Positions 1 to 64,000 of a DNA stretch of 64,000 bases are shown piece after piece (positions within the stretch are counted from its first letter, which is position 1; each line of letters opens with the position of its first letter). The translations under genes were made by a program, and so were the position numbers. The stretch is from Acidimicrobiales bacterium. Its GTDB lineage: Bacteria; Actinomycetota; Acidimicrobiia; Acidimicrobiales; Aldehydirespiratoraceae. Below the pieces are notes generated by a model. The model did not search any database. It saw only the letters and a list, made by a program, of their open reading frames with translations, and was not told where the DNA came from. The stretch lies in the NCBI GenBank assembly GCA_965117015.1, contig OZ220747.1, forward strand, positions 3,086,921 through 3,150,920, in the 5' to 3' direction.

Positions 1-373
1 AGTTCTCGTAGAGGCGCACCACCCTCGACGTCTCGCCGGCCGCGCTCAGCAGGCGGTCGGCGTCGTCGAGGTTCAGCGACATCGGCTTCTGCAGCGACAC
101 GTGCAGGTCGCAGCCGATGGCGAACGCGGCGATCTCGTAGTGGAGGTGGTGCGGGACGATTATCTCGACCAGGTCGACCAGGCCCGACTGGCACAATTCG
201 CGGTAGTCCTCGAAGATCGTGGCGTCAGGAAGCCCCCACTGGCGCCGCTTGGACGCCGCGTTCTCCGGCTCGGTGTCGCAGAGCGCGACGACGGCCGCAT
301 CGTCGCGCTCCCGGTACCCGAGAACGTGCAGGTCGGAGATGCGCCCGCAACCGATGATCCCGACCCGCAGCAC
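1..373 (-). CDS. Gfo/Idh/MocA family oxidoreductase, N-terminal part (3' end outside window)
   Basis: Manual reverse translation from a GTG at 373 gives VLRVGIIGCGRISDLHVLGYRERDDAAVVALCD...IIVPHHLHYEIA. This is the Rossmann GxGxxG N-terminus typical of the family. It starts 2 nt after the stop of the upstream permease gene (same operon). Confidence 0.7.
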   Translation of the reverse strand, partial: MLRVGIIGCGRISDLHVLGYRERDDAAVVALCDTEPENAASKRRQWGLPDATIFEDYRELCQSGLVDLVEIIVPHHLHYEIAAFAIGCDLHVSLQKPMSLNLDDADRLLSAAGETSRVVRLYEN

Positions 374-375
374 GC

Positions 376-1296
376 CTACTCCTTCAGGGCCCCGGACAGC
401 AGGCCCCGGACGAAGTGCTTCTGGAAGACGAAGAAGATGACGACGGTGGGGATGCTGGCGATGACCGCCAGCGAGGCCTGGGTTCCGTAGGCCACCGTGA
501 ACTGGCCCTTCACGTTGAGCAGCCCCAGCATGATGGTGGCCACGTCGTCCCGGGCGCTGGTGAACACCAGCGGGTAGAGGAAGTCGTTCCAGATGAACGT
601 GAACTGCAGAGTGGCCAGGGCGGCCAGCGCGGGCCGGGCCAGCGGCAGCATGACCCTCCAGAAGACCTCGCCCTCGTTGGCGCCGTCGATGAGGGCCGCG
701 TAGCGCAGCGAGTCGGGGATCTGCTCGAAGAAGTTCCGCATCACCAGCGTGCACACCGAGAACCCCACCGCGGAGTGGATCAGGATCATGGGCCACAGGG
801 TGTTGAGGAGGTCGAGGCTCCTGAACATGGTGAACAGGGGCACCAGCAGCACCTGGGGCGGGACGAACAGGCCCGAGACGATGATCAGCTGTATGGCGGT
901 GCCGCCTCGGGGCCTGAACTTGGCCAGGGCGTACCCGATGAGCGTGCCGCCCGCGATGGAGACGGCCACCGCCGGGATGGCCACCTGGAACGAGTTGATC
1001 AGGTAGCGGACGGTGTTGGCCGTGCTCCACACGTCGACGTAGTTGGCCAGGGTGAGGTTGCCGGTCAGTGCCCAGATGCCGCGTTGGGCGATCTCGGTGT
1101 TGGTCTTGAGCGAAGTCGCCAGCACGCCTGCCACCGGCACCAGGTACAACGCCACGAACACGGCGATCAGCACCATCCCGGCGCGCCGTCGCAGCGTGCG
1201 GCCCCGGGGGCCCGCGCCGTGTTCGGGCACGGTGCTGCCGGCGCTGCCGGCCCCTTCGGTTCTGCCGGCGGCCAGCGAGGCGGTGCTAGTCGACAT
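376..1296 (-). CDS. carbohydrate ABC transporter permease (MalG/UgpE-like)
   Basis: 306-aa ORF with multiple hydrophobic helices and a sugar-permease EAA-type loop region (RYAALIDGANEGEVFWRVMLPLARPAL). Overlaps the upstream permease gene by 11 nt. Confidence 0.85.
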   Translation of the reverse strand: MSTSTASLAAGRTEGAGSAGSTVPEHGAGPRGRTLRRRAGMVLIAVFVALYLVPVAGVLATSLKTNTEIAQRGIWALTGNLTLANYVDVWSTANTVRYLINSFQVAIPAVAVSIAGGTLIGYALAKFRPRGGTAIQLIIVSGLFVPPQVLLVPLFTMFRSLDLLNTLWPMILIHSAVGFSVCTLVMRNFFEQIPDSLRYAALIDGANEGEVFWRVMLPLARPALAALATLQFTFIWNDFLYPLVFTSARDDVATIMLGLLNVKGQFTVAYGTQASLAVIASIPTVVIFFVFQKHFVRGLLSGALKE

Positions 1297-2161
1297 AGCT
1301 GCCTCGCCTGCCCCACCAGGTCAGACCGCCGACGACGACCAGGGTCATGGCGAACAGGATCAGCGACACCGCGCTGGCCAGCCCCTGCTCGTGCTGGCGG
1401 AACAGGATGCGCCACACCAGCATGGGCATCGTCTCGGTCTCGCGGACCGGCCCGCCCTGGGTCATGGCGAACACCAGGTCGAAGTTGCGCAGCGAGTTGA
1501 TGGCGATCAGCGACAGCACCACCGTCGTGATCGGCCGCAGCAGCGGCACGATCACCCGGCGGAACACCTGGAATTGGCCGGCTCCGTCGACCCTGGCCGC
1601 CTCGACCAGCTCGCCGGGGATGGACGTGAGACCGGCCAGGTAGAGGATCATGGCCAGCACGGCCTGCTGCCACGCCCAGGCGATGAACACCGCCCACAGG
1701 GCGGTCGAGCGGTTGGCCAGCCACGCCTCCTCGAGGCTCTCGAGCCCGACCAGCCCCAGCATCTGGTTGATCAGTCCGTCGCCGGGCTGGTAGATCCAGA
1801 TCCAGACCTGGCCGACCACCACCAGGCTGATGGAGATCGGCACGAACAGCGCCGACTTCATGATGGCTGCGAAGCGGGTGTTGGCCTGCAGCATCATGGC
1901 GATCCCCAGTCCCAGCGCGGGCGGGATCAGCGCGCCGAACAGCGTCCACACCAGCGTGATGCGGATCGACTTGCGAACGTGCTCGTTGGTGAAGGCCTCG
2001 ACGAAGTTGTCGAAGCCGACCCACTGGCTGGTCTGCCCCAGGATGTTGGCGTCGGTGAAGCTGAGCCGCAGGGCCATGGCCGTGGGCACCACCACGATGG
2101 CGGTGAACAGCAGTATGGGCGGTCCCATGAAGAGAATGGCCCAGCGGGTTGTCGGCCTCAT
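1286..2161 (-). CDS. carbohydrate ABC transporter permease (MalF/UgpA-like)
   Basis: 291-aa ORF, membrane protein, with motif EAARVDGAGQFQVFRRVIVPLLRP typical of CUT1 permeases. Confidence 0.85.
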   Translation of the reverse strand: MRPTTRWAILFMGPPILLFTAIVVVPTAMALRLSFTDANILGQTSQWVGFDNFVEAFTNEHVRKSIRITLVWTLFGALIPPALGLGIAMMLQANTRFAAIMKSALFVPISISLVVVGQVWIWIYQPGDGLINQMLGLVGLESLEEAWLANRSTALWAVFIAWAWQQAVLAMILYLAGLTSIPGELVEAARVDGAGQFQVFRRVIVPLLRPITTVVLSLIAINSLRNFDLVFAMTQGGPVRETETMPMLVWRILFRQHEQGLASAVSLILFAMTLVVVGGLTWWGRRGSYVD

Positions 2162-2222
2162 CCGCCGTCTCCTAGACGATGCCTAGCGGGAAACTATCGA
2201 CCGACCGCGGACTGCGGGGCAG

Positions 2223-2266
2223 CCGGCGGTGCCGGACCCGTGGGGGACGAGGTCCGGCACCGCCGG
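2223..2266 (-). other. intercistronic stem-loop (16-bp perfect stem, 12-nt loop) between the SBP and permease genes
   Basis: CCGGCGGTGCCGGACC (2223-2238) is the exact reverse complement of GGTCCGGCACCGCCGG (2251-2266). Confidence 0.5.
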
Positions 2267-2341
2267 TGGAACCGGTTCGAGCCGGCGAGGAGGGCGGCCG
2301 GATTCCGCGGGTCGCGGCTGGCGCCCCTCCGGCTCGACGCG

Positions 2342-3616
2342 CTAGCCCGCGAAAGCGGCCTGGGCGTCGGACTGGGCGCTCGACAGGAGGTCGGCGTAGC
2401 CCGACGGGTCGTCCATGAAGGCCTGGAACATGTCCAGACCGACCTCGGCCACGGGCGGAGGTGTGGCCAGGTCGTAGTTGAACGAGTAGGAGTCGGCCTT
2501 GCCCACTTCCACCAGCGCCTTGGCCATGACCGGGTTGAGCTGCGTGGTGTCGGCGTTGGAGTTCGGCGGCAGCGCCCCCTGCTCCAGTGCCCACGTGAGC
2601 TGGTTGCCGGGATCGGCGTAGTGCTCCAGCAGCAGCATGGCGCCCTCGGCGTTGGCTGCGTCGGCCGACAGGGCCCAACCGTCGATCGGTCCCAGGGCGG
2701 CGTTCTCGACCGCGGGATCCAGCACCGGGAAGTTGAAGAAGTCGTAGTCGGTGACCGGTTCGAGGCCGATGCCGTTCCAGTAGCCGGTGATCCATGTGCC
2801 CATGAGGGTCATGGCCGCCTCACCGTTGGCGACCTGGTCGGCGGCGTCGGTCCAGGTGTAGGCGTTGGCATCGTCGACGAAGAATCCCGAGTCCACCAAG
2901 CCCTTCCAGAGTTCCATCGCCTGGACGACCTGCGGATCGGTGTACGACGCCTCGCCAGACATCAGCTTGGCCCGGTAGTCGGGCCCGGCCGTGCGCAGGA
3001 TGAGGAAGTCGAACCAGAACTGGGCCGGCCAGCGGTTCATCGAGCCGAGGGCGATGGGCTTGACCCCGCTAGCGGCTATCTGCTCGGCAGCTGCGAAGAA
3101 CTCTGGGGCGTTGGTGGGCATCGAGGTGACCCCGGCCGCCTCCATCACATGGGGGTTGTAGAAGAAGGCCACGTAGTGGAACCCGAACGGCAGCAGGTGG
3201 GGTTCGCCGCCGTGGATCCCGGCGTCGACCAGGGCCTGCGGGAAGTTGTTCCAGACGTCGGCGTTGTCGAAGACCTGGGTGATCGGCTGGAGATGGCCGT
3301 TCTCGAACACCGACTGGGTCCGGGCTCCGGCCCAGTAGGAGAACACGTCGGGCGGCTCGCCGCCGGCCAGGGCGACGAGGATCTGGTCCTTGAACGCCTC
3401 GTGCTCGATGGGGCTGACGACGGCCTCGCCGGCCTCGAACGTGGCGTTGACGTCGAGGATCCCCTGCTGGCCGAGGTCGGATCCGTAGTAGTGGGCGACT
3501 TCGACTTGGCCGGCGCCTGGGTCTTCGCTGGTGCCGCTGCACGCGGCAGCCACGAGGGCGACTATCGCGATGAGAGCGAGCGCGTAGCTACGTCGAATCT
3601 TGGTGAGTCTGGTCAT
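2342..3616 (-). CDS. sugar ABC transporter substrate-binding lipoprotein (family 1 SBP)
   Basis: ORF 2342..3688 trimmed to the internal ATG giving MTRLTKIRRSYALALIAIVALVAAACSG (signal peptide plus lipobox Cys). The body resembles extracellular solute-binding family 1. RBS-like AGAGGGG lies upstream. Confidence 0.85.
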   Translation of the reverse strand: MTRLTKIRRSYALALIAIVALVAAACSGTSEDPGAGQVEVAHYYGSDLGQQGILDVNATFEAGEAVVSPIEHEAFKDQILVALAGGEPPDVFSYWAGARTQSVFENGHLQPITQVFDNADVWNNFPQALVDAGIHGGEPHLLPFGFHYVAFFYNPHVMEAAGVTSMPTNAPEFFAAAEQIAASGVKPIALGSMNRWPAQFWFDFLILRTAGPDYRAKLMSGEASYTDPQVVQAMELWKGLVDSGFFVDDANAYTWTDAADQVANGEAAMTLMGTWITGYWNGIGLEPVTDYDFFNFPVLDPAVENAALGPIDGWALSADAANAEGAMLLLEHYADPGNQLTWALEQGALPPNSNADTTQLNPVMAKALVEVGKADSYSFNYDLATPPPVAEVGLDMFQAFMDDPSGYADLLSSAQSDAQAAFAG

Positions 3617-3635
3617 GTGTTCCCCTCTTGGAATC

Positions 3636-3666
3636 GGTCCAGGCGCGGCCTCCCCCGCGCTGGACC
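3636..3666 (-). other. hairpin in the 5' leader of the SBP gene / downstream of the aldehyde dehydrogenase gene
   Basis: GGTCCAGGCGCGG ... CCGCGCTGGACC, a 12-bp stem with one bulged G and a 6-nt loop. It ends 20 nt upstream of the SBP ATG. Confidence 0.4.
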
Positions 3667-3668
3667 GG

Positions 3669-3696
3669 ACTCTAGCAAGTGGTGCCAAATAGTCAA
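3669..3696 (-). promoter_or_regulatory. candidate promoter of the CUT1 sugar-uptake operon
   Basis: The minus strand reads TTGACT-16 nt-TAGAGT (-35 at 3691-3696, -10 at 3669-3674), just upstream of the leader hairpin. Confidence 0.35.
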
Positions 3697-3736
3697 TGCT
3701 GTTGCGAGATGATCAACCGTCTGTCGGCTCAGCTTC

Positions 3737-5191
3737 TCACGCCGGTGCGACGTTGATGTACTTGACGACGGTGAACTCGGCTACGCCCTCGGCGCCGCCC
3801 TCGCGGCCGAAGCCGCTGTGCTTGATCCCGCCGAAGGGTGCCTCGGCCAGCGCGATGGCGAAGTCGTTGATGCCGACCATGCCCACCTCGAGGCGGTCGG
3901 CCACGTCGAGGCACCGCTGCAGCGACCCGCCCAGCACGAAGCCGGCCAGCCCGAAGTCGGTGTCGTTGGCGATGCGCACCGCGTCGTCGAGGTCGTCGTA
4001 GGCGCGGATCGGTGCGATCGGCCCGAACGGCTCGGCCACCATGATCTCGGTGTCGAGGTCCACGTTGGTGAGCACGGTGGGCTCGAACCACCAGCCGGCG
4101 TCCCGTTCGATCCTCCGGCCCCCGGACTCGACGACTGCTCCGTCGCTCACCGCGGAGGCCACCAGCTGCTCCATGGCCTGAAGGCGCCGCTCGTTCTGCA
4201 AGGGGCCGAAGTCGCAGGACGGGTCGTCGCCGGGGCCCATGGCCAGCGCTTCGGTGGCGGCCACGAAGCTGGCCACGAACCGGTCGTGCAGGGCCGCAGG
4301 CACCAGGAACCGGCTGGGCGAGATGCACACCTGCCCGGCGTTGCGGAACTTGCCCCTCGCCGCGGTCTCGCCGGCCCACTCGGGGTCGGCGTCGTCGAGC
4401 ACGATCACCGGCGAGTGGCCCCCCAGCTCCAGCGACACCGACTTCAGTTGCTTGGACGCCTCCTCCATGATGTGGCTGCCCAACGGAACCGAGCCGGTGA
4501 GGGTCACCTTGCGCACCCGGGGGTCGGCGAGGATCATCTCGGAGATCATCGCCGGGTCGCCCACCAGCACGTTGACGACCCCGGCCGGGATGCCGGCGGC
4601 CTCGGCAGCCTTTGCCAGCCACAGGGCCGCGGTGGGCGTCTCCTCGGCCGGCTTGACGATGATGGTGCAGCCGGCCGCGGTGGCTGCGGCGATCTTGCGG
4701 GACGGCAGCAACGCCGGGAAGTTCGACGGAGCGAAGGCTCCCACTACTCCCACCGGCTCGCGCTGCACCAGCAGGCGCCGGCCCGCGCCCCGGGCCGGGA
4801 TCACCCGTCCGTAGATGCGGCGGGCCTCGTCGGCGCACCAGTCGAACTGGTCGGCCGCGGCCGCGACCTCGCCCTCGGCCTGGGCCAGCGGCTTGCCCTG
4901 CTCTGCGGTCACCGACGCGGCGATGTCGGCGAGATGGTCGCGGATGTAGGCGGCCGCATCCCGCAGATGCTGGGAGCGGGCCCACGGGTCGGTGTTGCGC
5001 CAGGACTGGAGAGCGCCGGCGGCGGCGTCGAGGGTCTCGGCGACCTCGGTGGGCGTGACCGTTGCGACTTCGGCCGCCGTCGATCCGTCGGCCGGATTGA
5101 CCACCGCGAGACGTGGGCCGCTGCCGCCCCAGACACCGCGGAGATAGGACGAGTCTGGCGTCACCGACCCATTCTGCCTTACCGGACTCAC
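3737..5191 (-). CDS. NAD(P)-dependent aldehyde dehydrogenase (succinate-semialdehyde dehydrogenase-like)
   Basis: 484-aa ORF with ALDH hallmarks: ELGGHSP (catalytic Glu region), GQVCISPSRF (catalytic Cys), PFGGIKHSGFGREGG. GTG start; exact start uncertain. Confidence 0.85.
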   Translation of the reverse strand: MSPVRQNGSVTPDSSYLRGVWGGSGPRLAVVNPADGSTAAEVATVTPTEVAETLDAAAGALQSWRNTDPWARSQHLRDAAAYIRDHLADIAASVTAEQGKPLAQAEGEVAAAADQFDWCADEARRIYGRVIPARGAGRRLLVQREPVGVVGAFAPSNFPALLPSRKIAAATAAGCTIIVKPAEETPTAALWLAKAAEAAGIPAGVVNVLVGDPAMISEMILADPRVRKVTLTGSVPLGSHIMEEASKQLKSVSLELGGHSPVIVLDDADPEWAGETAARGKFRNAGQVCISPSRFLVPAALHDRFVASFVAATEALAMGPGDDPSCDFGPLQNERRLQAMEQLVASAVSDGAVVESGGRRIERDAGWWFEPTVLTNVDLDTEIMVAEPFGPIAPIRAYDDLDDAVRIANDTDFGLAGFVLGGSLQRCLDVADRLEVGMVGINDFAIALAEAPFGGIKHSGFGREGGAEGVAEFTVVKYINVAPA

Positions 5192-5208
5192 AGAACGAGC
5201 GCGAGAGG

Positions 5209-5257
5209 GAACTTCAAGGAGTTAGCCACACCAGAGGTGGTTAACCCATTGAAGTTC
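5209..5257 (+). repeat. 49-nt nested-palindrome intergenic element, copy A
   Basis: GAACTTCAAGGAGTTAGCCACACCAGAGGTGGTTAACCCATTGAAGTTC. Same length and same termini as the copies at 15891-15939 and 43554-43602. Confidence 0.85.
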
Positions 5258-6083
5258 GGCCCTCGGCGTCCAGGGCCTGGGGTGCGCCGGGATCGGTGAT
5301 CCACTCGGTCCAGGATCCGTCGTACACGGCGACGTCGTCGTGACCGGCGATGGCGTAGGCCAGGGCGGTGCCGCAGGCGCCGACCCCGCCGCGGCAGTAG
5401 GCGATAGTGGGCTCGGGGGCGCACGCGCCGGCTGCGGCCAGGCGCCGGCGAGCCTCCTCGGGCTCCGCCCAGGTGCCGTCGGCGCCGGTGAACTCGATGC
5501 CGGGCGCGGTGATGCTGCCGGGGATGGCCCCGCCGTCCTGCTGGCGGGCTCCGGCCATGCGCCCGTCCACCAGGCGGGTCGAGGTGCCCAGGGCCGCGAG
5601 CACGTCCTGGTGGGTCGCGTAGAGGCTCGGGTCGTAGCGGGGGGTGAACTGCGCCCGCGGGTAGCTAGGCACCTTGTCGTCGGTGGGGCGTCCTTCGGCC
5701 TGCCATTTGGTGATGCCGCCGTCAAGCACGGCCACGCGGGTGTGTCCGTAGACCCTCAGCGCCCACCACGCCCGGGCCGCCACCGTCACGTGCTGGTCGT
5801 CGTAGGTCACCACGAAGGTGTCGTCCCCGATGCCGCGAGAGGCCATGGCGTCGGCGAAGCGTTCCGGACCGGCCAGCATCCACAAGTCGGGCCGCTCAGG
5901 ATCGGCCAGGTCGGTGTCCCAGCGGGCGTGCACCGCGCCCGGGATGTGGGCCTTGGCGTACTCATCGTCGCCGTTGCGCATGTCGAACGGGCGCAGGTAC
6001 CAGCGGCAGTCCACGATCCTCACACCCGGGTCGTCCAGGTGCTCAGCCAGCCACCGCGTCGACACCAGAGGACCTTGTGTCAT
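5241..6083 (-). CDS. sulfurtransferase with tandem rhodanese domains (thiosulfate/3-mercaptopyruvate type)
   Basis: 280-aa ORF. N-terminus LVSTRWLAEHLDDPGVRIVDCRW and active-site loop YCRGGVGAC are typical of SseA/rhodanese proteins. Confidence 0.85.
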   Translation of the reverse strand: MTQGPLVSTRWLAEHLDDPGVRIVDCRWYLRPFDMRNGDDEYAKAHIPGAVHARWDTDLADPERPDLWMLAGPERFADAMASRGIGDDTFVVTYDDQHVTVAARAWWALRVYGHTRVAVLDGGITKWQAEGRPTDDKVPSYPRAQFTPRYDPSLYATHQDVLAALGTSTRLVDGRMAGARQQDGGAIPGSITAPGIEFTGADGTWAEPEEARRRLAAAGACAPEPTIAYCRGGVGACGTALAYAIAGHDDVAVYDGSWTEWITDPGAPQALDAEGRTSMG

Positions 6084-6101
6084 GGCCAGAGCTTCGCAGA
6101 C

Positions 6102-6207
6102 GGGGCCGGGGCCGTCACGTCCGGTAGCTGCCGCGGACCGTCACGAGCCGAGGCGGGGCCGGGGCCGTCATCTCCCGAAGCAGCCGGGGACCGTCACGAG
6201 CCGACTA
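6102..6207. repeat. imperfect tandem duplication (2 x 53 nt) with CCGTCA recurring every 26-27 nt
   Basis: Copy 1 at 6102-6154 and copy 2 at 6155-6207 both begin GGGGCCGGGGCCGTCA and end GGACCGTCACGAGCCGA. Copy 2 contains the stop and last codons of the LLM oxidoreductase gene. Confidence 0.75.
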
Positions 6208-7210
6208 CGGCCGGGCGCACCTGCTCGGCCAGCAGGCGGACGCCCTCGTCGCGGTCGGGTCCGAACGTGTACCAGGCCAGGGGCAGGTCGAGACCGGCGT
6301 CGGCGAACAGCTCCAGGCCCTCAATCACGTCGTCGGGAGTGCCGGCCACGCCGAAGGTGTCCACGAGGCTGTCGCTGACCACCGCCGCTCCGGCCTGTTC
6401 ACCGCCCTCAGCGACCGCGGCCCGGACCGCGGCCACGGCATCGGGGTCGGCACCGGCCTCATCGACCACCACGCCCTCGACCCGGGCCAGGTAGTAGGCC
6501 AGCACTTCCTTGACCGCGTTGCGGGCCTCGCTGCGGTCCGGGCCGACGCTGGTCAGCACGTTGGCGCTCAGCAGCAGGTCGTCGACGTTGCGACCGGCCC
6601 GCTGCGCCCCGGCGGCCAGCCGTTCTCGGGCCCACCGGGTGTAGCCCACGCTGGTTATGGCGCCGAGCTGGACGCCGTCTGCGAACTCGCCCGAGACCTC
6701 CATCATCCGCCGGCTGACCGCGCCCACGTCCACGGGCACCGGCTCCGGCGGCGGCCGGTCCAGGCGGAGGCCCGGTGCCACTGAGAACGTCGTTGGAACG
6801 AAGTCCAGCTCCTCGCCGGCGGTGAGGCAGCGCACCGCCCGCACCGCCTCGACGGTGTTGGTCAGGGGTCGCCACCCGGGCGGGTCCATGCCGAAGCGCC
6901 TCACCGTCCACTCCGCCGCGCCAAGCCCGTACCGCAGCCGGCCCGGCCCGATGTCGGCCAGGGTGGCCGCCTCGAGGGCCAGCAGTACCGGGTTGCGGAA
7001 CACCGGGTTGGCCACCCCGATGCGCACGGTGACCCGCTGGGTGGCCTGGAGCGCGGCGGCTGCCACCGGCATCACCGAGTTGAACAGCCGGCTCTCGGGC
7101 AGCGACACCTCCTCGAAGCCGAGGCGGTCCGCGGCGGCCACCACGGCTAGCGTGTCGGCGACGGGATCCTCGTTAGACAGCGAAAGGCCCAGGCCTCGGA
7201 ACCCGTTCAT
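6194..7210 (-). CDS. LLM-class (luciferase-like) flavin/F420-dependent oxidoreductase
   Basis: ORF 6194..7267 trimmed to the ATG giving MNGFRGLGLSLSNEDP. Luciferase-like TIM-barrel sequence features are present (LGFEEVSLPESR, GLGAAEW). Confidence 0.75.
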   Translation of the reverse strand: MNGFRGLGLSLSNEDPVADTLAVVAAADRLGFEEVSLPESRLFNSVMPVAAAALQATQRVTVRIGVANPVFRNPVLLALEAATLADIGPGRLRYGLGAAEWTVRRFGMDPPGWRPLTNTVEAVRAVRCLTAGEELDFVPTTFSVAPGLRLDRPPPEPVPVDVGAVSRRMMEVSGEFADGVQLGAITSVGYTRWARERLAAGAQRAGRNVDDLLLSANVLTSVGPDRSEARNAVKEVLAYYLARVEGVVVDEAGADPDAVAAVRAAVAEGGEQAGAAVVSDSLVDTFGVAGTPDDVIEGLELFADAGLDLPLAWYTFGPDRDEGVRLLAEQVRPAVVGS

Positions 7211-7245
7211 CTTCCTCACGATCGTCACGGCGACAGGAGCTGCGA

Positions 7246-7824
7246 ATGTGGATCTCCACGATTCCATACGACGAGGCTGAGGGCGAGTTGAGAGCCCACT
7301 ACGACCGCCAGGCCCGAGCGCTGGGCGAGCCCACCGAGATGACCATGGCCGGATCGTTGCACCCCGCGCTGGTGGCGGCCCGCCTCAATCTGTACGCGGC
7401 CACCGAGAAGTGCCCGTCGCGGCTGACGCCCCATCAGCGCAACCTGATCAGCTTCGTGACGTCGGCCATCAACGGCACGATTCACTGCATGAGCCAGGTC
7501 ACGATCAAGCTGCGCCAGACCGGGCTCGACGACGAGGCCATCGCCAAGCTGGCCGCCGACCCGGACTGCTTCGAGTCACTGGGCCTGTCGCCGGCCGACG
7601 CCGCGATGGTGCGCTACGCGGTGAAGCTCACCCGCTCCCCTGCCTCGGTGACCGAGGCCGACGTTGATGAGCTGCGGGCCGCGGGGTTCGACGACCTCGA
7701 CATCATCGACGCCAACTCCCAGTGCGCTCACCTCAACTATGTGAACCGGGTGGCGATGGGGTTGGGGATCCACTCCGTCGTGGACCCTGACTTTCCTGCT
7801 TACTCGGCTCTTCCGCAGGGATAG
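7246..7824 (+). CDS. carboxymuconolactone decarboxylase / AhpD-like peroxidase-related protein
   Basis: 192-aa ORF with RBS CAGGAG upstream. Sequence (SAINGTIHCMSQV, DIIDANSQCAHLNYVNRV) resembles the AhpD-fold peroxidase-related family. Confidence 0.7.
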   Translation: MWISTIPYDEAEGELRAHYDRQARALGEPTEMTMAGSLHPALVAARLNLYAATEKCPSRLTPHQRNLISFVTSAINGTIHCMSQVTIKLRQTGLDDEAIAKLAADPDCFESLGLSPADAAMVRYAVKLTRSPASVTEADVDELRAAGFDDLDIIDANSQCAHLNYVNRVAMGLGIHSVVDPDFPAYSALPQG

Positions 7825-7870
7825 AGCGGGCTGTCCCGGCCGGCGGGTCCTGTCGCCGGGCTCCGTTCGG

Positions 7871-7896
7871 CCGACGGGGCTTCGCCCCATTGTCGG
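7871..7896. terminator. hairpin between convergent genes
   Basis: CCGAC GGGGC TTC GCCCC ATT GTCGG. No clear U-tract. Confidence 0.35.
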
Positions 7897-7941
7897 CCGC
7901 CCGGACCCGTCGCCACCCCCCGGCCTCTCGGGACGGGGGCC

Positions 7942-8868
7942 TCACGCATTGTTGAAGATCTCGGCGCTTTGGCGGATGTGGTCGGCTGCGGTGGCTTCGT
8001 CGTTCATGGGGAGCATGAAGATGTCGAAGCAGTGGCGGAGTTCGCCGATCCGGGCTGAGACCTCGGCCGGGGTTCCGGCCACGCCGTAGCGGTCGACTAG
8101 GGCGTCGGGCAGCAGCCTGGCCGCGTCGTGCATGCGGCCAGCCAGCATCAGGCGGCGGACCTCGGCGGTGGTGGCATCGTCCAGGCCGTCGGCCCGCCTG
8201 ACGTCGGCGGGGGCGTCCACCGCCATGTAGGAGAAGTGGGGCAGGACCCGGCGGCGCTCGGTGTCGTTGTAGGCCAGATAGGCGGACCAGGCGATCTGGG
8301 CGGAACCAGCCGAGCGGATCCGGTCGGCGGCAGCAGGCAGATCGGCGGGTGGTGCGGCCGACAGGATCACGCAGTCGGAATGCTCGGCCGCTAGGCGCTG
8401 CACTCTGGGCCCCCGGCCGGCGACCGCGATGGGCATCGGCTCATCGGGGTGGAACCACGGCAGGGACGCCTCCCCCACCGTCTCGCCTGCCAGCAGGCGC
8501 TGGTTGAGCTCGAACGTCTCGCGTAGCGCGGTGAAGGGGCGCTCCGGGTCCATCCCGAGCGGCTGGAGGACCCGGCTGCCGCCCACGCCGAGACCGTGCA
8601 TCACCCGGCCCGGTGCCAGCTCCGCCAGAGTGGCGATGGCGGCCGCGGTGGCCACCGGGTGCCTGCTGAAAGGGTTGGTGATGGCTGGGGCGACGGTCAA
8701 GCCGGTGGCCTCGACGATGGCCGTCAACGCCACATAGACGTCGCGCTCGGTGCCCTCGTCGGCCACGAAGCACATCTCGGCTCCCAGCGACTCTCCCAGG
8801 CGGGCCAACTCGACCAGGCGGCGAACCGGCTGGGTGGGCTCGAACCACACTCCCCACCGCACACTCAT
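7942..8868 (-). CDS. LLM-class F420-dependent oxidoreductase
   Basis: C-terminal 308 aa of track ORF 7942..9501, starting MSVRWGVWFEPTQPVRRLVELARLGESLGAEMCFVADEG. The upstream extension is Arg/Gly/Pro-rich shadow sequence and overlaps a real gene in another frame. Confidence 0.75.
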   Translation of the reverse strand: MSVRWGVWFEPTQPVRRLVELARLGESLGAEMCFVADEGTERDVYVALTAIVEATGLTVAPAITNPFSRHPVATAAAIATLAELAPGRVMHGLGVGGSRVLQPLGMDPERPFTALRETFELNQRLLAGETVGEASLPWFHPDEPMPIAVAGRGPRVQRLAAEHSDCVILSAAPPADLPAAADRIRSAGSAQIAWSAYLAYNDTERRRVLPHFSYMAVDAPADVRRADGLDDATTAEVRRLMLAGRMHDAARLLPDALVDRYGVAGTPAEVSARIGELRHCFDIFMLPMNDEATAADHIRQSAEIFNNA

Positions 8869-9467
8869 GAGGCTTGCTCCTCCCGCTCGGCCCGGCCTTG
8901 GCGCAACGACTCGCGGCCCAACGGTATGTACTGCACCGCGGACAGGTAGCTGTAGACGAGCGAGGGGACTGCGCAGACCCATCCCGCGACCCTGAAGCCG
9001 TCGGCCACCGCTATGTCGGAGGCGCCGGCCAGCAGCAGGGGGAAGCAGAAGTACAGGCCGAAGGTGGCGCACTTGCCCCACCAGGTGACGTCGATCGGTT
9101 TGGCGCCCAGCGACAGCAGCACCAGCCCGACGACGGCGACGATCCCCTCCCTGGCCAGGGTGAGGATCACCAGCCACCAGGGCACCGAGCCATCGATGCC
9201 GACCGCGAAGACTCCGACCAGCAGCACGGCCCGGTCGGTGATCGGGTCGAGCATCTTGCCGACCTTGCTGACCGAGTTGAAGCGTCGGGCCCACCAGCCG
9301 TCCACCCAGTCGGTGGCGCCGAGCGCTCCCCACAGCAGCGCCGCCCCCCAGCGGTCCCCGGAGCTGAACAGCAGCCACAGGAACCAGGGGATGCAGGCCA
9401 GCCGGGCCGCCGAGATCAGGTTGGGGACGGTGAGGATCCGGTCCTCGCCGGTGCTCGGGTCGGCCAT
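8865..9467 (-). CDS. CDP-alcohol phosphatidyltransferase family protein (PgsA-like)
   Basis: 200-aa membrane ORF with signature DWVDGWWARRFNSVSKVGKMLDPITDR (D-x2-DG-x2-AR...G-x3-D-x3-D). ATGA overlap with the downstream gene. Confidence 0.85.
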   Translation of the reverse strand: MADPSTGEDRILTVPNLISAARLACIPWFLWLLFSSGDRWGAALLWGALGATDWVDGWWARRFNSVSKVGKMLDPITDRAVLLVGVFAVGIDGSVPWWLVILTLAREGIVAVVGLVLLSLGAKPIDVTWWGKCATFGLYFCFPLLLAGASDIAVADGFRVAGWVCAVPSLVYSYLSAVQYIPLGRESLRQGRAEREEQAS

Positions 9468-9491
9468 GGGTCTTCAGCCTACGATCAGGGG

Positions 9492-9893
9492 ATGCCCACA
9501 ATCTTCACCCGGATCATCGACGGCGAGATACCCGGCCGGTTCGTGTGGCGCGACGACACCTGCGTCGCGTTCATGGACGTGCGGCCCCTCAACCGGGGCC
9601 ACGTGCTGGTGGTGCCCCGAGCGGAGGTCGACCACTGGGTGGACCTCGACGCCGACACCGTGGCCCATCTGATGGCGGTGGCCCACCGGGTGGCCGAGGC
9701 CCAGAGGGCCGCCGGGCTGGCCCCGGACCGGGTGGGCCTGATGATCGCCGGCTTTGAGGTGCCCCACGTGCACGTCCACGTCGTGCCCATCTCGACCATG
9801 GCCCATCTCGACTTCTCGAACGCCGACACCAGCCCCGACCCCGCCGACCTGGACGCGGTCGCCACCTCGCTGCAGGAGCACCTCAGCTACTGA
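9492..9893 (+). CDS. HIT family (histidine triad) nucleotide hydrolase
   Basis: Starts MPTIFTRIIDGEIPGRFVWRDD. Histidine triad HVHVHVVP is present. Confidence 0.85.
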   Translation: MPTIFTRIIDGEIPGRFVWRDDTCVAFMDVRPLNRGHVLVVPRAEVDHWVDLDADTVAHLMAVAHRVAEAQRAAGLAPDRVGLMIAGFEVPHVHVHVVPISTMAHLDFSNADTSPDPADLDAVATSLQEHLSY

Positions 9894-10605
9894 AGATGTC
9901 GAGCGGTTCGGACGGCTCGATGAGGTGGGCGCCGTTGTTGCGGGCGCTGTTCACCTCGGTCGACACCGGATGCATCCGGATCAGTCCCGGCGGCGCGGGC
10001 ACGAGCAGGCTGGTGGCGGTCTCAGCGTCGCTGATGGCGGGGTCCAGCCATAGGTCCCAGGCGCTGGGCGGCAGCACTACCGGCATCCGGTCGTGCACCT
10101 TGGCCATCGCCTCGTTGGCCTCGCAGGTGATGATGGTGCACGAGTGCAGCTCGAAGGGCTCGCCGTCGTCGTCGGGGTTGTCCTTGTCGCGCCACTGCTC
10201 CCAGAGGCCGGCGAAGGCGAAGGGCTCGCCGTCGGGACGGCTGATGAACATGGGCTGCTTGTGCTTGGTGCCCTCCAGGCGGCGCCATTCGTAGAACCCG
10301 TCGGCCGGGATGATGCAGCGCCGGCGGGTGAGGGCCACCCTGAAGGCGTTCTTGGTGGCCACCGTCTCGGCCCGGGCGTTGATCATCCGGTTGCCGATCT
10401 TGGGGTCCTTGGCCCAGAACGGCACCAGTCCCCAGTGCAGCCCGTCGAGGCTCCGGGCCCCGTCCCGCTCCCGCACGGCGTAGACGGTCTGCGTCGGCGC
10501 GACGTTGTGGTTGGGCGCCAGAGTGAGGTCGGGCGGCGGTGCCGCGGCACCGAAGTAGTTGGCCAGCTCGTCGGGCGGGGTGGCCGACACGTAACGCCCG
10601 CACAT
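9883..10605 (-). CDS. SOS response-associated peptidase (SRAP/YedK family)
   Basis: 240-aa ORF beginning MCGRY (catalytic Cys2) with WGLVPFWAKD and FYEW motifs. Confidence 0.85.
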   Translation of the reverse strand: MCGRYVSATPPDELANYFGAAAPPPDLTLAPNHNVAPTQTVYAVRERDGARSLDGLHWGLVPFWAKDPKIGNRMINARAETVATKNAFRVALTRRRCIIPADGFYEWRRLEGTKHKQPMFISRPDGEPFAFAGLWEQWRDKDNPDDDGEPFELHSCTIITCEANEAMAKVHDRMPVVLPPSAWDLWLDPAISDAETATSLLVPAPPGLIRMHPVSTEVNSARNNGAHLIEPSEPLDIFSS

Positions 10606-10616
10606 GGAACCGGAAG

Positions 10617-11687
10617 CTAGCTGGGCCGCGGCGGAGCGATCCGGTCGAGGGCGGCGACGGCCTCGGCCACGATCCGATCGATCAGCTCGGCGCAGGTGGG
10701 CAGGTCGTCAACGACGCCCACGCATTGGCCAGTCGGCAGGACGCCGGCGTCGATGTCGCCGTCCACCATGGTTGCCCGGGTCAGCATGGGGGCGTTGGCC
10801 GCCATCGCCATCTGGCTCCAGGTCAGGTCCTGGCTGCGGCGTATGGCCAGCCCCTCCCGCAGCATCGCCGTCATCGACATGCCGGTGAGGCCCCGGAACC
10901 GCCATGCATTGACCGCGGCCCGTGCCATCCGGGTGATCCGGGCCGATTCCAGCGATTCGACCAGGCGGGTGCGGATCACCCGCTGGGGCTTGCCGTCGAT
11001 GCTGCTCGATACCACGGTGCCGGTGACCGGCGTGCCCAGGTACACCGCCTTGACCTCGTCCGGCACCGTGGACTCGGCAGTGAGCAGGAAGCGGGTGCCC
11101 ATGGCCACCCCGTCGGCGCCCCACGCCAGGGCCGCGGCCAAGCCTCGACCGTCGTGGAAGCCGCCGGCGGCGATCACCGGCACATCCACCGCGTCGAGCA
11201 CCTGGGGCAACAGCAGCGAAGTGGGTATCGAGCCGGTGTGACCGCCCCCCTCGCCGCCCTGGCACAGGATGACGTCTGCGCCGAGTTCGGCCATCTTCTC
11301 GGCATGGCGGCGGGCCCCCACGGTCGGCATGACCAGCACACCGCCGTCCCGCAGCCGCTGCAGCACCGGAGCCGGCGGCGGGCCGGCGAAGCTGGCCACC
11401 CTCACGCCGGCCTCCACCAGGCGGTCGGCCCGGTCGTCCAGGTCGGCCGCGTCGGGGCGCAGGTTCACCCCGAAGGGCTGATCGGTGCGGGACCGGACCT
11501 CGGCGATGGCGGCGTCCATCTCGTCGAGGGTCATGGTGGCCGAGGCCAGGATCCCGAGTCCGCCCGCCGCGGCGGTGCCGGTCACCAGCGACGGCCCGGC
11601 CACCCATCCCATCCCGGTCTGCACAATGGGATAGTCGATGCCGAACAGCTCTGTGGCCCGGGTCCGGAGCCGCTGGTCGACGCTCAC
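10617..11687 (-). CDS. nitronate monooxygenase family (NAD(P)H-dependent flavin oxidoreductase)
   Basis: 356-aa ORF. FGIDYPIVQTGMGWVAG and QGGEGGGHTG motifs are typical of the NMO / 2-nitropropane dioxygenase family. Confidence 0.8.
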   Translation of the reverse strand: MSVDQRLRTRATELFGIDYPIVQTGMGWVAGPSLVTGTAAAGGLGILASATMTLDEMDAAIAEVRSRTDQPFGVNLRPDAADLDDRADRLVEAGVRVASFAGPPPAPVLQRLRDGGVLVMPTVGARRHAEKMAELGADVILCQGGEGGGHTGSIPTSLLLPQVLDAVDVPVIAAGGFHDGRGLAAALAWGADGVAMGTRFLLTAESTVPDEVKAVYLGTPVTGTVVSSSIDGKPQRVIRTRLVESLESARITRMARAAVNAWRFRGLTGMSMTAMLREGLAIRRSQDLTWSQMAMAANAPMLTRATMVDGDIDAGVLPTGQCVGVVDDLPTCAELIDRIVAEAVAALDRIAPPRPS

Positions 11688-11814
11688 GGCTGCACCCTAC
11701 CGGCCGCTCCCCTTCTACTCGGGCGACTCACACGGCCGTCCCCGGCGTGGTGCGGCCAGCCGCCTATCCTGCGAATGCTCTTACAAACGGCGTGCACGGA
11801 AGGGGGTGGACGCG

Positions 11815-12849
11815 ATGGCCCGAAGGCTCACTGAGTTCAGCCACGGCGCTGGTTGAGCCTGCAAGATCGCCCCCGGCGATCTCGCGCACGTGGTGCGCGG
11901 CCTAACCCCTGACCCCCCGCCGGAGTTGCTTGTCGGCCTGGCCACCGGTGACGACGCCGCCGTGTGGCGGATCGGCCGCGGCCGTGCCCTGGTCCTGACC
12001 GCCGACTTCATCACGCCGGTGGTGGACGACGCGCGCACTTGGGGCCGCATCGCGGCCACCAACGCGGTGTCCGACGTGTACGCCATGGGCGGGAGGCCCC
12101 TGCTGGCACTGAACCTGGTGGCCTGGAACTCCGAGGAACTGTCCAACGACCTGCTGGCCGAGGTGCTGGCCGGGGGCGAGGACGCCGCCCGGGCCGGCGG
12201 TTTCGTGGTGGGCGGCGGCCACACGGTCGACGATCCCGAGCCCAAGTACGGGATGGCCGTGGTGGGCGAGGTCAATCCGGGGCGCATGCTCACCAACGCC
12301 GGCCTGCGTCCGGGCAGTGCGCTGGTCCTGACCAAGCCGCTGGGCACGGGGATCATCTCGACCGCCATCAAGCGGGCCGAGGCCCGCCCAGAGGTGGTGG
12401 ACCGGGCCGTCGGGGAGATGACCCGGTCCAACGCCAACGCGGCCGAGGCCGCCATGCGGCACGGGGCCACCGCGGCCACCGACGTGACCGGCTTCGGCCT
12501 GCTGGGCCACGGCCTGCGGATGGCCCAGGAGTCGGGCGTCGACCTGGAGATCTCCGTCGGCGACGTGCCGATCATCGAGGGAGCGCGGGAGCTGGCCGCG
12601 CTGGGCACCGTCCCCGGCGGGACCCAGCGCAACCTCGACTGGGTGTCGCCCCATCTCGACCGCGGCGACGCCGGGGAGGCGGCCGTGACCCTGCTGGCCG
12701 ACGCTCAGACCTCAGGGGGACTGTTACTGGGCATGGTCAGCCACGACGCCGGCCTGGCCGCCGTCACCGAGCTGAGGGCCTCAGGCCACGAGGCCGCCAT
12801 CATCGGCGAGGTCACCGAAGGCTCCGGCCGCATCCGCCTCCAGCCCTGA
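11815..12849 (+). CDS. selD: selenide, water dikinase SelD with in-frame TGA (probable selenocysteine) at 11854-11856
   Basis: Track ORFs 11638..11856 (ends ...MARRLTEFSHGAG-stop) and 11890..12849 are in the same frame. Joined, they read MARRLTEFSHGAG-U-ACKIAPGDLAHV. This matches the SelD N-terminal glycine-rich loop, where the catalytic Cys/Sec sits. The rest is AIR-synthase-like SelD sequence. RBS GGAAGGGGG lies upstream. Confidence 0.85.
11860..11886 (+). promoter_or_regulatory. candidate SECIS hairpin downstream of the selD UGA
   Basis: AGATCGCC (11864-11871) pairs with GGCGATCT (11875-11882). The stem can extend by TGC/GCG across an A/C mismatch. It starts 4-8 nt after the TGA. Confidence 0.5.
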
Positions 12850-12858
12850 GATCGCAGG

Positions 12859-13662
12859 TCAGTCGAGAAGGTCGGGCTGCTCTCGGACTATCTCGGTGTA
12901 CAGAGGCTGGAACGTGAACCACATGGCCAGGCCGGTGCCGACCATCGAGTAGGTGTGGCGGGCGACGTCGTCACCGATGTCGATCGGGTCGCCGGCGGCC
13001 TCGGCCAGCATCTGGGACTGGCAGGCCCGGTCCATGGCCACGAAGGCGCCCGCGGCCGCGTCCACCGACGCGCCCACGGTGAGCAGGCCGTGGTTCTGGA
13101 GGATGGCGGCCTTGCAGTCGCCCAGCGCGGCCGCGATGCGCTTGCCCTCGTCGAGCTCCATAACCACGCCGCTGTAGCCGTCGAAGATCACGTGGTCGTC
13201 GTAGAAGGCGCAGGCGTCCTGGGTCAGCGGCCGCAGCGGCCGCCCCAACGCCGAGAACGACTTGCCGTGCATCGAGTGGCTGTGGGCCGCAGCCACCACG
13301 TCGGGACGAGCCGCGTGGATCTGGGAGTGGATGGCGAAGGCCGCGCCGTTCAGGAGCGCGCCCTCACCGTCGACGATGTTGCCGTCGGAGTCCACCCGGA
13401 TCAGGCTCGATGTCGTGATGTGGGAGAACGGCACACCCCACGGGTTGACCCAGAACGTCTCGGGATCCTCCGGGTCGCGCACGGTGACATGGCCGGCCGC
13501 GCCCACCGCTCCGTCCTCGAACCCGAACTTGGCGAAGATCCGGTAGGTGGCGGCCAGGCGCTGCTTGCGGTGCAGCCGCTCCTCCTCCACCGTGTCGAAG
13601 GTGGGCAGGTACCACGGCGAGTCCAACATCGGTTCGCCCTCGCTGCCCTGATCAGTGCTCAT
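12859..13662 (-). CDS. class II aldolase/adducin family protein
   Basis: 267-aa ORF. GHVTVRDP and AAHSHSMHG (metal-binding His cluster) are typical of the family. Confidence 0.8.
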   Translation of the reverse strand: MSTDQGSEGEPMLDSPWYLPTFDTVEEERLHRKQRLAATYRIFAKFGFEDGAVGAAGHVTVRDPEDPETFWVNPWGVPFSHITTSSLIRVDSDGNIVDGEGALLNGAAFAIHSQIHAARPDVVAAAHSHSMHGKSFSALGRPLRPLTQDACAFYDDHVIFDGYSGVVMELDEGKRIAAALGDCKAAILQNHGLLTVGASVDAAAGAFVAMDRACQSQMLAEAAGDPIDIGDDVARHTYSMVGTGLAMWFTFQPLYTEIVREQPDLLD

Positions 13663-13717
13663 GGCCGGATCGTAGCGCCGACCGCTCAGGGGTTCGCCTG
13701 CGCCTGCCGCTGTGCGA

Positions 13718-14872
13718 TCAGTGGCTCCGATCTGCCGGACGCCGGCCGGTCGGCGCTCCTCCGAGAGGCTGTGCGACCGTTCTGGTGGCGAATACGCCGA
13801 TGGCCGCGGCGAACATCAGCCCGCTGCCGACGATGCCGAGGACGGTGGCTCCGGCGCTGTCGAGGAGCAGGCCGCCCAGCAACGGTCCTCCGGCGCGGCC
13901 TGCGGCCATCAGCGCCTGGGCGTCGCCGACGCGCTCCTCGGGGTAGCGGGAGCGGCTGGCCAGCACCTCGAACACGCCCGGAATGGCGGCCCAGAAGAAG
14001 AACCCCCACACCACCAGCGCGCCCAGGAACAGCCACGACCAGTCGGCCGTCGCGACCACGATCGCACAGACCGCGGTGGCGGCCATCCACGGGCTCGGGA
14101 ACCTGCGGGTGACCCTCAGACGAGCGCCGGGGATGGCGACCACCGCGTTGAGGCTGAAGCCGATCGCGACCAGCGCCACCGACAGCCCCGGATCGCCCGT
14201 TCCCAACACCACGGCGTAGATGAACACCGCCGACCCGCCCAGTGTGAACAGGCCCAGGCAGACCAGCAGCACCCGGGCTGCCGGCACCGCCCGATGGCGC
14301 GCCCGGTCCGTGGGAAGCTCCCGGACCTCGCTGCGGAACCCGAACGCGAGCGGGACCAGCGACACTCCGGCCAGCGCCGCGAAGACCAGCCTCGGACCGC
14401 CCGCGTCCAGCAGCAACGACACCAGCGGCGCAGCCACCACCCCGACCACGGGCCCGGCCACGGCCACATCGCCCATGCGGCGGTCGTCGCCGAAGGCCTG
14501 AACCCAGCCGTACCAGGCCAGCAGGCCCAGGGCCACGCCGCTGACCAGACGCAGCGGCACCAGCAGCGCGAACGGTGGCAGGGCGGCCGACACGAGGTTG
14601 GCGGCCGCCGCGGCCAGCAGTGAGGAAACGAAGACCGGCTCGCGGGGCTGCAGCCAGCGTCCGGCACCCCAGGAGGCGATCACGAAGCCGCCGAGTTGGA
14701 ACACACCGATCAGCGACGCCACGCCGAGGCTGATGCCGTAGTAGTCGGCGATCTCGGGCAGCAGGAACGGCGTCGACACGAAGGCCAGCACGCTGAAGCC
14801 GACCGCGAGCAGGATCCCGACCTTGACGGTGGGCCGCAGCAGGTAGACGAGGCGTACCGGAATCTGCATCAA
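13718..14872 (-). CDS. MFS transporter
   Basis: 384-aa ORF, about 12 hydrophobic segments, Ala/Gly/Leu/Val-rich. Confidence 0.75.
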   Translation of the reverse strand: MMQIPVRLVYLLRPTVKVGILLAVGFSVLAFVSTPFLLPEIADYYGISLGVASLIGVFQLGGFVIASWGAGRWLQPREPVFVSSLLAAAAANLVSAALPPFALLVPLRLVSGVALGLLAWYGWVQAFGDDRRMGDVAVAGPVVGVVAAPLVSLLLDAGGPRLVFAALAGVSLVPLAFGFRSEVRELPTDRARHRAVPAARVLLVCLGLFTLGGSAVFIYAVVLGTGDPGLSVALVAIGFSLNAVVAIPGARLRVTRRFPSPWMAATAVCAIVVATADWSWLFLGALVVWGFFFWAAIPGVFEVLASRSRYPEERVGDAQALMAAGRAGGPLLGGLLLDSAGATVLGIVGSGLMFAAAIGVFATRTVAQPLGGAPTGRRPADRSH

Positions 14873-14992
14873 TCGAAACTACCGTCGCCGATTCGGACCA
14901 CTCGTGTGGCACGGGGTGACATCGGCCACATGACGCCGGGCCGATGGTGCGAGACTGGCCGTATCAAGAGCCGTGACAACAGGAGGGCGGTG

Positions 14993-15892
14993 ATGGCTCA
15001 GCGGCTGTGCGAGGGACGGGTGGCGCTGGTCACCGGAGCCAGCAAGGGTGGCACCGGCACGGCCATCGCACTGCGCTTGGCGGCCGAGGGAGCCCGGGTG
15101 GCAATCACGGCCCGCAGCGTCGACGGCTTGGAATCCACCCAGTCACGCATCCGCGATCTGGGCGGCGAGTGTCTGGTGCTGCCGTCGGATCTGAGCGACC
15201 CCTACGGCGCTCGGACGGAGTTGGTGGCCCGCACCGAGGCCGAGTTCGGTCCCGTCGACATCCTGGTCAACAACGCTGCGGCCGGCGGGTACGGCGCTTT
15301 CGAGTCTGTCGGGCCCGAGCGCCTGGAGCGGGCCCTTCAGGTGAACCTGTGGGCACCGTGGGAGCTGATGGCGGACGTCGTCGGCGGGATGCGCGAGCGG
15401 GGCTGGGGAGCGATCGTCAACATCACGACGTTCTCGGCCGAGCTGCCACCCGGTCCGCCGTTCCCGACCAACAAGCCGTCCAAGGCCGGGGCCATGTACG
15501 GGGCCAGCAAGGCCGCCCTGAACCGGCTCACGGTCTCCGTGGCCAGCGAGTGCGAAGGCCAGGGCATCGCGGTGAACGCCCTGTCGCCCCAGGGTGCCAT
15601 CGCCACCCCCGCTCTGGTGGCCGCGGGTTGGGTGGAGGGCGCGATGTTCGAACCGCTGGAGACGATGGCCGAGGCAACGCTGGCCCTGTGCACGGCCGAT
15701 CCTGCGGTGCTGACCGGCCGGATCGCTTTCAGCCTCCAGCTGCTGGTGGAGTTGCAGCGCCCGGTGCTCGACTTGCAGGGTGAGGAGCTGGTGGAGGGCT
15801 GGCAGCCCGAGGACCTGCCCGGCATCATCGCCCGCCAGGAGGAGAGCCTCGCCGGCCGGGGCTGGCCCGACGCCTACCGCTTCGGCCGGTGA
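14993..15892 (+). CDS. SDR family oxidoreductase
   Basis: Trimmed to the ATG after RBS AGGAGG: MAQRLCEGRVALVTGASKGGTGTAIA. NNAA and YGASKAAL catalytic motifs are present. Confidence 0.8.
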   Translation: MAQRLCEGRVALVTGASKGGTGTAIALRLAAEGARVAITARSVDGLESTQSRIRDLGGECLVLPSDLSDPYGARTELVARTEAEFGPVDILVNNAAAGGYGAFESVGPERLERALQVNLWAPWELMADVVGGMRERGWGAIVNITTFSAELPPGPPFPTNKPSKAGAMYGASKAALNRLTVSVASECEGQGIAVNALSPQGAIATPALVAAGWVEGAMFEPLETMAEATLALCTADPAVLTGRIAFSLQLLVELQRPVLDLQGEELVEGWQPEDLPGIIARQEESLAGRGWPDAYRFGR

Positions 15893-15939
15893 ACTTCAAG
15901 CGATAAACCACATCTGGTGTGGCTAACGGCTTGAAGTTC
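15891..15939 (-). repeat. 49-nt nested-palindrome intergenic element, copy B (inverted orientation)
   Basis: The plus strand reads GAACTTCAAGCGATAAACCACATCTGGTGTGGCTAACGGCTTGAAGTTC. Its reverse complement aligns with copies A and C. The first two nt overlap the TGA stop of the SDR gene. Confidence 0.85.
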
Positions 15940-16018
15940 CGGCTGCATCCCGACTCGGCCACCGACAGCGCTCGTGGTGGGCCATGATGGTCACAGCAAG
16001 TCCCAGCAAAGGAGTCGC

Positions 16019-16756
16019 ATGTTCGATCTGAGTGGACGCACCGCTCTGGTGACAGGCGCAGGTCAGAACATCGGTGCCGGGATCGCTAAGGGTCTGGCTG
16101 GCCAGGGTGCCCACGTGGTCGTCAACGACTATTTCGCCGATCGGGCCCAGGCGACGGCCGACGAGATCATGGCGGCGGGCGGAAGCGCGGTGCCCAGCGT
16201 GTTCGACGTGACCGACCTGGACGCGGTCACAGAGGCCGTGGCCGGTATCGGGGTGATCGACATCCTGGTCAACAACGCCGGACTAGCCGGCCCGACCGAC
16301 ATGAAGGCGGAGCAGTTCCGCGGCATGGATCCGGCCGACTGGGCGGCCGCCGTCGACGTGAACCTCCACGGGGTCATGAACTGCTGCCACGCCGTGCTCG
16401 ACGGCATGTGCGATCAGGGCTGGGGCCGCATCATCACCATCTCGTCCGCCGCGGGCACCCACGGCGTGAACATCGGGGTGGCTCCCTACAGCGCGGGCAA
16501 GGGCGGCGGTCTGGCCTTCACTCGCTCGCTGGCCCTGGAGGTTGCCCGCTCGGGCGTGACGGCCAACACGTTGGCTCTGGGCCTCTTCGAACGCAAGAAC
16601 CGGGAGATAACCGAGCACTTCGCCAGGGCGGTGCCGGTAGGCCGTACTGGCCGGCCCTCCGACGTGGCCGCCGCCTGCATATGGCTCGCCTCAGACGAGG
16701 CCGAGTGGGTCACAGCCCAGACCATCGGCATCAACGGCGGCTCGCTAACGAGTTGA
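16019..16756 (+). CDS. SDR family oxidoreductase (FabG-like)
   Basis: MFDLSGRTALVTGAGQNIGAGIA after RBS AAGGAG. NNAG and YSAGKGG motifs are present. Confidence 0.85.
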   Translation: MFDLSGRTALVTGAGQNIGAGIAKGLAGQGAHVVVNDYFADRAQATADEIMAAGGSAVPSVFDVTDLDAVTEAVAGIGVIDILVNNAGLAGPTDMKAEQFRGMDPADWAAAVDVNLHGVMNCCHAVLDGMCDQGWGRIITISSAAGTHGVNIGVAPYSAGKGGGLAFTRSLALEVARSGVTANTLALGLFERKNREITEHFARAVPVGRTGRPSDVAAACIWLASDEAEWVTAQTIGINGGSLTS

Positions 16757-16776
16757 CCGCCGAGAAGGAAGGATCC

Positions 16777-17547
16777 ATGAGACTCGAGGGAAAGGTGGCG
16801 CTGATCACCGGGACGGCCAGCGGGATCGGGCGGGCCACTGCGCTGCGTTTCGCTGAGGAGGGCGCCCGGGTGGTGGCGGCCGACATCGTCGAGGCCAACC
16901 ACGAGACGGTCGAGATAATTCGGGCGGCTGGCGGCGAGGCCACCGCGGTTCACGCCGACGTGTCCGACGACGCGGAGGTCGCGCTGGCCGTGAAGACCGC
17001 GGAGTCCACCTACGGGCAGTTGGACATCGCCTTCAACAACGCGGGGATCATGCTGGCCGACGACGCCGATGCCGTCGCCACCACCACCGAGACCATCGAC
17101 AAGACCCTGGCCGTCAACCTGAAGGGCGTGCTGTACGGCTGCCGCCATCAGATACCGGCCATGCGCCGGGCCGGAGGAGGCTCGATCATCAACACGGCGT
17201 CGTTCGTGGCGTCGGTGGGCGCGGCCACTCCCCAGATCGCCTACACCGCCTCCAAGGGCGCGGTGCTGTCGCTTACCCGCGAGCTGGCCGTGATCCACGC
17301 CCGGGAGAACATCCGAGTCAACGCCCTGTCGCCGGGTCCGTTGCGCACCGAACTGCTGATGTCGTACCTCGACACCGAGGAGAAGCGCCAACGGCGTCTG
17401 GTACACGTCCCCATGGGCCGCTTTGGCGAGGCCACTGAGATGGCCTCAGCCGCCCTGTTCCTGGCCTCCGACGACTCGTCGTACATGACCGGCGCCAACC
17501 TGCTGGTAGACGGCGGCCTGACCGCCGCCTACGTCACCCCCGAGTAG
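16777..17547 (+). CDS. SDR family oxidoreductase
   Basis: MRLEGKVALITGTASGIGRATA after RBS GAAGGAAGG. NNAG and YTASKGAV motifs are present. Confidence 0.85.
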   Translation: MRLEGKVALITGTASGIGRATALRFAEEGARVVAADIVEANHETVEIIRAAGGEATAVHADVSDDAEVALAVKTAESTYGQLDIAFNNAGIMLADDADAVATTTETIDKTLAVNLKGVLYGCRHQIPAMRRAGGGSIINTASFVASVGAATPQIAYTASKGAVLSLTRELAVIHARENIRVNALSPGPLRTELLMSYLDTEEKRQRRLVHVPMGRFGEATEMASAALFLASDDSSYMTGANLLVDGGLTAAYVTPE

Positions 17548-18658
17548 GCCGGGGCTCGCGCGGTAGGCCGAGGATGCGTTCGCCGATGATGTTGCGCATG
17601 ATGGCCGACGTGCCGCCCTGGATCGTGTAGGCGGGCGCGTAGCAAATGGCGGTGGCTACGGCGTCGCCGATGGTGGCGGCCGGGCCCAGCACCTGGGCCG
17701 CGAACTGGGCCACCCGCTGCTCGTGCTCGGTGCAGAACGCCTTGGTCCCCGCGCTGTAGTCGGCGGAGCCCTCGCCCAGCGCGCCCCGGTACACCATGAG
17801 CCGTCCCAGCCGGTAGCCGGTCTCGATGGCGGCGATCTCCTGGCGTGTCTGGGGATCGGCCAGATCGGCGTGCTCCAGGGCGAGCTCGTACAGGGGCCGG
17901 TTGGACACCAGCCGGTCGATGCCTCCCCGCTCGTAGCCAAGCTGGATCATGGTCTGCTTGAAGGCCCCGCCCTCGGTGCCGACCAGATTGTCGGCCGGCA
18001 CTCGCACGTCGGTGAAGAAGATCTCGCAGAAGTGCGAGTTGCCGACCATGTCGCGCACCGGCCGTACCTCGATGCCGTCGAGGCCCATCGGTACGATCAG
18101 CTCGCTGAGGCCCTTATGCGGCGGCCCTTCGCGGCTGGTGCGGCAGATCACGTAGCAGTATTCGGCGGTGGCCGCCCCGCTGGTCCATATCTTCTGGCCG
18201 TTGACGACATAGCAGTCGCCGTCACGGTCCGCTGACGTCTTCAGCGCAGCCAAGTCGGAGCCGGCGTCGGGCTCGCTCATCCCGATGCACCAGGACGCCT
18301 CCCCCGACAGCATCCCGGGCAGGTACTCGGCCTTCTGGGCATCGTTGCCGTAGGTGTAGATGGATGGACCCATCTGGCGGTCGGCGAACCAGCTGGCCGC
18401 GATGGGGGCGCCGGCGCTGATCATCTCCTCGGCCATGATGATGCGCTCGATGCCGGGCCGCCCTCCCCCGCCGTGCTCGGCCGGCCAGGTCATCCCGATG
18501 AAACCCTCGGCCGCCAGCACCCTGGAGAACTCCTTGGAGTGGCCGTTGATCCACGAGTCGCTCCACCGCCCGTAGTCGGCCACGCCCTGCTCGGCCACAG
18601 CCCGGGCCCGGGCCCGCAGCGCCTCCCACTCGGGGCGCATCGAGAAGTCGAGGCTCAC
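17534..18658 (-). CDS. acyl-CoA dehydrogenase family protein
   Basis: ACAD-like sequence (GMTWPAEHGG, WCIGMSEPDAGSD, YTIQGGTSAIMRNIIGERILGLP). Start set at the GTG giving VSLDFSMRPEW; the ATG at 18640 is an alternative. Confidence 0.8.
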   Translation of the reverse strand: MSLDFSMRPEWEALRARARAVAEQGVADYGRWSDSWINGHSKEFSRVLAAEGFIGMTWPAEHGGGGRPGIERIIMAEEMISAGAPIAASWFADRQMGPSIYTYGNDAQKAEYLPGMLSGEASWCIGMSEPDAGSDLAALKTSADRDGDCYVVNGQKIWTSGAATAEYCYVICRTSREGPPHKGLSELIVPMGLDGIEVRPVRDMVGNSHFCEIFFTDVRVPADNLVGTEGGAFKQTMIQLGYERGGIDRLVSNRPLYELALEHADLADPQTRQEIAAIETGYRLGRLMVYRGALGEGSADYSAGTKAFCTEHEQRVAQFAAQVLGPAATIGDAVATAICYAPAYTIQGGTSAIMRNIIGERILGLPREPRPTRG

Positions 18659-18775
18659 AACAGCCTGTATATCCGCGAAGCGGTGCCCGAGAACAGATCC
18701 TCCTGCTCGCCGTGGTTGTAGCCGGCGGCCATGATCTGCAGCGCGTTCCACAGCACCGGGTACGGCAGCGTTGCG

Positions 18776-19774
18776 TCAAGCGCTGCGGCGGGCCCTCCGG
18801 GCCCACGCGTCCAGTCCGACCGCGACCAGTATCACGACACCCTGGATGACCCGCTGCCAGATGGGGTCGACCTGGTGGATGTTGAAGCCGTTGACCATGA
18901 ACGCCAGGAACAGCGCTCCCATTACGGTGCGCCACACCGCGCCCTCACCGCCGGCGATGGACGTGCCCCCGACAACTATCGCCGCGATGACGCTGAAGAC
19001 GTAGCTGAAGTCGTCCGACGGCAGTGCACTGCCCGACCTGGCCGAGTTGAGGGTGCCGGCCAGACCCGCAGCCGCTCCCGACATGGCGAAGGTGAGCGCA
19101 GTGACCATCCGGGTGTTGACGCCCGACAGGTGGGCGGCCTCGGAGTTGCCGCCGGTGGCGTAGATGTAGCGGCCGAACTTGGTGCGACTGAGCACGAACC
19201 AGGCCAGCGCCACGATGAGCACGCTGAACCATGTGGCCGTGGTTAGGCCGAAGACTCGCTCCCGCGCCAGGCTGGACCAGTCCCGCGTGTCGGGGCGCAG
19301 GATCGACCGGTCGCTTATAAGGAAGCCCGCCCCGAACCAGATGAACGACGTCGCCAGGGTGACGATGAACGATCCGATCCGGGCGTAGGCCACCAGCGCG
19401 CCGTTCAGCACACCCGCCACCACGCCCAGCAATAGCCCGGCCACCACGCCCACCACGATGGAATCAGTGGCGTTGAGTGCCTGGATGGCGACGATCGACG
19501 AGGTGATGAACACCGCGGCCTGGGAGATGTCGAAGCCGCCGCCAATGATGGTCAGCGTCGCGAACGAGGCACCGATCAGGATGAGAGACTGCTGGTCCAG
19601 GACGTTGCGCAGGTTGGCGCCCCGAAGGAACCCGTCGGTGGTGGCTGCCAGGAACAGGAAGAGCACCAACGTCACCCACAGGATCCCGTACCGGGTGAGA
19701 AGGACTCGCAGCCGCCGGGTGCGCGGGCCCGCGGCTCCCGCCGATAGCCGGGTCAGGAGGGTGAGGGCGGTCAT
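18776..19774 (-). CDS. sugar ABC transporter permease (CUT2, RbsC-like)
   Basis: Trimmed to the ATG giving MTALTLLTRLSAGAAG. Membrane protein with RbsC/AraH-like features (TIIGGGFDISQAAV, ATGGNSEAAHLSGV). Confidence 0.85.
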   Translation of the reverse strand: MTALTLLTRLSAGAAGPRTRRLRVLLTRYGILWVTLVLFLFLAATTDGFLRGANLRNVLDQQSLILIGASFATLTIIGGGFDISQAAVFITSSIVAIQALNATDSIVVGVVAGLLLGVVAGVLNGALVAYARIGSFIVTLATSFIWFGAGFLISDRSILRPDTRDWSSLARERVFGLTTATWFSVLIVALAWFVLSRTKFGRYIYATGGNSEAAHLSGVNTRMVTALTFAMSGAAAGLAGTLNSARSGSALPSDDFSYVFSVIAAIVVGGTSIAGGEGAVWRTVMGALFLAFMVNGFNIHQVDPIWQRVIQGVVILVAVGLDAWARRARRSA

Positions 19775-19782
19775 GGCGTCTC

Positions 19783-21297
19783 CTAGGTCGGTTGAGGTGC
19801 AGCCGCGAAGGCGGCTTCGAGGATGCGTGACTCGGTGAGGTCGTCGCCGGCGAGTTCGGCGACGACGGCCTGGTCGCGCACTACCAGCACCCGGTGGGCC
19901 AGCCCGATGACCTCGTCGAGTTCCGAGGACACGAACAGCACGGCCAGGCCGGCGGCCGCAGCTCCCGCGATCAGGTCGTAGATCGCTCGCTTGGCGCCGA
20001 TGTCGACTCCTCGGGTCGGCTCGTCGGCGAGCAGCAGCCGTCGAGAGTCGACGAACCATCGGGCAAAGAGGCTCTTCTGCTGGTTGCCGCCGGACAGTTC
20101 CAGCACGGACTGCTCGATCGAGGCCGACCTGATGTCGACGCTCACAGCCGCTTCCGCGGCAGCCTGGGCCTCCTGGCCCGGCCGCATGCAGCCGATCCGG
20201 CTGATGCGTCCCAGATGCGGCAGGGTGACATTGTCACGTATCGATCGACTCAGCAGCAGGCCCTGGTCCTTGCGGGACTCAGGGATCAGGCCCACTCCGG
20301 CGCGAATGGCGTCGCGGGTGGAGCGCCGCTTGATCGGCCGGCCACACACCAGGACTTCGCCGCCGGCGCGGCGATCGGCTCCGTACACCGCCCTTAGGAT
20401 CTCGGAGCGCCCCGAGCCGACCAGCCCGGCCAGCCCGACGATCTCACCGGCTCGCACCTGGAGACTGACCGCAGGATCGTCGCCGGCCCGCCGCATCTCC
20501 TTGACGTCGAGCACCACCGGGGCATCCGGGGGCGGAGGTGCCTTGGCCGGGAAGTTCGTGTCGAGCGATCGGCCGGTCATGGCCTCCACCAGGCTCCGCT
20601 CGGTCTCGGAAGCCGCGGGCCGGCTGCTGACCAGTGCCCCGTCGCGCATGACCGAGACGCGGTGGGACACTTGCAGCACCTGGTCGAGGAAATGCGACAC
20701 CAAGATGACCGTGGTCCCGTCCTGCGACAGCCGGGACACGATCGCCAACAGCGTCCCGGCCTCCTCGGTGGACAGACGGGCGGTCGGCTCGTCCATGACG
20801 ATCAGATCGGCTCGTCGCCCCAGGGCCCGGAGGATCTCTACCTTCTGTTGCTCGGCGACCGGTAGGTCGGCGACCAGCACCTCGCCGGGCACCTCGATGC
20901 CGGTCCGCTCAACCAGCGCGTCGAAACGCCGGTGCTGCACGCGGGTGCGTACCACCCCGCTGAACGAGGGCTCGTCGCCTAGGAACACGTTGTCGATGAC
21001 GCTGCGGCCCGGCACGAGCGACAGCTCCTGGGCCACAACGGTGATGCCGTGGTCAAGGGCGTCGCGCGGGGACCTGAAGGCCACCGGCTCGCCGTCGAGC
21101 AGGACCCTGCCGCGGTCGGGCCGGTGGACTCCGGCGACGATCTTCCCGACCGTCGATTTTCCGGCGCCGTTCTCACCGACGATGGCGTGAACGGTGCCAC
21201 GGTGGACTGTCAGCGAGAGATCGCGAACAGCCCGGGTCGCTCCAAACGACTTGGAGACGTTGTCGAGTTCTATGTGGGGCGCGCTCAGCCGTCCCAT
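19783..21297 (-). CDS. sugar ABC transporter ATP-binding protein with tandem NBDs (RbsA-like)
   Basis: Starts MGRLSAPHIELDNVSKSFG. First NBD: Walker A GENGAGKST and Walker B IVMDEPTARL. Second NBD: GLVGSGRS, signature LSGGNQQK and LLLADEPTRGVD. Confidence 0.85.
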   Translation of the reverse strand: MGRLSAPHIELDNVSKSFGATRAVRDLSLTVHRGTVHAIVGENGAGKSTVGKIVAGVHRPDRGRVLLDGEPVAFRSPRDALDHGITVVAQELSLVPGRSVIDNVFLGDEPSFSGVVRTRVQHRRFDALVERTGIEVPGEVLVADLPVAEQQKVEILRALGRRADLIVMDEPTARLSTEEAGTLLAIVSRLSQDGTTVILVSHFLDQVLQVSHRVSVMRDGALVSSRPAASETERSLVEAMTGRSLDTNFPAKAPPPPDAPVVLDVKEMRRAGDDPAVSLQVRAGEIVGLAGLVGSGRSEILRAVYGADRRAGGEVLVCGRPIKRRSTRDAIRAGVGLIPESRKDQGLLLSRSIRDNVTLPHLGRISRIGCMRPGQEAQAAAEAAVSVDIRSASIEQSVLELSGGNQQKSLFARWFVDSRRLLLADEPTRGVDIGAKRAIYDLIAGAAAAGLAVLFVSSELDEVIGLAHRVLVVRDQAVVAELAGDDLTESRILEAAFAAAPQPT

Positions 21298-22439
21298 TGC
21301 CCGGTGAACTTGTCCACGTTCGCAGCGGTCACCAATCCGTTGTCGGTGACGTCGGCTAGAGGGTTGATGCCCCCGGAGTGGACCCCTTCGGTCAGGGCCA
21401 GGATCATGGCGTCCATGGCGTTGGCACCCTCGCTGCCGGGAGCGCCGTAGATCACGCCGTACCACCGACCCTCGGCCACCGCCTGAAGCCCGGTGATCGA
21501 GCCACCGAGGCCGATCAGCTTGACGTCGGTCATTCCTTCGTCGTTCAGGACGATCTCGACGCCTTGGATCGACTGGTCGGCCCCGATCACGACATCGAAC
21601 TCCGGGGCCGCGATCAGGATGTCCTGCATGGCGTTGATGCCGCCCTCGGGTCCCAGGTACTGGCCCTCGCCATCGGCGACGATGGTCACGCTGGGATTGC
21701 GGGCGAGCACGTTGTCGAAGCCCTCCTTCAAGGCAACGTCGAGCGGGAAACCCTTGATGCCATACAGATACACGACCTGGCACGGGTCGAGCGACCCGCA
21801 GGCCTCCACGGTGAGCTCGCCCATGCGCTCGCCGTTCTCGACGGGAGGGGCCAGCGACGACGCCGCTATCCCGTCCACCTGAGGGGCGCCCTCGGCCAGG
21901 TCGTCGCCGACCACGGTGTTGAGCACGACCACTTCGATGCCCTGGGCCAGTGCGTCCTCGATGTCGGGGATGAGCCCAGGCCCGTTGACCGCGGCCACGA
22001 TCACGCCGTCGTACTCGCCGGAGGCGATGACGTCCTGAAGCTGGGCGGTCTGCGCCTGCGGGTCGAACGCCGCGTCGAACTCGATCATGTCGATGCCGTT
22101 CTCGTCGGCGATCCGCTGCATCTGGGCACGGGAGCTCGCGTACCAGGTGTTGGCTGAGCTGGCCGACAGGTAGGCGATCTGGAGCCCTTCGGTCGACACG
22201 GCCGGTGCCTCGGCCGGCTCAATCGCCGCAGTCTCGGTCGGCTCAGCCTCAGCGGGTTCGGGCTCGGCCGGTTCTGTGGCATCCGGTTCGGCAGGCTCGG
22301 CGGTTACCGCCGAGGTTGCGGAGGGTGCGGTCTCCGCTTGGTCGGCTGGCTCTTCGTCGCCGCAGGCCGCGGCGATCAGCCCTAGGCAGAGCACGACGGC
22401 CAGTAGCCGAAGCGGCTTGATCCTCAATGTTGTGGTCAT
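21285..22439 (-). CDS. ABC transporter substrate-binding lipoprotein (periplasmic-binding-protein type I, sugar-like) with acidic linker
   Basis: 384-aa ORF. Signal peptide with lipobox LIAAAC, then about 70 aa of A/E/P/T-rich linker, then an RbsB-like body (LQIAYLSASSANTW). Confidence 0.8.
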   Translation of the reverse strand: MTTTLRIKPLRLLAVVLCLGLIAAACGDEEPADQAETAPSATSAVTAEPAEPDATEPAEPEPAEAEPTETAAIEPAEAPAVSTEGLQIAYLSASSANTWYASSRAQMQRIADENGIDMIEFDAAFDPQAQTAQLQDVIASGEYDGVIVAAVNGPGLIPDIEDALAQGIEVVVLNTVVGDDLAEGAPQVDGIAASSLAPPVENGERMGELTVEACGSLDPCQVVYLYGIKGFPLDVALKEGFDNVLARNPSVTIVADGEGQYLGPEGGINAMQDILIAAPEFDVVIGADQSIQGVEIVLNDEGMTDVKLIGLGGSITGLQAVAEGRWYGVIYGAPGSEGANAMDAMILALTEGVHSGGINPLADVTDNGLVTAANVDKFTGQWDG

Positions 22440-22515
22440 GGTTCGCTCGCTTTCGAGTTCGGGAGGTTTGGTTGGAAGGCGGGAACGTTGAGCCGCTCCC
22501 TGGTGTCGTAATCGT

Positions 22516-24069
22516 TCATCGCAACGGTCCGGCCGCTTTGACCCGCAGCCTCAGGACGTTGTCCTTGAGATAGGCCATGGTGAGTTCCTCGAGCGCCACG
22601 ACCTCGGTGAGTTCCGGGTCGGCACCCAACGCAATGGCCGAGCCCACCGCGGCGTCCTTGGCCCGTCCGGTGGCCTCGTCGCGGCCTCCGGGGCCCAAGG
22701 TCAGCAGTTGGTCAACCTCGGCGCTGATGGAGGCGATGGCCGCGCCGATGGCGTTGGCCACATCGAAATGGTCGGGCCGGTCGATAGAGCTGACCCCGGC
22801 CAGCGAGTCGGGCAGCAGCGTGCTCCCTCCACCGACCGCGATGACGGGCTGGTCGGAGCGGGTCAGTTTCATCCGGTCGATGGCGTCCTCGAAGATCCGG
22901 TCGACGCGGGCGACGGCTCCCATGGCCACCGTCTCGCCGACAGAGTCCACCGGGTGGGAGCCCATGGCGGCCCGGCCGACCCGCACTGCTACGTCGCTCA
23001 ACGTGAGGGTGGAGCCGCCGAAGCACAGAGCCTCGGAGGTCAGGTGGTACCCGATACTGTCGGGGCCTACGGTCACCTTGCCATCGGAGTTGCGGATCCG
23101 GCTGCCGCCTCCAAGGGCCACCGACAGCAGATCTGGCATCCGGAAGTTGGTGCGGACTCCGCCGATCTCCACCGGGATCGACGACTCCCGGGGGAAGCCC
23201 GATGCCAGAACCCCGACATCGGTAGAGGTGCCTCCGACGTCTACGACGATGGCGTTCTGTAGACCCGTCAGGTACCCGGCGCCTCTCATGGAGTTGGCCG
23301 GGCCGCTTCCGATGGTCAGCACCGGGAAGCCGAGCACGCGGTCGAGGGCCATCAGCGTCCCGTCGTTCTGTGCGAAGTACGGCGTGGCCTTCAAGCCAGC
23401 GTTGTCCATGGCGGTGCTGAGGCCGGCCACGATGTCGTGAGCGACCCGGCGCAGGGCGGCGTTGAGCACGCAGGCGTTCTCCCGCTCGAGCACTCCGATC
23501 GAACCGACATCGCAGCTCAGCGATACGGGAACTTGCTCACCGAATACCTCGGTCACGATGTCGGCTGCCCGATGCTCGTGCGCGGCCGATACGGGCGCGA
23601 ACACGCTGGTGATGGCAACGCTGTCGGGCCGCTCGGGCAGACTGTCCAGGAAGCGGAACAAGCCGTCGGCGTCGAACGGGACCTGCTCCCGACCGTCGAA
23701 CTCGTACCCGCCGTCGACAACGGTCTCCCCCACCGACACGGCCCGGCGAAGCTCGGCGGGCCATGTGGCCAGCGGTGGGACGGCGCGCGTCGCCGGTCCC
23801 CCGATCCTTACCACCGCCACCGAGTTGAGACCGCGACGCTCGAGGATGGCGTTGGTGGCGTGGGTGGTTCCCAGCATCACCCGCGACACCGAGTCGGGAG
23901 GTACCCCGCCCTTCGCCAGAACCGAGCCGACCGCGGCAACCAGGCCCTCGTTGATGTCCGCGGTGGTCGGAGTCTTGACCTTGGCCGCCACCCGCAAAGC
24001 GTCATCGAGGAGCACCGCGTCGGTGTTGGTTCCACCCACGTCGACACCGATCCGGTACTCACCCGGCAT
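22516..24069 (-). CDS. hydantoinase/oxoprolinase family protein (HyuA-like)
   Basis: 517-aa ORF. N-terminus YRIGVDVGGTNTDAVLLDD and internal VVDVGGTSTDVG are the ASKHA-fold phosphate-binding motifs of hydantoinase A / oxoprolinase proteins. Confidence 0.8.
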   Translation of the reverse strand: MPGEYRIGVDVGGTNTDAVLLDDALRVAAKVKTPTTADINEGLVAAVGSVLAKGGVPPDSVSRVMLGTTHATNAILERRGLNSVAVVRIGGPATRAVPPLATWPAELRRAVSVGETVVDGGYEFDGREQVPFDADGLFRFLDSLPERPDSVAITSVFAPVSAAHEHRAADIVTEVFGEQVPVSLSCDVGSIGVLERENACVLNAALRRVAHDIVAGLSTAMDNAGLKATPYFAQNDGTLMALDRVLGFPVLTIGSGPANSMRGAGYLTGLQNAIVVDVGGTSTDVGVLASGFPRESSIPVEIGGVRTNFRMPDLLSVALGGGSRIRNSDGKVTVGPDSIGYHLTSEALCFGGSTLTLSDVAVRVGRAAMGSHPVDSVGETVAMGAVARVDRIFEDAIDRMKLTRSDQPVIAVGGGSTLLPDSLAGVSSIDRPDHFDVANAIGAAIASISAEVDQLLTLGPGGRDEATGRAKDAAVGSAIALGADPELTEVVALEELTMAYLKDNVLRLRVKAAGPLR

Positions 24070-25153
24070 TGATGTCCTCCACGGGGCGGTAGTCGAAGTC
24101 GTAGTTGAAGGCCCTGGGTCCGGCCACAGCCAGACCTTCAGGAGTGCGCCAGAGGCTGTCTATGGGCAGGCCCACGATGGAGACGAGCTGCCCGTAGCGC
24201 AGCAGCTCGGTGACGATGGGTCGGGCGGTGTGCAGGTCGACGGCGGTGATGATGTCGGGGACGCTGGCCCGCACTCTCCCGTCCTCGATCAATACGGTGT
24301 TCTCGTTCTGGAACTCGAGGCGAGCCACTCGCCCGCTGCATTCACCGATCCCCTCGACTACCGCGGATCCCCGGGCGAAGCCCTCGGTGGTCTGGCGGTC
24401 GACATCGACGACTTTGCCCTCGATGAGCGGGTAGCCGTCGAGGTGCTCGCACATGGCTGTCACGGGCTCGTCGGAGACTTCGAGCATCACTCGACCCGCC
24501 GTGATGGCGCGGGTTATCGAGTTCCTGACGGTGGCCCGCCGGGCAGTACCGACCGTCATCGGGTACAGGCAGATGGTGGCTTCGGCCCCCATGGTCGTGC
24601 ATACCGAGCGGGCGATGTCCTCGGCCCAGACCGCAGTGGTGGTGGTCAAGGTGACGACGTTGCCCCGCTCATCGGTCATCACTGCGGGCGTGGCCGGCAC
24701 TCCTGCTAGGTGCGCCGTGGTCATCTGGAGCTCGGGGAACGCCCGACCCATGAGATCGGCATCTACAACCGGGAGGTTGGCGCGTGCCGCCCACGAGAAG
24801 GGCACGACACCGTTCAGTCCCCCGAGCTCCAGACAACAGATGGCCGCCACTTGCATGCCGGTCTCGTTCTCGACGGCCTCCTGCAGGCGCTGCGCCTCGG
24901 TGCCGGCCCCGAACTTCTCGACCATGACCGTGGTCGCGCCCATCATGCAGATGGGCAGGATCAGGCGGTCGTCGTCCAACTCGTCCAGGTCGAGCAGTTG
25001 CACCGGCCCGGAGTGGGCGATGGCCTGCGACGCCATGTGATGGCCCAGCCGGGGATCACCCCCGCCGCCGGCTCCGAAGATCGCCGCGCCGAGGGAGAGC
25101 CACTCCAACTCTTGGGCCCCGATCTCTAGCACTGGAAGCGACCGTAGTCCCAC
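24059..25153 (-). CDS. DUF917 domain protein (paralogue 1)
   Basis: Contains LSLGAAIFGAGGGGDP and other DUF917-like features. Overlaps the hydantoinase start by 11 nt. Start placed at GTG 25153, because the ATG at 25228 lies inside the operator palindrome 6 nt from the divergent regulator start. Start uncertain. Confidence 0.7.
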   Translation of the reverse strand: MGLRSLPVLEIGAQELEWLSLGAAIFGAGGGGDPRLGHHMASQAIAHSGPVQLLDLDELDDDRLILPICMMGATTVMVEKFGAGTEAQRLQEAVENETGMQVAAICCLELGGLNGVVPFSWAARANLPVVDADLMGRAFPELQMTTAHLAGVPATPAVMTDERGNVVTLTTTTAVWAEDIARSVCTTMGAEATICLYPMTVGTARRATVRNSITRAITAGRVMLEVSDEPVTAMCEHLDGYPLIEGKVVDVDRQTTEGFARGSAVVEGIGECSGRVARLEFQNENTVLIEDGRVRASVPDIITAVDLHTARPIVTELLRYGQLVSIVGLPIDSLWRTPEGLAVAGPRAFNYDFDYRPVEDINAG

Positions 25154-25178
25154 TGGGACCCCGTGGAGCGGCTGTATT

Positions 25179-25223
25179 TGTGCATTAGTCAAGAGAGCTG
25201 GGCGATCTTGTGCATTATGCACA
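25179..25223. promoter_or_regulatory. operator candidates in a divergent promoter: perfect palindrome TGTGCAT-T-ATGCACA plus an upstream half-site
   Basis: TGTGCATTATGCACA at 25209-25223 (7-1-7 perfect inverted repeat). TGTGCATTA is repeated at 25179-25187, exactly 30 nt upstream. This is a low-GC island between the DUF917 and PucR-type genes. Confidence 0.6.
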
Positions 25224-25234
25224 TACATGCCAGG

Positions 25235-26719
25235 ATGTGGGCGGTGCTGTTGAGGGACCTCGTCGATCGCGATCCGTCAATCGCGGTCCTGCACGCTGCT
25301 CCGGCCGCGCTGAACCGTCCGCTGGCGTCGGTCCAGATGGTCGACGAGTACCCGGGCGTCGCGGCCGCCGGGCCCGGAGCGCTGGTGGTGCTTGCCCCGC
25401 ACCTGTCTGCCGACGCGGCGTCGTACCGATTCGACCTGGCCCTGGGAGAGCTGCCCGACGGGGTTGCCGGCCTGGCCCTGTCAGGCTCAGCGGGAGAGCC
25501 GTCGGCCACCGCGTTGCGTACCGCGGAGAACCGGGGTATCGCGCTGATCGCTCTGGATCCGGCCACCGATGTGGCCGCTCTCGCGGTGCGGGTACGGGAC
25601 GTGAGCCTCGGCGGGACCCGGGAGGCCGTGACCCGGCTGGAGACCATCTGCGCGATCGTTGACGCCTACGAATCGCGGGGCGAGCACGTCGACTCGCTGC
25701 TGGCCCGCCTGACGACGGAGCTCGAATGCGACATCAGCATCGAGACCGAGCCCGGAGACTCCCCCGCGGTCGCCCTGGACGCGGGCACGGGACAGCCGAC
25801 CTTCCTGGTGGCAGACGCCGAGATGTCTGACATCGTCGTGCGGACCGCGCTGGTCTATGCCGGCCGGGCCATCGAGCTGATCCTGCGTCGCGACTTCGAG
25901 GCCGCCAACTTCCCGGTGCAGTCGAGAGGCGACCTGCTCAACGAGTTCCTTCTCAGCGATGCGGCCACCGGCGCCGATGCCCTTGCCCGGCTCCGGCGCA
26001 GCGGGTTTCCGGTTGACGGTCACCACCTCGCGGCTCGGGTCGACCTGCACAATGTCGCCTCTGGGGTGAACGATGTCACCGACCGGTACCGCCGACAGCT
26101 GCAAGCGGCGCGGTTGCTCAGCGACCGCGTCTCCCAGGGTGACCCCTCCTGGACCGCGGCCGGCACCAACACCTCGGTGCTGCTGGTGATGAGCGAGCCA
26201 CGACGCGATGGTCGGCACTCAGCGATCCTCCAGGACCGGCTCCAGTCCGGCCTGGCCCGCCTCAACGCGCTTGACCCGGGCCTGGAGTGGGCGGCGGGCG
26301 TCGGCACCGTTCAGAGCGGCGCCGGCGGGCTGCGGAACACCGTCGACGAGGCGACGTCGGCGTTGCGGGCCGCCCAGGCCAACAACGCCTACAACCGCCT
26401 CCACCACTTCGATCGGCTCGGGTTCGCCAGGGCTTTGATCCGGTGGTACGAGATCGACGACGTCAGGGCAACGATCGACGAGATCCTGGCTCCCCTGGCC
26501 CGGCTGGGGGACAAGAACGCCGCCGAGGCGATCAACACCCTGCGCGCCTATCTGGACTCGGGCCAGAGCATTAAGCAGACCGCTCACCAGTTGCGCGTGC
26601 ACCGCAACACAGTGCGCTACCGCATCAAGCGCATCCTCGACGTGCTCGAAGTCGACCTCACCGATCCCGAACAGCGCCTCTTGGTGGAACTCGGCACTCG
26701 GGCAATGCGCATCTCATAA
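25235..26719 (+). CDS. PucR/CdaR family transcriptional regulator
   Basis: Trimmed to MWAVLLRDLVDRDPS. C-terminal HTH TLRAYLDSGQSIKQTAHQLRVHRNTVRYRIKRI is characteristic of the PucR C-terminal domain. Confidence 0.8.
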   Translation: MWAVLLRDLVDRDPSIAVLHAAPAALNRPLASVQMVDEYPGVAAAGPGALVVLAPHLSADAASYRFDLALGELPDGVAGLALSGSAGEPSATALRTAENRGIALIALDPATDVAALAVRVRDVSLGGTREAVTRLETICAIVDAYESRGEHVDSLLARLTTELECDISIETEPGDSPAVALDAGTGQPTFLVADAEMSDIVVRTALVYAGRAIELILRRDFEAANFPVQSRGDLLNEFLLSDAATGADALARLRRSGFPVDGHHLAARVDLHNVASGVNDVTDRYRRQLQAARLLSDRVSQGDPSWTAAGTNTSVLLVMSEPRRDGRHSAILQDRLQSGLARLNALDPGLEWAAGVGTVQSGAGGLRNTVDEATSALRAAQANNAYNRLHHFDRLGFARALIRWYEIDDVRATIDEILAPLARLGDKNAAEAINTLRAYLDSGQSIKQTAHQLRVHRNTVRYRIKRILDVLEVDLTDPEQRLLVELGTRAMRIS

Positions 26720-26740
26720 CGGAGACCGGCCACGCGGCCA

Positions 26741-27517
26741 CTAGACGGTCAGCGAGGAGGCGAGCAGGCCTCGGGTGTATGGATGTTCGGGCTTGGCGAA
26801 CAGCTCCTCGACCGGCTGCAGTTCCACGATCTCACCGTCGCGCATGACCGCGATGCGATCGGCTAGGTGGCGGGCGACTCCAAGGTCGTGGGTGATGAAC
26901 AGGTAGGTGAGGCCGTGATCGGCCTTGAGTTGCCGCAGCAGGTTCAGGACACCGGCCTGCACCGACACGTCGAGAGCGGAGGTCGGCTCGTCGAAGATGA
27001 CCATCGCGGGCTCCAGCACCAGTGCCCGGGCGAGCACGGCCCGCTGGGCCTGGCCTCCGCTCAGCTCGTGCGGGAGGCGGTGGCGTATCGCTGCGCTGAG
27101 ATCGAGCGACGCGATCATCTCGTCGGCTCGCTGCCTGCACTGAGCCCGGCTCAATGCGGTGTGGACCCGCAGCGGCTCCTCGATCTGGGCTCCCACCGGC
27201 TGGCGGGGGCTGAGTGCGAGCAGTGGGTTCTGGGCCACCATCTGGACCGGGACGCGAGCCCTGCGGCTGGCTCGCCCCCGCAGGCTGGCGAGCTCGGTGC
27301 CGTCATATGTGATGCTGCCGCGGCTGGGTCGGACCAGGCCGACGACAGCCTCGGCGAGAGTCGACTTGCCCGCGCCCGACTCCCCCACCACAGCCAGCGT
27401 CTCGCCCCTGCCCACATCCAGGTCAAGGCCGTCGAACACCGTGACCGGATGCCTTCGGCCTCCACCCCGCGCGGAGAACTCGACCCGCAGGCCTCGTATG
27501 GAGAGCAGCGCGGTCAT
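26741..27517 (-). CDS. peptide/opine/nickel-type ABC transporter ATP-binding protein (DppF/OppF-like)
   Basis: 258-aa ORF. Walker A GESGAGKST, signature LSGGQAQR, Walker B MVIFDEPTSALD. Confidence 0.85.
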   Translation of the reverse strand: MTALLSIRGLRVEFSARGGGRRHPVTVFDGLDLDVGRGETLAVVGESGAGKSTLAEAVVGLVRPSRGSITYDGTELASLRGRASRRARVPVQMVAQNPLLALSPRQPVGAQIEEPLRVHTALSRAQCRQRADEMIASLDLSAAIRHRLPHELSGGQAQRAVLARALVLEPAMVIFDEPTSALDVSVQAGVLNLLRQLKADHGLTYLFITHDLGVARHLADRIAVMRDGEIVELQPVEELFAKPEHPYTRGLLASSLTV

Positions 27518-28476
27518 CTCGGGGGCCCCGGACGACCGTCAGGGGCAGTGCCATCAGAACCCACCAGGACGCAAGCCGCGTGGTGGCCAGGCTGCACGAG
27601 GCGCGCCTCGGGCTGGCCCGCCCAGCATGCGTCGCGGACGCGGGGGCAACGGGGTGCGAAGGCGCAGCCGTTGATGGCACTCCGGCCGTCAGGTACGAGC
27701 CCGGGGATCGAGGCCAGCTGCTGCCCCACCGTCTCAGGTCGGGGGATGGACTCGAGCAGAGCCTGCGTGTAGGGGTGGCTCGGCGCGGCCAGCACCTGAT
27801 CGGCCCGGCCGTCCTCCGCGACCTGGCCGGCGTAGAGCACGACGATGCGCTCGCACACCCGCCGCAGCACGGCTAGGTCGTGGCTGATGAGCACCACCGC
27901 CAGCCCGGTGCGGTCCCGGAGCTCCTCGATGAGGTCGAGCACCTGCAGCTGCGTGGTCACGTCGAGGGCGGTGGTGGGCTCGTCGGCGATCAGCAGCCGG
28001 GGCGACTGGGCCAGCGCCAGCGCGATCACAGCCCGCTGGCTCATCCCTCCGGAGAGTTCGTGCGGGTAGGAGGCGAGGAGCCGGGGTGCATCCGGCAGTC
28101 CGACCTGTTCGAGCAGCTCACCCAACACTGCGGGGTCGTCGGTCCCGGTTACGAGCCGGAGTTGCTGGCCGATGGTGAACACCGGGTTCAGCGAGGCGCC
28201 CGGGTTCTGGTAGATGAGCGCGGCCACGGATTGCAGCGAGCCGTCCATGGCCATGGGTTCGCCGCCGAAGTGCAGGCTGCCCTCCACGCGGGCGGTGTCG
28301 GGCAGCAGTCCCAGCAACGCGCGGAACAGCACGCTCTTGCCGCAGCCGGACTCGCCGGCCACCCCCACGATCTCGCCGTCGCCCACGTGAAGCGACACGC
28401 CCCTCACGGCCTGCACCGGCCCGGTCGGCGGGTTGAAGGTGACGTGCAGCCCCTCAGCCTCCAGCAGGCTGCTCAT
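27514..28476 (-). CDS. peptide/opine/nickel-type ABC transporter ATP-binding protein (DppD/OppD-like)
   Basis: Starts MSSLLEAEGLHVTF. Motifs GESGCGKS, LSGGMSQR, LLIADEPTTALD and a C-terminal Cys-rich tail. ATGA overlaps on both sides. Confidence 0.85.
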   Translation of the reverse strand: MSSLLEAEGLHVTFNPPTGPVQAVRGVSLHVGDGEIVGVAGESGCGKSVLFRALLGLLPDTARVEGSLHFGGEPMAMDGSLQSVAALIYQNPGASLNPVFTIGQQLRLVTGTDDPAVLGELLEQVGLPDAPRLLASYPHELSGGMSQRAVIALALAQSPRLLIADEPTTALDVTTQLQVLDLIEELRDRTGLAVVLISHDLAVLRRVCERIVVLYAGQVAEDGRADQVLAAPSHPYTQALLESIPRPETVGQQLASIPGLVPDGRSAINGCAFAPRCPRVRDACWAGQPEARLVQPGHHAACVLVGSDGTAPDGRPGPPR

Positions 28477-29402
28477 TCGCGGTCTTCCCGTGTGCGAGGG
28501 TCGGTGACGTCGCGGATCACGTCTCCCATCAGGTTGAAGGCCACCGCCGCGATCACGATGGCCGCTCCCGCGAAGCCGGCGATCCACCACTGCCCGGAGA
28601 GCACGTACTGGCGGCCTTCGGAGATCATCACGCCCCAGTCGGCGGTCGGCGGGCGTGGGCCGAGCCCCACGAAGCTCAGGCCGGCTGCAGTCAGCACGGC
28701 TGCGCCCAGATCAGCGGTGGCCTGCACCCAGACGGGTGCCATGGCGTTGGGAATGAGATGCACGGCGAGGATGCGCCGGTGGGGTATGCCGATGGCGCGC
28801 ACCGCCTTGATGAATGGCCGTTCGCGCAGGCTGAGGACCTGAGCGCGCACCAAGCGCGCGTACCACGGCCACCAAGAGACCGCTATGGCGATGATGGTGT
28901 TGCGGACGCTCGCTCCTAGCGCAGCCGCTACCAGCACCGCCAGCAACAACGGCGGGAAGGCCAGGAACGTGTCGGTGATCCGCATGAGGACCTCGTCGAC
29001 CCATCGCCCGAAGTAGCCCGCCACTGCGCCCACCACCACGCCGACGACCACCGACAGCACTACGACCCCGACCGCCACCACCAGGGCGGTGCGAGCCCCG
29101 AAGAGCAGCCGGGCCAGCACGTCGCGCCCCAGATCGTCGGTGCCCAACCAGTGTGACCAACTGGGGCCCTGCAGACGGATGGACAGGTCCGGAACGCCGC
29201 GGCCGGCATCGGCGTAGGGAGTGAGCCACGGAGCGAACACCGCGGCCACCCCAAAGAGCACGGCCACCACCGCGGCCGCCATCCCCAGCCAGCTTCTCCG
29301 GTAGTACCAGAACGCGCTGCCCGGCGCCGCGAAGCGGCTCGGCTTGCCGGCCACGCCCGAGAGGCCGAAACGACCCGCCTTTGGAGGTGCTTCGGTGCCC
29401 AT
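28473..29402 (-). CDS. ABC transporter permease (DppC/OppC-like)
   Basis: Starts MGTEAPPKAGRFG. Membrane protein with a DppC-like conserved loop (FIKAVRAIGIPHRRILAVHLIPN). Confidence 0.85.
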   Translation of the reverse strand: MGTEAPPKAGRFGLSGVAGKPSRFAAPGSAFWYYRRSWLGMAAAVVAVLFGVAAVFAPWLTPYADAGRGVPDLSIRLQGPSWSHWLGTDDLGRDVLARLLFGARTALVVAVGVVVLSVVVGVVVGAVAGYFGRWVDEVLMRITDTFLAFPPLLLAVLVAAALGASVRNTIIAIAVSWWPWYARLVRAQVLSLRERPFIKAVRAIGIPHRRILAVHLIPNAMAPVWVQATADLGAAVLTAAGLSFVGLGPRPPTADWGVMISEGRQYVLSGQWWIAGFAGAAIVIAAVAFNLMGDVIRDVTDPRTREDRE

Positions 29403-30484
29403 CAGTCCAGAGCCACCCTGGGATCGAGCCGGGCCTGCAGCAGGTCGAGGCCAAGGTTGACCAGCACGTAGATCACGGTGACGGCCAGCGCCGCCGCGGT
29501 GATGACCGGGAAGTCCAGCCGCACGACCGCGTCGGTGAGGTACTTGCCCAGCCCCGGCCATGCGAACACCGCTTCCACCAGGAACGCACTCGACACCGAG
29601 TAGGCAAACGTGAGACCCAGCACGGTCAGGGTGGGCAGCAGCGCGTTCTTCAGCGCTAGGCGCCGGAGCACCGTGCGCCTGGGTATCTGGGCCACGGTGG
29701 CGGCCTCTATGTAGTCGCTGCCGAGCACCTCCAGCATCGATCCCCGGATCAGCCGGATGGTGAGCCCCAGTGGGTAGGCGGTCATCACGGCCACCGGCAT
29801 GGCGAGATGCACGACGACATCCGCGAAGTTCGACCAGCTCCCCGATAGCGCGGAGTCGATCAGGAAGAAGCCGGTCGGCTCGTTGAAGCTGGTGGATGAG
29901 TCGGTGCGGCCCGCCAGTGGCAGCCAGCCCAGCCGGGAGGCGAACAGCAGTTGGAGCAGCAGCGCCGACCAGAAGACCGGCAGCGACACACCCGTCACGG
30001 CGAACAGCCGGATGGAGGTGTCCCCCAACCGGCTCCGGCGGGCCGCGGCGGCCACCCCGGCCGGGACGCCCACCGCCATGGCCAACGCGGTCGCAGCCAG
30101 CGCTAGCTCCAGGGTGGCCGGCAGGAACCGGCGGAGATCCTCGGCGATCGGACGCTTGGTGGCGAACGACACGCCGAGATCGCCCCGGGCAAGCTGACCC
30201 ACGTAGGACGCGTACTGCGACAGCACGGGGGCATCGAGGTTCAGATCCCGGCGCACCTGCTCGACCTGCTCGGGCCGGGCCCTGACTCCGGCGTACAGCG
30301 CGGCGGGATCCGATGGCACCAGCCTGGCCACCACGAAGGTGACGGTGATCACGCCGAGGATCACCAGCAGGCTGGTGACCACCCGGCGCAGCAGGTAGCG
30401 GGATCTGATCAGCCCGGTGCGCTGCTGAGATGGAGCGCTGCTGGGTGTCTGCTCGGTCAAGCGTTGGCTTGGATCAGCTTCCAC
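29402..30484 (-). CDS. ABC transporter permease (DppB/OppB-like)
   Basis: 360-aa ORF. YLLRRVVTSLLVILGVITVTF is the typical DppB N-terminus. An alternative TTG start at 30460 would form a TTGA overlap with the upstream stop. Confidence 0.8.
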   Translation of the reverse strand: MEADPSQRLTEQTPSSAPSQQRTGLIRSRYLLRRVVTSLLVILGVITVTFVVARLVPSDPAALYAGVRARPEQVEQVRRDLNLDAPVLSQYASYVGQLARGDLGVSFATKRPIAEDLRRFLPATLELALAATALAMAVGVPAGVAAAARRSRLGDTSIRLFAVTGVSLPVFWSALLLQLLFASRLGWLPLAGRTDSSTSFNEPTGFFLIDSALSGSWSNFADVVVHLAMPVAVMTAYPLGLTIRLIRGSMLEVLGSDYIEAATVAQIPRRTVLRRLALKNALLPTLTVLGLTFAYSVSSAFLVEAVFAWPGLGKYLTDAVVRLDFPVITAAALAVTVIYVLVNLGLDLLQARLDPRVALD

Positions 30485-31920
30485 AGTGCTTCGATGTGTG
30501 CCCGGGTCGTCCAGATCGAGCCCACCGCGACGCGAACGTAGCGTCGCTCGTCGACCTCGGACCCGGTCACGTAGAAGCGACCGTCAGAGTTGATGGTGTC
30601 GATCAGCGCGTCGGTGGCCGCGTTGCCGTCACCATGGGCGAAGGGAACCATGGCGAAGGGCACTGGAGCGATCAGGTCGAGCCGGGGGTGCAAGTCGATT
30701 CGGGCTGCCAGCGTCCGGGCCCACGCGACCTGGGACCGGATCATCTTGCGCAGCCCCTCGGCACCGAAGGAGCGCAGCACGAACCACAGCTTCAACGCCC
30801 TGAAGGGTCGGCTAAGGGGCAGGTGCCAGTCCCGGTAGTCGATGACCGCGCCCGAAGCCGACGCCTGGTTGCGCAGATAGGGCGGCTGCACGCTGAGCGT
30901 GTCGATGAGCGGGCGACGGTCGGGCACCCACATCACCGAGCAGCCCACGTTGGTGGCCAGCCACTTGTGGGGGTTGAACGTGTAGCTGTCGACCAACTCC
31001 AGCCCGTCCTGGTGGTGGCGGAACTCCTCACAGATCATGGCTGAGCCCGCATAGGCGGCGTCGACGTGGTGCCACATCCCCGTGGACCGTGCGATCTCGC
31101 CGAAGGCGCGTACCGGATCCACTCCGGTGGTGCCGGTGGTGCCCAGCGCCGAGCACACGAATGCGGGCTCGAGGCCGGCTCGGCGGTCTGACGCGACCGC
31201 CGCAGCCAATGTCTCGGGTCTCACCGAGAACACCTCGTCGGTGTCAAGCAGCCTGATGTGCTCGTAGCCGGCTACCCGTGCGCCCTTCTCGATCGAGGAA
31301 TGGGCCTGGTCGGATGTGTAGGCCACCATCTTCTCGATGGGCACGCCGGTGCGCTTACGGCACTGGTCGCGGGCCACCACCAGCGCGGTGTGGGTAGACG
31401 ACGAGGCCCCCGACAGGAGCACTCCGCCCCCACGCGACGTGGCCTTCCACTGCTGAGGCAGATCCAACAGATCGACCAGCCAGTCCAGGACGTGGGACTC
31501 GATCTCGGTCGCCGCCGGCGACGTGGACCACATCATCGTTTCCACGGAGATGCCGGCTGCGGCAAGCTCGCCGAGCACCGCGGCCGGTGAGGAGGCCGCG
31601 GGGAAGTACGCCAGCCATCCGGGGTGCTGCCAGTGGGCCAGCGACGGCGTGACAACCCCATCAAGGTCGTTTAGCAGGGCTTCGAACGGCTCCGGATGCT
31701 CCGGCGCCCGGGCTGGGAGCTTGGCTCGCACTGCGCCGGGTTCGATCGGCTTGTACACGGGCACGGAGTTGAGCCCGCGGTAGTAGTCGCTCACCCAGTC
31801 GATGAGGGCGTGCCCGTTACGCCGAAAGGCCTCGATGTCGAGCGGGTCGGTCGACGGCGACGGATCGTGCGGACCGGCAACACCGCCCTGGAGGGTGGGG
31901 TACTGCAGGCTCTTAGCCAT
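30457..31920 (-). CDS. pyridoxal-dependent (group II) decarboxylase, aromatic-L-amino-acid decarboxylase-like
   Basis: 487-aa ORF. HWQHPGWLAYFPA, HVDAAYAGSA and the NPHKW PLP-lysine motif are typical of DDC/tyrosine-decarboxylase-like enzymes. Confidence 0.85.
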   Translation of the reverse strand: MAKSLQYPTLQGGVAGPHDPSPSTDPLDIEAFRRNGHALIDWVSDYYRGLNSVPVYKPIEPGAVRAKLPARAPEHPEPFEALLNDLDGVVTPSLAHWQHPGWLAYFPAASSPAAVLGELAAAGISVETMMWSTSPAATEIESHVLDWLVDLLDLPQQWKATSRGGGVLLSGASSSTHTALVVARDQCRKRTGVPIEKMVAYTSDQAHSSIEKGARVAGYEHIRLLDTDEVFSVRPETLAAAVASDRRAGLEPAFVCSALGTTGTTGVDPVRAFGEIARSTGMWHHVDAAYAGSAMICEEFRHHQDGLELVDSYTFNPHKWLATNVGCSVMWVPDRRPLIDTLSVQPPYLRNQASASGAVIDYRDWHLPLSRPFRALKLWFVLRSFGAEGLRKMIRSQVAWARTLAARIDLHPRLDLIAPVPFAMVPFAHGDGNAATDALIDTINSDGRFYVTGSEVDERRYVRVAVGSIWTTRAHIEALWKLIQANA

Positions 31921-33073
31921 GGCTGCCGCCGGTCCCCACGAGTTCCTCTATGGGGACGTAGGGGATGCCGAAGCCGAAGTAGCCGGGGCCCGACGCGCTG
32001 GTCAGGGTCTGCGGCTCCCGCATGACGTCCAGACCTCTCATTCCGACGGCCACTACCTCGTCACCCATCCGGATTTCGGTGTTGGTGTAGCCCCGGCCGT
32101 TTCCCGGGTTCACCATCGTCACCAGGTCGGGGCTGCACACCCAGGGCTCGCCGTCCAGCCAGGTGACATGGATCTCGTTCTTGAACCACGCCCGCAGCGA
32201 GTGGCCCGAGGAGCGTTCCGTGCCCGTGATGTCCATGGTGCCGACCATGAAGCCGCCCGAGTCCTGCCACCTCTTGCCGGTGACGACACCCTCGAACAGG
32301 CGCCACCCGCCGGCGACCTCCAGCGCGGCGTCCGTCGGGTCCGCTCCCTCGGCGGCCGCGAGCCGGCAGGCCCGACCGATCTCCAGGCATCGGGTGAGCG
32401 TGCCGGGAACCAGTATCTCCTTCATCCGCTGGGCGCGGATGGCGGTCGAGGCCACCGAGGTGCCGGTGATGCCGGCCATGGACAGGTGGCGCCCGACCCG
32501 CTCGAGCATGTACGAGTTGGCCGTTCTGGCCACGATCGTCGTGTTGCCCCACCGGTCCACCGACGCGAACGGGTCGCTGGCCACGCCGTAGACGTGCGGA
32601 GTGCTCTGCATCTCCTCGGGAACCGCTCGTCCCGAGTAGTCGCCGTCCACTACCGGGATGCCGAGTCGGGCCGCCACCACCAGCGGGGCCGGTGAGTTGT
32701 AGGCGCCGAGTTCTGAGACGACGATGCACCCGATCGGCTCGCCGAGGTGTTCCGCCAGCACGCCCACCGCCTCCTGCATGCCCTGCTCTTCCGATCTCGG
32801 CTTCGCATCGAGGTGCATCGCCCGCAGCAGGGCGTCCTGGTCGGTGGGCGGCGCGATAGAGCCCATGCCGTACACCATGGCCGTGAGGGTGTCGTCGCTG
32901 ATGAGGTCCTTGTCGCTCCATCCGAGATCTAGGCCTTCGGCGAGAGCGGCCTCCAGGATGGCTGCCCCCATGGCGGGGTCACCGCCCCCGCCGGTGGACA
33001 TGAACCGGCACCCGTCGATGAAGTCGACGCAGTCCTCGACGGACGTGAGGGTTCGGGCCTTCGGGATGTTCAT
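31913..33073 (-). CDS. DUF917 domain protein (paralogue 2)
   Basis: 386-aa ORF. N-terminus FIDGCRFMSTGGGGDP parallels the GAGGGGDP of paralogue 1. 8-nt overlap with the decarboxylase start. Confidence 0.75.
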   Translation of the reverse strand: MNIPKARTLTSVEDCVDFIDGCRFMSTGGGGDPAMGAAILEAALAEGLDLGWSDKDLISDDTLTAMVYGMGSIAPPTDQDALLRAMHLDAKPRSEEQGMQEAVGVLAEHLGEPIGCIVVSELGAYNSPAPLVVAARLGIPVVDGDYSGRAVPEEMQSTPHVYGVASDPFASVDRWGNTTIVARTANSYMLERVGRHLSMAGITGTSVASTAIRAQRMKEILVPGTLTRCLEIGRACRLAAAEGADPTDAALEVAGGWRLFEGVVTGKRWQDSGGFMVGTMDITGTERSSGHSLRAWFKNEIHVTWLDGEPWVCSPDLVTMVNPGNGRGYTNTEIRMGDEVVAVGMRGLDVMREPQTLTSASGPGYFGFGIPYVPIEELVGTGGSHG

Positions 33074-33127
33074 CGATCCGGGCGGGCTGGTGGGCGCGGC
33101 GATGCTCGGCGTTGGCCTGCGGTCGCG

Positions 33128-34828
33128 TCAGCCGGCGAGGCGCAGGTCGTGGAACCGCACCATCTGGCTGTACGCCGGGTTCGAGACGAAGCCGGAGTAC
33201 TTGGCGTTGATCACGTCGACGGTGGGGACGTCCAGCATGAACACGCCGGCGTTCTCGTCGACCAGGATCCTCTGGGCCTCCTGGAACATCTCGACGGCCG
33301 CTGCCTGGTCGGTGCCGCTGACGGCATCCGCGTCGACGATCAGCGTGTCGAACGTCTCGTTGGAGAAGTATCCGAGGTTGAAGAACGGTTCATCCTCGGA
33401 ATGGAACGTCGAGAACAGGAAGTCGAAGGGCGTGACGTAGGTCGGGAACCAGAACATGGTGAAGATGTCCTGAGCCCCCTCCGGGTCGGCCTGCGCCTTC
33501 TGCCAGCGGGCGTCGAACGTCAGAGGCTCGAGCACTAGGTCCACGCCGATGGTGGCCAGGTTCGCCTTCCACACCTCGCCGATCTGCTGTTGCTCGGTGG
33601 TGCCGGCGTCGTAGCTGTAGACGAGGGACAGGTCTGTCGCCCCGACGGCCTCGAGGATCGCTCTCGCCCGGTCGAGGTCGGTCTGGGGGAGGTCCAGGTC
33701 GGGGTCGAAGCCCCATACGGTCGCCGGGATCATCCCGTGGGCCCGTGAGCCCTGGCCGCCGTACAACGCGTCAGCCACATCGTCGTAGGGGAACGACAGC
33801 ACGACGGCCTCACGCACCTCAGGAGACAGGCGGCGGTGGTTGAGCATCCCGAAGAGGTTCGTCATCGACGGCCCGCTGATCACCTCGACGCCCGGCACCT
33901 GGCCGAGGGCGGGATAGACGTCGAAGGGCAGGTTGAAGGTGTAGTCGGCCTCGCCGTCCCGGATGAGCTGTTCGGCGAGGACCGGATCCTCGATCAGTCG
34001 GAACTCGGCGATGTCGACCTGCCCGTCCTCCCATCCTCCCCAGTAGCCGTCGAAGCGGACGAGGGTGGTGCTGCCGGACGGGTCGTGGGACTCGATCGTG
34101 TAGGGCCCAGTGCCGGCGCCGTTGCCCTGGTTGAACCACGCGGCGTCCTGGAGAGCCGAGTCGGGGCTCACGATGTACACCGCGAAGCCGGCCGACATGA
34201 TGATGTCGAGTGGCGCCGGCCACGCCAGGTTGAACGTGATCGTCAACTCGTCCTCGACAGCCATCGACTCGATGGGCAGGAGCATGAAGGACGCACCCAG
34301 GCCGAGGTCGATGGTGCGCTGCAGGGAGCCGCGGACGGCTTCGGCGGTGAGGGGCGCACCGTCGTGGAAGTTCACGCCCTCACGGAGGTTGAAGGTCCAC
34401 ACGGTGGCGTCGTCGTTGGATGTCCATGATTCGGCCAGAACGCCGACCAGTTGCTCGGACGCGGGGGCCTCGGGGTCGTCGAGCCGGGTCAGGGTCTCGT
34501 AGACGTTCTGCAGCAGGATGTGCTCCGACGAGAAGGCGCTGGCCGGGTCGAGGTCGGTGAACGAGTAGGGGTTGGCGTACACGAACCGGGTCTCGGCCGC
34601 GGGTGCGGCCGCCTCAGAGTCGGTGGCTTCGGGCTCGGTCGTCTCGGGGGCAGTGTCGGCGGTGTCGGCGTCCGTGGTGGCCGCTTCGGTCGTTGCAGTC
34701 TGGGAAGTCTCCGACTCGCTCACCCCGGCATCGGTACTGGCGGGGCTGCCATCATTCGCTCCGTCGGAGCACGACATCGCCATCAGCGCGATGGCTGCAG
34801 CAACCAGGATCTGCGTCTTCAACCTCAT
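33128..34828 (-). CDS. ABC transporter substrate-binding lipoprotein (family 5, peptide/opine/nickel type) with acidic linker
   Basis: 566-aa ORF. Signal peptide with lipobox MAMSC, about 55 aa of T/E/A/D-rich linker, then a family-5 SBP body. RBS GGAGAGGAG lies upstream. Confidence 0.85.
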   Translation of the reverse strand: MRLKTQILVAAAIALMAMSCSDGANDGSPASTDAGVSESETSQTATTEAATTDADTADTAPETTEPEATDSEAAAPAAETRFVYANPYSFTDLDPASAFSSEHILLQNVYETLTRLDDPEAPASEQLVGVLAESWTSNDDATVWTFNLREGVNFHDGAPLTAEAVRGSLQRTIDLGLGASFMLLPIESMAVEDELTITFNLAWPAPLDIIMSAGFAVYIVSPDSALQDAAWFNQGNGAGTGPYTIESHDPSGSTTLVRFDGYWGGWEDGQVDIAEFRLIEDPVLAEQLIRDGEADYTFNLPFDVYPALGQVPGVEVISGPSMTNLFGMLNHRRLSPEVREAVVLSFPYDDVADALYGGQGSRAHGMIPATVWGFDPDLDLPQTDLDRARAILEAVGATDLSLVYSYDAGTTEQQQIGEVWKANLATIGVDLVLEPLTFDARWQKAQADPEGAQDIFTMFWFPTYVTPFDFLFSTFHSEDEPFFNLGYFSNETFDTLIVDADAVSGTDQAAAVEMFQEAQRILVDENAGVFMLDVPTVDVINAKYSGFVSNPAYSQMVRFHDLRLAG

Positions 34829-34854
34829 TGGGATCTCCTCTCCAGGATGTGACC

Positions 34855-34940
34855 GGTGTGGTAAAAAACATTTAGCATATATCGCTAGTTACTGCAAATC
34901 TTTTACCATAATGCCGATATATCTGTATGATCTTGCAAGA
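34855..34940. promoter_or_regulatory. AT-rich divergent control region between the SBP operon and the Lrp-type regulator gene
   Basis: Conspicuously low-GC stretch (AAAAAACATTTAGCATATATCGCTAGTTACTGCAAATCTTTTACCATAATGCCGATATATCTGTATGATCTTGCAAG) in an otherwise GC-rich window. Contains the palindrome CTTGCAAG. Confidence 0.45.
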
Positions 34941-35050
34941 GAACGCTGCGAGTCGGCGGCCTTGCGCGCTAGATGCCAGCCGTGAGAAGATCGCCCTTCC
35001 GGTCCCGTTGCCCGACCCCATGGCAACCGTAGAAGCGAGAGGTTCGTAGC

Positions 35051-35545
35051 TTGGAGCTAGACGACCTAGACCTCGACATCGTTCGGATTCTCAGCGACGA
35101 CGGCAGGGCCAGCTACAGCGAGATGTCCAAGGCGCTGGGCGTCAGCGTCGGCACGGTCCGGAACCGGGTAAACCAGATGCGGGACACCGGCATGCTGTAC
35201 TTCAACGTCTGGCTGGACCCGCACCGGTCTGGCATCGGCGTCATCGCCACGTTGCTCTTGAAGGTGCAGGCGGGATGCCTCCCGGAAGTGACGTCGACGC
35301 TGATCGATCTGGTCGAGACCGGATACGTCGCCACCCTGGCGGGCGAACACGATGTACTTACGGACGTCTTCTGCCGGGACGCGTTTCATCTCAGCCGTCT
35401 GGTACACGATGAGATCCAGACCATCGAGGGCGTTATCGAGGTCCGCTGCTACCTCGTTACCGACATCAAGTACGAGTCCAGCCTCAACATCCGGAGCGTG
35501 ATCAACAAGTCGGGCGAGTCAGGCAGCGTCAGCGGCGAAGTCTGA
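35051..35545 (+). CDS. Lrp/AsnC family transcriptional regulator
   Basis: 164-aa ORF with TTG start. LDLDIVRILSDDGRASYSEMSKALGVSVGTVRNRV is the Lrp/AsnC N-terminal HTH. Confidence 0.8.
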   Translation: MELDDLDLDIVRILSDDGRASYSEMSKALGVSVGTVRNRVNQMRDTGMLYFNVWLDPHRSGIGVIATLLLKVQAGCLPEVTSTLIDLVETGYVATLAGEHDVLTDVFCRDAFHLSRLVHDEIQTIEGVIEVRCYLVTDIKYESSLNIRSVINKSGESGSVSGEV

Positions 35546-35561
35546 AGGGGCTAAGGAGGAG

Positions 35562-36755
35562 TCAGGTCCCGGAACCGCTCCATGGGACTCGGGGCAGTTG
35601 CTTCTCCTTGTCCACGAACGGAACGGTCTCGACGGTGGCCGCGTGGGGCGTTCCGTTGCAGTCGTGCAGCCGGACCGTCTTGCCGTTCCAGTCGTCGCCC
35701 GGCAACGGCTGGTCGAAGCGCACGTAGCCGATGCCGGCGTCGAGCGTCGGCGACCACGATCCGGCGGTCATGTGGCCCACCGGGCCGCCGTCGAAGTGGA
35801 CGTTCAGGCCGGCTTCCGGCGTGGCGGTGGCGCAGACCAGGCCGAACAGCAGCTGGCTGCGGTCGGCGGTCTCCAGCGCGTCCCGGCCGATGAAATCGCC
35901 CTTGTCGAGCTTGACGAACTGCCCGAGACCGGCACCGTAAGGCGTGAGGCCCGCCTCGATGTCGCTTCCGTTGTCGAGGATCCCGGACTCGATGCGCCGG
36001 ATGCCCATCGACGACGACGAGCTGAACTCCATCCCGAACCGCTCCCCGCAGGCGAACAGGCCGTCCCAGAGGGCGTCGTGGTCGGTGGGCTCCGGGCCGC
36101 TGTTGCAGTAGATCTCGATCCCCGCCTCCCCCGTCCACCCGGTGCGGGACACCCACAGACGTTGGCCGCACACGTCGAAGAAGCCGGCGTGGAAGTACTT
36201 GAAGTCCTTCGACAGCCCGCCGCCTATGGCCGCGTCGAGCACATGGAGCGACTTCGGTCCCTGGATCTGCAGCACCCGCGAGTGGGGGTCGCGCACCTCG
36301 ACGTCGAGGCCGATGGCGTGAGCCTCGAGCCAGCTCTCGAACTCGCCGTTGGCCTTGACGTACATGTACCGGTCCTCGGCCAGGCGCATGACCACGCCAT
36401 CCATCAAGATGGTGCCGTCGTCGTGGCAGGCCAGGCCGTAGCGGCCCCGCCCGACTGGAAGGGTCTCGGTCCGGCAGGTGAGCACCCGCTCGAGCAGCCG
36501 GCCGGCATCGGGTCCGACGATCTCGACCGGCTTCTCCGGGACGTCGTACAGCATCACGCCGCGGCGCAGCTTCCAGTAGTTGGGGATGGGGTCCTCGTCG
36601 CGGGAGGTCTTGAGGGGATAGAGGCGGTTGCAGTACATGCCGAAGACCGTCTGATCGGTCACGTACCGGTCGGCGAACGGAGACTGCCCGATACGGAACG
36701 CGCTCAACTGGACGGTGCCGAACGACTCGACGTAATAGTGCCTGTCCCCGGTCAT
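35562..36755 (-). CDS. aminomethyltransferase (GcvT) family protein, DmdA/GcvT-like
   Basis: C-terminal 397 aa of track ORF 35562..37736, starting MTGDRHYY after RBS GAGGT. GcvT-fold features are present (LYDVPEKPVEIVGPDAGRLLERV, VSRTGWTGEAGIEIY). Confidence 0.8.
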   Translation of the reverse strand: MTGDRHYYVESFGTVQLSAFRIGQSPFADRYVTDQTVFGMYCNRLYPLKTSRDEDPIPNYWKLRRGVMLYDVPEKPVEIVGPDAGRLLERVLTCRTETLPVGRGRYGLACHDDGTILMDGVVMRLAEDRYMYVKANGEFESWLEAHAIGLDVEVRDPHSRVLQIQGPKSLHVLDAAIGGGLSKDFKYFHAGFFDVCGQRLWVSRTGWTGEAGIEIYCNSGPEPTDHDALWDGLFACGERFGMEFSSSSSMGIRRIESGILDNGSDIEAGLTPYGAGLGQFVKLDKGDFIGRDALETADRSQLLFGLVCATATPEAGLNVHFDGGPVGHMTAGSWSPTLDAGIGYVRFDQPLPGDDWNGKTVRLHDCNGTPHAATVETVPFVDKEKQLPRVPWSGSGT

Positions 36756-36762
36756 GGATACC

Positions 36763-36774
36763 TCAAGCGCTTGA
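36763..36774. promoter_or_regulatory. 12-bp perfect palindrome in the divergent promoter
   Basis: TCAAGCGCTTGA lies between the GcvT-like start (36755) and the Rieske oxygenase start. Confidence 0.35.
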
Positions 36775-36821
36775 TGGGCCGGCTCAGGGTAGCCACCCAA
36801 CCCGTGTGCAACGATTGGGGC

Positions 36822-38183
36822 ATGGTCGACACCGCACCCCCGGACGAGGCCGAGATCCTCGGCACTGCCGTCACGGCCTCGGGTCTGGCCGCGGAGGCCC
36901 CGGTGAGGGTCCCGGTCGAGCGCTACATCTCGGCCGGGTTCGCCGAGCTCGAGCACGCCAGGCTGTGGCCCAGGGTGTGGCACGTGGCCTGCACCGTCGA
37001 CCACGTCGCCAACCCGGGCGACTGGTTCGAGCACCGCCTCGGCCGGTGCTCGGTGCTGCTGGTGCGGGGCGACGACGGCGTGCTGCGCGGCTTCCAGAAC
37101 GTCTGCCGCCACCGGGGCAACACCATCTGCCAAGGCTCGGGATCCGGCGCGACCGAGCTTCGCTGCCCGTATCACCGCTGGGCCTGGGATCTGGCCGGCC
37201 GGTTGCGCGAGGTTCCGTCGCGGCGAGGCTTCGGCCCGCTGCGCAACGACGAACTGGGGTTGGTGCCGGTGCAGGTGGACACTTGGACCCGTCTGGTGTT
37301 CGTGAACCTGGACCTCGACGCCGAGCCGCTGGACGGCTGGCTGGAGGGCGTCCCCGACGACATCGCCTGGGCCAATCTGGACGAGTTCCGGTGCGACTAC
37401 TCCACCATCACCCCGGTCAACTGCAACTGGAAGGTGGTCAACGAGGGCTTCTCGGAGACCTACCACGTCCAGGGCCTGCACCGCGAGATGTTGGCCAGCA
37501 TCGACGACGTCAACGCGCCCCAGAGGATCTGGGACCGCCACAGCGCGTCCTACCAGGCCTACGGCGTGCCCAGCCCGCGCCTGGGTCGCAACGTGGACGA
37601 CCAGGTGGTGTGGGACTCGTTCGTGATGACCGAGGGCGGGCGCATGGGACCGGAGTACCGGGAGCCCTGCGAGGCGCCCGACGTGCCCGACGGCCTGACT
37701 CTCCGGGACGTGATCGCTCAGAAGATCCGCGACCACCAGGCCACGCTCGGGGTGGACCTGTCGGGCTACGACACCGCCCAGATCATGAGCCTCAGCCAGT
37801 TCAACCTGTTCCCCAACGCCACCGTGCTGGTCAGCGCCGACCTGTTCACCGTGATGACGGCACGGCCCGGCCCCACCCCCGACGAGGGCGAGTTGGCCAT
37901 CATCAACCTCCGCCGTATGCCGTCGGCCGAGGCCCCGGCCTCACCGCCGGTTCACCTCACCGTGCCCCTCGACAAGGCCGACTTCGGGTTCGTGCTCAAC
38001 CAGGACCTCAGCGTGATCCGCACCATGCAGAACGGCCTGCGCCAGCCCGGGCTGTCCCACGTGGTGCTGTCGGGCGAGGAGTGCCGGATCATCAACATGC
38101 ACCGCCACCTGGAGCAATACCTGGGCCTCGAACCCGGCGGCTGGGAACCGGTCGGGCCGGAAGCGAGTCCGTCGCTGGTGTAG
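36822..38183 (+). CDS. Rieske (2Fe-2S) aromatic-ring-hydroxylating-type oxygenase alpha subunit
   Basis: Rieske motif CRHRGNTIC...CPYHRWAW and catalytic-domain motif NWKVVNEGFSETYHVQGLH. Start at MVDTAPPDE; the ATG at 36774 is an alternative. Confidence 0.8.
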   Translation: MVDTAPPDEAEILGTAVTASGLAAEAPVRVPVERYISAGFAELEHARLWPRVWHVACTVDHVANPGDWFEHRLGRCSVLLVRGDDGVLRGFQNVCRHRGNTICQGSGSGATELRCPYHRWAWDLAGRLREVPSRRGFGPLRNDELGLVPVQVDTWTRLVFVNLDLDAEPLDGWLEGVPDDIAWANLDEFRCDYSTITPVNCNWKVVNEGFSETYHVQGLHREMLASIDDVNAPQRIWDRHSASYQAYGVPSPRLGRNVDDQVVWDSFVMTEGGRMGPEYREPCEAPDVPDGLTLRDVIAQKIRDHQATLGVDLSGYDTAQIMSLSQFNLFPNATVLVSADLFTVMTARPGPTPDEGELAIINLRRMPSAEAPASPPVHLTVPLDKADFGFVLNQDLSVIRTMQNGLRQPGLSHVVLSGEECRIINMHRHLEQYLGLEPGGWEPVGPEASPSLV

Positions 38184-38227
38184 GAGCGTCGCCGGACGGA
38201 CCATGCCCGGAAGCGAAGCCGTGGCGG

Positions 38228-38887
38228 TCAGCCGCCTGCGGACGCCGCCAGCGACTTCAACGAGGCGTAGCTCACCGTCGTAGCAATGGCCGTGGCTTCG
38301 GCGAGGGACGACGGATCGAAGGCACCCCGGTCCACGGCGAGCACCGTCAGGCCCGCCGCCCGTGCCGACGCGATGCCTGCGGGAGAGTCCTCCACCGCCA
38401 CAACCACGTCGCAACCCAGCTGCGTGGCTGCTCGCTGATACAGGTCCGGAGCCGGTTTCGGGAAGGCCACCTGGTCAACGCCGATGATCCCGTCAACCAG
38501 ACCGCCCAGATCGGTCTGGGCCAGAGCGGCTTCGACTTCCGCTGACGTGGAGTTGGAGGCCACCACGACCGGGATGCTGCTGGTCTGCAGCCGCTCCAGC
38601 GTCGCCCGGGCGTCCGGATAGCTGGCGAGGTCCTGTTGCCTGGCAGCAGCGAATGCGGCGCCGAACCGCTCTCCGAGCTCCGCCAGTTCCGGTGCTCCCA
38701 GCCACCTCCTGAAGTAGTCGACGCTTTCCTCGTCGGTGCACCCGGTCACCGCCCGCAGGTCGTCGAGCGTCAAGTTGATCCCGTACTCGCCGGCCAGCGA
38801 GCGCCACACCTGCCAACCGAGTTCCTCGGTGTTCACCAGCACGCCGTCGCAGTCGAACACGACGCCGAACGCGGCGACCGCCGTCAT
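38228..38887 (-). CDS. HAD-superfamily hydrolase (beta-phosphoglucomutase-like subfamily IA)
   Basis: Starts MTAVAAFGVVFDCDGVLVNTE (DxDG motif I). Later VASNS and EDSPAGIASARAAG motifs are present. Confidence 0.8.
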   Translation of the reverse strand: MTAVAAFGVVFDCDGVLVNTEELGWQVWRSLAGEYGINLTLDDLRAVTGCTDEESVDYFRRWLGAPELAELGERFGAAFAAARQQDLASYPDARATLERLQTSSIPVVVASNSTSAEVEAALAQTDLGGLVDGIIGVDQVAFPKPAPDLYQRAATQLGCDVVVAVEDSPAGIASARAAGLTVLAVDRGAFDPSSLAEATAIATTVSYASLKSLAASAGG

Positions 38888-38891
38888 GCGC

Positions 38892-39707
38892 TCATCGGAT
38901 GGCGAGGCGGAGGGTGAGCTCGTAGATCCCGTCGCCCAGCCACTTGCGGAGGAGCAGGGCCGGTCGCCCCAGCATTCCCTTGACGTACCGGCGGCGCGGC
39001 TTGCCGGTGGTTGCCGCCTCCAGGAACACCTTGGCCAGCACCTCGGCCTTAGTGCCGCGGTCCGCGACACGCCCGCTGTCCCTCATCTTCAGGAGCGGCG
39101 CTACCTGAGCCTTGTAGGCGCCGTCGCCGTACTTGCGCAACTGGTCGGCGGCCACATCACCGAAGTCGGTCCTGATCAGGCCCGGCTCGATGAGCACGAC
39201 CTGGATGTTGAACGGCGCAGTCTCGAGGCGCAGGCAGTCCGACCAGCCCTCCAGGGCGTGCTTGGTGGCGTGGTACCACGACCCGAAGGGCGAGTAGACC
39301 TTGCCCCCGACCGAGGAGACGTTCACGATCCGGCCCGAGCCCTGAGCCCTCATGTGGGGCAGGACGAGTTGGGTGAGGTGGGCCACGCCGAAGAGGTTCA
39401 CCTCGAACTGGTACCTGGCGTCGTCGAGCGGGATCTCCTCGACCGGTCCGTACAGGCCGAAGCCCGCGTTGTTGATCAGCACGTCGATACGCCCCTCGGC
39501 TTCGACGATCTGGTTCACGACCCGCTCGTTGTCGTCGCCCTTGGCCACGTCCAGCTCGACCGGGGTGACGCCGTGGTCGGCCAGGTCCGCCATGCGGTCC
39601 ATCCGGCGGGCGGCGGCGTAGACGCGGTGACCCTCGCGGGCAAACAGGATGGCGGCCTCGCGGCCCATGCCCGCCGATGCTCCGGTTATCAGCACAACCT
39701 TGCTCAT
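38892..39707 (-). CDS. SDR family oxidoreductase
   Basis: 271-aa ORF. VVLITGASAGMGREAA, NNAG and YHATKHAL motifs are present. Confidence 0.85.
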   Translation of the reverse strand: MSKVVLITGASAGMGREAAILFAREGHRVYAAARRMDRMADLADHGVTPVELDVAKGDDNERVVNQIVEAEGRIDVLINNAGFGLYGPVEEIPLDDARYQFEVNLFGVAHLTQLVLPHMRAQGSGRIVNVSSVGGKVYSPFGSWYHATKHALEGWSDCLRLETAPFNIQVVLIEPGLIRTDFGDVAADQLRKYGDGAYKAQVAPLLKMRDSGRVADRGTKAEVLAKVFLEAATTGKPRRRYVKGMLGRPALLLRKWLGDGIYELTLRLAIR

Positions 39708-39760
39708 TGCTCTGGCTCCTGACTGATGAGGCTCGCAGCCTCTACCCTGCCGGGCACTCT

Positions 39761-40735
39761 ATGGAGACCGATGACGCCGCCATCCACAACGACGACTTCC
39801 GGCTGGCCAACGGCCTGGGCGGCGAGGCGCTGACGATCCCGTCGGCCAATCCCAGGAACTTCCATCAGGCCATCTCCGACACCGCCGCCATGCCGGGCCA
39901 GGACCTGCGGGCCAAGCTGTTCCTGCCGGAGGGACCGGGGCCGTTCCCGGTGGTGATCATCGCCCCGGGCAGCCTCGGACTCCAGTTGCATCACACACAG
40001 ATCGCCGCCGCGATCACCGACGGGAGCATGGCGGCGTGCGCCATCGACCCGTTCAGCACCCGCAGCGTCGTAAGTACGGTCGTTCGACAGGTTCAGTTCT
40101 CGTTTGCGGCCAGCGCCTGGGATGTTCTGGCCGCGGCCGAGGTCCTCGCGGCCCGCTCCGACATCGACCCGGCCCGGATCGGTGCCCAGGGGCACAGCCG
40201 GGGCGGCTCGGCCGTGCTGAACGCAGCGTCGGTGCACTTGGCGGCGGCGGCCGCGGGCACCCCCAAGCTGGTCGGGGTTTACGCCGCCTATCCCTGGTCG
40301 GGGCAGCAGTTCCTCGACCCCGACGTGGGCACCACACGGGTCCGGGCCATCATCGGTGACCGCGACGACTGGTGCCCGCCGGTGCAGGTCCAGGCCCACA
40401 TCCACGCCATACGGGCGTCCGGCGGAGATGCAACCGTGCGGATCGTGCCCGGCGCCAACCACAGCTTCGACCGCACCACCCCTCTGGAATACATACCGGA
40501 GGCGTCGGTGACGCCGGGGGCGCCCACCTTCTACATCGCCGACGACGGCGCCTTCATCCTGCCCACCTCCGACACCCCGGACCCTGATCTGGTCGACCGC
40601 GACGGCTTCCTCTACGCCATCGAGGCTGGCTTCGGAGTCCGCGGCGCCCACATCTCCGGCAACCCCGATCTCGTGCCGCTCTTCTACGACGACATGATGT
40701 CGTTCTGGACCGACGTTATGTTGCGGGGCGGATAG
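39761..40735 (+). CDS. alpha/beta hydrolase (dienelactone-hydrolase-like)
   Basis: Starts METDDAAIHNDD. Nucleophile elbow GHSRGG. Family assignment is approximate. Confidence 0.6.
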   Translation: METDDAAIHNDDFRLANGLGGEALTIPSANPRNFHQAISDTAAMPGQDLRAKLFLPEGPGPFPVVIIAPGSLGLQLHHTQIAAAITDGSMAACAIDPFSTRSVVSTVVRQVQFSFAASAWDVLAAAEVLAARSDIDPARIGAQGHSRGGSAVLNAASVHLAAAAAGTPKLVGVYAAYPWSGQQFLDPDVGTTRVRAIIGDRDDWCPPVQVQAHIHAIRASGGDATVRIVPGANHSFDRTTPLEYIPEASVTPGAPTFYIADDGAFILPTSDTPDPDLVDRDGFLYAIEAGFGVRGAHISGNPDLVPLFYDDMMSFWTDVMLRGG

Positions 40736-40762
40736 CACCCAGATTTCAGATTTACTAATAAT

Positions 40763-43503
<2,741 letters not shown>

Positions 43504-43553
43504 GCGCGGCCTGGCCTAAGCGGGTGCGCCGGTAGAGGACGGCATATCGGCCG

Positions 43554-43602
43554 GAACTTCAAGCAGTTAGCCACAATAGATGTGGTTTTCCGCTTGAAGT
43601 TC
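43554..43602 (+). repeat. 49-nt nested-palindrome intergenic element, copy C
   Basis: GAACTTCAAGCAGTTAGCCACAATAGATGTGGTTTTCCGCTTGAAGTTC, starting 51 nt after the katG stop. Confidence 0.85.
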
Positions 43603-43639
43603 CCGGACGGCTCCGCGGCCGGTAGCACGCCTACCCTTT

Positions 43640-44401
43640 ATGGCGATGCAGGACCGCAAGATCGCGCTGGTGACCGGTGCCGGCTCCGGCGTGGGCCGGG
43701 CAGCCGCGGTGGCCTTAGCTCGCGACGGCTGGCATGTCGTGGCGGTGGGCCGACGAGCCGACCCGCTGGCCGAGACGGTCGCCGAGTGCGAGCGCGAGGG
43801 CGGCTCCGGCTCGGCCGTGACGGCTGACGTGAGCGACCCGGCCTCGGTCGAGGCCCTGTGCGCGACGGTGCGCGCCGATCACGGCCGCCTCGACCTGCTG
43901 TTCAACAATGCGGGCACGGCCGCGCCTCCGGTGCCGGTCGACGAGCTCGCCGTCGAGCAGTGGCAGCGGGTGGTGGACGTGAACCTCACCGGCTCGTTCC
44001 TGTGCGCCCGGCAGGCGTTCGGGATGATGAAGTCCCAGAACCCTCCCGGCGGGCGGATCATCAACAACGGGTCGGTGTCGGCCCATGTGCCCCGGCTCCA
44101 CAGCGCCCCGTACACGGCCACCAAGCACGCAATCACGGGGCTGACCAAGTCTCTGTCGCTCGACGGCCGGCCCTTCGGCATCACCTGCGGCCAGATCGAC
44201 ATCGGCAACGCCCTTACCCCGCTCACCACCCGCATGAATGAGGGGGTGCTCCAGTCCGACGGCGCCATCCGGCCCGAGCCGACCATGGACGCGGCCGATG
44301 TGGGCCGGGCGGTCGCCTACATGGCCAGCCTTCCCCCCGACGCCAACGTGCTGACGATGACGGTGATGGCCAACGCCATGCCCTTCATCGGCCGGGGCTG
44401 A
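43640..44401 (+). CDS. SDR family oxidoreductase
   Basis: 253-aa [24 protein letters not shown] and YTATKHAI motifs are present. Confidence 0.85.
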
Positions 44402-44406
44402 CGCTC

Positions 44407-45360
44407 GTGCGGGTTCTCATCACCGGCGGCGCGGGGATGCTCGGCCGCAAGCTGACCGGGCGGCTCCTGGAGCGGGGCCGTCTGCGGGGCTACGACATCG
44501 ACACGATCCACCTCGTCGACCTGGTCGAGGCCCCGATCGAGTCCGAGCTGTGCGCCGCCCATATTGCCGACCTGTCCCGCCCGAGCGAGGCCGAGTCGCT
44601 GGTCGCGCTGAGGCCTGACGTGGTGTTCCACCTCGCGGCCGTGGTCTCCGCCGAGGCTGAGGCCGACTTCGACAAGGGCATGGCGGTCAACCTCGACGGC
44701 ACCCGCCACCTGTTCGACGCCATCCGGCTCTCCCCCATCACGCCCCGGGTGGTATATGCCTCGTCGATCGCGGTGTTCGGGGCGCCTTTCCCCGATCCCA
44801 TCCCCGACGACTTTCATCCCACCCCGCTCACCTCCTACGGCACCCAGAAGCTGATCGGCGAGGCCCTGCTGGCCGACTACTCCCGGCGCGGGTTCTTCGA
44901 CGGCATCGGGATCCGGTTCCCGACTGTCAGTGTTCGTCCCGGCGCCCCCAACGCAGCCGCCTCCAGCTTCTTCTCCGGCATTATCCGCGAGCCCCTCAAC
45001 GGCGTCGAGGCCAGGCTGCCGGTTGACCGCGATGTGCGTCATCCCCACGCCAGCCCTCGAGCCGCGGTCGGGTTCCTGGTCCACGCCGCCGAGCTGGACA
45101 CAGCGCGGCTCCAAGGTCGCCGCAACCTCACCATGCCGGGCGTGTCGGTCACGGTCGGAGAGCAGATCGAGGCCCTCGGCCGGGTAGCCGGCCCCGAAGC
45201 GGCGGCATTAATCGTCGAATCACCGGACCCTGCCGTGGCCGAGATCGTCGCCGGATGGCCGTCACGCTTCGACACCACCCGTGCCGACGCCCTCGGTTTC
45301 GCGGCCGACGACACCTACGACGACATCATCCGCGCCTACATCGAGGACGACTTGCGCTGA
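44407..45360 (+). CDS. NAD-dependent epimerase/dehydratase family protein (extended SDR)
   Basis: 317-aa ORF with GTG start. MRVLITGGAGMLGRKL Rossmann motif and YGTQK catalytic motif. Confidence 0.8.
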   Translation: MRVLITGGAGMLGRKLTGRLLERGRLRGYDIDTIHLVDLVEAPIESELCAAHIADLSRPSEAESLVALRPDVVFHLAAVVSAEAEADFDKGMAVNLDGTRHLFDAIRLSPITPRVVYASSIAVFGAPFPDPIPDDFHPTPLTSYGTQKLIGEALLADYSRRGFFDGIGIRFPTVSVRPGAPNAAASSFFSGIIREPLNGVEARLPVDRDVRHPHASPRAAVGFLVHAAELDTARLQGRRNLTMPGVSVTVGEQIEALGRVAGPEAAALIVESPDPAVAEIVAGWPSRFDTTRADALGFAADDTYDDIIRAYIEDDLR

Positions 45361-45405
45361 CGAGGTGTGAGGCCTAGGGAGCTGTCGTCACCCCTGAGCC
45401 CTGGC
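45314..45405 (+). repeat. left copy of a diverged direct repeat (last 15 codons, stop and downstream hairpin of the epimerase-like gene)
   Basis: Aligns with 49935-50025 at a constant offset of 4621 nt. By hand alignment, 40 of 47 positions are identical up to and including the TGA, and roughly three quarters afterwards with one 1-nt indel. Confidence 0.75.
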
Positions 45406-45654
45406 GGGGTCCGTTTCGACGATGGCGGTGACGGTCTTGCGGCCGAGCCCGGACGCCTCGGCGATCTGCCGCAGCGAGGCGCCGACCCGGTGGGCAGTCC
45501 GGATCATGTCGTCGCGGATAGCGATCTCCCTGCCGGCCCGCTCCGCACTCAGGCCAACCACGGCAAGAGCGGTCCCGACCTCATAGTCGAGGCCGGACCG
45601 GTACTTCTCCATTCTCGCGATCGCGGCGGACACTTCAGCTTCGGTGTAGCTCAT
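45388..45654 (-). CDS. small helix-turn-helix protein, function unknown
   Basis: 88-aa ORF. The C-terminal ASLRQIAEASGLGRKTVTAIVE looks like a resolvase/sigma-region-4-type HTH. ATGA overlap with the upstream small ORF. Confidence 0.5.
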   Translation of the reverse strand: MSYTEAEVSAAIARMEKYRSGLDYEVGTALAVVGLSAERAGREIAIRDDMIRTAHRVGASLRQIAEASGLGRKTVTAIVETDPARAQG

Positions 45655-45830
45655 AGATCCTCCCGCAGGCCGGCGGCCAGCTTGTCGCGTGTTCCCAGGA
45701 GGGTCGCCAGTCGCGGTGATAGATCGCCGGACGCTTCGGCGACATTCAGGTGCGCAACGACCATCCCCAGCAGTTCCAGCGCTTCGATCCGTTCCAGCTC
45801 GACACGTACCATTGGTCCATACTGTACCAT
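45651..45830 (-). CDS. hypothetical small protein (59 aa)
   Basis: MVQYGPMVRVELERIEALELLGMVVAHLNVAEASGDLSPRLATLLGTRDKLAAGLREDL. Only the tail of track ORF 45651..46355 is plausible, since the rest overlaps the DMGDH-like gene. Translationally coupled to the HTH gene. No family recognised. Confidence 0.3.
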   Translation of the reverse strand: MVQYGPMVRVELERIEALELLGMVVAHLNVAEASGDLSPRLATLLGTRDKLAAGLREDL

Positions 45831-45862
45831 TAGTGGCTCATAGTGGACCACCAGCGCGAGGG

Positions 45863-48349
45863 TCAGCTGCGGGGTCGGTGGTGGTCGGGGTCGTAGACGG
45901 CTTGGCGGTGGCGGGTTGCCGGGCAGGGCGTGCCGAACACGTCGATGGTGAAGCCGGTGTCGGCGGCCGCGAACCGTCCTTCGACGTAGCCGAGGCAGAC
46001 CCGGCTGCCGGTCCGGAAGCCCGTGCCGGCCGAAGTGACGTAACCAGCAGGTCTCCCGTCGATCCGGATGGTGGCCGACGGAGCCGCATCGCCGAGCTCG
46101 CCGGGCAGCGGCCCGATGTCCACGGTCCAGATCCCGTAGCTCCACTCCGGTGGACGCTCGCTGGCCTCTAGCGCGACGGCGCAGCCGATGAACTCGCCCT
46201 TGTCGAGATGGACGAAGCGGTCGAGGCCGGCGTCGTAGGGCGTGTACTCCACCCCGAATTCGGTCTGCCAGCCGTGGTAGCCCTTCTCGATGCGCATCGA
46301 GTCGAGGGCGTACGACCCGAAGTCGCTCACCCCCAGGTCCTCGCCAGCCTCCCACAAGGCCTCATAGAGGGCCACGAGGTCGGCGTCGTTCACATGCAGC
46401 TCCCATCCCAGCTCACCGACGAAGCTGACCCTCAGCGCAGTGGCCTCGACACCGGCCACCGTGATCTGCCGAGCCGACATCCACGGCGCCGCCGCCCTCG
46501 AGAGGTCGTCGTCGCAGAGGCGCGACAGCAGCTCGCGGCTGGCCGGTCCCATCACCATCAACGTGGCGGCCCGGCGGTCGCCCAGCCGTAGCTCCACGTC
46601 CTCATCGGGGCGGAGGTTGCGTCTCAGCCAGTCGAAGTCGCGCTCGCGGGCCGCGGTCGGACCCAGCAGCAGGTAGCGGTCCGGGTCCAGGCGCGCGATG
46701 GTGGCCTCGCTCCACACGGTCCCGTTCGGGCGCAGCATGTAGGCCAGCCGCACCCGCCCCACGTCGGGGAGCCTGGTGCAGAAGACCCGGTCCAGGAAAC
46801 CAGCCGCCCCCGCACCGGCGACCTCGAAGCGTGAGAACCCGGGGTGATCCATGATGCCGACCCGGTCTCGCACGGCCAGGCACTCGTCCCCCACCGCGCC
46901 GTGCCACGGCTCGTCGCGGTAGCTGGCCGTCTTGTGGCTGTAGCGGGCGGTGGACGAGAACCAGAAGGCCCGCTCCCAGCCGGCGACCTGGCCGAAGTTG
47001 GCTCCCCCGGCGGCGAGGGTGTCGTACAACGCCGACCGGTTCACCGGGCGGGCCGACTCCCAGATCCGGTGCGGGAACGGCTCGGCGTACTGGTGCTCGT
47101 AGAGCTCCCGGACCCGCACGTTGGCGTAGCTGCAGCGCCCGCTCCCGGCCAGGGCCCAGGAGCCGAAGCGCCGGGGATCCCACGGCCACATGTCCCATTC
47201 GGTGTCGCCGCCAATGATCATCTCGGTCAGCGCCTTGCCGGCCGCGGCGGCGTGGGTGATGCCGATCTGGACCCCGGCGGCCAGATAGAAGTTGTCGAGC
47301 CCGGCGGCGGGACCGACCAGGGGGTTGGCGTCGGGGCTGTAGGCGATCGGCCCGTTCACGAACCGGGCTATGCCGACCTCGCCGAGCAGCGGCACGTGGG
47401 CGGCAGCCCGGTAGGCCACTTCGGCGATGTCGTCGGTCGAGGCGGCGAACAGGCCCGAGTCGAACACGTCGGGCACGCCCGTCTCCCACACCGTGCGGCC
47501 CTCGTGGCCGTAGCTGCCGAACAGGAAGGCGTCCTGCTCCTGCCGCAGGTAGAACATGATCTCGGGGTCGCGCACCAGCGGCAGCACGTCCCGGTGGCCG
47601 GCCAGCTCAGCGACCGGCCCGGTGACGAGGTACTGGTGATCCAGCACCGCCAACGGGATGTCGGCCCCGGCCATGCGGCCGACATCGGCCGCGTAGAACC
47701 CGGCTGCGTTGACGATGATCTCGCAGTCGATGGCCGCCGGTGCGCCGCCGGCAACCAGATGGACCCGCCAGTCGCTGTCATGCCCCGGCCCCAGCGCCTC
47801 GATGCCGACCACCCGGCTGTGACGGCGCACCCGGGCCCCGAGCCGCCGGGCCCGGCGGGCCAGACCGTGGGCCAGGCCGCTGGGGTCGATGTCGCCCTCG
47901 TAGGGGTCGAGGAGGCCGGCGATCACGGTCCCGTCGTCGCGCCAGAAGGGATGCATCGCCTCCATCTCGGCCGGCGACACGAGATGGAGGTCGAACCCGA
48001 GGCCGGTGGCGATGCCGATGACGTGGTGGAAGTGGTCGATCCGGCTGGCGGTGTGGCCCGGCCAGAACGCCCGGGTGTGGCGGTAGGTGATGGGATCGTC
48101 GGGGTCGGCGGCCAGTTCGGAGTAGAGCCGCCAGGCGTAGTTGCCGGCTCGCTGGCCGAGCCAACTGTTGGAGAAGGTGGGCACGTTGCCGGCCGCGTGC
48201 CATGTCGACCCGGCGGTGAGCTCGTGCTTCTCGACCAGCACGGTGTCGGTCTGGCCGGCCTGGGCCAGGTGCCACAGGATCGAGCAGCCGACCGCGCCGC
48301 CGCCGATCACCACGATGCGGGCCCGGTCGATGTCGCAGTCCTGGATCAC
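45863..48349 (-). CDS. FAD-dependent oxidoreductase fused to a GcvT-type folate-binding domain (dimethylglycine/sarcosine dehydrogenase family)
   Basis: 828-aa ORF. N-terminal DAO-type IVVIGGGAVGCSILWHLA. C-terminal aminomethyltransferase-like region (FSRFEVAGAGAAGFLDRV, VSFVGELGWELH). Confidence 0.85.
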   Translation of the reverse strand: MIQDCDIDRARIVVIGGGAVGCSILWHLAQAGQTDTVLVEKHELTAGSTWHAAGNVPTFSNSWLGQRAGNYAWRLYSELAADPDDPITYRHTRAFWPGHTASRIDHFHHVIGIATGLGFDLHLVSPAEMEAMHPFWRDDGTVIAGLLDPYEGDIDPSGLAHGLARRARRLGARVRRHSRVVGIEALGPGHDSDWRVHLVAGGAPAAIDCEIIVNAAGFYAADVGRMAGADIPLAVLDHQYLVTGPVAELAGHRDVLPLVRDPEIMFYLRQEQDAFLFGSYGHEGRTVWETGVPDVFDSGLFAASTDDIAEVAYRAAAHVPLLGEVGIARFVNGPIAYSPDANPLVGPAAGLDNFYLAAGVQIGITHAAAAGKALTEMIIGGDTEWDMWPWDPRRFGSWALAGSGRCSYANVRVRELYEHQYAEPFPHRIWESARPVNRSALYDTLAAGGANFGQVAGWERAFWFSSTARYSHKTASYRDEPWHGAVGDECLAVRDRVGIMDHPGFSRFEVAGAGAAGFLDRVFCTRLPDVGRVRLAYMLRPNGTVWSEATIARLDPDRYLLLGPTAARERDFDWLRRNLRPDEDVELRLGDRRAATLMVMGPASRELLSRLCDDDLSRAAAPWMSARQITVAGVEATALRVSFVGELGWELHVNDADLVALYEALWEAGEDLGVSDFGSYALDSMRIEKGYHGWQTEFGVEYTPYDAGLDRFVHLDKGEFIGCAVALEASERPPEWSYGIWTVDIGPLPGELGDAAPSATIRIDGRPAGYVTSAGTGFRTGSRVCLGYVEGRFAAADTGFTIDVFGTPCPATRHRQAVYDPDHHRPRS

Positions 48350-48383
48350 GGCTGGTCGGGCTGCGGCAGTTGGGGCGAGGCCT

Positions 48384-49883
48384 TCATGACTGCGGCGGCA
48401 CGAGGATGTCGAAGGTGGACCGGATGGACTCCTCCGCTCCGGCGGGCAAGTGGCCGGGACGGCCGGCGGACAGGATGCCGCTCACCCTCTGGCGGGCCCG
48501 GTCCCAGATCGCGGGCCGGCCCGCGGTCTCCCACTCGGCCACCGAGGCCCGGTCGCCGATGGTGGGGTACACGTACTCGGTGCGCATCAGATCCAGGGTC
48601 TGCGGATGGCCCAGGTAGTGGCCGTCGCCGGTCACCACCGACTCGACCATGGCGAGATCGAGGGCGTCCTCGGTGACGTCGATCCCCCGGACCGAGCGCA
48701 GGATGGCTCCGCACATCTCGTCGTCGATGACCAGCGCCTCGGGCGAGGCGACCATGATCGATCCCAGCATCCCGACCGAGAGTTGGACCATGTCCGCTCC
48801 CGCCTGGGCGGCCAGCGCCACGGTGTAGCCCTTCTCGTAGCCGGACTGGGTGTCGGCCACCTTGGCGTCGGTGATACCGGCCGACACGGCGTTGGGCAGT
48901 CCGAGCGCGTTGAGCAGTTGGGCGGCCGCGGCGGAGGCAACCGCCGCCTCCCCTCCCCCGCCGGTCATGGCCCCGGTGCGCAGGTCCGACACGAACGGCA
49001 TGAAGGCGTGGATGGCCGGATGGCCCGGCTTGATGGCGTCGATCAGCACGACCGCCGCCAGTATCTCGGCCAGCCCCTGGGCCAGAGCCCCCGCGAGCGA
49101 CGCCGGGCTGGTGGCTCCGGCCTGCCCGGCGGAGCAGGTCTGCACCACCATGCCGCGCCCGATGGCGGCCTCGATGATGTCGCATCCCTCGCCGCTGAAC
49201 CGCAGAGGCGGGACGACGTGGACGGCAACCGCCATGCAGAATGGCCGCCGCCAGAAGGGCCCGTCAGGGCCGAGAGCGAGGTCGAACAGGTCGACGACAG
49301 CACCGACGTTGTCCGCGGTGGTGAAGCTGACGCCGATCGGCTTGCTGGTGGCGGCCGCACAGGCGAAGGCGGTGTTCAGGTCGAGTTCCCGGCCGGTGGG
49401 TGCGTCCCGGCCGACCAGGGGGCGCAGGCCGTAGTGGATGTTGGGGCTGGCGTCGACGACCCGCATCATCGACCACAGATCGGCCAGGGTGGAGGGGCGG
49501 TACGCCCCGGTGGCCGCGTCGAGCGTCTGGACCGCGGCCCCGCCGGTGCCGATGTGCACCGTCCCGCCGCCGATGGTCAGTCCCCGGTCCTCCACGAAGC
49601 CGGGCAGATCGACCCGGGACGGCGACCGCTCGACAGCCGCCTCGACCATCGGCCGGGGCAGCGTGAGCCGCCCGTCCTCGCGCTCGACCGCACCGCCTGC
49701 CACCAAACGGTCGCGGGCGCCGGCCGGCGCGCCCGCCAGCCCGACATCGCTGAGGATGGCGCAGGCGTGCTCGACGATGGCGTCGCAGTCACCGGCGGAC
49801 AGCGGCCGGTAGCCGCCCCCTCGCGGCGGAGGAGTCGTCGCTGCCGCCGGCTGGGCGGCTTGCCGGCTCCGGCGTCTGGCCAT
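48384..49883 (-). CDS. trimethylamine methyltransferase (MttB) superfamily protein, non-pyrrolysine type
   Basis: 499-aa uninterrupted ORF. Arg-rich N-terminus and MttB-like TIM-barrel sequence (IEAAIGRGMVVQTCSAGQAGATSPASLAGAL). No in-frame TAG. Confidence 0.8.
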   Translation of the reverse strand: MARRRSRQAAQPAAATTPPPRGGGYRPLSAGDCDAIVEHACAILSDVGLAGAPAGARDRLVAGGAVEREDGRLTLPRPMVEAAVERSPSRVDLPGFVEDRGLTIGGGTVHIGTGGAAVQTLDAATGAYRPSTLADLWSMMRVVDASPNIHYGLRPLVGRDAPTGRELDLNTAFACAAATSKPIGVSFTTADNVGAVVDLFDLALGPDGPFWRRPFCMAVAVHVVPPLRFSGEGCDIIEAAIGRGMVVQTCSAGQAGATSPASLAGALAQGLAEILAAVVLIDAIKPGHPAIHAFMPFVSDLRTGAMTGGGGEAAVASAAAAQLLNALGLPNAVSAGITDAKVADTQSGYEKGYTVALAAQAGADMVQLSVGMLGSIMVASPEALVIDDEMCGAILRSVRGIDVTEDALDLAMVESVVTGDGHYLGHPQTLDLMRTEYVYPTIGDRASVAEWETAGRPAIWDRARQRVSGILSAGRPGHLPAGAEESIRSTFDILVPPQS

Positions 49884-49933
49884 CGATCGAAGTCTGTCAG
49901 CGCAGTCCGGGGCGGTCAGCGCATTTGCTCCTT

Positions 49934-49981
49934 GCCTACGACGACACCATCCGGGCCCGAATCAAGGACGACCTGCGCTGA
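49934..49981 (+). pseudogene. orphan 3' fragment homologous to the tail of the epimerase-like gene (right direct repeat)
   Basis: Encodes AYDDTIRARIKDDLR-stop, versus TYDDIIRAYIEDDLR-stop at the end of gene 44407..45360. No upstream gene body; similarity starts abruptly at 49935. Confidence 0.55.
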
Positions 49982-50012
49982 CTAGGTGTCAGGCCGGGGC
50001 GCTGTCGTTACC

Positions 50013-50037
50013 CCCGGGTCCTGCCGGTGGACCCGGG
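50013..50037 (-). terminator. hairpin downstream of the cold-shock gene (also within the right direct repeat)
   Basis: CCCGGGTCC-7 nt-GGACCCGGG, 25 nt beyond the csp stop. No U-tract. Confidence 0.4.
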
Positions 50038-50061
50038 CGGCGGTACGGTGAACCTGTCTGG

Positions 50062-50259
50062 TTAGACCGGTCTGACGTTCCGAGCTTCGTCTCCCTTGCG
50101 ACCGGGCCCGATGTCGAACTCGACAACCTGCCCCTCTTCAAGGCTTCTGTAGTTCTCGCCGACGATGTTGGAATAGTGAACGAACACGTCGTCACCATCG
50201 TCGCGTGAGATGAAGCCGAAGCCCTTTTGGCTGTTGAAAAACTTGACAGTTCCTCGCAC
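50062..50259 (-). CDS. cspA: cold-shock protein (CspA family)
   Basis: GTG start after RBS AGGAGAAGG gives [32 protein letters not shown], with RNP1/RNP2 motifs. 65 aa. Confidence 0.9.
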
Positions 50260-50342
50260 TGGTTCCTTCTCCTGCCAACCGGGCTCGTGCCCAGCAAACA
50301 TGTAAGTCTACGTTGGCCAGCGCCGGATCAGCCGCGCCGCGG

Positions 50343-52208
50343 TCAGTGATTGTGGCGGGGCAGGTCCTTGGTGCGGGAGGTGTCCTGGTACTTCAGTGCG
50401 GGGCGCAGGACCATGCCCTCGTCCATCTGGGTCACCATCGACCGCTGGATCTCCTGCCAGGGGGTGTGCGACTCCGGCACCGGGTAGCCGCCCGAAACCT
50501 CCAGCTCGGCCCGCCGCCGTTCGATCTCGGCGTCGTCGACGAGCATGTCGGCCCGGCCGCGGCGCAGGTCGATGCGGATGCGGTCGCCGGTCTGCAGGAG
50601 GGCCAGCCCGCCCCCGACGGCGGCCTCGGGCGAGGCGTTGAGGATCGACGGCGAGCCGGAGGTGCCCGACTGGCGGCCGTCGCCGATGCACGGCAGCGAG
50701 TGCACCCCTCGCACCAGCAGCGCGGCCGGGGGCTGCATGTTGACGGCCTCGGCCGCGCCGGGGTAGCCGACCGGCCCGACGCCGCGCACGATGAGCATGC
50801 AGTGCTCGTCGATGTCGAGGTCGGGATCCTCGATGCGGGCCCGGTAGTCCTCGGGACCGTCGAACACGACGGCCCGGCCCTCGAAGGCGTCGGGGTCGTC
50901 GGGGTCGGACAGGTAGCGCTGCCGAAACTCGTCGGAGATGACGCTGGTCTTCATGATGGCGCTGTCGAACAGGTTGCCCGACAGGTGCACGAATCCGGCG
51001 TCCTCCACCAGCGGCTCGTCGGTGGTGCGGATCACCGCGGGATCGGCGATACGCGCCCCCTCGCAGTTCTCGCCGATGGTGCGCCCGTTGGCGGTGATCG
51101 CGTCCAGATGGGGCAGCAGCCCGCCCCGGATCAGCTCGCCCACCACCGCGGGCACCCCTCCGGCGTGGTGGAAGTCCTCCCCCAGGTACTCGCCGGCGGG
51201 CATGAGGTTCACCAGCAGCGGCACGGCCAGCCCGTGCTTCTGCCAGTCGTCGTTGTCGAGGGCGACGCCCAGGTGGGCGGCGACCGCGTTGAGGTGGATC
51301 GGGGCGTTGGACGATCCGCCGATGGCGGAGTTCACGACGATGGCGTTCTCGAAGGCCTCCCGGGTCATGATGTCGGAGGGGCGCAGGTCCTCGCGCACCA
51401 TCTCGACGATGCGCACCCCGGTGCGGTAGGCCGTCTGGCCCCGCTCCCGGTGCGGCGCGGGGATGGCGGCCGAGCCGGGTAGCTGCATCCCCAGCGCCTC
51501 GGTCAGGCTGTTCATGGTGGTGGCCGTGCCCATGGTGGAGCAGTAGCCCACCGACGGCGCGGCCGAGGCCACCAGGTCGATGAAGCCGGCCTCGTCGATC
51601 TCGCCGGCGGCGAAGAGCTCTCGGGCCTTCCAGATGATGGTGCCCGAGCCGGTGCGCCGGCCCTCGTGCCAGCCGCTGAGCATGGGGCCCACCGAGAGTG
51701 CGATGGCGGGAAGGTTGACGGTGGCCGCGGCCATCAGGCACGCGGGGGTGGTCTTGTCGCAGCCGATGGTGAGCACCACCCCGTCGAGTGGGTAGCCCTG
51801 GAGCACCTCGACGATGCTGAGGTAGGCCAGGTTGCGGTCGAGCGCGGCGTTGGGCCGCTTGCCGGTCTCCTGGATGGGGTGCACGCCGAACTCGAAGGCG
51901 ATCCCGCCGGCTTCGCGGATGCCCTCCCTCACCCGTTTGGCCAGCTCCAGGTGGTGCCGGTTGCACGGCGACAGGTCCGAGCCGGTCTGGGCGATCCCGA
52001 TCTTGGGCTTGTCGGACTGGAGCTCCTCGCGGGTCAGCCCGTAGTTGGCGTAGCGCTCGAGGTAGATCCCCGACATGAGCGGATCGTCCACGATGTCGAA
52101 CCAGGCCGCCGACCGCAGCCCGCCCCGCCCGGGCGCCGGATCGGGCCCGGCAGCAGGATGCAGCGGGCGGGGTTCACCGGATCCGGGGGCAGCAGCCATC
52201 GCAGCCAC
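50343..52208 (-). CDS. IlvD/Edd family dehydratase (sugar-acid/dihydroxy-acid dehydratase)
   Basis: About 620 aa. LRSAAWF near the N-terminus, [16 protein letters not shown] and the [12 protein letters not shown] Fe-S/active-site region. Start at GTG 52208 or ATG 52199. Confidence 0.85.
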
Positions 52209-52235
52209 GCTACGCGCTCGCCGGGGCGTTGGGGC

Positions 52236-53528
52236 TCAGCGGGAGGCCTCGTCGAGGACGCGGGCGAGGATGCCTACGAAGCGGTGGATGTCGGTGAACG
52301 AGTTGTACAGGGGCACGGGCGCCACCCGGATCACGTCGGGGTAGCGCCAGTCACAGGCGACCCCGGCGTCCTCCAGTGCCTGGTGCACTGCAAGGCCGTC
52401 GACGCCCGGCATGCGGATCCGCAGCGAGTGCTGGCACCCCCGCTCGGCCAGCGCGGCGGGCGTGATGATCTCCACGCGGTCGCCGATCACCTCGGCGAGG
52501 AGGAGGTCGAGGTACTCGATCTGCTGTTGAGACTTGGCCCGCAGCGGTTCCATTCCCCCGGCCCGGTCGAACACATCGAGCGACGCCCGCAGGGCCGCCA
52601 TGACAAGGATGGGCGGGTTCGAGAGCTGCCACGACTCGGCGGTGCCGATGGGGTCGAACACGGTGCCCATCTCGAAGCGGATGTCGGGGCGCTGGCCCCA
52701 CCATCCCAAGAACTTGGGCAGTGAGCGGTCGCCGACGTGGCGCTCGTGCACGAAGGCGCCTCCGACCCCGCCTGGGCCGCCGTTGAGGTACTTGTAGCTG
52801 CACCAGACCGCGAAGTCGACTCCCCAGTCGTGCAAGGTCAGCGGGACGTTGCCCGCGGCGTGCGCGAGGTCGAAGCCGACCCGGGCGCCCACATCGTGGG
52901 CTGCGGCCGTGATGTCAGCCATGGGAAGCACTTGGCCGGTGTAGTACTGGACTCCGGGGAGCATCACCAGCGCGAGCTCCGGGCCATGCTCGGCGATCAG
53001 GGCCAGCAGGTCGTCTCGTCGCAGCGTCTCCTCGCCGGACCGTGGCCGGGCGACGACCAGCGAGTCGGCCGGATCGTGGCCCCGTTGGCTGATCTGGCTC
53101 TCCACCGCGAAGTGATCGCTGGGGAAGGCATGGTCCTCGATGAGGATCTTGTGACGCTCGGGCGTGGGGTCGTAGAAGCTCACCATCAGCAGGTGCAGGT
53201 TCACGGTGAGCGAGTTCATGGCCACGACCTCGCTGGGGCGCCCCCCGACGAGGCGAGCCAGCGGGTCCGTCAGCAGCTCGTGGTACGGCAGCCACGCCAA
53301 CTCGCCCTCGAAATGGGCGGCCGCGCCCAGCCGGGCCCACCGCTCCAGTTCAATGTTCACATATCCGGCCGCCGCTCGGGGCACGGCCCCCAGCGAGTTG
53401 CCGACGAGGTAGATCTGCGGCAGGCCGTCGGGACCGGCCGGAATGTGGAACTCGTCCCGGAACCGGGCCAGCGGATCGGCCGCGTCCAGGGCCGCCGCGG
53501 TGTCGGCGCCGGTCGTAAGCACAGTCAC
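52236..53528 (-). CDS. kynU: kynureninase
   Basis: 430-aa ORF with GTG start. DPLARFRDEFHIP, IYLVGNSLG and WCSYKYLNGGPG (PLP-Lys) are typical of kynureninase. Confidence 0.9.
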   Translation of the reverse strand: MTVLTTGADTAAALDAADPLARFRDEFHIPAGPDGLPQIYLVGNSLGAVPRAAAGYVNIELERWARLGAAAHFEGELAWLPYHELLTDPLARLVGGRPSEVVAMNSLTVNLHLLMVSFYDPTPERHKILIEDHAFPSDHFAVESQISQRGHDPADSLVVARPRSGEETLRRDDLLALIAEHGPELALVMLPGVQYYTGQVLPMADITAAAHDVGARVGFDLAHAAGNVPLTLHDWGVDFAVWCSYKYLNGGPGGVGGAFVHERHVGDRSLPKFLGWWGQRPDIRFEMGTVFDPIGTAESWQLSNPPILVMAALRASLDVFDRAGGMEPLRAKSQQQIEYLDLLLAEVIGDRVEIITPAALAERGCQHSLRIRMPGVDGLAVHQALEDAGVACDWRYPDVIRVAPVPLYNSFTDIHRFVGILARVLDEASR

Positions 53529-53531
53529 TGG

Positions 53532-55054
<1,523 letters not shown>

Positions 55055-55077
55055 GTCGCGGTGGGCAGCCCCTTTGG

Positions 55078-56523
55078 CTAGACGATCGAGATGCTGTGGG
55101 AGACGTTCTTGACGACCATGTAGTTGTGCAGGCCCTCTACCCCGCCCTCGCGGCCGTAGCCGCTGGACTTGACCCCGCCGAAGGGCGTCTCGGGCACGGA
55201 GGCCTCCAGCGTGTTGATAGAGAGGTTCCCGGTCTCGACCCTCTCCACCATCCGGTCGATGTAGTCGGCCCGGTTGGTGAACCCGTAGGCCGCAAGCCCG
55301 AACGGCACGGAGTTGGCGCACTCGATGGCCTCGTCGAGCGAGCCCACCCGGTTGACGGTGGCCAGCGGCCCGAAGGGCTCCTCCTGCATCACCCGGGCGT
55401 CGTCGGGAACGTCGGCCAGCACAGTGGGCTCGAAGAAGTAGCCCGACGCTCCGATCCTGGAACCGCCGGCAGCGACCACAGCTCCCTTGTCGCGTGCGTC
55501 TGCGACGAGCTCTGTCATCGCCGCCAGCCGGCGGTCGTTGGCCAGTGGGCCCATCTCGACGCCGGGCTCCATGGGGTCGCCGACCACCGTGGCCGCGGCT
55601 CGTTCGGTGAAGACGTCGAGGAACTCCTCGTAGATGCTGTCATGGACGAAGAACCGCGTCGGTGACGTGCACACCTGCCCGGCGTTGCGCATCTTGCGCA
55701 CCGCCGAGGTGACCGCGGCCGCCTTCACGTCGACGTCCTCGCACACGATGACCGGCGCATGGCCGCCGAGCTCCATCAGCACCGGTGTCATGTGGTCCGA
55801 GGCCAGCCCGGTGAGGTGCCGGCCCACCGCAGTCGAGCCCGTGAAGGCCACCAGCCGGATCGCCTCGTGCGGTATCAGATGCTCGGAGATCTCGGACGGC
55901 ACCCCGCACACCAGGTTCAGCACACCGGGCGGCAGGCCCGCGTCGTGGAAGGCCCGCACGATGTGCATCGCCCCGGCCGGGGTCTCCTCCGCCGGCTTGA
56001 GGATGACCGAGCATCCCGCCGCCACCGCGCCGGCCACCTTGCGAGCAGGTTGGCTCATCGGGAAGTTCCACGGCGAGAACGCGGCCACCGGGCCGATGGG
56101 CTGCTGGTGGACGATGTAGTTGATGCCCGGTGCGCTGGGGATGACCCGGCCGTAGGTGCGGACCGCCTCCCCGGCGTCCCATTCGAAGAACTCGCAGCCC
56201 CGGATGACCTCGAGCTTGGCCTGCGGGTACGGCTTGCCCAGCTCGAGGGAGATGTCACGCCCGATCTCGGCCTGGCGCTCGCGCATCAGCGCCGCAGCCC
56301 TGCGCAGGATCTCGGCCCGGTCCTTGGGCGCGGTCTGGCTCCACACCTCGAACCCCTTGGAGGCCGCCTCCACAGCGTCATCGAGATCCTGGCGCCCGGC
56401 GCGGGCCAACCGGCCGATGACCTGCTCGTTCGCCGGGTTGACCACAGGCAGATCGTCGGCGGTCGTTCGCCAAGAACCCCCTATGTAGAGCCCGACATCT
56501 GGATAGTCAGTCGTCGCAGCCAT
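55078..56523 (-). CDS. NAD(P)-dependent aldehyde dehydrogenase
   Basis: 481-aa ORF. ELGGHAP, GQVCTSPTRF and PFGGVKSSGYGREGG motifs are present. Confidence 0.85.
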   Translation of the reverse strand: MAATTDYPDVGLYIGGSWRTTADDLPVVNPANEQVIGRLARAGRQDLDDAVEAASKGFEVWSQTAPKDRAEILRRAAALMRERQAEIGRDISLELGKPYPQAKLEVIRGCEFFEWDAGEAVRTYGRVIPSAPGINYIVHQQPIGPVAAFSPWNFPMSQPARKVAGAVAAGCSVILKPAEETPAGAMHIVRAFHDAGLPPGVLNLVCGVPSEISEHLIPHEAIRLVAFTGSTAVGRHLTGLASDHMTPVLMELGGHAPVIVCEDVDVKAAAVTSAVRKMRNAGQVCTSPTRFFVHDSIYEEFLDVFTERAAATVVGDPMEPGVEMGPLANDRRLAAMTELVADARDKGAVVAAGGSRIGASGYFFEPTVLADVPDDARVMQEEPFGPLATVNRVGSLDEAIECANSVPFGLAAYGFTNRADYIDRMVERVETGNLSINTLEASVPETPFGGVKSSGYGREGGVEGLHNYMVVKNVSHSISIV

Positions 56524-56612
56524 AGCTCGAATCTAAGTCGCCACAACAGCGGGCACGAATGCCGAGTTCCCCCGGTGACATACCCGAGACGGTAAGGCCG
56601 CGGCACGCAGGG

Positions 56613-57548
56613 TCAGACTCCCGACCGGGCGCTGGCAGCGTCTCGCAACGCGCTGATGAGCGCGTGAGCGCTTGCCGGCAGCTCGGCACCCGATCGGGTG
56701 ATGATCCCGACCGGCACCGAAGTCCCCTCGATGCTCACCTCGAGCGCGACCAGCGTGTCGCGATCAAGTTCATCGGCGAAAATGCCCGCCGGCACGACCG
56801 CCAGGTGCTCACCCCTCAGCACGAGCGCCCTCAGGGGCACGGGCGCGACACATTCGATGACTTGGCCTGGTACCCGGCCGCAGCCGCGGATGAACGCGGC
56901 CTCGATCTGCTGGCGCAGCGACGTGTCGGTCGGAGGCAGGATCCAGGCATCGTCGACCAACTCGGCCAGGCTTCCCCGGTGTCCGGAGCGTGGATGGCTC
57001 GGAGTGCAGACCACGTGCACCTCGTCGTCGTACAGCGCCTCGACGTCCACCCCCGGCATCGACGCGATAGGGGTCACGCGGCCAACCACGAAGTCAACCT
57101 GACCCGACATCAGGTCCTCATGGAGCCGGTCCGGGGTCCCTTCGGAGATCGCGACCCCAACCCCCGGATGCCGGCGGCTGACCTCGAACACCGCCGCGGG
57201 CAGGATGTCGGCAGTCCCGGCTAGCAGCGTGCCCACCCGCACTTCTCCGCTGCGACCGTCGACGATCTCGTCAGCGTGCCGCAGCAGCGAGCCCACCTCG
57301 GAGGCGACGAGTCGCATGTGAGTGATGAGAGGCGCACCGGCCGCGGTGACAGTCATCCCCTTGGGACCCCGGTCGAACAGCCGGACCCCGAGGATCCGTT
57401 CGAGCTCCGACAACGTGCGCGACATGGCCGGCTGGGTGAGATGCAGCACCGCGCTGGCCTCGCGGATCGATCCACGGTGGGCGATGGTCGCGGCCACCAC
57501 CAGGTGCCGCAGCCGGATCTGCCGCGACAGCAGTTCAGCAGGCCGCAT
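56613..57548 (-). CDS. LysR family transcriptional regulator
   Basis: Trimmed to MRPAELLSRQIRLRHLVVAATIAHRGSIREASAVLHLTQPAMSRTLSELE (LysR HTH), followed by a substrate-binding domain. Confidence 0.85.
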   Translation of the reverse strand: MRPAELLSRQIRLRHLVVAATIAHRGSIREASAVLHLTQPAMSRTLSELERILGVRLFDRGPKGMTVTAAGAPLITHMRLVASEVGSLLRHADEIVDGRSGEVRVGTLLAGTADILPAAVFEVSRRHPGVGVAISEGTPDRLHEDLMSGQVDFVVGRVTPIASMPGVDVEALYDDEVHVVCTPSHPRSGHRGSLAELVDDAWILPPTDTSLRQQIEAAFIRGCGRVPGQVIECVAPVPLRALVLRGEHLAVVPAGIFADELDRDTLVALEVSIEGTSVPVGIITRSGAELPASAHALISALRDAASARSGV

Positions 57549-57555
57549 GCCATAA

Positions 57556-57573
57556 CAGTACCGGTATGTACTG
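57556..57573. promoter_or_regulatory. dyad immediately upstream of the LysR gene
   Basis: CAGTAC-CGGTAT-GTACTG, containing the 8-bp palindrome TACCGGTA. It lies 8 nt upstream of the LysR ATG. Confidence 0.3.
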
Positions 57574-57635
57574 GCGCCCGTCCTTGCGCCGGTCATCAGC
57601 CGTCGACCTTGGGTGGCCTAGTCAAGTCTCGGGAC

Positions 57636-58031
57636 TCAGTCCCTGATCCGGATGGCCGCCAGTTCGATGCTGCACGACAGCACCAGGTCTTCGATGGGGG
57701 GATCTGGGACTACCGAGAACACACCGGTGGAGCCCGGCTCGACAGTTACGGCGGTAGCGCCCGTACCGAGGGCCTCGGAGCCGAAGCCGTTGAAGATCAC
57801 CCCGATCTCAACGTCGAGGGGTGCGGTGGCATCGGTGCGGACCTCGCCGTCCCAGCCGTCCTCGGTGCATACCCCGAGATTGACGAGCTCAGTCAACTCG
57901 CGCAGCGAGTCCTCATCGGTCGAAGCGGGATCGGTCTGCGGCGCCGTTTCGGGAAGGCGAAGGCAGGCAGTCGAAACGATGCCCAGCACCACTGCCAGCG
58001 CGAGCATCGACGCCGCTGAGCGCTCACGCAT
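57636..58031 (-). CDS. hypothetical lipoprotein
   Basis: 131-aa ORF. Signal peptide with lipobox IVSTAC, no recognised domain. 8-nt overlap with the upstream fused ABC gene. Confidence 0.5.
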   Translation of the reverse strand: MRERSAASMLALAVVLGIVSTACLRLPETAPQTDPASTDEDSLRELTELVNLGVCTEDGWDGEVRTDATAPLDVEIGVIFNGFGSEALGTGATAVTVEPGSTGVFSVVPDPPIEDLVLSCSIELAAIRIRD

Positions 58032-59874
58032 GAGATGGAGCCTGCGAGACGGCGCCGGTGATGAGCCCGACCAGCCGGGCCACGCTGGTGCCTTCGCCGA
58101 CGGGTTCGACCGCGGCGACCCGGCCGCGCCGCAGCACGACCACCCTGTCGCAGATCTTGAGGACCTGGGGCATGTCGTGGGTGATCAGCAGCACCGCCGC
58201 GCCCGCCTCGGTGAGCTCCCTGATCAACCGAAGAACCTGGGCGGACTGTTCCACCCCCAGCGCGGCGGTCGGTTCGTCCAGCAGCACTATCGACTGGGCC
58301 CAGCGGCCGGCTCGAGCCACCTCGACCGACTGGCGCTGCCCGCCCGACAGCGACGCCACCGGTGTGCGGAGGTTGGGTATCCGCACGCGGAGCTTCTGCA
58401 GCTCGTCGGCCGTCTCGGACCGCATCTGCCGCTTGTCGATCCAGCCGAGGGTGCGCCCGGCCGCGTTGGATACGACGGGTTCGCGACCCAGGAACAGGTT
58501 CTCGGAGGCATCGAATATCCCCACGACGCCGGGCCCTTGATGGACGGCCTCGATGCCGAGTTCCTGAGCGTCGAGGGGCGAATGCAACTCGACCTCGCGC
58601 CGATGGACCATGACAGAGCCCTCATCGAGGGAATGCACCCCCGTCAACGCCTTGACCAGGGTGCTCTTGCCGGCGCCGTTGTCTCCCAGCAGTGCCACCA
58701 CCTCTCCGGGATGCACACTCAACGAGACGTTGTCGAGCGCGACGACGGGGCCGAATCGCTTCGTGGCCCCATGGACTTCCAGGGCCGGCTCGCCGGTGGG
58801 TTCCATGCGGGCGGAACGAGGCCCGGCAACCGCCGGTGCCTCGCCTTCCCCGTTCATGTCGTCCTCCTCCGGTTGCGGGCGCTGGCGTCGAGCGGCCCGC
58901 ACGATGGCGACCTGGAAGGCGGCCGAGGAGACGAGCACCGCACCCTCCACCACGCGCGACCAGTCGGTGTCGACCCGGAACTGGATCAGGCCGTTTCCGA
59001 GCACCGTCAGGAACAGAACACCGGTGATGACATTGGCCGCCGACCCGTGCCCGCCCATGAAGGCCACGCCGGCGAGCAGCACCGCCGTGAGCACTTCGAG
59101 CTCGAGGTTCTGTCCGGTGACCGCCGGGGCGCTGTCGAGCCGGGACAGCTGTATGAGCCCGCCGATCCCTGCGCCGACCGACACCAGCACGTAGAGGCTG
59201 AGCCGGGACCGGGTCACGTTTATCCCTACGGCGACGGCCGCTTCCTCCCCGGCGCCGCAGGCGTGTGCGTGGCGCCCCCACCGCGTGCGGTACCACAGCA
59301 CGAGCAGGACGCCGGACCAGATCGCAGCAACCAGCACAGGTGTCGGGATGTCGAACAGGACGGTCCGGGACCGGCCGAGATAGGAGAACCCGCGTCCGAA
59401 GTCGTGGCTGATCTCCGATCCGGTGATCACGTAGGCCACGCCCCGCAGCAGGAACAGCATGCCGATGGTGACAACGACCGGCGAGAGGTGCCAGCGGGCA
59501 CAGAGCGTGCCGTTGAAGGCCCCGACGAACCCGAGGATCACCATGACCGCCACGCAGGCGAGCAGCGGATGCCATCCGAAGTCGGCCATGAAGTGCCCGC
59601 CCACGACGACCGCCAGCCCCAGTGCGCTGCCCACCGAGAAGTCGACCCCGCCGGTCTGCAGCAGCATGCCGAGCGGGACCGCGACGATGATCGACACCGC
59701 GCTGGTGAGCAGCATCGTCTGAATGTTGGTGACGGTGAGGAAGGTGTCGCGGGTGATGGCCAGGAACGCGCCCAGCACTACCAGCGCGGCGATCAGGCCG
59801 TAGCGGATGGCGATGTCGGTCAGGCCCCGTTGACGGATCCACCTCACCGGATTGGCGACGGCCGCGGCGCTCAC
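58024..59874 (-). CDS. fused CUT2-type ABC permease (N-terminal) and single ATP-binding domain (C-terminal)
   Basis: Uninterrupted 616-aa ORF with GTG start. Residues ~1-330 are RbsC/FrcC-like (TGGVDFSVGS, ACGAGEEAAVAVGINV). After an acidic linker (RRQRPQPEEDDMNGEGE) comes an NBD with GDNGAGKST, LSGGQRQS and VLLDEPTAALG. Confidence 0.75.
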   Translation of the reverse strand: MSAAAVANPVRWIRQRGLTDIAIRYGLIAALVVLGAFLAITRDTFLTVTNIQTMLLTSAVSIIVAVPLGMLLQTGGVDFSVGSALGLAVVVGGHFMADFGWHPLLACVAVMVILGFVGAFNGTLCARWHLSPVVVTIGMLFLLRGVAYVITGSEISHDFGRGFSYLGRSRTVLFDIPTPVLVAAIWSGVLLVLWYRTRWGRHAHACGAGEEAAVAVGINVTRSRLSLYVLVSVGAGIGGLIQLSRLDSAPAVTGQNLELEVLTAVLLAGVAFMGGHGSAANVITGVLFLTVLGNGLIQFRVDTDWSRVVEGAVLVSSAAFQVAIVRAARRQRPQPEEDDMNGEGEAPAVAGPRSARMEPTGEPALEVHGATKRFGPVVALDNVSLSVHPGEVVALLGDNGAGKSTLVKALTGVHSLDEGSVMVHRREVELHSPLDAQELGIEAVHQGPGVVGIFDASENLFLGREPVVSNAAGRTLGWIDKRQMRSETADELQKLRVRIPNLRTPVASLSGGQRQSVEVARAGRWAQSIVLLDEPTAALGVEQSAQVLRLIRELTEAGAAVLLITHDMPQVLKICDRVVVLRRGRVAAVEPVGEGTSVARLVGLITGAVSQAPSHA

Positions 59875-59911
59875 GTGGCCCTCCGATCACCGCGACCCGG
59901 CATGGCCATCA

Positions 59912-61075
59912 TCACCCTGTGTCGACGAAGAGCCTGCGGTAGATCTCGGCCGCCCGCACCAGCTCGCCGATCTCGATCCACTCGACCGCCTTGTGGGCCT
60001 GATCGATCGAGCCGGGACCGAACACCACGAGCTCGGCGGCAAGGTCGTCGTAGAACAGGGCGTTGCTCCCGAACGCCGCCACCGCGGGCATCGAGCCGCC
60101 CGCTTCGCTGATTCTCTGCACCAGCGTGGTATCCGGCTCGCGGTAGAACGCCTCGGCCGCGAAGCCCCTCGCCAACTCGACCTCGGCCGGCGCCGCGGCG
60201 GCCACCACCAGGTCACCCAACGCCGCGAACACCGGCTCGACCCGCTCTCCGGGCGCAGTCCGGCGGTTGATGCGGATCTCGCAGCGGTCCGGCACGATGT
60301 TCGGCGCGATCCCGCCGTTGATCCCGACGGTGGTCACGGAGCCAGCCCCGACCGGTGTCGTCCACTGCGATGCAGCCAGGCGCGCGTGCTCCTCGTCTAT
60401 GGCGGCAACGATCCGGGCCGCCGCGCTCACCGCGTTGATCCCGGTGCTCACCTGCGCCGAGTGGACCGCCTCGCCGTGGACGACCACCTCGAGGTCGCAC
60501 CCGCCCTTGTGACCGTGCACGGGAGCGCACAGGGTCGGCTCCGCCACGATGAGTTGATCGACCGACAGGCCGTTCTCCAGCAGCCAGTCCCGGTACCGCA
60601 TGGCGCCGGGGAAGCCGCCCGCCTCCTCGCCCACGGTGCCCACCACCTGAACGGTGGGGACGGGGCGCCGGCCCTCGGAGCGCAGCTCGCCCAATACGTC
60701 CAGCACTACGGCCAGGCTGGCCTTGGTGTCGACCGCCCCTCGCCCGAAGACCCGGGTCCCCTCGACCGCGCCGTCGAAGGGGTCTCTGGCCATGTGCTCG
60801 ACCCCGACGGTGTCGAGGTGAACGTCGATGGCCATGGTGCGATCCGACGAGCCGGCGAAGGTGGCGTACACGTTGCAGCGCCCGTCGGTGACGTGATCGA
60901 CGACCACCTCAGCACCCAGGGCATCGGCCCGCTCGGCGAACCATCCCGACATGTGCCGCTCGGCGTCGTAGCCGGAGCGAGGGCTCGCATGGAGGGGATT
61001 CACGCTCGGGATCCTCACCAGCTCGCCCAGGGAGGCGGCCAGGCCGTCGGGCGAGGTCGGGCCGTTTGTGCTCAT
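59912..61075 (-). CDS. M20 family metallopeptidase (ArgE/DapE/acetylornithine deacetylase-like)
   Basis: 387-aa ORF. LVRIPSVNP, HLDTV, GRGAVDTK and GEEAGG metal-site motifs are present. Confidence 0.8.
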   Translation of the reverse strand: MSTNGPTSPDGLAASLGELVRIPSVNPLHASPRSGYDAERHMSGWFAERADALGAEVVVDHVTDGRCNVYATFAGSSDRTMAIDVHLDTVGVEHMARDPFDGAVEGTRVFGRGAVDTKASLAVVLDVLGELRSEGRRPVPTVQVVGTVGEEAGGFPGAMRYRDWLLENGLSVDQLIVAEPTLCAPVHGHKGGCDLEVVVHGEAVHSAQVSTGINAVSAAARIVAAIDEEHARLAASQWTTPVGAGSVTTVGINGGIAPNIVPDRCEIRINRRTAPGERVEPVFAALGDLVVAAAAPAEVELARGFAAEAFYREPDTTLVQRISEAGGSMPAVAAFGSNALFYDDLAAELVVFGPGSIDQAHKAVEWIEIGELVRAAEIYRRLFVDTG

Positions 61076-61093
61076 GGGTGCTCGCTCCCCGCC

Positions 61094-61924
61094 TTACGAG
61101 GCGGCGGAGTGTTGGGGCTGGCGGGCCAGCCAGTTCTCCACGGCCGATCGAAACCCCGCCGGGTCCGCAAGGAACGGGAAGTGGCCGCCATCGTCGAACA
61201 CCACGAGCTCGGCGTTGGGAATTCCGTCGCGCAGCTCTTCATGAGCCTCCATTCCGGTGAGGAAGTCCCTCGCGCCGGCGAGCACGAGCGTCGGCGCTTC
61301 GATGCTGGCGAGCGATCCCGATACGTCGTAGCCGCCCAGCAACGCCGCGCCCCGGTTCCAGGCGTCGGCCCGGTAGATGGTCCGGCCGGTGACTTGGGCT
61401 GCGGCCTCGTCGTCGAGTTCGGGGGCATAGAGCGGGAAGGCCGCCGACCAGGAGCGGGCCCACTGCTCATCGGATGCCATGGGCCCCTGGAACAGGGATG
61501 CGAAGGCTTCCACCGCCGCCGCGGGAGCATCCTCGGGAATGTTCGGGGGTCGCTTCACGTGCGCCGCGGTGCTGGCCAGTATCAGGCCGTCGAGGCGGTC
61601 GGGATGGCGCAGTACGTACCTGAGCGCGAGAAAGCCGCCGTAGGAGTGTCCGAACAGGACCATCCGCTCCACGCCGGCCGCCGCCCGGATGCTGTCGATG
61701 TCGTCGACCATCGTCTCCAGCGTCACCGAGGTCCAGTCCTCGGGGGCTGCGGACCGGCCGTTTCCCCGGTGGTCGAACAGCACCACCCGGGCGAAGGCCG
61801 TCCAGCTCTCGGTCATCGGGCGTAGGTACTGGTGATCCAGACCGGTGCCGCCGTGCAGGACCACGACGGTGGGCCCCGATCCCGTCACCTCGTACACGAG
61901 CCCGTTGTGGGTCAGAGGTTCCAT
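61094..61924 (-). CDS. alpha/beta hydrolase (proline-iminopeptidase-like)
   Basis: 276-aa ORF after RBS GAGGAGGAG. HGGTG oxyanion region and GHSYGG nucleophile elbow. Confidence 0.8.
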   Translation of the reverse strand: MEPLTHNGLVYEVTGSGPTVVVLHGGTGLDHQYLRPMTESWTAFARVVLFDHRGNGRSAAPEDWTSVTLETMVDDIDSIRAAAGVERMVLFGHSYGGFLALRYVLRHPDRLDGLILASTAAHVKRPPNIPEDAPAAAVEAFASLFQGPMASDEQWARSWSAAFPLYAPELDDEAAAQVTGRTIYRADAWNRGAALLGGYDVSGSLASIEAPTLVLAGARDFLTGMEAHEELRDGIPNAELVVFDDGGHFPFLADPAGFRSAVENWLARQPQHSAAS

Positions 61925-61952
61925 CGACGGTCTCCTCCTCTCGGGTTGCTTC

Positions 61953-62477
61953 CTACCCCTTCGACATCGGCCAGCTTCGGGGCTGGTCGAGACTGGGCCG
62001 GCGCCGCTCCAAGTCGCCGATCAGGTGCTTGAGCGTCGCTTTGAGCTGGACCGGTTCGACCGAGGTTCTCTCGAGCGTCTCCGCCAGTGCCTCCTGCGAG
62101 ACGTCCATCAGCCGACGGCTCGCCGCCCGACCGTCATCGGTGAGCTCGAAGATCCGCTGGCGCTTGTCACCCGTTCCGACACTGCGGGTGAGCAGGCCCC
62201 GGTTCTCGAGCCGGGTGCAGGCTCTCGATGCCGTCGGCTGCACGACGTAGGCCAGCGCCTGGATCCTCTGCAGGGGCAGCGGTCCGAAGTCCGCCAGAGA
62301 GTTGATGATCCGGCACTCGGTGATGTCGAGGCCCAGGTCGGCCAGCCCGGCGTGGAAGGTCTCCGACAGCAGCTGGTAGGAGCGGTGGAGAAGGAAGGGC
62401 AGGTAGCTCTCGAGGAACCCCTCGTCCGCTCCCCTCCCCTCGTCGAGATGGCCGGGGCCGGTGTTTGTGTCTGTCAC
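61953..62477 (-). CDS. MarR family transcriptional regulator
   Basis: Winged-helix core ECRIINSLADFGPLPLQRIQALAYVVQPTASRACTRLENRGLLTR. Start set at the GTG (VTDTNTGPG); start uncertain. Confidence 0.7.
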   Translation of the reverse strand: MTDTNTGPGHLDEGRGADEGFLESYLPFLLHRSYQLLSETFHAGLADLGLDITECRIINSLADFGPLPLQRIQALAYVVQPTASRACTRLENRGLLTRSVGTGDKRQRIFELTDDGRAASRRLMDVSQEALAETLERTSVEPVQLKATLKHLIGDLERRRPSLDQPRSWPMSKG

Positions 62478-62508
62478 ACCAGTCTGAGTACCACAGATCG
62501 ATCCGCGA

Positions 62509-63711
62509 TCATCCACTGTAAGCGGAGAACACGCGGTCGAACCATGCCTGGGCGGTGTCGGTGTCATCGATGGAGATGGCCACATGGCGGGTCTGGAACG
62601 TCGAGTTGGCCTCGTCGCCGGTGATGGCGGCGTGGCTGACACGCACGACCGCGAATCCGACCGCTTCGAGGTCGAGCGCGGCCGACATCGTGTACATGCC
62701 GCCCGTTCCGCCGCCGTCGGCGATGAGCTCGATGGCCGGGCGCTCGCCGTCGACTCCGGCGATGAACACGTTGCCGGTGTCGAAGCCGTCGGTCTGCTCG
62801 AACGCCGAGTAGCTGCCCAGCGCCGAGCTCTCGGTGATGCCGATCACCATGTTGATCCCCGGATCGGCCTGCAACGCCTCCAGGGTGACGTCGAGCGACG
62901 AGATCGGGTCGAGGGCGCAGAAGCTCGTGACCGGATCGATGCCGGTGTGGGCGGTGATCCGCTCGATCGGTATCGACGTGCGCAGCTGGATGCCCGGGGG
63001 TGCGGGCGGGCACTCGTGGACCAGCCACGAGAAGTCCTCCGGCGCTCCCTGGTAGGTGTTGTCGATCCACTCGATCGCCCGATCAGCGATGATCGTCCCT
63101 GGGATCTCGTCGGCGAGAAGGATGCGGCCGTCGGCATCGGGATGGTCCCAGAGGTAGGTCACGAACGGGATCCCGGCCGCCTGAGCGGCCGCTATGTGAG
63201 CGTCGTACCCGCCCGGGCACATGCTCAGCACCACGATCGCGTCCACGCCGGTGGAGATCATGTTGTCGATGTTCGCGAGTTGCGTATCGCAGTCACCCAT
63301 CGCCGATCCCTCGACGATCTCGTAACCGAGTCGCTCTGCCTCGGCGAACGCCGGTGCCAACACGTTCTGATAGATCGGCACGTTCTCGAAGCCGTACGCG
63401 AAGCCAATCACCCCGCCGGTTTCCGGCTCCTCAGCCGGTTCAGGCTCAGCGGCCGGTTCCGGCTCGGGCTCCTCTGCGGGCTCGGGCTCCTCAACCGGTT
63501 CCGGCTCCTCGACCGGTTCGGGCTCTTCAGCCGGCTCGGGCTCCTCTGCGGGCTCCGGCTCCTCAACCGGTTCCGGTTCCTCGACCGGTGCGGGCGCGGC
63601 CTCGGTCGCCGGCTCCTCAGTGGCTCCATCGTCGTCCGCACACGCCGCCGCGACGAGCCCGAAGACGAGCAGCAAACCGATCCACAGCGTTCCTTCTCGA
63701 AAGCCTCTCAT
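62509..63711 (-). CDS. ABC transporter substrate-binding lipoprotein (periplasmic-binding-protein type I) with EEPEPx-repeat linker
   Basis: Trimmed to MRGFREGTLWIGLLLVFGLVAAAC (lipobox) after RBS GGGGAGG. About 85 aa of acidic repeat linker, then an RbsB-like body (VIGFAYGFENVPIYQN). Confidence 0.8.
   Translation of the reverse strand: MRGFREGTLWIGLLLVFGLVAAACADDDGATEEPATEAAPAPVEEPEPVEEPEPAEEPEPAEEPEPVEEPEPVEEPEPAEEPEPEPAAEPEPAEEPETGGVIGFAYGFENVPIYQNVLAPAFAEAERLGYEIVEGSAMGDCDTQLANIDNMISTGVDAIVVLSMCPGGYDAHIAAAQAAGIPFVTYLWDHPDADGRILLADEIPGTIIADRAIEWIDNTYQGAPEDFSWLVHECPPAPPGIQLRTSIPIERITAHTGIDPVTSFCALDPISSLDVTLEALQADPGINMVIGITESSALGSYSAFEQTDGFDTGNVFIAGVDGERPAIELIADGGGTGGMYTMSAALDLEAVGFAVVRVSHAAITGDEANSTFQTRHVAISIDDTDTAQAWFDRVFSAYSG
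63424..63590 (-). repeat. coding tandem repeat, 18-nt period (EEPEPx units, with a 72-nt higher-order unit)
   Basis: Translated: PVEEPEPVEEPEPAEEPEPAEEPEPVEEPEPVEEPEPAEEPEPEPAAEPEPAEEPE. Confidence 0.85.
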
Positions 63712-63771
63712 GGGACCCCCCTCCCCTCGGCCGGCCCTGATCCCCGGGCCGACATTTATATTACTGTGCAT

Positions 63772-63801
63772 ATATTAGGAGGCCCATATCGATCTTGTCA
63801 A
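63772..63801 (-). promoter_or_regulatory. candidate sigma-70-type promoter of the SBP/MarR/hydrolase/ABC operon
   Basis: The minus strand reads TTGACA-18 nt-TAATAT (-35 at 63796-63801, -10 at 63772-63777), about 60 nt upstream of the ATG at 63711. The -35 is embedded in the palindrome CTTGACAAG. Confidence 0.45.
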
Positions 63802-63831
63802 GGGCAAGACTCCGGAATTGCGGTCCGAATC

Positions 63832-63869
<38 letters not shown>

Positions 63870-63909
63870 ACCGGCCGGTGATTCATGGAGTCCGGCGGTT
63901 CGGCGACGC

Positions 63910-64000
63910 TCAGAACGACGTGCGGATGGCCCAGAGGTCACCGAACGCGGGGCGCATGATGGTGGTGCGAAGGTAGGCGGCCCCGTCGGAGCCGCCCGAG
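63910..64000 (-). CDS. 3' end of an unidentified gene (5' part outside window)
   Basis: Manual reverse translation ends ...SGGSDGAAYLRTTIMRPAFGDLWAIRTSF-stop, with the stop at 63910-63912. Too short to assign. Confidence 0.3.
   Translation of the reverse strand, partial: SGGSDGAAYLRTTIMRPAFGDLWAIRTSF

Follow-up and report, generated by a model that had tools for sequence, protein, structure and literature searches.

We consider it likely that the 49-nt palindromes found three times in the window (the whole 64-kb stretch of DNA analysed here) are copies of a non-autonomous mobile element, which we call T1, and that T1 represents one lineage within a superfamily of 49-50-nt hairpins carried by a clade of soil Acidimicrobiales. 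Judging from sequence comparisons, T1 appears to be a recent arrival in this genome. Its insertions fall within the last codons of unrelated genes or in short spacers at their 3′ ends, and they can truncate these genes.

T1 copies in the window

Copy A (5209..5257, plus strand) lies between the genes for a rhodanese and an aldehyde dehydrogenase, both encoded on the minus strand. Copy B (15891..15939) is inverted, i.e., on the minus strand, and sits in the 3′ end of an SDR gene (14993-15892), and copy C (43554..43602, plus strand) occupies the spacer between katG and another SDR gene. Each is 49 nt long, and the coordinates and sequences read exactly as given in the initial annotation, which had assigned all three copies to intergenic gaps. 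This description fits copy C, but not copies A and B, which overlap the ends of the rhodanese and SDR genes, respectively.

The pattern GAACTTCAAG-N15-45-CTTGAAGTTC has two exact matches in the window against 0.00 expected, and copy A departs from it by one mismatch, located in the 3′ arm. With up to one mismatch allowed, the 10-mer arm matches seven times in the window (0.88 expected), and six of these matches fall within the three copies. Counts so far above expectation exclude chance as the source of the three copies. Two covariance models, one of them run with filters off, detected no further T1 copies in the 64 kb, and separated half-sites of T1 were likewise absent from the window. Covariance models were equally negative for T1 in the 10 kb that lie left of the window in a strain with 99.6% identity; the density is three copies per about 74 kb of this genome.

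The elements have a G+C content of 43-47% (43-55% for the stem) vs 69% for the window, and their flanks are GC-rich. The region recurs at 99.6% identity in a soil metagenome contig from ENA (L042), and the best named relatives of the window proteins come from Acidimicrobiaceae MAGs. Small dispersed hairpin repeats are known as such; T1 itself is previously undescribed. The repeat had not been recognised in the initial annotation, and the family is indeed missing from both Rfam and the searchable literature: Rfam 15 gave no match at gathering thresholds and only non-significant, miRNA-like hairpin look-alikes (E>1), and searches of the literature with the T1 sequence, or for REP, MITE and RAYT in Acidimicrobiia and Actinobacteria, returned nothing specific.

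Hairpin fold and strand asymmetry

Each window copy folds as an interrupted hairpin of ~22 bp on either strand, with energies of −24 to −32 kcal/mol as RNA (z −3.6 to −7.7, either strand) and of −12 to −21 kcal/mol as DNA. The outer arms, 10-11 nt long, act as terminal inverted repeats and are conserved in all copies, a conservation to be read with the caveat that copies outside the window were found through perfect arms. An unpaired position separates the outer from the inner stem. The ends of the element are conserved and only the central 29 nt vary. Copies share 39-45 of the 49 positions, pairs from the same genome being no closer than pairs from different genomes.

In the inner stem, a G faces a T in every one of the seven known T1 copies from five genomes. 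In most transcripts this pair becomes an A-C mismatch; comparison with the gene strands confirmed that, of the window copies, only copy C is transcribed in the orientation that yields G-U. Overall, the orientation of T1 relative to transcription is mixed. When elements are oriented by their tail, seven of nine co-directional cases are ‘sense’, which is not significant (one-sided binomial p about 0.09). No U-tract was found beside T1 and a terminator scan returned 0 sites. T1 therefore lacks the GC-rich stem with U-tract of a canonical intrinsic terminator, its own stem being relatively AT-rich.

Distribution and gene contexts in other genomes

T1 is not confined to the window. A single two-arm scan of 185,579 GTDB species genomes yielded 24 loci, of which four proved to be true T1 homologues and the remainder unrelated. 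The four come from Acidimicrobiales MAGs with one strict-pattern copy each (L002, L003, L008 and L009, the latter two being Candidatus Aldehydirespirator); all are 49 nt long, carry the same inner arm and are 80-92% identical to the window copies. Scanning of JGI metagenomes with GAACTTCAAGNNGTTRGCCAC, a strict and probably too strict pattern, gave 17 loci, all of them chance matches in coding DNA that lack the 3′ half of T1. The scan of viral contigs for T1 produced 35 loci, all AT-rich chance matches, and plasmid BLAST nothing relevant.

Elsewhere, the neighbours of T1 are LigA/LigB (convergent), phosphoglucomutase (PGM)/Trm112, Ku/LigD and two glycosyltransferases. The genes flanking the copies had been described as mutually unrelated in the window, and the same is true in the four other genomes. 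This diversity bears on the possibility that T1 is a double-stranded DNA binding site, at which either a transcription factor in control of dehydrogenase genes or a nucleoid protein would attach. In the window, an oxidoreductase gene (the aldehyde dehydrogenase or one of the two SDRs) follows each copy 45-80 nt downstream and the half-sites are nearly palindromic, both of which would suit such a site; however, the neighbours in the other genomes (LigAB, PGM, Ku/LigD, glycosyltransferases) are unrelated, one copy is placed between convergent genes, a setting that offers no promoter, the orthologous promoters of relatives are devoid of T1, and the element overlaps coding 3′ ends. The gene contexts in other genomes led us to reject an operator for dehydrogenase genes, and we hold a protein-binding site of either kind to be very improbable.

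Filled and empty sites

At each of the three window sites, T1 is missing from syntenic relatives; the copies are thus polymorphic for insertion and are not conserved at orthologous positions. The relatives with empty sites show 84-89% nucleotide or 90-96% protein identity in the neighbouring genes. Three of them (L043-L045) align to positions 1-16758 of the window at 84-89% nucleotide identity and have no T1 in 62 kb, and two others (L084 and L085) are without T1 at sites A and B.

At site A, the element has rewritten the end of the rhodanese (thiosulfate sulfurtransferase-like) gene (5241..6083, minus strand). Copy A encodes its last five codons and the stop, the TAA being located in the inner arm, and the protein ends in AEGRTSMG* (RTSMG* from the element) vs AEPQS* and similar in relatives. 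The aldehyde dehydrogenase gene (3737..5164, minus strand) follows downstream of copy A, with its called start 45 nt away; the gene call in L087 is 475 aa long. T1 is absent from the orthologous site in L043, L044, L045 and L085. Beyond copy A, homology to L043-L045 resumes, and the spacer of L085, a closer relative, holds a different hairpin. One short-read contig, L088, breaks off within copy A, which is what a repeat would be expected to cause.

At site B, the SDR-family oxidoreductase gene (14993..15892, plus strand) is cut at its 3′ end by copy B and misses the six C-terminal residues VHSPRP, its stop being a TGA formed at the junction from the T of the gene and the first GA of the element. 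The window protein has 299 aa and ends in ...FGR*, vs 305 aa in most of the 120 listed orthologues; HSPRP terminates 56 of the 59 orthologues compared at the C-terminus, mostly as GRVHSPRP. The closest relative at this site, L084, has a 96% identical SDR protein and an empty site, CTTCGGCCGG|AGCCACAGCCCTAGGCCATGA. Here 90 nt in the window correspond to 13 nt in L084, so that copy B does not represent a clean insertion. Copy B is accompanied by the flanking tail CGGCTGCATCCCGACTCGG (15940..15958, plus strand), which contains CGGCCG-N-ACTCGG, a motif also present beside T1 in L003, L008 and L009; since the empty site of L084 has no such tail, it arrived with the element. The insertion of copy B thus deprived the SDR of a well-conserved six-residue tail, which is the behaviour of a selfish insertion and not that of a gene's own terminator. 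Mixed orientation, the missing U-tract and this truncated conserved C-terminus together argue against T1 being the own terminator of its flanking genes.

Copy C stands between katG, the catalase-peroxidase gene (41281..43503, plus strand) upstream, and the SDR gene (43640..44401, plus strand) downstream. The strain L042, 99.6% identical, shares this copy, which is absent from L081, L082, L083 and L086. The spacer of L081 has no hairpin, and shows a 10/11 match to the T1 arm directly at the stop codon. A different hairpin is found at this site in each of L082 and L083, and a further one, of 49 nt, occurs in L086 as a tandem pair. The earlier view of T1 as a DNA-level, REP/MITE-like repeat, and not a simple terminator, is supported by the copies in other genomes and by the empty orthologous sites.

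Gene content also differs around copies A and B, where the aldehyde dehydrogenase and SDR genes of the window are missing in L043 and L045. Such a difference could be expected if T1 were a site-specific recombination site, integron attC-like or Xer/dif-like, bordering gene cassettes, and the conserved mismatch together with conservation of structure over sequence is reminiscent of attC. The relatives, however, still have remnants of both the SDR gene and the aldehyde dehydrogenase region, left behind by deletion, which marks the difference as gene loss in these genomes, and not as gain of a cassette in the window; for copies A and B, a cassette or integron reading was ruled out on these remnants. 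Moreover, by inspection the termini CCGGAAC...GTTCCGG misfit the RYYYAAC/GTTRRRY consensus, the copies form no array (they are solitary, 10-28 kb apart) and no integrase is encoded nearby. We give a recombination site the least credence of the explanations considered.

A superfamily of same-sized hairpins

On the evidence of the alignments, T1 appears as one lineage of a larger superfamily of same-sized hairpins in related Acidimicrobiales genomes. A hairpin scan of the related loci, together with the hairpins seen at site C, yielded elements that all measure 49-50 nt and share the layout 11+11+5+11+11 (outer arm, inner segment, loop, inner segment, outer arm). Fourteen of them align gap-free apart from one column, with T5, G13, T15 and A45 invariant. 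Both sides change at 16 of the 20 stem pairs, with a covariation of 0.53 vs 0.06-0.12 for slid controls; this signal is partly circular, as members were chosen as hairpins, whereas the shared fixed bases and the fixed length are not. A model built from the superfamily set recovered five further members outside the training set, all 49-50 nt long, at positions 8117-8165, 8177-8225, 5849-5898 and 2633-2681 of L044 and 2849-2897 of L045.

The spacers that hold T1 harbour other lineages in relatives, in some cases arranged as 60-nt tandem units. One of them, T2 (GTTCTGTGAGC...GCGCACAGAAC), was found in three unrelated spacers of three genomes (L086, L044 and L045), twice in 60-nt tandem units, and its units have an 11-nt tail of the form GTGG-AA-CGG. 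T2 has probably left a trace in the window as well: GTTCTGTGAG (5187..5196, minus strand), 12 nt from copy A, is a 10-nt match to the T2 outer arm, for which we estimate a chance of about 0.005, and an older T2 element adjoining copy A is its probable source. A second candidate T2 fragment, CGGCATATC at 43540-43548 beside copy C, was discarded as too weak to claim, with a chance estimate of about 0.02.

Position at gene ends and possible role in RNA

The 11 independent sites comprise seven co-directional, four convergent and 0 divergent spacers. Five ORFs end in or at T1, namely the window rhodanese and SDR, LigA and LigB of L002 and PGM of L003. Several hairpin spacers are only 1-13 nt long when empty, relatives and the window itself being hairpin-free at these. 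The bias towards gene ends may reflect tolerance in a compact genome or, equally, targeting of gene ends. At the orthologous SRAP/HIT site, shared by L043, L044 and L045, the outer stems are better conserved than the flanks, a pattern from which it could be read that selection at the level of the host acts on the hairpin, instead of pure selfishness.

These observations are central to a different explanation, according to which the hairpin is selected by the host as an orientation-tolerant structure of RNA 3′ ends, such as a factor-assisted terminator, an exonuclease block or a modulator of translation or termination. It would be TRIT-like, dispersal would merely supply the hairpin, and it is compatible with mobility. 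Every one of the 11 sites is at a gene 3′ end (four convergent, none divergent), the RNA folds are very stable on both strands, the stems covary, the SRAP/HIT outer stems are kept across three diverged genomes, and in five ORFs the stop overlaps or abuts the element, much as TRITs lie about −8 from stops (PMC3152330). Against this stand the lack of a U-tract, the several spacers of this kind, 1-13 nt long, at which relatives and the window do without any hairpin, the deletion of the conserved SDR tail by an insertion, and the invariant G-T, which is an A-C mismatch in most transcripts; TRITs of M. tuberculosis, too, overlap mapped 3′ ends only marginally (2-4%; bioRxiv 10.1101/2022.06.01.494293). 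We regard host selection for an RNA 3′-end hairpin as unlikely to be the primary explanation, albeit the most credible of the alternatives to a non-autonomous mobile element.

Under mobility of T1, a secondary role in RNA is plausible because of the convergent sites and the conserved SRAP/HIT outer stems: once transcribed, the hairpin would form in either orientation and might act as a block at RNA 3′ ends, a stabiliser or an attenuator. Given the mixed orientation, the disruptive insertions and the empty sites in close relatives, such a role cannot be the sole explanation.

Boundaries, flanking motif and a putative mobilising enzyme

Together with a short conserved flank, the T1 unit spans about 60-70 nt in all. 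The flank is one-sided and consists, in four of seven copies, of CGGCCG, then 0-7 nt, then ACTCGG. Across the seven copies, (G)GCCG, CCGG(T) or GGCC is found next to GAAC. At copy A, the stretch GAGCGCGAGAGG (5197..5208, plus strand) may be a weak counterpart of the tail motif, with an uncertain boundary. The GTAG foot that characterises RAYT-type REPs is absent from both sides of all seven copies. No consistent target-site duplication accompanies T1: a 3-nt duplication of CCG or GCC is possible at four of the seven copies, and none is possible at site A when compared with L043. A precise 53-nt insertion without duplication, which fits site A in comparison with L043, was discarded since it fails at site B (L084, VHSPRP tail).

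Among the genes of the window and the fetched loci (about 0.3 Mb), there was no transposase, RAYT, TnpA or TnpB, and no parent insertion sequence with terminal repeats matching T1 was found. We infer an enzyme supplied in trans, which would generate T1 copies from master copies. It would recognise a folded single strand by the shape of the hairpin, the invariant G-T, a few fixed bases and the flanking motif, and might resemble Y1/HUH transposases of RAYT and IS200/IS605 type. Recognition of a single strand is suggested by a length that stays fixed across differing stems, by the few invariant bases, the uncorrected strand-marking mismatch, the asymmetric flank motif and the lack of a consistent duplication, all of which are reminiscent of the way Y1/HUH transposases read a hairpin together with a guide. 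Insertions would persist only where they are tolerated, that is, at gene 3′ ends in a compact genome.

A bolder reading, which we consider doubtful, is that these hairpins constitute a new, structure-defined class of mobile elements in Actinomycetota. A single enzyme, neither RAYT nor of IS type, would measure the fold through its fixed length, few invariant bases, strand-marking mismatch and short flank motif, and would insert or replace hairpins at 3′ hot spots. The host would gain portable gene-end hairpins, and TRITs would possibly be the same phenomenon.

Comparison with known systems

By analogy, T1 appears closest in behaviour to REP/REPIN and to the mycobacterial TRIT. With the REP/REPIN of Proteobacteria, which depend on Y1 enzymes of RAYT type, it shares short imperfect hairpins scattered in extragenic 3′ regions, lineage-specific families, a conserved stem mismatch, the lack of a consistent target duplication, occurrence in clusters or tandems and possible effects on mRNA ends. 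In E. coli, correcting the mismatch in the REP stem abolishes binding by RAYT, which also requires the 5′ tetranucleotide (PMC3479197), and this mismatch requirement parallels the invariant G-T of T1. Unlike REPs, T1 has no 5′ GTAG foot, is longer than is typical for them (49 nt, with a 22-bp stem), is apparently low in copy number and comes without a RAYT gene in the about 0.3 Mb examined; the searchable literature describes no RAYT/REP system in Acidimicrobiia.

The TRIT (Tuberculosis Rho-independent terminator) palindrome is conserved and lies around position −8 relative to stops; M. tuberculosis has 147 copies, and the motif is reported to occur in Mycobacterium alone (PMC3152330). Its likeness to T1 is one by description only, as the text of that report gives no TRIT sequence. 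Both are actinobacterial, sequence-conserved and bidirectional palindromes without a canonical U-tract, placed at or inside the last codons, and T1 shows this position at or just inside the stop codon in its five ORFs. They differ in that insertion polymorphism is shown for T1, and we know of no such demonstration for TRIT. To our knowledge, nobody knows how TRITs spread, and their origin and function have no accepted account.

MITEs, such as Correia/NEMIS of Neisseria, RUP and Nezha, are non-autonomous elements, typically of 100-400 bp, with conserved inverted termini and a drifting interior. They show presence/absence polymorphism and insert near genes, sometimes altering gene ends. T1 has terminal inverted repeats, a drifting centre, polymorphism and altered gene ends in common with them, but is much shorter and has no consistent target-site duplication. 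The subterminal hairpins of IS200/IS605 and of their miniature derivatives, the PATEs, combine an imperfect single-strand hairpin with an adjacent guide or target motif and cause no duplication, and the motif beside the foot of the T1 hairpin is reminiscent of an IS200/IS605 guide; these elements, however, carry dissimilar hairpins at their two ends and use a defined target of 4-5 nt, whereas T1 is a single hairpin. Finally, attC sites likewise preserve structure over sequence, have a strand-defining mismatch and occur at gene 3′ ends, but they measure 57-141 nt and are associated with R/L boxes, cassette arrays and an IntI integrase, none of which was found here.

Significance

In Proteobacteria, the small dispersed palindromes known as REP/REPIN, with RAYT, have been studied well; such repeats have barely been studied in Actinomycetota. 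Less ordinary is the exact agreement in architecture among several lineages, and their repeated use of the same spacers at gene ends. In practical terms, the elements break short-read assemblies and alter predicted C-termini, and they could serve as strain markers. For an uncultured soil lineage, the filled and empty sites, rewritten gene ends, competing lineages and 60-nt tandems amount to a natural experiment. The mobilising enzyme, if found, would bring hairpin-directed single-strand transposition, or a new mechanism, to a new phylum, and may also explain TRIT-like motifs.

Surroundings of the T1 copies

The 49-nt hairpin element T1 has its copy A (5209-5257, +) next to rhodanese and aldehyde dehydrogenase genes, and a Logan contig assembled from short reads of the window's own strain (L088, 1-47) starts within this copy, as expected if the genome has several T1 copies and assemblies break at them. 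Downstream of the rhodanese gene, aldehyde dehydrogenase stands alone in the window; among syntenic relatives without T1 at the orthologous sites, L044 encodes a TPP enzyme, aldehyde dehydrogenase and dihydroxy-acid dehydratase, and L043 and L045 carry none of the three. The SDR gene (14993-15892), whose 3' end holds copy B (15891-15939, -), is intact in the window, though tail-truncated. Only short in-frame deletion remnants of it, differing in size, are left in the three relatives (L043, about 780-860; L044, about 190-300; L045, about 560-660).

Other repeats in the window and beyond

Between the genes for the solute-binding protein and the first permease of an ABC transporter operon lies a GC-rich inverted repeat with perfectly matched 16-bp arms (CCGGCGGTGCCGGACC N12 GGTCCGGCACCGCCGG, 2223-2266). 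The spacer between these two genes is the classic site of an intercistronic mRNA-stabilising hairpin. An SBP_bac_5 gene (33128-34828, -) and the gene for an AsnC-type regulator (35051-35545, +) diverge from a spacer that contains an AT-rich quasi-palindrome (34899-34940), likely an operator or promoter region. Direct tandem repeats of about 35-60 nt were found in the relatives' MFS-to-aldolase spacers and aldolase/AIRS spacer (L043, about 2130-2250; L045, about 1910-2000; L044, about 2690-2750) and are unrelated to the 49-50-nt hairpins.

The scan of species genomes for the T1 arms returned a 53-nt hairpin repeat with seven copies in the Oscillospiraceae MAG JAAWCD01 (L014, L016, L018, L019, L021, L022 and L023). 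Its 11-nt arms are identical to those of T1 (GAACTTCAAGC/GCTTGAAGTTC), the layout is 11+11+9+11+11 with variable interiors, and it has an A-run on one side and a T-run on the other, like bidirectional intrinsic terminators. The likeness to T1 probably reflects chance agreement with the search pattern, curious as the common arms and layout are.

Further hairpin lineages and possible spacer turnover

T2 is a second dispersed 49-nt hairpin family (GTTCTGTGAGCAGATATGCCG...GCGCACAGAAC), present in three unrelated spacers of three genomes (L086 2873-2981; L044 8117-8225 and 2633-2681; L045 2849-2897); in two cases its units follow one another in tandem, with a period of 60 nt and a tail of 11 nt. 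Directly adjoining copy C (43554-43602, +), CGGCATATC (43540-43548) matches the reverse complement of the T2 inner segment, with an estimated chance of about 0.02, and may be what is left of a T2 element that T1 displaced. In L081, a relative otherwise without T1, TGAGCTTCAAGG (9945-9957) at the stop codon of katG matches the T1 arm at 10/11 positions and may represent the scar of a lost copy.

Further lineages of 49-50-nt hairpins, with differing stems, were identified in L083 (2804-2852), L082 (about 9912-9960), L085 (2846-2895), L043 (6180-6228, 8249-8297), L045 (5907-5956) and L044 (1636-1685, 5849-5898). Because several of them sit in spacers that are occupied by T1 or T2 in other genomes, these shared spacers look like hot spots with turnover.

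What the first reader, a model, noticed from the sequence alone, without database searches (positions are those of the whole stretch)
22516..25153. Translationally coupled DUF917 + hydantoinase-like pair heading a CUT2-type importer operon
DUF917 paralogue 1 (24059..25153) overlaps the start of a HyuA-like hydantoinase/oxoprolinase-family gene by 11 nt. After a 76-nt gap come an acid-linker binding lipoprotein, a tandem-NBD ATPase and a permease (18776..22439), all on the minus strand. A PucR-type regulator is transcribed divergently. DUF917 has no well-established general function. My unverified recollection is that some members have been linked to thiohydantoin-type ring chemistry. Pairing with a hydantoinase-fold ATPase, and with a regulator family associated with purine/ureide catabolism, suggests uptake and ATP-dependent opening of an unidentified cyclic amide or ureide. 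A second DUF917 paralogue sits in the neighbouring operon (31913..33073).
Basis: inference. Interest (0 to 1): 0.65.

Follow-up and report, generated by a model that had tools for sequence, protein, structure and literature searches.

The report
Orphan ATPase–DUF917 enzyme pair with importer
This operon encodes an importer plus a two-protein enzyme (a short hydantoinase-type ATPase and a DUF917 protein) that are always found together in bacteria and archaea and are fused into one protein in some animals and protists; its reaction has never been determined, and it most likely uses ATP to break open an imported nitrogen-containing ring compound.

Summary
DUF917_1 (24059..25132) overlaps by 11 nt the ATG of a 517-aa short HyuA-type ATPase (22516..24069). 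A 76-nt gap follows, then a CUT2 importer. A PucR regulator is transcribed divergently.

The pairing is obligate in both directions:
- 75 of 80 genome loci fetched with DUF917 carry the short HyuA on the same strand. 66 lie within 60 nt and 48 overlap.
- Of 80 metagenome loci fetched with the short HyuA, none of the 74 informative ones lacks DUF917.
- Natural HyuA-short–DUF917 fusions of 916-1067 aa exist in starfish, abalone and protists.

Neither protein is an orthologue of a characterised enzyme. The thiohydantoin-desulfurase models score 92 and 73 bits against cut-offs of 450 and 440. There is no HyuB in the window. The DUF917 fold matches only the unannotated PDB entry 2o3i.

Genes near the pair elsewhere include NCS1 permeases, hydantoin racemases, XDH-type hydroxylases, canonical HyuAB, M19 dipeptidases and Opp-type importers. 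These point to catabolism of a cyclic amide or ureide.

My best reading is a two-subunit ATP-dependent ring-opening enzyme in which DUF917 takes the place of HyuB. The substrate is unknown. This is a solid orphan-enzyme lead, not a surprise.

The parts
25244..26719 (+). PucR-family transcriptional regulator, 491 aa from GTG 25244. The longest ORF starts at 25163.
   Evidence: Pfam HTH_30 (74 bits) and GGDEF_2. The start is placed by alignment with the 491-aa gene calls in relatives L081 and L082. A divergent PucR occurs at many related loci.
25133..25243 (.). 111-bp divergent regulatory region. It holds the exact direct repeat TTGTGCATTA (25178-25187 and 25208-25217) and the perfect palindrome TGTGCATAATGCACA (25209-25223). 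These are a candidate PucR operator.
   Evidence: Repeats. The TGTGCA-N5-(G/T)(C/T)ACAAG element is conserved in L081, L082 and the 61%-identity locus L001. No Rfam match and no sigma-70 consensus match. Operator function is inferred.
24059..25132 (-). DUF917_1 (S-Me-THD family), 357 aa. It is the proposed catalytic subunit of the pair.
   Evidence: Pfam PF06032 and PF20906. NCBIfam desulfurase equivalogs score far below their cut-offs. AF2 model pLDDT 93.7. The fold matches only PDB 2o3i, TM 0.82. The start is set from 357-aa homologues.
22516..24069 (-). Short HyuA-type ASKHA ATPase, 517 aa. It has no Hydant_A_C domain, and no HyuB partner is present in the window. Its start overlaps the DUF917_1 stop by 11 nt, and a GGAGGA ribosome-binding site precedes it.
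   Evidence: Pfam Hydant_A_N and Hydantoinase_A. The motifs DVGGTNTD, DxGGTSxD and GGG are invariant in 50 homologues. AF2 pLDDT 89.8. Foldseek TMq 0.72-0.77 to acetone carboxylase beta, N-methylhydantoinase, acetophenone carboxylase and caprolactamase alpha. No HyuB in the window. Overlap read directly.
21285..22439 (-). CUT2-type solute-binding lipoprotein (Peripla_BP_4) with a lipobox and an acidic Pro/Glu-rich linker. The ligand is unknown.
   Evidence: The best PDB relatives are sugar binders at only E of about 1e-12. The best NCBIfam hit is YtfQ at 39.5 bits against a cut-off of 510. Orthologues at 50-67% identity sit in the same position in L001, L087 and L088.
19783..21297 (-). Tandem-NBD ABC ATPase (CUT2 type), 504 aa. 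It overlaps the SBP gene by 13 nt.
   Evidence: Two ABC_tran domains. AraG-, YtfR- and XylG-like hits, all below their cut-offs. Start read. The same 13-nt overlap occurs in L081.
18776..19774 (-). CUT2 permease (BPD_transp_2), 332 aa. The ATG is preceded by GGAG, 8 nt after the ATPase stop.
   Evidence: Start read. A 332-aa gene call is present in L081.
31913..33073 (-). DUF917_2, a paralogue from a HyuA-less subfamily. It lies in the neighbouring operon 26741..34828, whose gene order is SBP_bac_5, DUF917_2, PLP decarboxylase, DppB, DppC, DppD, DppF. A divergent AsnC/Lrp regulator is at 35051..35545.
   Evidence: The same two-operon layout occurs in relative L086. The 92% relative L081 has the PucR module without this operon beside it, so a functional link is possible but not required.

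Best explanation
The five-gene operon and its divergent PucR regulator form an inducible uptake-and-first-step catabolic module for a small N-heterocyclic cyclic amide or ureide.

The CUT2 importer brings the compound into the cell. Inside, the short HyuA-type ATPase and DUF917_1 act as one two-subunit enzyme.
- The ASKHA subunit spends ATP to activate a ring carbonyl as an O-phospho-imidate or isourea. HyuA-type subunits do this in 5-oxoprolinase, N-methylhydantoinase, caprolactamase and acetone carboxylase.
- DUF917_1 takes the place of HyuB. It carries out the substitution or hydrolysis at that activated sp2 carbon and so opens the ring. Its characterised relatives hydrolytically replace S or S-methyl at C2 of thiohydantoins, which is the same kind of chemistry with a different leaving group.

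What is shown: the gene anatomy, the obligate pairing, the natural fusions, intact ATP-binding motifs, and the absence of HyuB.

What is inferred: complex formation, ATP coupling, the division of labour between the two subunits, ring opening, the substrate class, and PucR control through the intergenic palindrome.
For: 1. The pairing is obligate in both directions.
- 75 of 80 genome loci from seven phyla, including Thaumarchaeota, have the short HyuA on the same strand. 66 lie within 60 nt and 48 overlap. Both gene orders occur.
- Starting from the short HyuA, none of 74 informative metagenome loci lacks DUF917.

2. Natural fusions of HyuA-short (N-terminal) with DUF917 (C-terminal) exist in eukaryotes. 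The starfish fusion aligns end to end with the window ATPase at 42% identity.

3. The ATPase has invariant ASKHA nucleotide-binding motifs and the fold of the HyuA-type subunits of ATP-dependent lactamases and carboxylases. It lacks HyuB and the Hydant_A_C domain.

4. DUF917 belongs to the family whose named members are thiohydantoin desulfurases. Its core motifs (GGGGD, E102, D124xD126xxGR, N276-E277, P292-D293) are shared across subfamilies.

5. The paired clade has extra conserved charged residues that the HyuA-less clade lacks: K73, R156, R246, E155, E273.

6. Genes near the pair elsewhere fit N-heterocycle catabolism: NCS1 permeases (16 loci), hydantoin racemases, XDH-type hydroxylases, luciferase-like monooxygenases, canonical HyuA/HyuB, M19 dipeptidases and PucR.

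7. The six-gene module is conserved as a unit at 61-92% identity while its flanks change.
Against: - No biochemical data exist for any paired member.
- By my recollection, which I could not confirm in the searchable library, the characterised DUF917 enzymes work alone and without ATP.
- A whole DUF917 subfamily, including DUF917_2 in this window, has no HyuA.
- Fusion and translational coupling fit two consecutive reactions just as well as one coupled reaction.
- The DUF917 fold shows no similarity to HyuB or to any hydrolase of known mechanism.
- The importer is of a type best known for sugars, and its ligand could not be inferred.
- The operon carries no enzyme for the product of ring opening.
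Confidence: 0.45

Rival explanations
1. The two proteins catalyse two consecutive but mechanistically independent steps. DUF917_1 is an ATP-independent hydrolase like the thiohydantoin desulfurases. It would remove or exchange an exocyclic or ring substituent of the imported heterocycle. The short HyuA then acts on the product alone, either by ATP-dependent ring opening or by phosphorylation.
For: The named DUF917 relatives are stand-alone desulfurases (plus my own recollection). A HyuA-less DUF917 subfamily exists. Up to five DUF917 paralogues can accompany a single HyuA. That pattern fits interchangeable front-end enzymes feeding one ATPase. Fusion and coupling also occur between consecutive pathway enzymes.
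Against: Every characterised HyuA-type protein needs a second catalytic subunit, and none other is present. The strictly reciprocal pairing, with none of 74 informative loci an exception, and the repeated fusions are tighter than is usual for merely consecutive enzymes.
Confidence: 0.22
2. This is a sugar or sugar-derivative catabolic module. The CUT2 system imports a carbohydrate-like compound. The ASKHA protein is a kinase for one of its hydroxyl groups. DUF917 then processes the phosphorylated product, for example as an isomerase, lyase or phosphatase-like enzyme.
For: The SBP, ATPase and permease are of the CUT2 type, and their nearest named relatives handle arabinose, ribose, xylose and galactofuranose. 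Sugar kinases are weaker structural neighbours of the ATPase. Faint ROK hits appear in some homologues.
Against: All transporter hits are far below the equivalog cut-offs. Orthologous pairs elsewhere use Opp-type or NCS1 transporters, not sugar systems. The genes near CUT2-linked relatives are canonical HyuA/HyuB and M19 dipeptidase, not sugar enzymes. The top structural matches are HyuA subunits at E of about 1e-29, against about 1e-6 for sugar kinases.
Confidence: 0.1
3. The short HyuA is not a catalytic partner. It is an ATP-dependent activase or chaperone that keeps DUF917 active, as GlmL/MutL does for glutamate mutase and as BcrAD/HgdC-type activators do for their enzymes.
For: Weak Pfam hits to MutL (PF13941) and BcrAD_BadFG (PF01869). 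Activators of 2-hydroxyacyl-CoA dehydratase and benzoyl-CoA reductase appear among the structural neighbours. One ATPase can serve several DUF917 paralogues.
Against: Those hits are sub-threshold and reflect the shared ASKHA fold. DUF917 has no conserved cysteine cluster or cofactor motif that would need reactivation. The 1:1 fusions in eukaryotes are unusual for a catalytic activase.
Confidence: 0.08
4. The pair carries out an ATP-dependent reaction that is not hydrolytic. Examples are carboxylation, as in the acetone and acetophenone carboxylases, or amination or thiolation of an activated carbonyl. It would then be a modifying or biosynthetic enzyme rather than a catabolic one.
For: The best structural matches of the ATPase are the carboxylase subunits. 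Phospho-activation of a carbonyl can be resolved by nucleophiles other than water. The fusions in animals and protists need not be catabolic.
Against: The bacterial context is an importer plus an inducible regulator, which is typical of catabolism. Associated racemases, dipeptidases and hydroxylases point to degradation.
Confidence: 0.1

Closest known systems
Thiohydantoin desulfurase and S-methyl thiohydantoin desulfurase (NCBIfam NF058529 and NF058532; Pfam S-Me-THD_N/C, formerly DUF917). By my recollection these belong to bacterial ergothioneine catabolism.
   Same: Same two-domain family and fold. The core motifs GGGGD, DxDxxGR, NE and PD are shared. The chemistry is probably related: substitution at an sp2 carbon of a five-membered cyclic ureide.
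   Different: The scores are 92 and 73 bits against cut-offs of 450 and 440, so this is not an orthologue. This clade is always paired or fused with an ATPase. It carries clade-specific charged residues. There are no ergothioneine-pathway genes nearby.
HyuA/HyuB-type ATP-dependent enzymes: N-methylhydantoinase, 5-oxoprolinase, caprolactamase, and acetone and acetophenone carboxylases.
   Same: The ATPase has the HyuA N-terminal and central domains, invariant ASKHA motifs and the same fold, with TMq 0.72-0.77. The probable logic is also shared: ATP-dependent activation of a stable carbonyl.
   Different: It is 517 aa rather than about 690-730 aa and has no Hydant_A_C domain. No HyuB is present in the window. 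The equivalog scores are 81 and 61 bits against cut-offs of 1000 and 1500. The partner is a protein of an unrelated, otherwise unique fold. Some relatives carry canonical HyuA/HyuB in addition to the pair, so the two systems are not redundant.
Non-CDPS cyclodipeptide-oxidase-like gene clusters (Nat Commun 2024;15:3574, PMC11055893).
   Same: That paper reports DUF917, hydantoin racemases, peptide ABC importers and peptidases enriched around CDO-like nitroreductases, and states that DUF917 is uncharacterised. I found nitroreductase plus DUF6092 next to DUF917 in several loci.
   Different: The window has no CDO-like gene, racemase or peptidase. The Anaerolineales cluster seen here (L085) carries a DUF917 of the HyuA-less type-2 subfamily. 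The paper's suggestion that DUF917 proteins are hydantoinases rests on database annotation, not on experiment.
Bacillus subtilis PucR purine-catabolism regulon and other PucR/CdaR-family activators.
   Same: A divergent regulator with the PucR C-terminal HTH and a GGDEF-like domain.
   Different: It does not reach any characterised equivalog (AdeR, CdaR or PmfR models). No purine-catabolic genes are nearby. The family regulates many unrelated pathways.

Membership tests
DUF917 / S-Me-THD family (Pfam PF06032 + PF20906) | Both domains score above Pfam's gathering threshold | tested here: met
   185.6 and 208.1 bits against a cut-off of 27.
DUF917 / S-Me-THD family (Pfam PF06032 + PF20906) | Fold of the only solved member, PDB 2o3i | tested here: met
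   AF2 model with pLDDT 93.7. Foldseek E 1e-22 and TM 0.82 to 2o3i. The next hit has E 0.15.
S-methyl thiohydantoin desulfurase (NCBIfam NF058532, equivalog) | Whole-protein score of at least 450 bits | tested here: not met
   92.4 bits.
Thiohydantoin desulfurase (NCBIfam NF058529, equivalog) | Whole-protein score of at least 440 bits | tested here: not met
   73.2 bits.
HyuA-type ASKHA subunit (hydantoinase/oxoprolinase family) | Hydant_A_N and Hydantoinase_A domains, with conserved phosphate-1, phosphate-2 and adenosine motifs | tested here: met
   117 and 123 bits. D10-D17, D277-D284 and G413-G415 are invariant in 50 homologues. The fold matches 5svc_B, 9h03_A, 5l9w and 6yra_A.
Canonical HyuA/HyuB ATP-dependent hydantoinase, oxoprolinase, caprolactamase or carboxylase | A HyuB-type (PF02538) catalytic partner, separate or fused | tested here: not met
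   tblastn with a HyuB from L024 finds nothing in the 64-kb window. The gene next to the ATPase is DUF917.
Canonical HyuA/HyuB ATP-dependent hydantoinase, oxoprolinase, caprolactamase or carboxylase | Full-length HyuA of about 690 aa with Hydant_A_C, and an equivalog-level score | tested here: not met
   517 aa with only positions 1-174 of 291 of the Hydantoinase_A profile matched. CapA scores 81 bits against 1000, and ApcC 61 bits against 1500.
Canonical HyuA/HyuB ATP-dependent hydantoinase, oxoprolinase, caprolactamase or carboxylase | ATP hydrolysis coupled to substrate conversion | not testable with these tools
   This needs enzyme assays.
CUT2 ABC importer | Peripla_BP_4 binding protein, a single-polypeptide tandem-NBD ATPase, and a BPD_transp_2 permease | tested here: met
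   Lipobox and linker.
CUT2 ABC importer | Monosaccharide specificity (equivalog of a known sugar system) | tested here: inconclusive
   All hits are far below their cut-offs: YtfQ 39.5 against 510, AraG 464 against 689, AraH 192 against 378. PDB relatives reach only E 1e-12.
PucR-family regulator | C-terminal PucR HTH (HTH_30) with a GGDEF-like middle domain | tested here: met
   74 and 35 bits.
Obligate HyuA-short + DUF917 two-gene unit (defined here) | Adjacent, same-strand and usually overlapping genes. The association holds in both directions, and fusions exist. | tested here: met
   11-nt overlap. 75 of 80 loci in the forward test and none of 74 informative loci an exception in the reverse test. 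Fusions.

The most novel reading that the evidence does not exclude
HyuA-short plus DUF917 is a previously unrecognised class of ATP-dependent ring-processing enzyme. A catalytic subunit of unique fold replaces HyuB. The class occurs in bacteria and archaea and, as single-chain fusions, in protists and marine animals. The physiological substrates may be cyclic dipeptides (2,5-diketopiperazines) or related chiral cyclic amides. That would make it the first ATP-driven cyclodipeptide hydrolase. It would also explain three observations: the recurrent peptide-type importers, the racemases, epimerases and dipeptidases nearby, and the arrays of DUF917 paralogues around a single ATPase.
Probability: 0.2. 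Interest if true: 0.75.

Novelty: new variant of a known kind. Interest (0 to 1): 0.55.

Why it matters
DUF917 forms a large family: 3711 clusters at 50% identity with E up to 1e-3. Only the thiohydantoin-desulfurase branches have names. The ATPase-coupled branch studied here has no known reaction.

This branch is an obligate two-protein unit across bacterial phyla and Thaumarchaeota. It occurs in cultured and clinically relevant genera, including Clostridioides difficile, Lacticaseibacillus, Paenibacillus and Streptomyces. It is also a single fused gene in starfish and abalone.

Working out the reaction would:
- assign function to thousands of genes;
- probably add a new solution to the problem of opening stable cyclic amides;
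- identify a nutrient that sponge-associated and soil actinobacteria import with dedicated transporters.

The window offers a minimal, self-contained version for experiments: regulator, operator, enzyme pair and importer.

Tried and rejected
- Literature. Ten full-text searches covered DUF917, PF06032, COG3535/K09703, thiohydantoin desulfurase, S-methyl-ergothioneine, ergothioneine catabolism and N-methylhydantoinase cryo-EM. None found a paper characterising the pair. The only mentions are gene lists and the CDO paper, which states that DUF917 is uncharacterised. I could not retrieve the primary papers behind the Pfam and NCBIfam desulfurase names.
- PDB by sequence and by profile found only 2o3i for DUF917.
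- Fold search was used to test whether DUF917 resembles HyuB or a metal-dependent hydantoinase. It does not.
- The Rfam scan of 17000-36000 for a riboswitch that might name the ligand found nothing.
- The promoter and terminator consensus scan was uninformative.
- The acyl-CoA dehydrogenase at 17534..18751 lies 24 nt downstream on the same strand. I rejected it as part of the module because it is absent from relatives L081, L001, L087 and L088.
Homologue lengths and alignment favour 25132 and 25244.
- A heterocomplex prediction could not be run.
- One look-up (P0276) returned no contig.
- One Pfam call failed on bad coordinates.


Full report
**Anatomy**

The window has about 68% G+C. Its nearest named relatives are sponge-associated Acidimicrobiia (Candidatus Poriferisodalis, 75% identity for the ATPase) and Acidimicrobiia MAGs (61-63% identity).

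Five genes on the minus strand form one tightly packed unit:
- DUF917_1, 24059..25132.
- A 517-aa short HyuA-type protein, 22516..24069.
- A Peripla_BP_4 lipoprotein, 21285..22439.
- A tandem-NBD ABC ATPase, 19783..21297.
- A BPD_transp_2 permease, 18776..19774.

These assignments rest.

The junctions are as follows:
- The HyuA ATG lies inside the end of DUF917_1. The two genes overlap by 11 nt, and a GGAGGA sits 5 nt upstream of the ATG.
- The gap between HyuA and the SBP gene is 76 nt.
- The SBP and ATPase genes overlap by 13 nt.
- The permease ATG follows a GGAG, 8 nt after the ATPase stop.

A PucR-family regulator is divergent. Homologue lengths and gene calls in 81-92% identical relatives place the DUF917 start at GTG 25132 and the PucR start at GTG 25244.

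The resulting 111-bp intergenic region holds two exact copies of TTGTGCATTA, 30 nt apart, and a perfect palindrome TGTGCATAATGCACA. The palindromic element is conserved in a locus only 61% identical at protein level. It is a candidate operator. No riboswitch was found.

**Is the pairing real?**

Yes, and it is close to obligate.
- An alignment of DUF917_1 relatives retrieved 80 genome loci. They come from Actinomycetota, Chloroflexota, Bacillota, Pseudomonadota, Deinococcota, Thermotogota and Thaumarchaeota.
- 75 of these loci have a short HyuA homologue of about 515-530 aa on the same strand. 66 lie within 60 nt and 48 overlap by 1-17 nt. Both gene orders occur: 55 have DUF917 first and 20 have HyuA first.
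- Four of the five exceptions have a truncated contig or a frameshifted HyuA.
- In the reverse test, 80 metagenome loci were fetched with the short HyuA. 69 have an adjacent same-strand DUF917 and 5 more have one within 1 kb. The 6 without DUF917 are all cut within 1.1 kb of the gene. So none of 74 informative loci lacks DUF917.

An exhaustive search of 1.84 billion cluster representatives found 3711 DUF917 clusters. Among the best 150 there are at least eight long proteins of 916-1067 aa. These have Hydant_A_N and Hydantoinase_A at the N-terminus and both DUF917 domains at the C-terminus. They come from the starfish Acanthaster planci, abalone (Haliotis), and the protists Ancoracysta and Artemidia. 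The starfish protein aligns with the window ATPase from residue 5 to 516 at 42% identity. The fused ATPase therefore belongs to the same short subfamily.

**Is either protein a known enzyme?**

No.
- DUF917_1 belongs to the family Pfam now calls S-Me-THD. It scores 92 and 73 bits on the NCBIfam equivalogs for S-methyl thiohydantoin desulfurase and thiohydantoin desulfurase, whose cut-offs are 450 and 440.
- Sequence and profile searches of the PDB find only 2o3i, a structural-genomics protein with no annotation.
- A confident model (pLDDT 93.7) matches only 2o3i, with TM 0.82. The next hit has E 0.15. The fold is therefore unrelated to HyuB or to metal-dependent hydantoinases.
- The ATPase model (pLDDT 89.8) matches the HyuA-type subunits of acetone carboxylase, N-methylhydantoinase, acetophenone carboxylase and caprolactamase, with TMq 0.72-0.77.
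- The ASKHA phosphate-1, phosphate-2 and adenosine motifs are invariant in 50 homologues.
- The ATPase is about 170 residues shorter than canonical HyuA and lacks Hydant_A_C. It falls far below every equivalog cut-off.
- No HyuB exists in the 64-kb window.

**Context elsewhere**

The six-gene module (PucR, then DUF917, HyuA and the three CUT2 genes) recurs at 61-92% identity with different flanks: L081, L086, L001, L087, L088 and L096. The acyl-CoA dehydrogenase 24 nt downstream in the window is not conserved with it.

Relatives of the CUT2-linked clade carry extra genes:
- L087 has a second DUF917–HyuA pair after the permease and an M19 dipeptidase.
- L088 and L056 carry canonical HyuA plus HyuB, together with an M19 dipeptidase.

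In more distant orthologues the transporter changes:
- Opp/Dpp-type systems in 26 loci.
- NCS1 cytosine/hydantoin-type permeases in 16 loci, which agrees with the cytosine permease, DUF917 and hydantoinase triplets listed for L. rhamnosus and C. difficile in PMC7513527 and PMC12915319.

Recurrent accessory genes are:
- Asp/Glu/hydantoin racemases.
- An MR/MLE-type enolase, in the thaumarchaeal locus.
- XDH-type molybdenum hydroxylases with their FAD subunits.
- Luciferase-like monooxygenases.
- CDO-like nitroreductase plus DUF6092.
- SDRs.
- PucR or TetR regulators.

23 of the 80 loci hold two to five DUF917 paralogues around one ATPase.

**Interpretation**

The obligate pairing, the fusions and the intact ATP site argue that the two proteins are one functional unit. 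The family logic of HyuA-type subunits is ATP-dependent activation of a stable carbonyl, with the chemistry completed in a partner subunit. This is established knowledge for 5-oxoprolinase, N-methylhydantoinase, caprolactamase and acetone carboxylase.

The named DUF917 relatives perform hydrolytic substitution at C2 of a thiohydantoin ring. The neighbourhood is rich in enzymes and transporters for N-heterocycles and for chiral N-substituted amino acids or dipeptides.

The best-supported mechanism is therefore ATP-dependent opening of a cyclic amide or ureide, with DUF917 in the role of HyuB (confidence about 0.45).

The rivals cannot be excluded:
- Two consecutive but independent steps.
- Sugar kinase chemistry.
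- An activase role for the ATPase.
- Non-hydrolytic chemistry such as carboxylation.

Residues conserved only in the paired clade (K73, E155, R156, R246, E273, Q275, Y313, Q315) are candidates for binding a phospho-intermediate or for the subunit interface. Their position in space was not examined.

The substrate of this CUT2-linked version is unknown. The SBP is only remotely related to sugar binders. Diketopiperazines or hydantoin-like compounds are reasonable candidates, no more.

**Second paralogue**

DUF917_2 (31913..33073) belongs to a separate, HyuA-less subfamily. It sits between an SBP_bac_5 gene and a group II PLP decarboxylase in an Opp-type operon under a divergent AsnC/Lrp regulator. 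The same two-operon arrangement occurs in relative L086. It is absent from the 92% relative L081. In an Anaerolineales MAG the same subfamily lies in a cluster with two racemases, two NicX/M29-like proteins, a nitroreductase and DUF6092. That is the cluster type described in PMC11055893.

**Verdict**

The feature is an instance of a widespread, obligate and biochemically orphan enzyme pair. It is best filed as a new variant of the HyuA-type ATP-dependent enzymes, not as a member of the HyuA/HyuB or thiohydantoin-desulfurase families. Interest is moderate to good, at 0.55. It is a well-defined and testable orphan with reach into eukaryotes. Its existence as a domain pair is already visible in databases, and nothing here is mechanistically proven.

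Noticed in passing
window 26741..35545: Neighbouring operon with gene order SBP_bac_5, DUF917_2, group II PLP decarboxylase (DABA-decarboxylase-like, far below its cut-off), DppB, DppC, DppD, DppF. A divergent AsnC/Lrp regulator is at 35051..35545. DUF917_2 overlaps the decarboxylase start by 8 nt and has no HyuA of its own. The same layout next to the PucR module occurs in relative L086.
   Followed up: partly
L085:3486-13075: An Anaerolineales MAG carries a DUF917 of the type-2 (HyuA-less) subfamily. It lies in an Opp-type operon with two Asp/Glu/hydantoin racemases, two NicX/M29-like proteins, a nitroreductase and DUF6092. This is the non-CDPS cyclodipeptide-oxidase-like cluster type described in PMC11055893.
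   Followed up: partly
P0433, P0492, P0412, P0416, P0491 (not in the window): Single-chain HyuA-short–DUF917 fusions of 916-1067 aa are encoded in animal genomes (Acanthaster planci, with three isoforms on a 2.9-Mb scaffold, and Haliotis species) and in protist transcriptomes. All are annotated as uncharacterised.
   Followed up: partly
L058, L069, L035, L040 (Chloroflexota loci): Arrays of four or five DUF917 paralogues in a row surround a single short HyuA and sit next to Opp-type importers. In L069 a sulfatase is also present.
   Followed up: no
L087:9001-19071; L088:9001-19107; L056:7555-19732: In CUT2-linked relatives the importer is followed by further genes. L087 has a second DUF917–HyuA pair. 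L088 and L056 have canonical HyuA plus HyuB. A Peptidase_M19 dipeptidase is nearby in all three. The window has none of these extras.
   Followed up: partly
L011, L013, L016, L051, L007 (marine and soil actinobacterial loci): The pair is immediately followed or preceded by a luciferase-like monooxygenase and a three-subunit XDH/CoxLMS-type molybdenum hydroxylase. L011 also has a creatinase/prolidase-like M24 peptidase.
   Followed up: partly
window 17534..18751: An acyl-CoA dehydrogenase gene (pimeloyl-CoA dehydrogenase-like, below its cut-off) starts 24 nt after the permease stop on the same strand, with no terminator-like site between them. It is not conserved with the module in relatives, so co-transcription here may be incidental.
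   Followed up: partly
window 35598..38183 and 41071..43503: The longest ORF for a Rieske ring-hydroxylating oxygenase alpha subunit is 861 aa, but the Rieske domain starts only at residue 461, so the true start is probably much further in. A catalase-peroxidase-like gene (two peroxidase domains) follows at 41071..43503.
   Followed up: no

Follow-up and report, generated by a model that had tools for sequence, protein, structure and literature searches.

Importers of the Dpp/Opp/Nik kind (PepT, TC 3.A.1.5), such as DppABCDF and GsiABCD of Escherichia coli, share a five-component architecture that consists of a family-5 binding protein (SBP), two BPD_transp_1 permeases and two oligo_HPY ATPases. 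Genes for Dpp/Opp transporters, along with those for DUF917 proteins, hydantoin-racemase-like proteins and peptidases, are enriched around non-CDPS cyclodipeptide oxidases (CDOs), and the study of these oxidases by Giessen and co-workers (Nat Commun 2024, PMC11055893) describes DUF917 as uncharacterized, with no function assigned. In the window, i.e., the whole 64-kb stretch of DNA analyzed here, which comes from a marine or sponge-associated actinobacterium, a minus-strand operon of seven genes encodes a family-5 SBP, a DUF917 protein (DUF917b), a group II PLP decarboxylase (AAAD) and DppBCDF (26741-34828; Table 1). An earlier note on this DNA had described such an operon from the sequence; the ORFs, their coordinates, the protein families and the divergent Lrp/AsnC gene are all borne out, and literature searches recovered no characterized pathway with this gene set, in agreement with the note. 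The tentative reading adopted here, with a chance somewhat short of even, is that of an Lrp-controlled, substrate-dedicated PepT importer for a small peptide-like amino-acid derivative, with amino-acid-processing enzymes plugged into its operon.

Organization of the operon and its control region

All seven ORFs have GC3 values of 0.84-0.90 except for the longest DppC ORF (28473-29561), which falls outside the GC3/GC2 filter and in which the internal ATG at 29402 was taken as the start. Re-reading of the junctions reveals a gap of 54 nt between the SBP and DUF917b genes, an 8-nt overlap between DUF917b and AAAD, TTGA (or 28 nt with a GTG start) between AAAD and DppB, TGATG, i.e., a 1-nt overlap, between DppB and DppC, and ATGA at both DppC/DppD and DppD/DppF. 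The junctions listed previously match with the single exception of DppB/DppC, which had been given as ATGA. No terminator-like site is present inside the operon, and the identical gene order is found again in independent genomes, which excludes a chance arrangement; the seven-gene operon is real and, with cytoplasmic enzymes embedded in a single transcription unit, fits the proposed dedicated importer. The start of DppB is uncertain (TTG 30460, GTG 30484 or GTG 30382), and an independent gene call in a near-identical assembly (L087) places it 75 nt further downstream. DppF is short (258 aa) and retains only the beginning of oligo_HPY; its relatives in L080, L088 and L089 are of the same length.

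Table 1. Features of the seven-gene operon and the adjacent region (window positions)
Feature	Coordinates	Strand	Basis
Neighboring operon	18776-25228	-	Pfam
Permease of CUT2-type importer operon	18776-~19750	-	Pfam
ATPase of CUT2-type importer operon	19783-~21300	-	Pfam
CUT2-type SBP	21285-22439	-	Pfam
HyuA-like ATPase	22516-24069	-	Pfam Hydant_A_N + Hydantoinase_A
DUF917a	24059-25132/25228	-	Pfam
PucR-family regulator	25163-26719	+	Pfam HTH_30 + GGDEF_2
DppF-type ATPase	26741-27517	-	Pfam ABC_tran
DppD-type ATPase	27514-28476	-	Pfam ABC_tran + C-terminal oligo_HPY; NCBIfam
DppC-type permease	28473-29402	-	Pfam OppC_N + BPD_transp_1
DppB-type permease	29402-30460/30484	-	Pfam BPD_transp_1_N + BPD_transp_1
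Aromatic-L-amino-acid decarboxylase (AAAD), transporter-linked paralogue	30457-31920	-	Pfam Pyridoxal_deC PF00282, E=9.4e-96, 321 bits
DUF917b	31913-33073	-	Pfam S-Me-THD_N (E=3.5e-34) + S-Me-THD_C (E=2.9e-42)
Family-5 (Dpp/Opp/Nik-type) SBP	33128-34828	-	Pfam SBP_bac_5, E=3.5e-67, 227.6 bits
Divergent control region, AT-rich, blocks conserved with L001	34829-35050	.	Sequence read + L001 alignment
Lrp/AsnC-family transcriptional regulator, divergent	35051-35545	+	Pfam HTH_AsnC-type + AsnC_trans_reg

The control region shares three blocks with the nearest relative (L001), namely the perfect palindrome TCTTGCAAGA (34931-34940), TAAAAGATTTGCA (34893-34905) and TGCTAAATGT (34868-34877), which can be considered a putative operator. 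A promoter-like site is found on the plus strand (34902-34931), and the ribosome-binding site GGAGAGGAGA precedes the ATG of the SBP gene. Orthologues of the Lrp/AsnC regulator occupy the same position in L001, L002-L007, L080 and L088; in relatives, this gene is flanked by M20 dipeptidase-like and NicX-like genes, with PutA or Pro_dh close by.

Binding protein and transporter type

The SBP is a probable lipoprotein, with a signal peptide ending in AMSC (Cys20) followed by a Thr/Glu/Ala-rich linker. It scores far below the cut-offs of all NCBIfam equivalogs (NikA, 112 bits against 600; GsiB, 104 against 594; DppA, 52 against 1005), and its nearest PDB relatives are 5U4O, AapF (7KZ8) and GsiB (1UQW), at E~1e-30. 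Asp and Thr are aligned with Arg355 and Asp408, the residues of E. coli DppA that clamp peptide termini, although at this low identity the alignment is weak evidence. The top NCBIfam matches of the SBP and permeases are of the nickel type (Opp5A_nikA, 112 bits; Opp2C, 272.6 bits) and CntA/CntC are matched weakly, as would be the case if this were a Nik/Cnt-like importer for a metal or metallophore (nickel or opine-type), with enzymes for modification or recycling of the chelator. However, every one of these scores is below its cut-off (300 for Opp2C), genes of the CntKLM or nicotianamine-synthase type are absent, the Lrp regulator is of the amino-acid type rather than a metal sensor, and the embedded enzymes (AAAD, lysine and proline catabolism) are amino-acid-catabolic, which makes this function extremely unlikely.

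Conservation of the importer module

In about 80 genomes from Chloroflexota and Acidimicrobiia, the DUF917b orthologue lies next to an orthologous SBP5-DppBCDF importer; among the 79 genome loci with a DUF917b orthologue, the majority also contain SBP5-DppBCDF. The usual companion of this module is a NicX/M29-like gene; of the 77 informative loci, 41 have it directly downstream of DUF917b and another 12 at some other place in the locus. Hydantoin-racemase-like and cyclodipeptide-oxidase genes are often present as well. Unbiased clustering of neighbors gave ABC ATPases in 52 loci, NicX-like proteins in 47, SBP5 in 46, DppC in 41, DppB in 40, Asp_Glu_race and nitroreductase/CDO-A in 23 each, DUF6092/CDO-B in 20 and AAAD in 5. 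DUF917b and SBP5-DppBCDF, usually with the NicX/M29-like protein, thus form a conserved core module in which DUF917b is the most constant enzymatic partner. Enzyme genes inside the transporter operon, previously considered unusual, are the rule in this importer family; an example is L083, with the order DppB, two racemase genes, DppC, DppD, DppF, DUF917b, NicX-like, CDO-A, CDO-B and NicX-like. None of the NicX-like, CDO-A/B and racemase genes is found anywhere in the 64-kb window, and L001 likewise lacks genes suggestive of cyclic-peptide chemistry (NicX-like, CDO, racemase, M20).

The decarboxylase, in contrast to this core, is a lineage-specific insertion, confined to Acidimicrobiia (relatives of Ca. 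Aldehydirespirator and Poriferisodalis, and one TARA scaffold). The slot between the SBP and permease genes in this group holds amino-acid-catabolic enzymes: AAAD alone in the window, L001, L003, L005 and L088, and an L-piperidine-6-carboxylate dehydrogenase (743 bits against a cut-off of 730), a PH1688-like Sacchrp_dh protein and AAAD in L080 and L006. Orthologous importer operons contain DUF917b without AAAD in L004, L010 and all of the approximately 70 Chloroflexota loci, and AAAD without DUF917 in L089. Given these variants, with DUF917b only, AAAD only or lysine-catabolic genes added, the two enzymes are separable plug-ins, and the idea of an obligatory two-step chemistry of DUF917 and the decarboxylase is not supported.

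The same single-enzyme variants (L004 and L089) would fit an ordinary nutritional di- or oligopeptide importer that takes up linear peptides for cleavage by M20/M29-like peptidases, with AAAD disposing of the aromatic residues and DUF917b active on a minor substrate of another kind, so that the two enzymes would not share a pathway. The M20 dipeptidase-like and NicX/M29-like genes that flank the regulator in relatives, and the proline- and lysine-catabolic genes within or next to the operon, point in this direction as well. Nevertheless, the SBP is distant from all DppA/OppA equivalogs and apparently lacks equivalents of Arg355 and Asp408, the constancy of DUF917b across two phyla would be puzzling if the protein were unrelated, and linear peptides do not call for cyclodipeptide-oxidase and hydantoin-racemase-like neighbors; this explanation thus seems unlikely.

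The decarboxylase

The AAAD-like nature of the decarboxylase, suggested earlier, is confirmed by PDB matches that include 6EEI (1.4e-128), the tyrosine decarboxylase PsTyDC (6EEM, 4.4e-118), pig DDC (1JS3, 2.1e-107) and human HDC (4E1O, 1.7e-101). The full set of catalytic residues could be mapped (PLP lysine K319, H207, D287 and catalytic-loop Y348), with Tyr rather than Phe at the position that switches between decarboxylase and aldehyde synthase, so that by its residues this is a true, catalytically complete AAAD. In a neighbor-joining tree without support values, it belongs to a clade of transporter-linked paralogues. The specificity position is Ser (S370) in the clade of the window enzyme; the operon copies of Poriferisodalis have Asp, and Gly is found both in the stand-alone paralogue and in one operon copy (L088). 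Tyrosine-type and histidine-type specificity cannot be told apart by Ser370. In L090, a related member of the AAAD clade is accompanied by a biopterin-dependent aromatic amino-acid hydroxylase, in support of a substrate that is a free aromatic amino acid.

Instead of serving catabolism, the operon could also be a device for the production, from imported precursors, of tyramine-, dopamine- or histamine-like amines that are released, e.g., for interaction with a sponge host. The nearest named relatives, Ca. Aldehydirespirator and Ca. Poriferisodalis, are sponge-associated, the specificity residue is changed in this AAAD paralogue, and no amine-oxidizing enzyme is encoded within the window operon. 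Yet, the operon includes no amine exporter or antiporter and occurs on an open-ocean TARA scaffold as well, and catabolic dehydrogenases are added to the same slot in relatives; we consider this role very unlikely.

DUF917b and the neighboring DUF917a-HyuA operon

DUF917b is a stand-alone, cytoplasmic member of the DUF917 family, since renamed S-Me-THD, in an operon without a HyuA partner. It scores 31 and 46 bits against the NCBIfam thiohydantoin desulfurases (cut-offs 440 and 450), and the only fold match of its AF2 model (pLDDT 91.9) is the uncharacterized protein 2O3I; its reaction type is accordingly an extrapolation. The identity between DUF917b and the DUF917a protein of the adjacent operon is 28%; both contain the invariant GGGG, E-x-G-x-x-N, D-x-D-x-x-G-R-A-x-P and N-E motifs, whereas five nearly invariant cysteines of DUF917b are absent from DUF917a.

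The PucR gene, 80% conserved in L001, is convergent with dppF and divergent from the DUF917a operon, and belongs to that module rather than to the seven-gene operon. Viewed from the DUF917a side, the only conserved element across 80 metagenome loci is the DUF917a-HyuA pair, adjacent in 66 of them. The two operons adjoin in L001 and L087; beyond these, only two Chloroflexota loci show the adjacency, L035 with and L076 without a HyuA-like gene, and their DUF917a-like genes are at 45% identity. In the six Poriferisodalis-clade loci no DUF917a-HyuA operon is found within 10 kb. The two operons have separate regulators, Lrp and PucR, and are not co-conserved; DUF917a-HyuA thus forms an independent module, and the idea of a single ~16-kb two-importer locus is not supported.

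In a hydantoin route spanning both operons, along the lines of the earlier note, imported 5-(arylmethyl)hydantoins or N-carbamoyl amino acids would undergo ring opening by DUF917a-HyuA and/or DUF917b and decarbamoylation, and the aromatic amino acid would be decarboxylated. The adjacency in the window and L001 would fit, as would the thiohydantoin-ring substrates of the named DUF917 enzymes (NCBIfam names), the homology of the HyuA-like ATPase to hydantoinase, oxoprolinase and caprolactamase alpha subunits, and the benzylidene-hydantoin alkaloids of sponges, as referred to in PMC11055893 (its reference 54). However, apart from the independence of the two modules, no N-carbamoylase adjoins either operon, the sole M20 gene of the window belongs to another transporter cluster at a distance of about 25 kb, DUF917b does not resemble known hydantoinases in structure, and the DUF917a operon is served by a CUT2 sugar-type importer. 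This route is quite unlikely.

Proposed function

Under the favored reading of a dedicated importer for a peptide-like derivative, the lipoprotein SBP would capture the ligand, DppBCDF would import it, and cytoplasmic DUF917b would perform a hydrolytic step. The most plausible substrate of DUF917b is a cyclic amide, i.e., a 2,5-diketopiperazine (cyclic dipeptide) or a 5-substituted hydantoin/imidazolone, because the DUF917 enzymes that have been named all act on 5-substituted thiohydantoin rings, and because the usual neighbors of DUF917b are cyclodipeptide-oxidase, hydantoin-racemase-like and NicX/M29-like genes. As such genes of the cyclic-peptide type are lacking in both the window and L001, the probably cyclic nature of the imported derivative is borrowed from distant orthologues. 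Peptidases, either general or linked, would then liberate the amino acids, and AAAD, with Tyr348 and Ser370, could decarboxylate an aromatic amino acid (Tyr/DOPA-like or possibly His) to an amine, destined for further catabolism or release as a biogenic amine; the amino acid would also be the likely effector of Lrp. DUF917b and AAAD would draw on the same import stream, and neither needs the other, as shown by the variants that lack DUF917b (L089) or AAAD (L004).

Comparison with known systems

DUF917b shares the Pfam family and two-domain fold with the thiohydantoin and S-methyl thiohydantoin desulfurases of ergothioneine catabolism (NF058529, NF058532) but falls about 10-fold below both cut-offs, and no ergothionase or thiourocanate-hydratase gene is present in the Pfam annotation of the approximately 50 called ORFs of the window. 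In the neighboring operon only, the HyuA-like protein, with its Hydant_A_N and Hydantoinase_A domains and weak similarity to CapA, resembles HyuA/HyuB and CapA/CapB; however, there is no HyuB/CapB subunit, whose place is taken by DUF917a as obligate partner. Orthologues of DUF917b from Chloroflexota are located in exactly the kind of gene clusters described for non-CDPS CDOs (PMC11055893), whereas the window has AAAD in place of CDO-A/B, racemase and NicX-like genes. This enzyme shows full-length homology (E=1e-101 to 1e-128) to eukaryote-type AAADs (pig and human DDC, plant TyDC/TDC, human HDC) and shares with them the PLP lysine, His, Asp and catalytic-loop Tyr, but comes from a bacterium and is encoded within a transporter operon; its Ser370 corresponds to Gly354 of DDC, Ser354 of HDC and Ser372 of TyDC, and to Asp or Gly in the sister clades. 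Finally, the importer has the five components and Pfam families of the PepT systems but differs from them in an SBP that is below every equivalog cut-off and apparently without the DppA clamp, in the truncated DppF and in the presence of two enzyme genes between the SBP and permease genes.

Organization of the operon and the importer

The seven genes of the operon, with a GC3 of 0.84-0.90 in a window of approximately 68-70% G+C, encode, in this order, a family-5 solute-binding protein (SBP), a DUF917 protein (hereinafter DUF917b, to distinguish it from the paralogue DUF917a of the neighboring operon), a group II PLP decarboxylase of the aromatic-amino-acid type (AAAD) and DppBCDF (see the table below). 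ORF analysis and Pfam searches bear out this order as it was read in the earlier note, together with the divergent Lrp/AsnC regulator upstream. The SBP gene has a good RBS, and the signal peptide of its product ends at Cys20. A 54-nt gap separates the SBP and DUF917b genes, the DUF917b and AAAD genes overlap by 8 nt, AAAD and DppB meet at TTGA (28 nt if a GTG start is used), and ATGA is found at both the DppC/DppD and DppD/DppF junctions; the sole error in the junctions as described earlier concerns DppB/DppC, which is TGATG with a 1-nt overlap rather than ATGA. No terminator-like sites within the operon were found in a sequence scan. The longest DppC ORF (28473-29561) falls outside the GC3/GC2 filter, and the ATG at 29402 was taken as the start. 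An independent gene call for a near-identical assembly (L087) yields the same genes, with the DppB start further downstream. In this low-coverage (5x) assembly, DppC and DppD are represented by one fused 613-aa ORF.

Features of the window discussed in the text, in order of position
Feature	Position	Strand	Domains or content
DUF917a and HyuA-like genes	22516-25228		
DppF	26741-27517	-	ABC_tran; first 25 oligo_HPY positions only
DppD	27514-28476	-	ABC_tran + oligo_HPY
DppC	28473-29402	-	OppC_N + BPD_transp_1
DppB	29402-30460	-	BPD_transp_1_N + BPD_transp_1
AAAD	30457-31920	-	Pyridoxal_deC (PF00282), 321 bits
DUF917b	31913-33073	-	S-Me-THD_N/C (PF06032 + PF20906; DUF917 renamed)
SBP	33128-34828	-	SBP_bac_5 (PF00496), 227.6 bits (cut-off 32.4)
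Whole operon	26741-34828	-	seven ORFs
Lrp-SBP spacer	34829-35050		222 bp
Spacer block TGCTAAATGT	34868-34877		
Spacer block TAAAAGATTTGCA	34893-34905		
Spacer block TCTTGCAAGA	34931-34940		perfect palindrome
Lrp/AsnC	35051-35545	+	HTH_AsnC (N-terminal), RAM/AsnC_trans_reg (C-terminal)
Methylated-amine genes	35562-38183 and 45863-49883		
Fur-family regulator, then catalase-peroxidase	40763-43503		KatG-like, peroxidase domain
Second transporter cluster	58024-63771		fused BPD_transp_2-ABC_tran (616 aa), M20 peptidase, alpha/beta hydrolase, Peripla_BP_4 SBP
M20 gene	59912-61075		

The family-5 SBP, the DppB- and DppC-type permeases and two oligo_HPY ATPases identified by Pfam assign the transporter to the Dpp/Opp (PepT-family) importers. 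The SBP does not reach the DppA_dipep equivalog of NCBIfam (52.5 bits; cut-off 1005). When it is aligned to 8Z1Z/1DPP, Asp and Thr occupy the positions of DppA Arg355 and Asp408, which clamp the dipeptide termini, a mapping that is tentative at this low identity. These replacements hint, weakly, at a ligand other than ordinary dipeptides and, to the same extent, speak against generic peptide nutrition to which DUF917b would be unrelated, an explanation that appears rather unlikely; were it to hold, the locus would be a tidy, ordinary operon variant. Import of a metallophore or nickel, suggested by the top NCBIfam matches, is rejected, given scores under the cut-off and enzymes that do not fit such a role, and we consider it very improbable.

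The spacer between the Lrp and SBP genes is AT-rich. It contains a perfect palindrome, retained in the Candidatus Aldehydirespirator locus L001, and two additional blocks common to the window and L001; these three blocks are candidate Lrp operators, to which binding of Lrp is inferred.

Elsewhere, the window carries genes for the catabolism of methylated amines and amino acids, including kynureninase. A GcvT-like aminomethyltransferase is divergent from a Rieske/Ring_hydroxyl_A oxygenase, and further along there are a DAO-GCV_T (dimethylglycine-dehydrogenase-like) protein and an MttB-family methyltransferase.

Conserved core and variable enzyme slot

The closest named locus is L001 from a Candidatus Aldehydirespirator sp., with 81-93% protein identity and full synteny, followed by loci from Candidatus Poriferisodalis; both genera belong to Acidimicrobiales and are sponge-associated. 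A 3.6-Mb NCBI/ENA contig encodes a protein with 100% identity to the AAAD of the window. Scanning GTDB at one genome for each species yielded 79 loci with DUF917b orthologues (50-81% identity), in most of which DUF917b is accompanied by SBP5-DppBCDF, as detected by tblastn with the proteins of the window. Chloroflexota loci are usually arranged as SBP-B-C-D-F-DUF917b, without a decarboxylase; in the Aldehydirespirator/Poriferisodalis clade, a divergent Lrp gene is followed by SBP-DUF917b-(enzymes)-BCDF. An unbiased clustering of every ORF neighboring DUF917b in these loci recovers ABC ATPases (52 loci), a NicX/M29-like protein (47), SBP5 (46), DppC (41), DppB (40), a hydantoin-racemase-like Asp_Glu_race protein (23), the cyclodipeptide-oxidase (CDO) proteins CDO-A (nitroreductase-type, 23) and CDO-B (DUF6092, 20), M20 (8), Lrp (7) and, in only 5 loci, AAAD. 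The conserved core is the importer with DUF917b, not DUF917b with the decarboxylase.

In 41 of 77 informative loci, DUF917b is followed immediately by the NicX-like gene, which in another 12 is located elsewhere in the locus. The complete layout in Chloroflexota is illustrated by an Anaerolineales locus (L083), where two Asp_Glu_race genes are inserted between dppB and dppC (5514-7042) and DUF917b is followed by genes for a NicX-like protein, CDO-A, CDO-B and a second NicX-like protein (11143-14075). None of the NicX-like, CDO or racemase genes is present in the 64-kb window, and no M20 partner was found close to the operon; the single M20 gene of the window is unrelated to it. Several loci (L025, L013, L021, L028, L031, L033, L035 and L043) carry 2-4 DUF917 paralogues side by side. 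In one Poriferisodalis lineage (L081/L082, 6818-14588), SBP, AAAD and DppC are each split into at least two ORFs, a sign either of decay of the operon or of frameshift errors in the long reads.

In Acidimicrobiia, the slot between the SBP gene and dppB varies in content. It holds DUF917b only in L004; DUF917b and AAAD in the window, L001, L003, L005 and the TARA scaffold L088; DUF917b, a Sacchrp_dh protein and AAAD in L007; the same three with an aldehyde dehydrogenase following DUF917b in L006 and L080; and AAAD only, with no DUF917, in L089. The DUF917b-only and AAAD-only variants show that these two enzymes are independent add-ons. The L089 locus (3027-14114) consists of M20 and NicX-like genes, Lrp, and SBP-AAAD-DppBCDF-Pro_dh, and its transporter (68%, 86% and 82% identity to the window for SBP, DppB and DppC, respectively) is as close as those of the DUF917b-containing Poriferisodalis loci; L089 is a paralogous locus in a genome that apparently also has DUF917b and a second operon-type AAAD.

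The slot aldehyde dehydrogenase belongs to the L-piperidine-6-carboxylate dehydrogenase equivalog of NCBIfam (743 bits, cut-off 730). Among solved structures, the Sacchrp_dh protein is closest to PH1688 (3ABI), which we take to be an L-lysine dehydrogenase; the slot protein is a probable lysine 6-dehydrogenase. Both lysine-type genes lie between DUF917b and AAAD in L080 (11161-13775) and L006; only the Sacchrp_dh gene is found in L007. To the left of Lrp, the Poriferisodalis loci and L089 encode NicX-like and M20 dipeptidase-like proteins, with PutA or Pro_dh nearby. The slot and its flanks thus combine genes of aromatic, lysine and proline catabolism with peptidase-like genes, which suggests that the cargo is peptide-like.

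The DUF917 protein

Both Pfam domains of DUF917b are detected with confidence (118.6 and 144.6 bits, cut-off 27). A Foldseek search of the PDB with the AF2 model (pLDDT 91.9) retrieved the uncharacterized structure 2O3I (E=9e-21, TM 0.74) and no other match, with no hydantoinase of the amidohydrolase or HyuB type. The published proposal that DUF917 is a hydantoinase by structure (PMC11055893) is therefore unsupported by solved structures and is rejected here. Neither paralogue reaches the NCBIfam equivalogs for thiohydantoin and S-methyl thiohydantoin desulfurase (cut-offs 440 and 450), against which DUF917b scores 31.2 and 46 bits, and DUF917a 72.8 and 92.1 bits. Given these scores, far below the cut-offs, and the lack of ergothionase- or urocanase-like genes in the Pfam annotation of the ORFs called in the window, catabolism of ergothioneine or S-methyl-ergothioneine is also rejected.

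DUF917b and DUF917a are 28% identical and have in common the GGGG, E121/N126, D143-x-D145-x-x-G-R-A-x-P and N299-E300 motifs. Five cysteines, C15, C22, C116, C229 and C313, are invariant or nearly so in DUF917b orthologues, whereas DUF917a lacks them; a role in catalysis or metal binding is possible, and they could serve as a signature of the subfamily. DUF917 is a large family for which we know of only two named activities, and by analogy the reaction of DUF917b should be hydrolytic, acting on a small amino-acid-derived heterocycle.

The decarboxylase

The AAAD of the window is homologous to plant and animal AAADs over the whole length, with full-length matches to 6EEI (1.4e-128), PsTyDC (6EEM, 4.4e-118), pig DDC (2.1e-107) and human HDC (1.7e-101). 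In addition to the PF00282 domain, the residues of the DDC/TyDC/HDC clade are present, namely K319 (PLP-binding, in N-P-H-K), H207 (stacking on PLP) and D287 (contacting the pyridine N), all invariant in 130 homologues. Tyr348 corresponds to Tyr of the catalytic loop in PsTyDC, where the aldehyde synthases AtPAAS (6EEI) and Rr4HPAAS (6EEQ) have Phe, so that the enzyme should decarboxylate rather than oxidatively deaminate its substrate, and aldehyde-synthase activity is rejected. The aromatic type proposed from the sequence at the outset is borne out by these residues.

The substrate is less clearly indicated. Ser370, which aligns with Ser of two Tyr/DOPA decarboxylases and with Gly of AtPAAS, occupies the position that determines specificity in these enzymes, where we take the equivalent residues to be Gly354 in pig DDC, Ser354 in human HDC, Ser372 in PsTyDC and Gly370 in CrTDC. 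With human HDC Ser354 presumably the counterpart, Ser370 is compatible with phenolic and imidazole substrates alike. This position is Ser in the window clade and in the sister clade containing L089, Asp in the Poriferisodalis operon copies, and Gly in a stand-alone paralogue of the same genomes that is found next to an APH kinase, an old-yellow-enzyme-type reductase and an HpcH aldolase. The operon AAAD of L088 has Gly370, and hence Ser is not obligatory. The position equivalent to DDC Thr82 is Ala in nearly all of the 130 homologues and accordingly does not discriminate between Tyr and His specificity. As for placement and pocket inspection, proposed earlier as a check, in a neighbor-joining tree, computed without support values, the operon AAADs all belong to one superclade with the stand-alone paralogue outside, and these two pocket positions do not separate Tyr from His specificity. 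In L090 (6535-9419), the gene for a superclade AAAD (Gly at the specificity position) comes right after that of a biopterin-dependent aromatic amino-acid hydroxylase, and an Lrp gene is divergent; this pairing argues for free aromatic amino acids as the substrates. The two L090 genes form a compact pair. That amine production is the very purpose of the operon seems improbable.

The neighboring DUF917a operon

The adjacent operon encodes DUF917a, a HyuA-like ATPase (Hydant_A_N and Hydantoinase_A domains) and the SBP, ATPase and permease of a CUT2-type transporter, with a divergent PucR regulator. ATP-dependent HyuA/HyuB hydantoinases require both A and B subunits, whereas no Hydantoinase_B domain is found in this operon. 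Among 80 metagenome loci (soil, sediment, human gut), with relatives of at most 59% identity that are informative on the DUF917a-HyuA pairing and not on near-relative synteny, the HyuA-like gene immediately follows DUF917a in 66, and the CUT2, PucR and AAAD genes are not co-conserved. DUF917a and HyuA are an obligate gene pair, in which DUF917a possibly takes the place of the B subunit that ATP-dependent lactamases have and this operon lacks.

This operon adjoins the Dpp operon in L001 and L087; elsewhere, adjacency is limited to two Chloroflexota loci with DUF917a-like proteins (45% identity), of which L035 has a HyuA-like gene and L076 lacks one. In L035, HyuA, DUF917a and DUF917b are consecutive behind a Dpp-type transporter. 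With adjacency so sparse and no co-conservation, the approximately 16-kb "two-importer locus" of the earlier note dissolves into juxtaposed modules with one protein family in common. A hydantoin route spanning both operons is considered improbable, if slightly less so than a primary role in amine production.

Functional implications and relation to known systems

The reading we favor, tentatively and with a little less than even confidence, is a dedicated importer for a peptide-like, probably cyclic, amino-acid derivative, which DUF917b would hydrolyze and from which AAAD would turn the released aromatic amino acid into an amine. A bolder version, which we regard as unlikely, is that DUF917b is the missing hydrolase of 2,5-diketopiperazines or related cyclic compounds, and that SBP5-DppBCDF-DUF917b(-NicX-like) is an undescribed uptake-catabolism system. 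In the acidimicrobial lineages nearest the presumably sponge-associated named genera, this system would be coupled to a neofunctionalized AAAD paralogue making a tyramine-, dopamine- or histamine-type amine from the aromatic residue. To our knowledge, the genes for cyclic-dipeptide degradation are essentially unknown; if true, this version would describe a widespread system for abundant microbial and marine metabolites.

The locus offers a testable candidate pair, the importer and DUF917b, and a comparative framework of a core module and a variable enzyme slot, and the transporter-tied bacterial AAAD clade represents a natural Gly, Ser, Asp specificity series. Confirmation of the substrate class would provide annotation for hundreds of loci in Chloroflexota and Acidimicrobiia and would link marine, possibly sponge-associated bacteria to biogenic-amine formation.

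Literature searches on DUF917/PF06032, thiohydantoin desulfurase, diketopiperazine hydrolase and related subjects retrieved no characterized pathway with this gene set, in agreement with the initial impression that the chemistry could not be assigned to a known pathway; the one remark that touches it concerns the non-CDPS CDO clusters, which are enriched in DUF917, hydantoin-racemase-like proteins, Dpp/Opp transporters and peptidases, with no function assigned (PMC11055893). The set of genes described for these clusters matches the Chloroflexota DUF917b neighborhoods, 20-23 of which contain CDO-A and CDO-B (PF19585), but the defining pair is missing from the window, where tblastn with six representatives per family gave nothing at E<1e-5. 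The core module has been noticed already, its function not being explained there; the new details are the AAAD-containing arrangement, the separability of both enzymes and the Gly/Ser/Asp series. Altogether, the locus is a variation on a known kind, that of substrate-specific Dpp-family operons with embedded enzymes.
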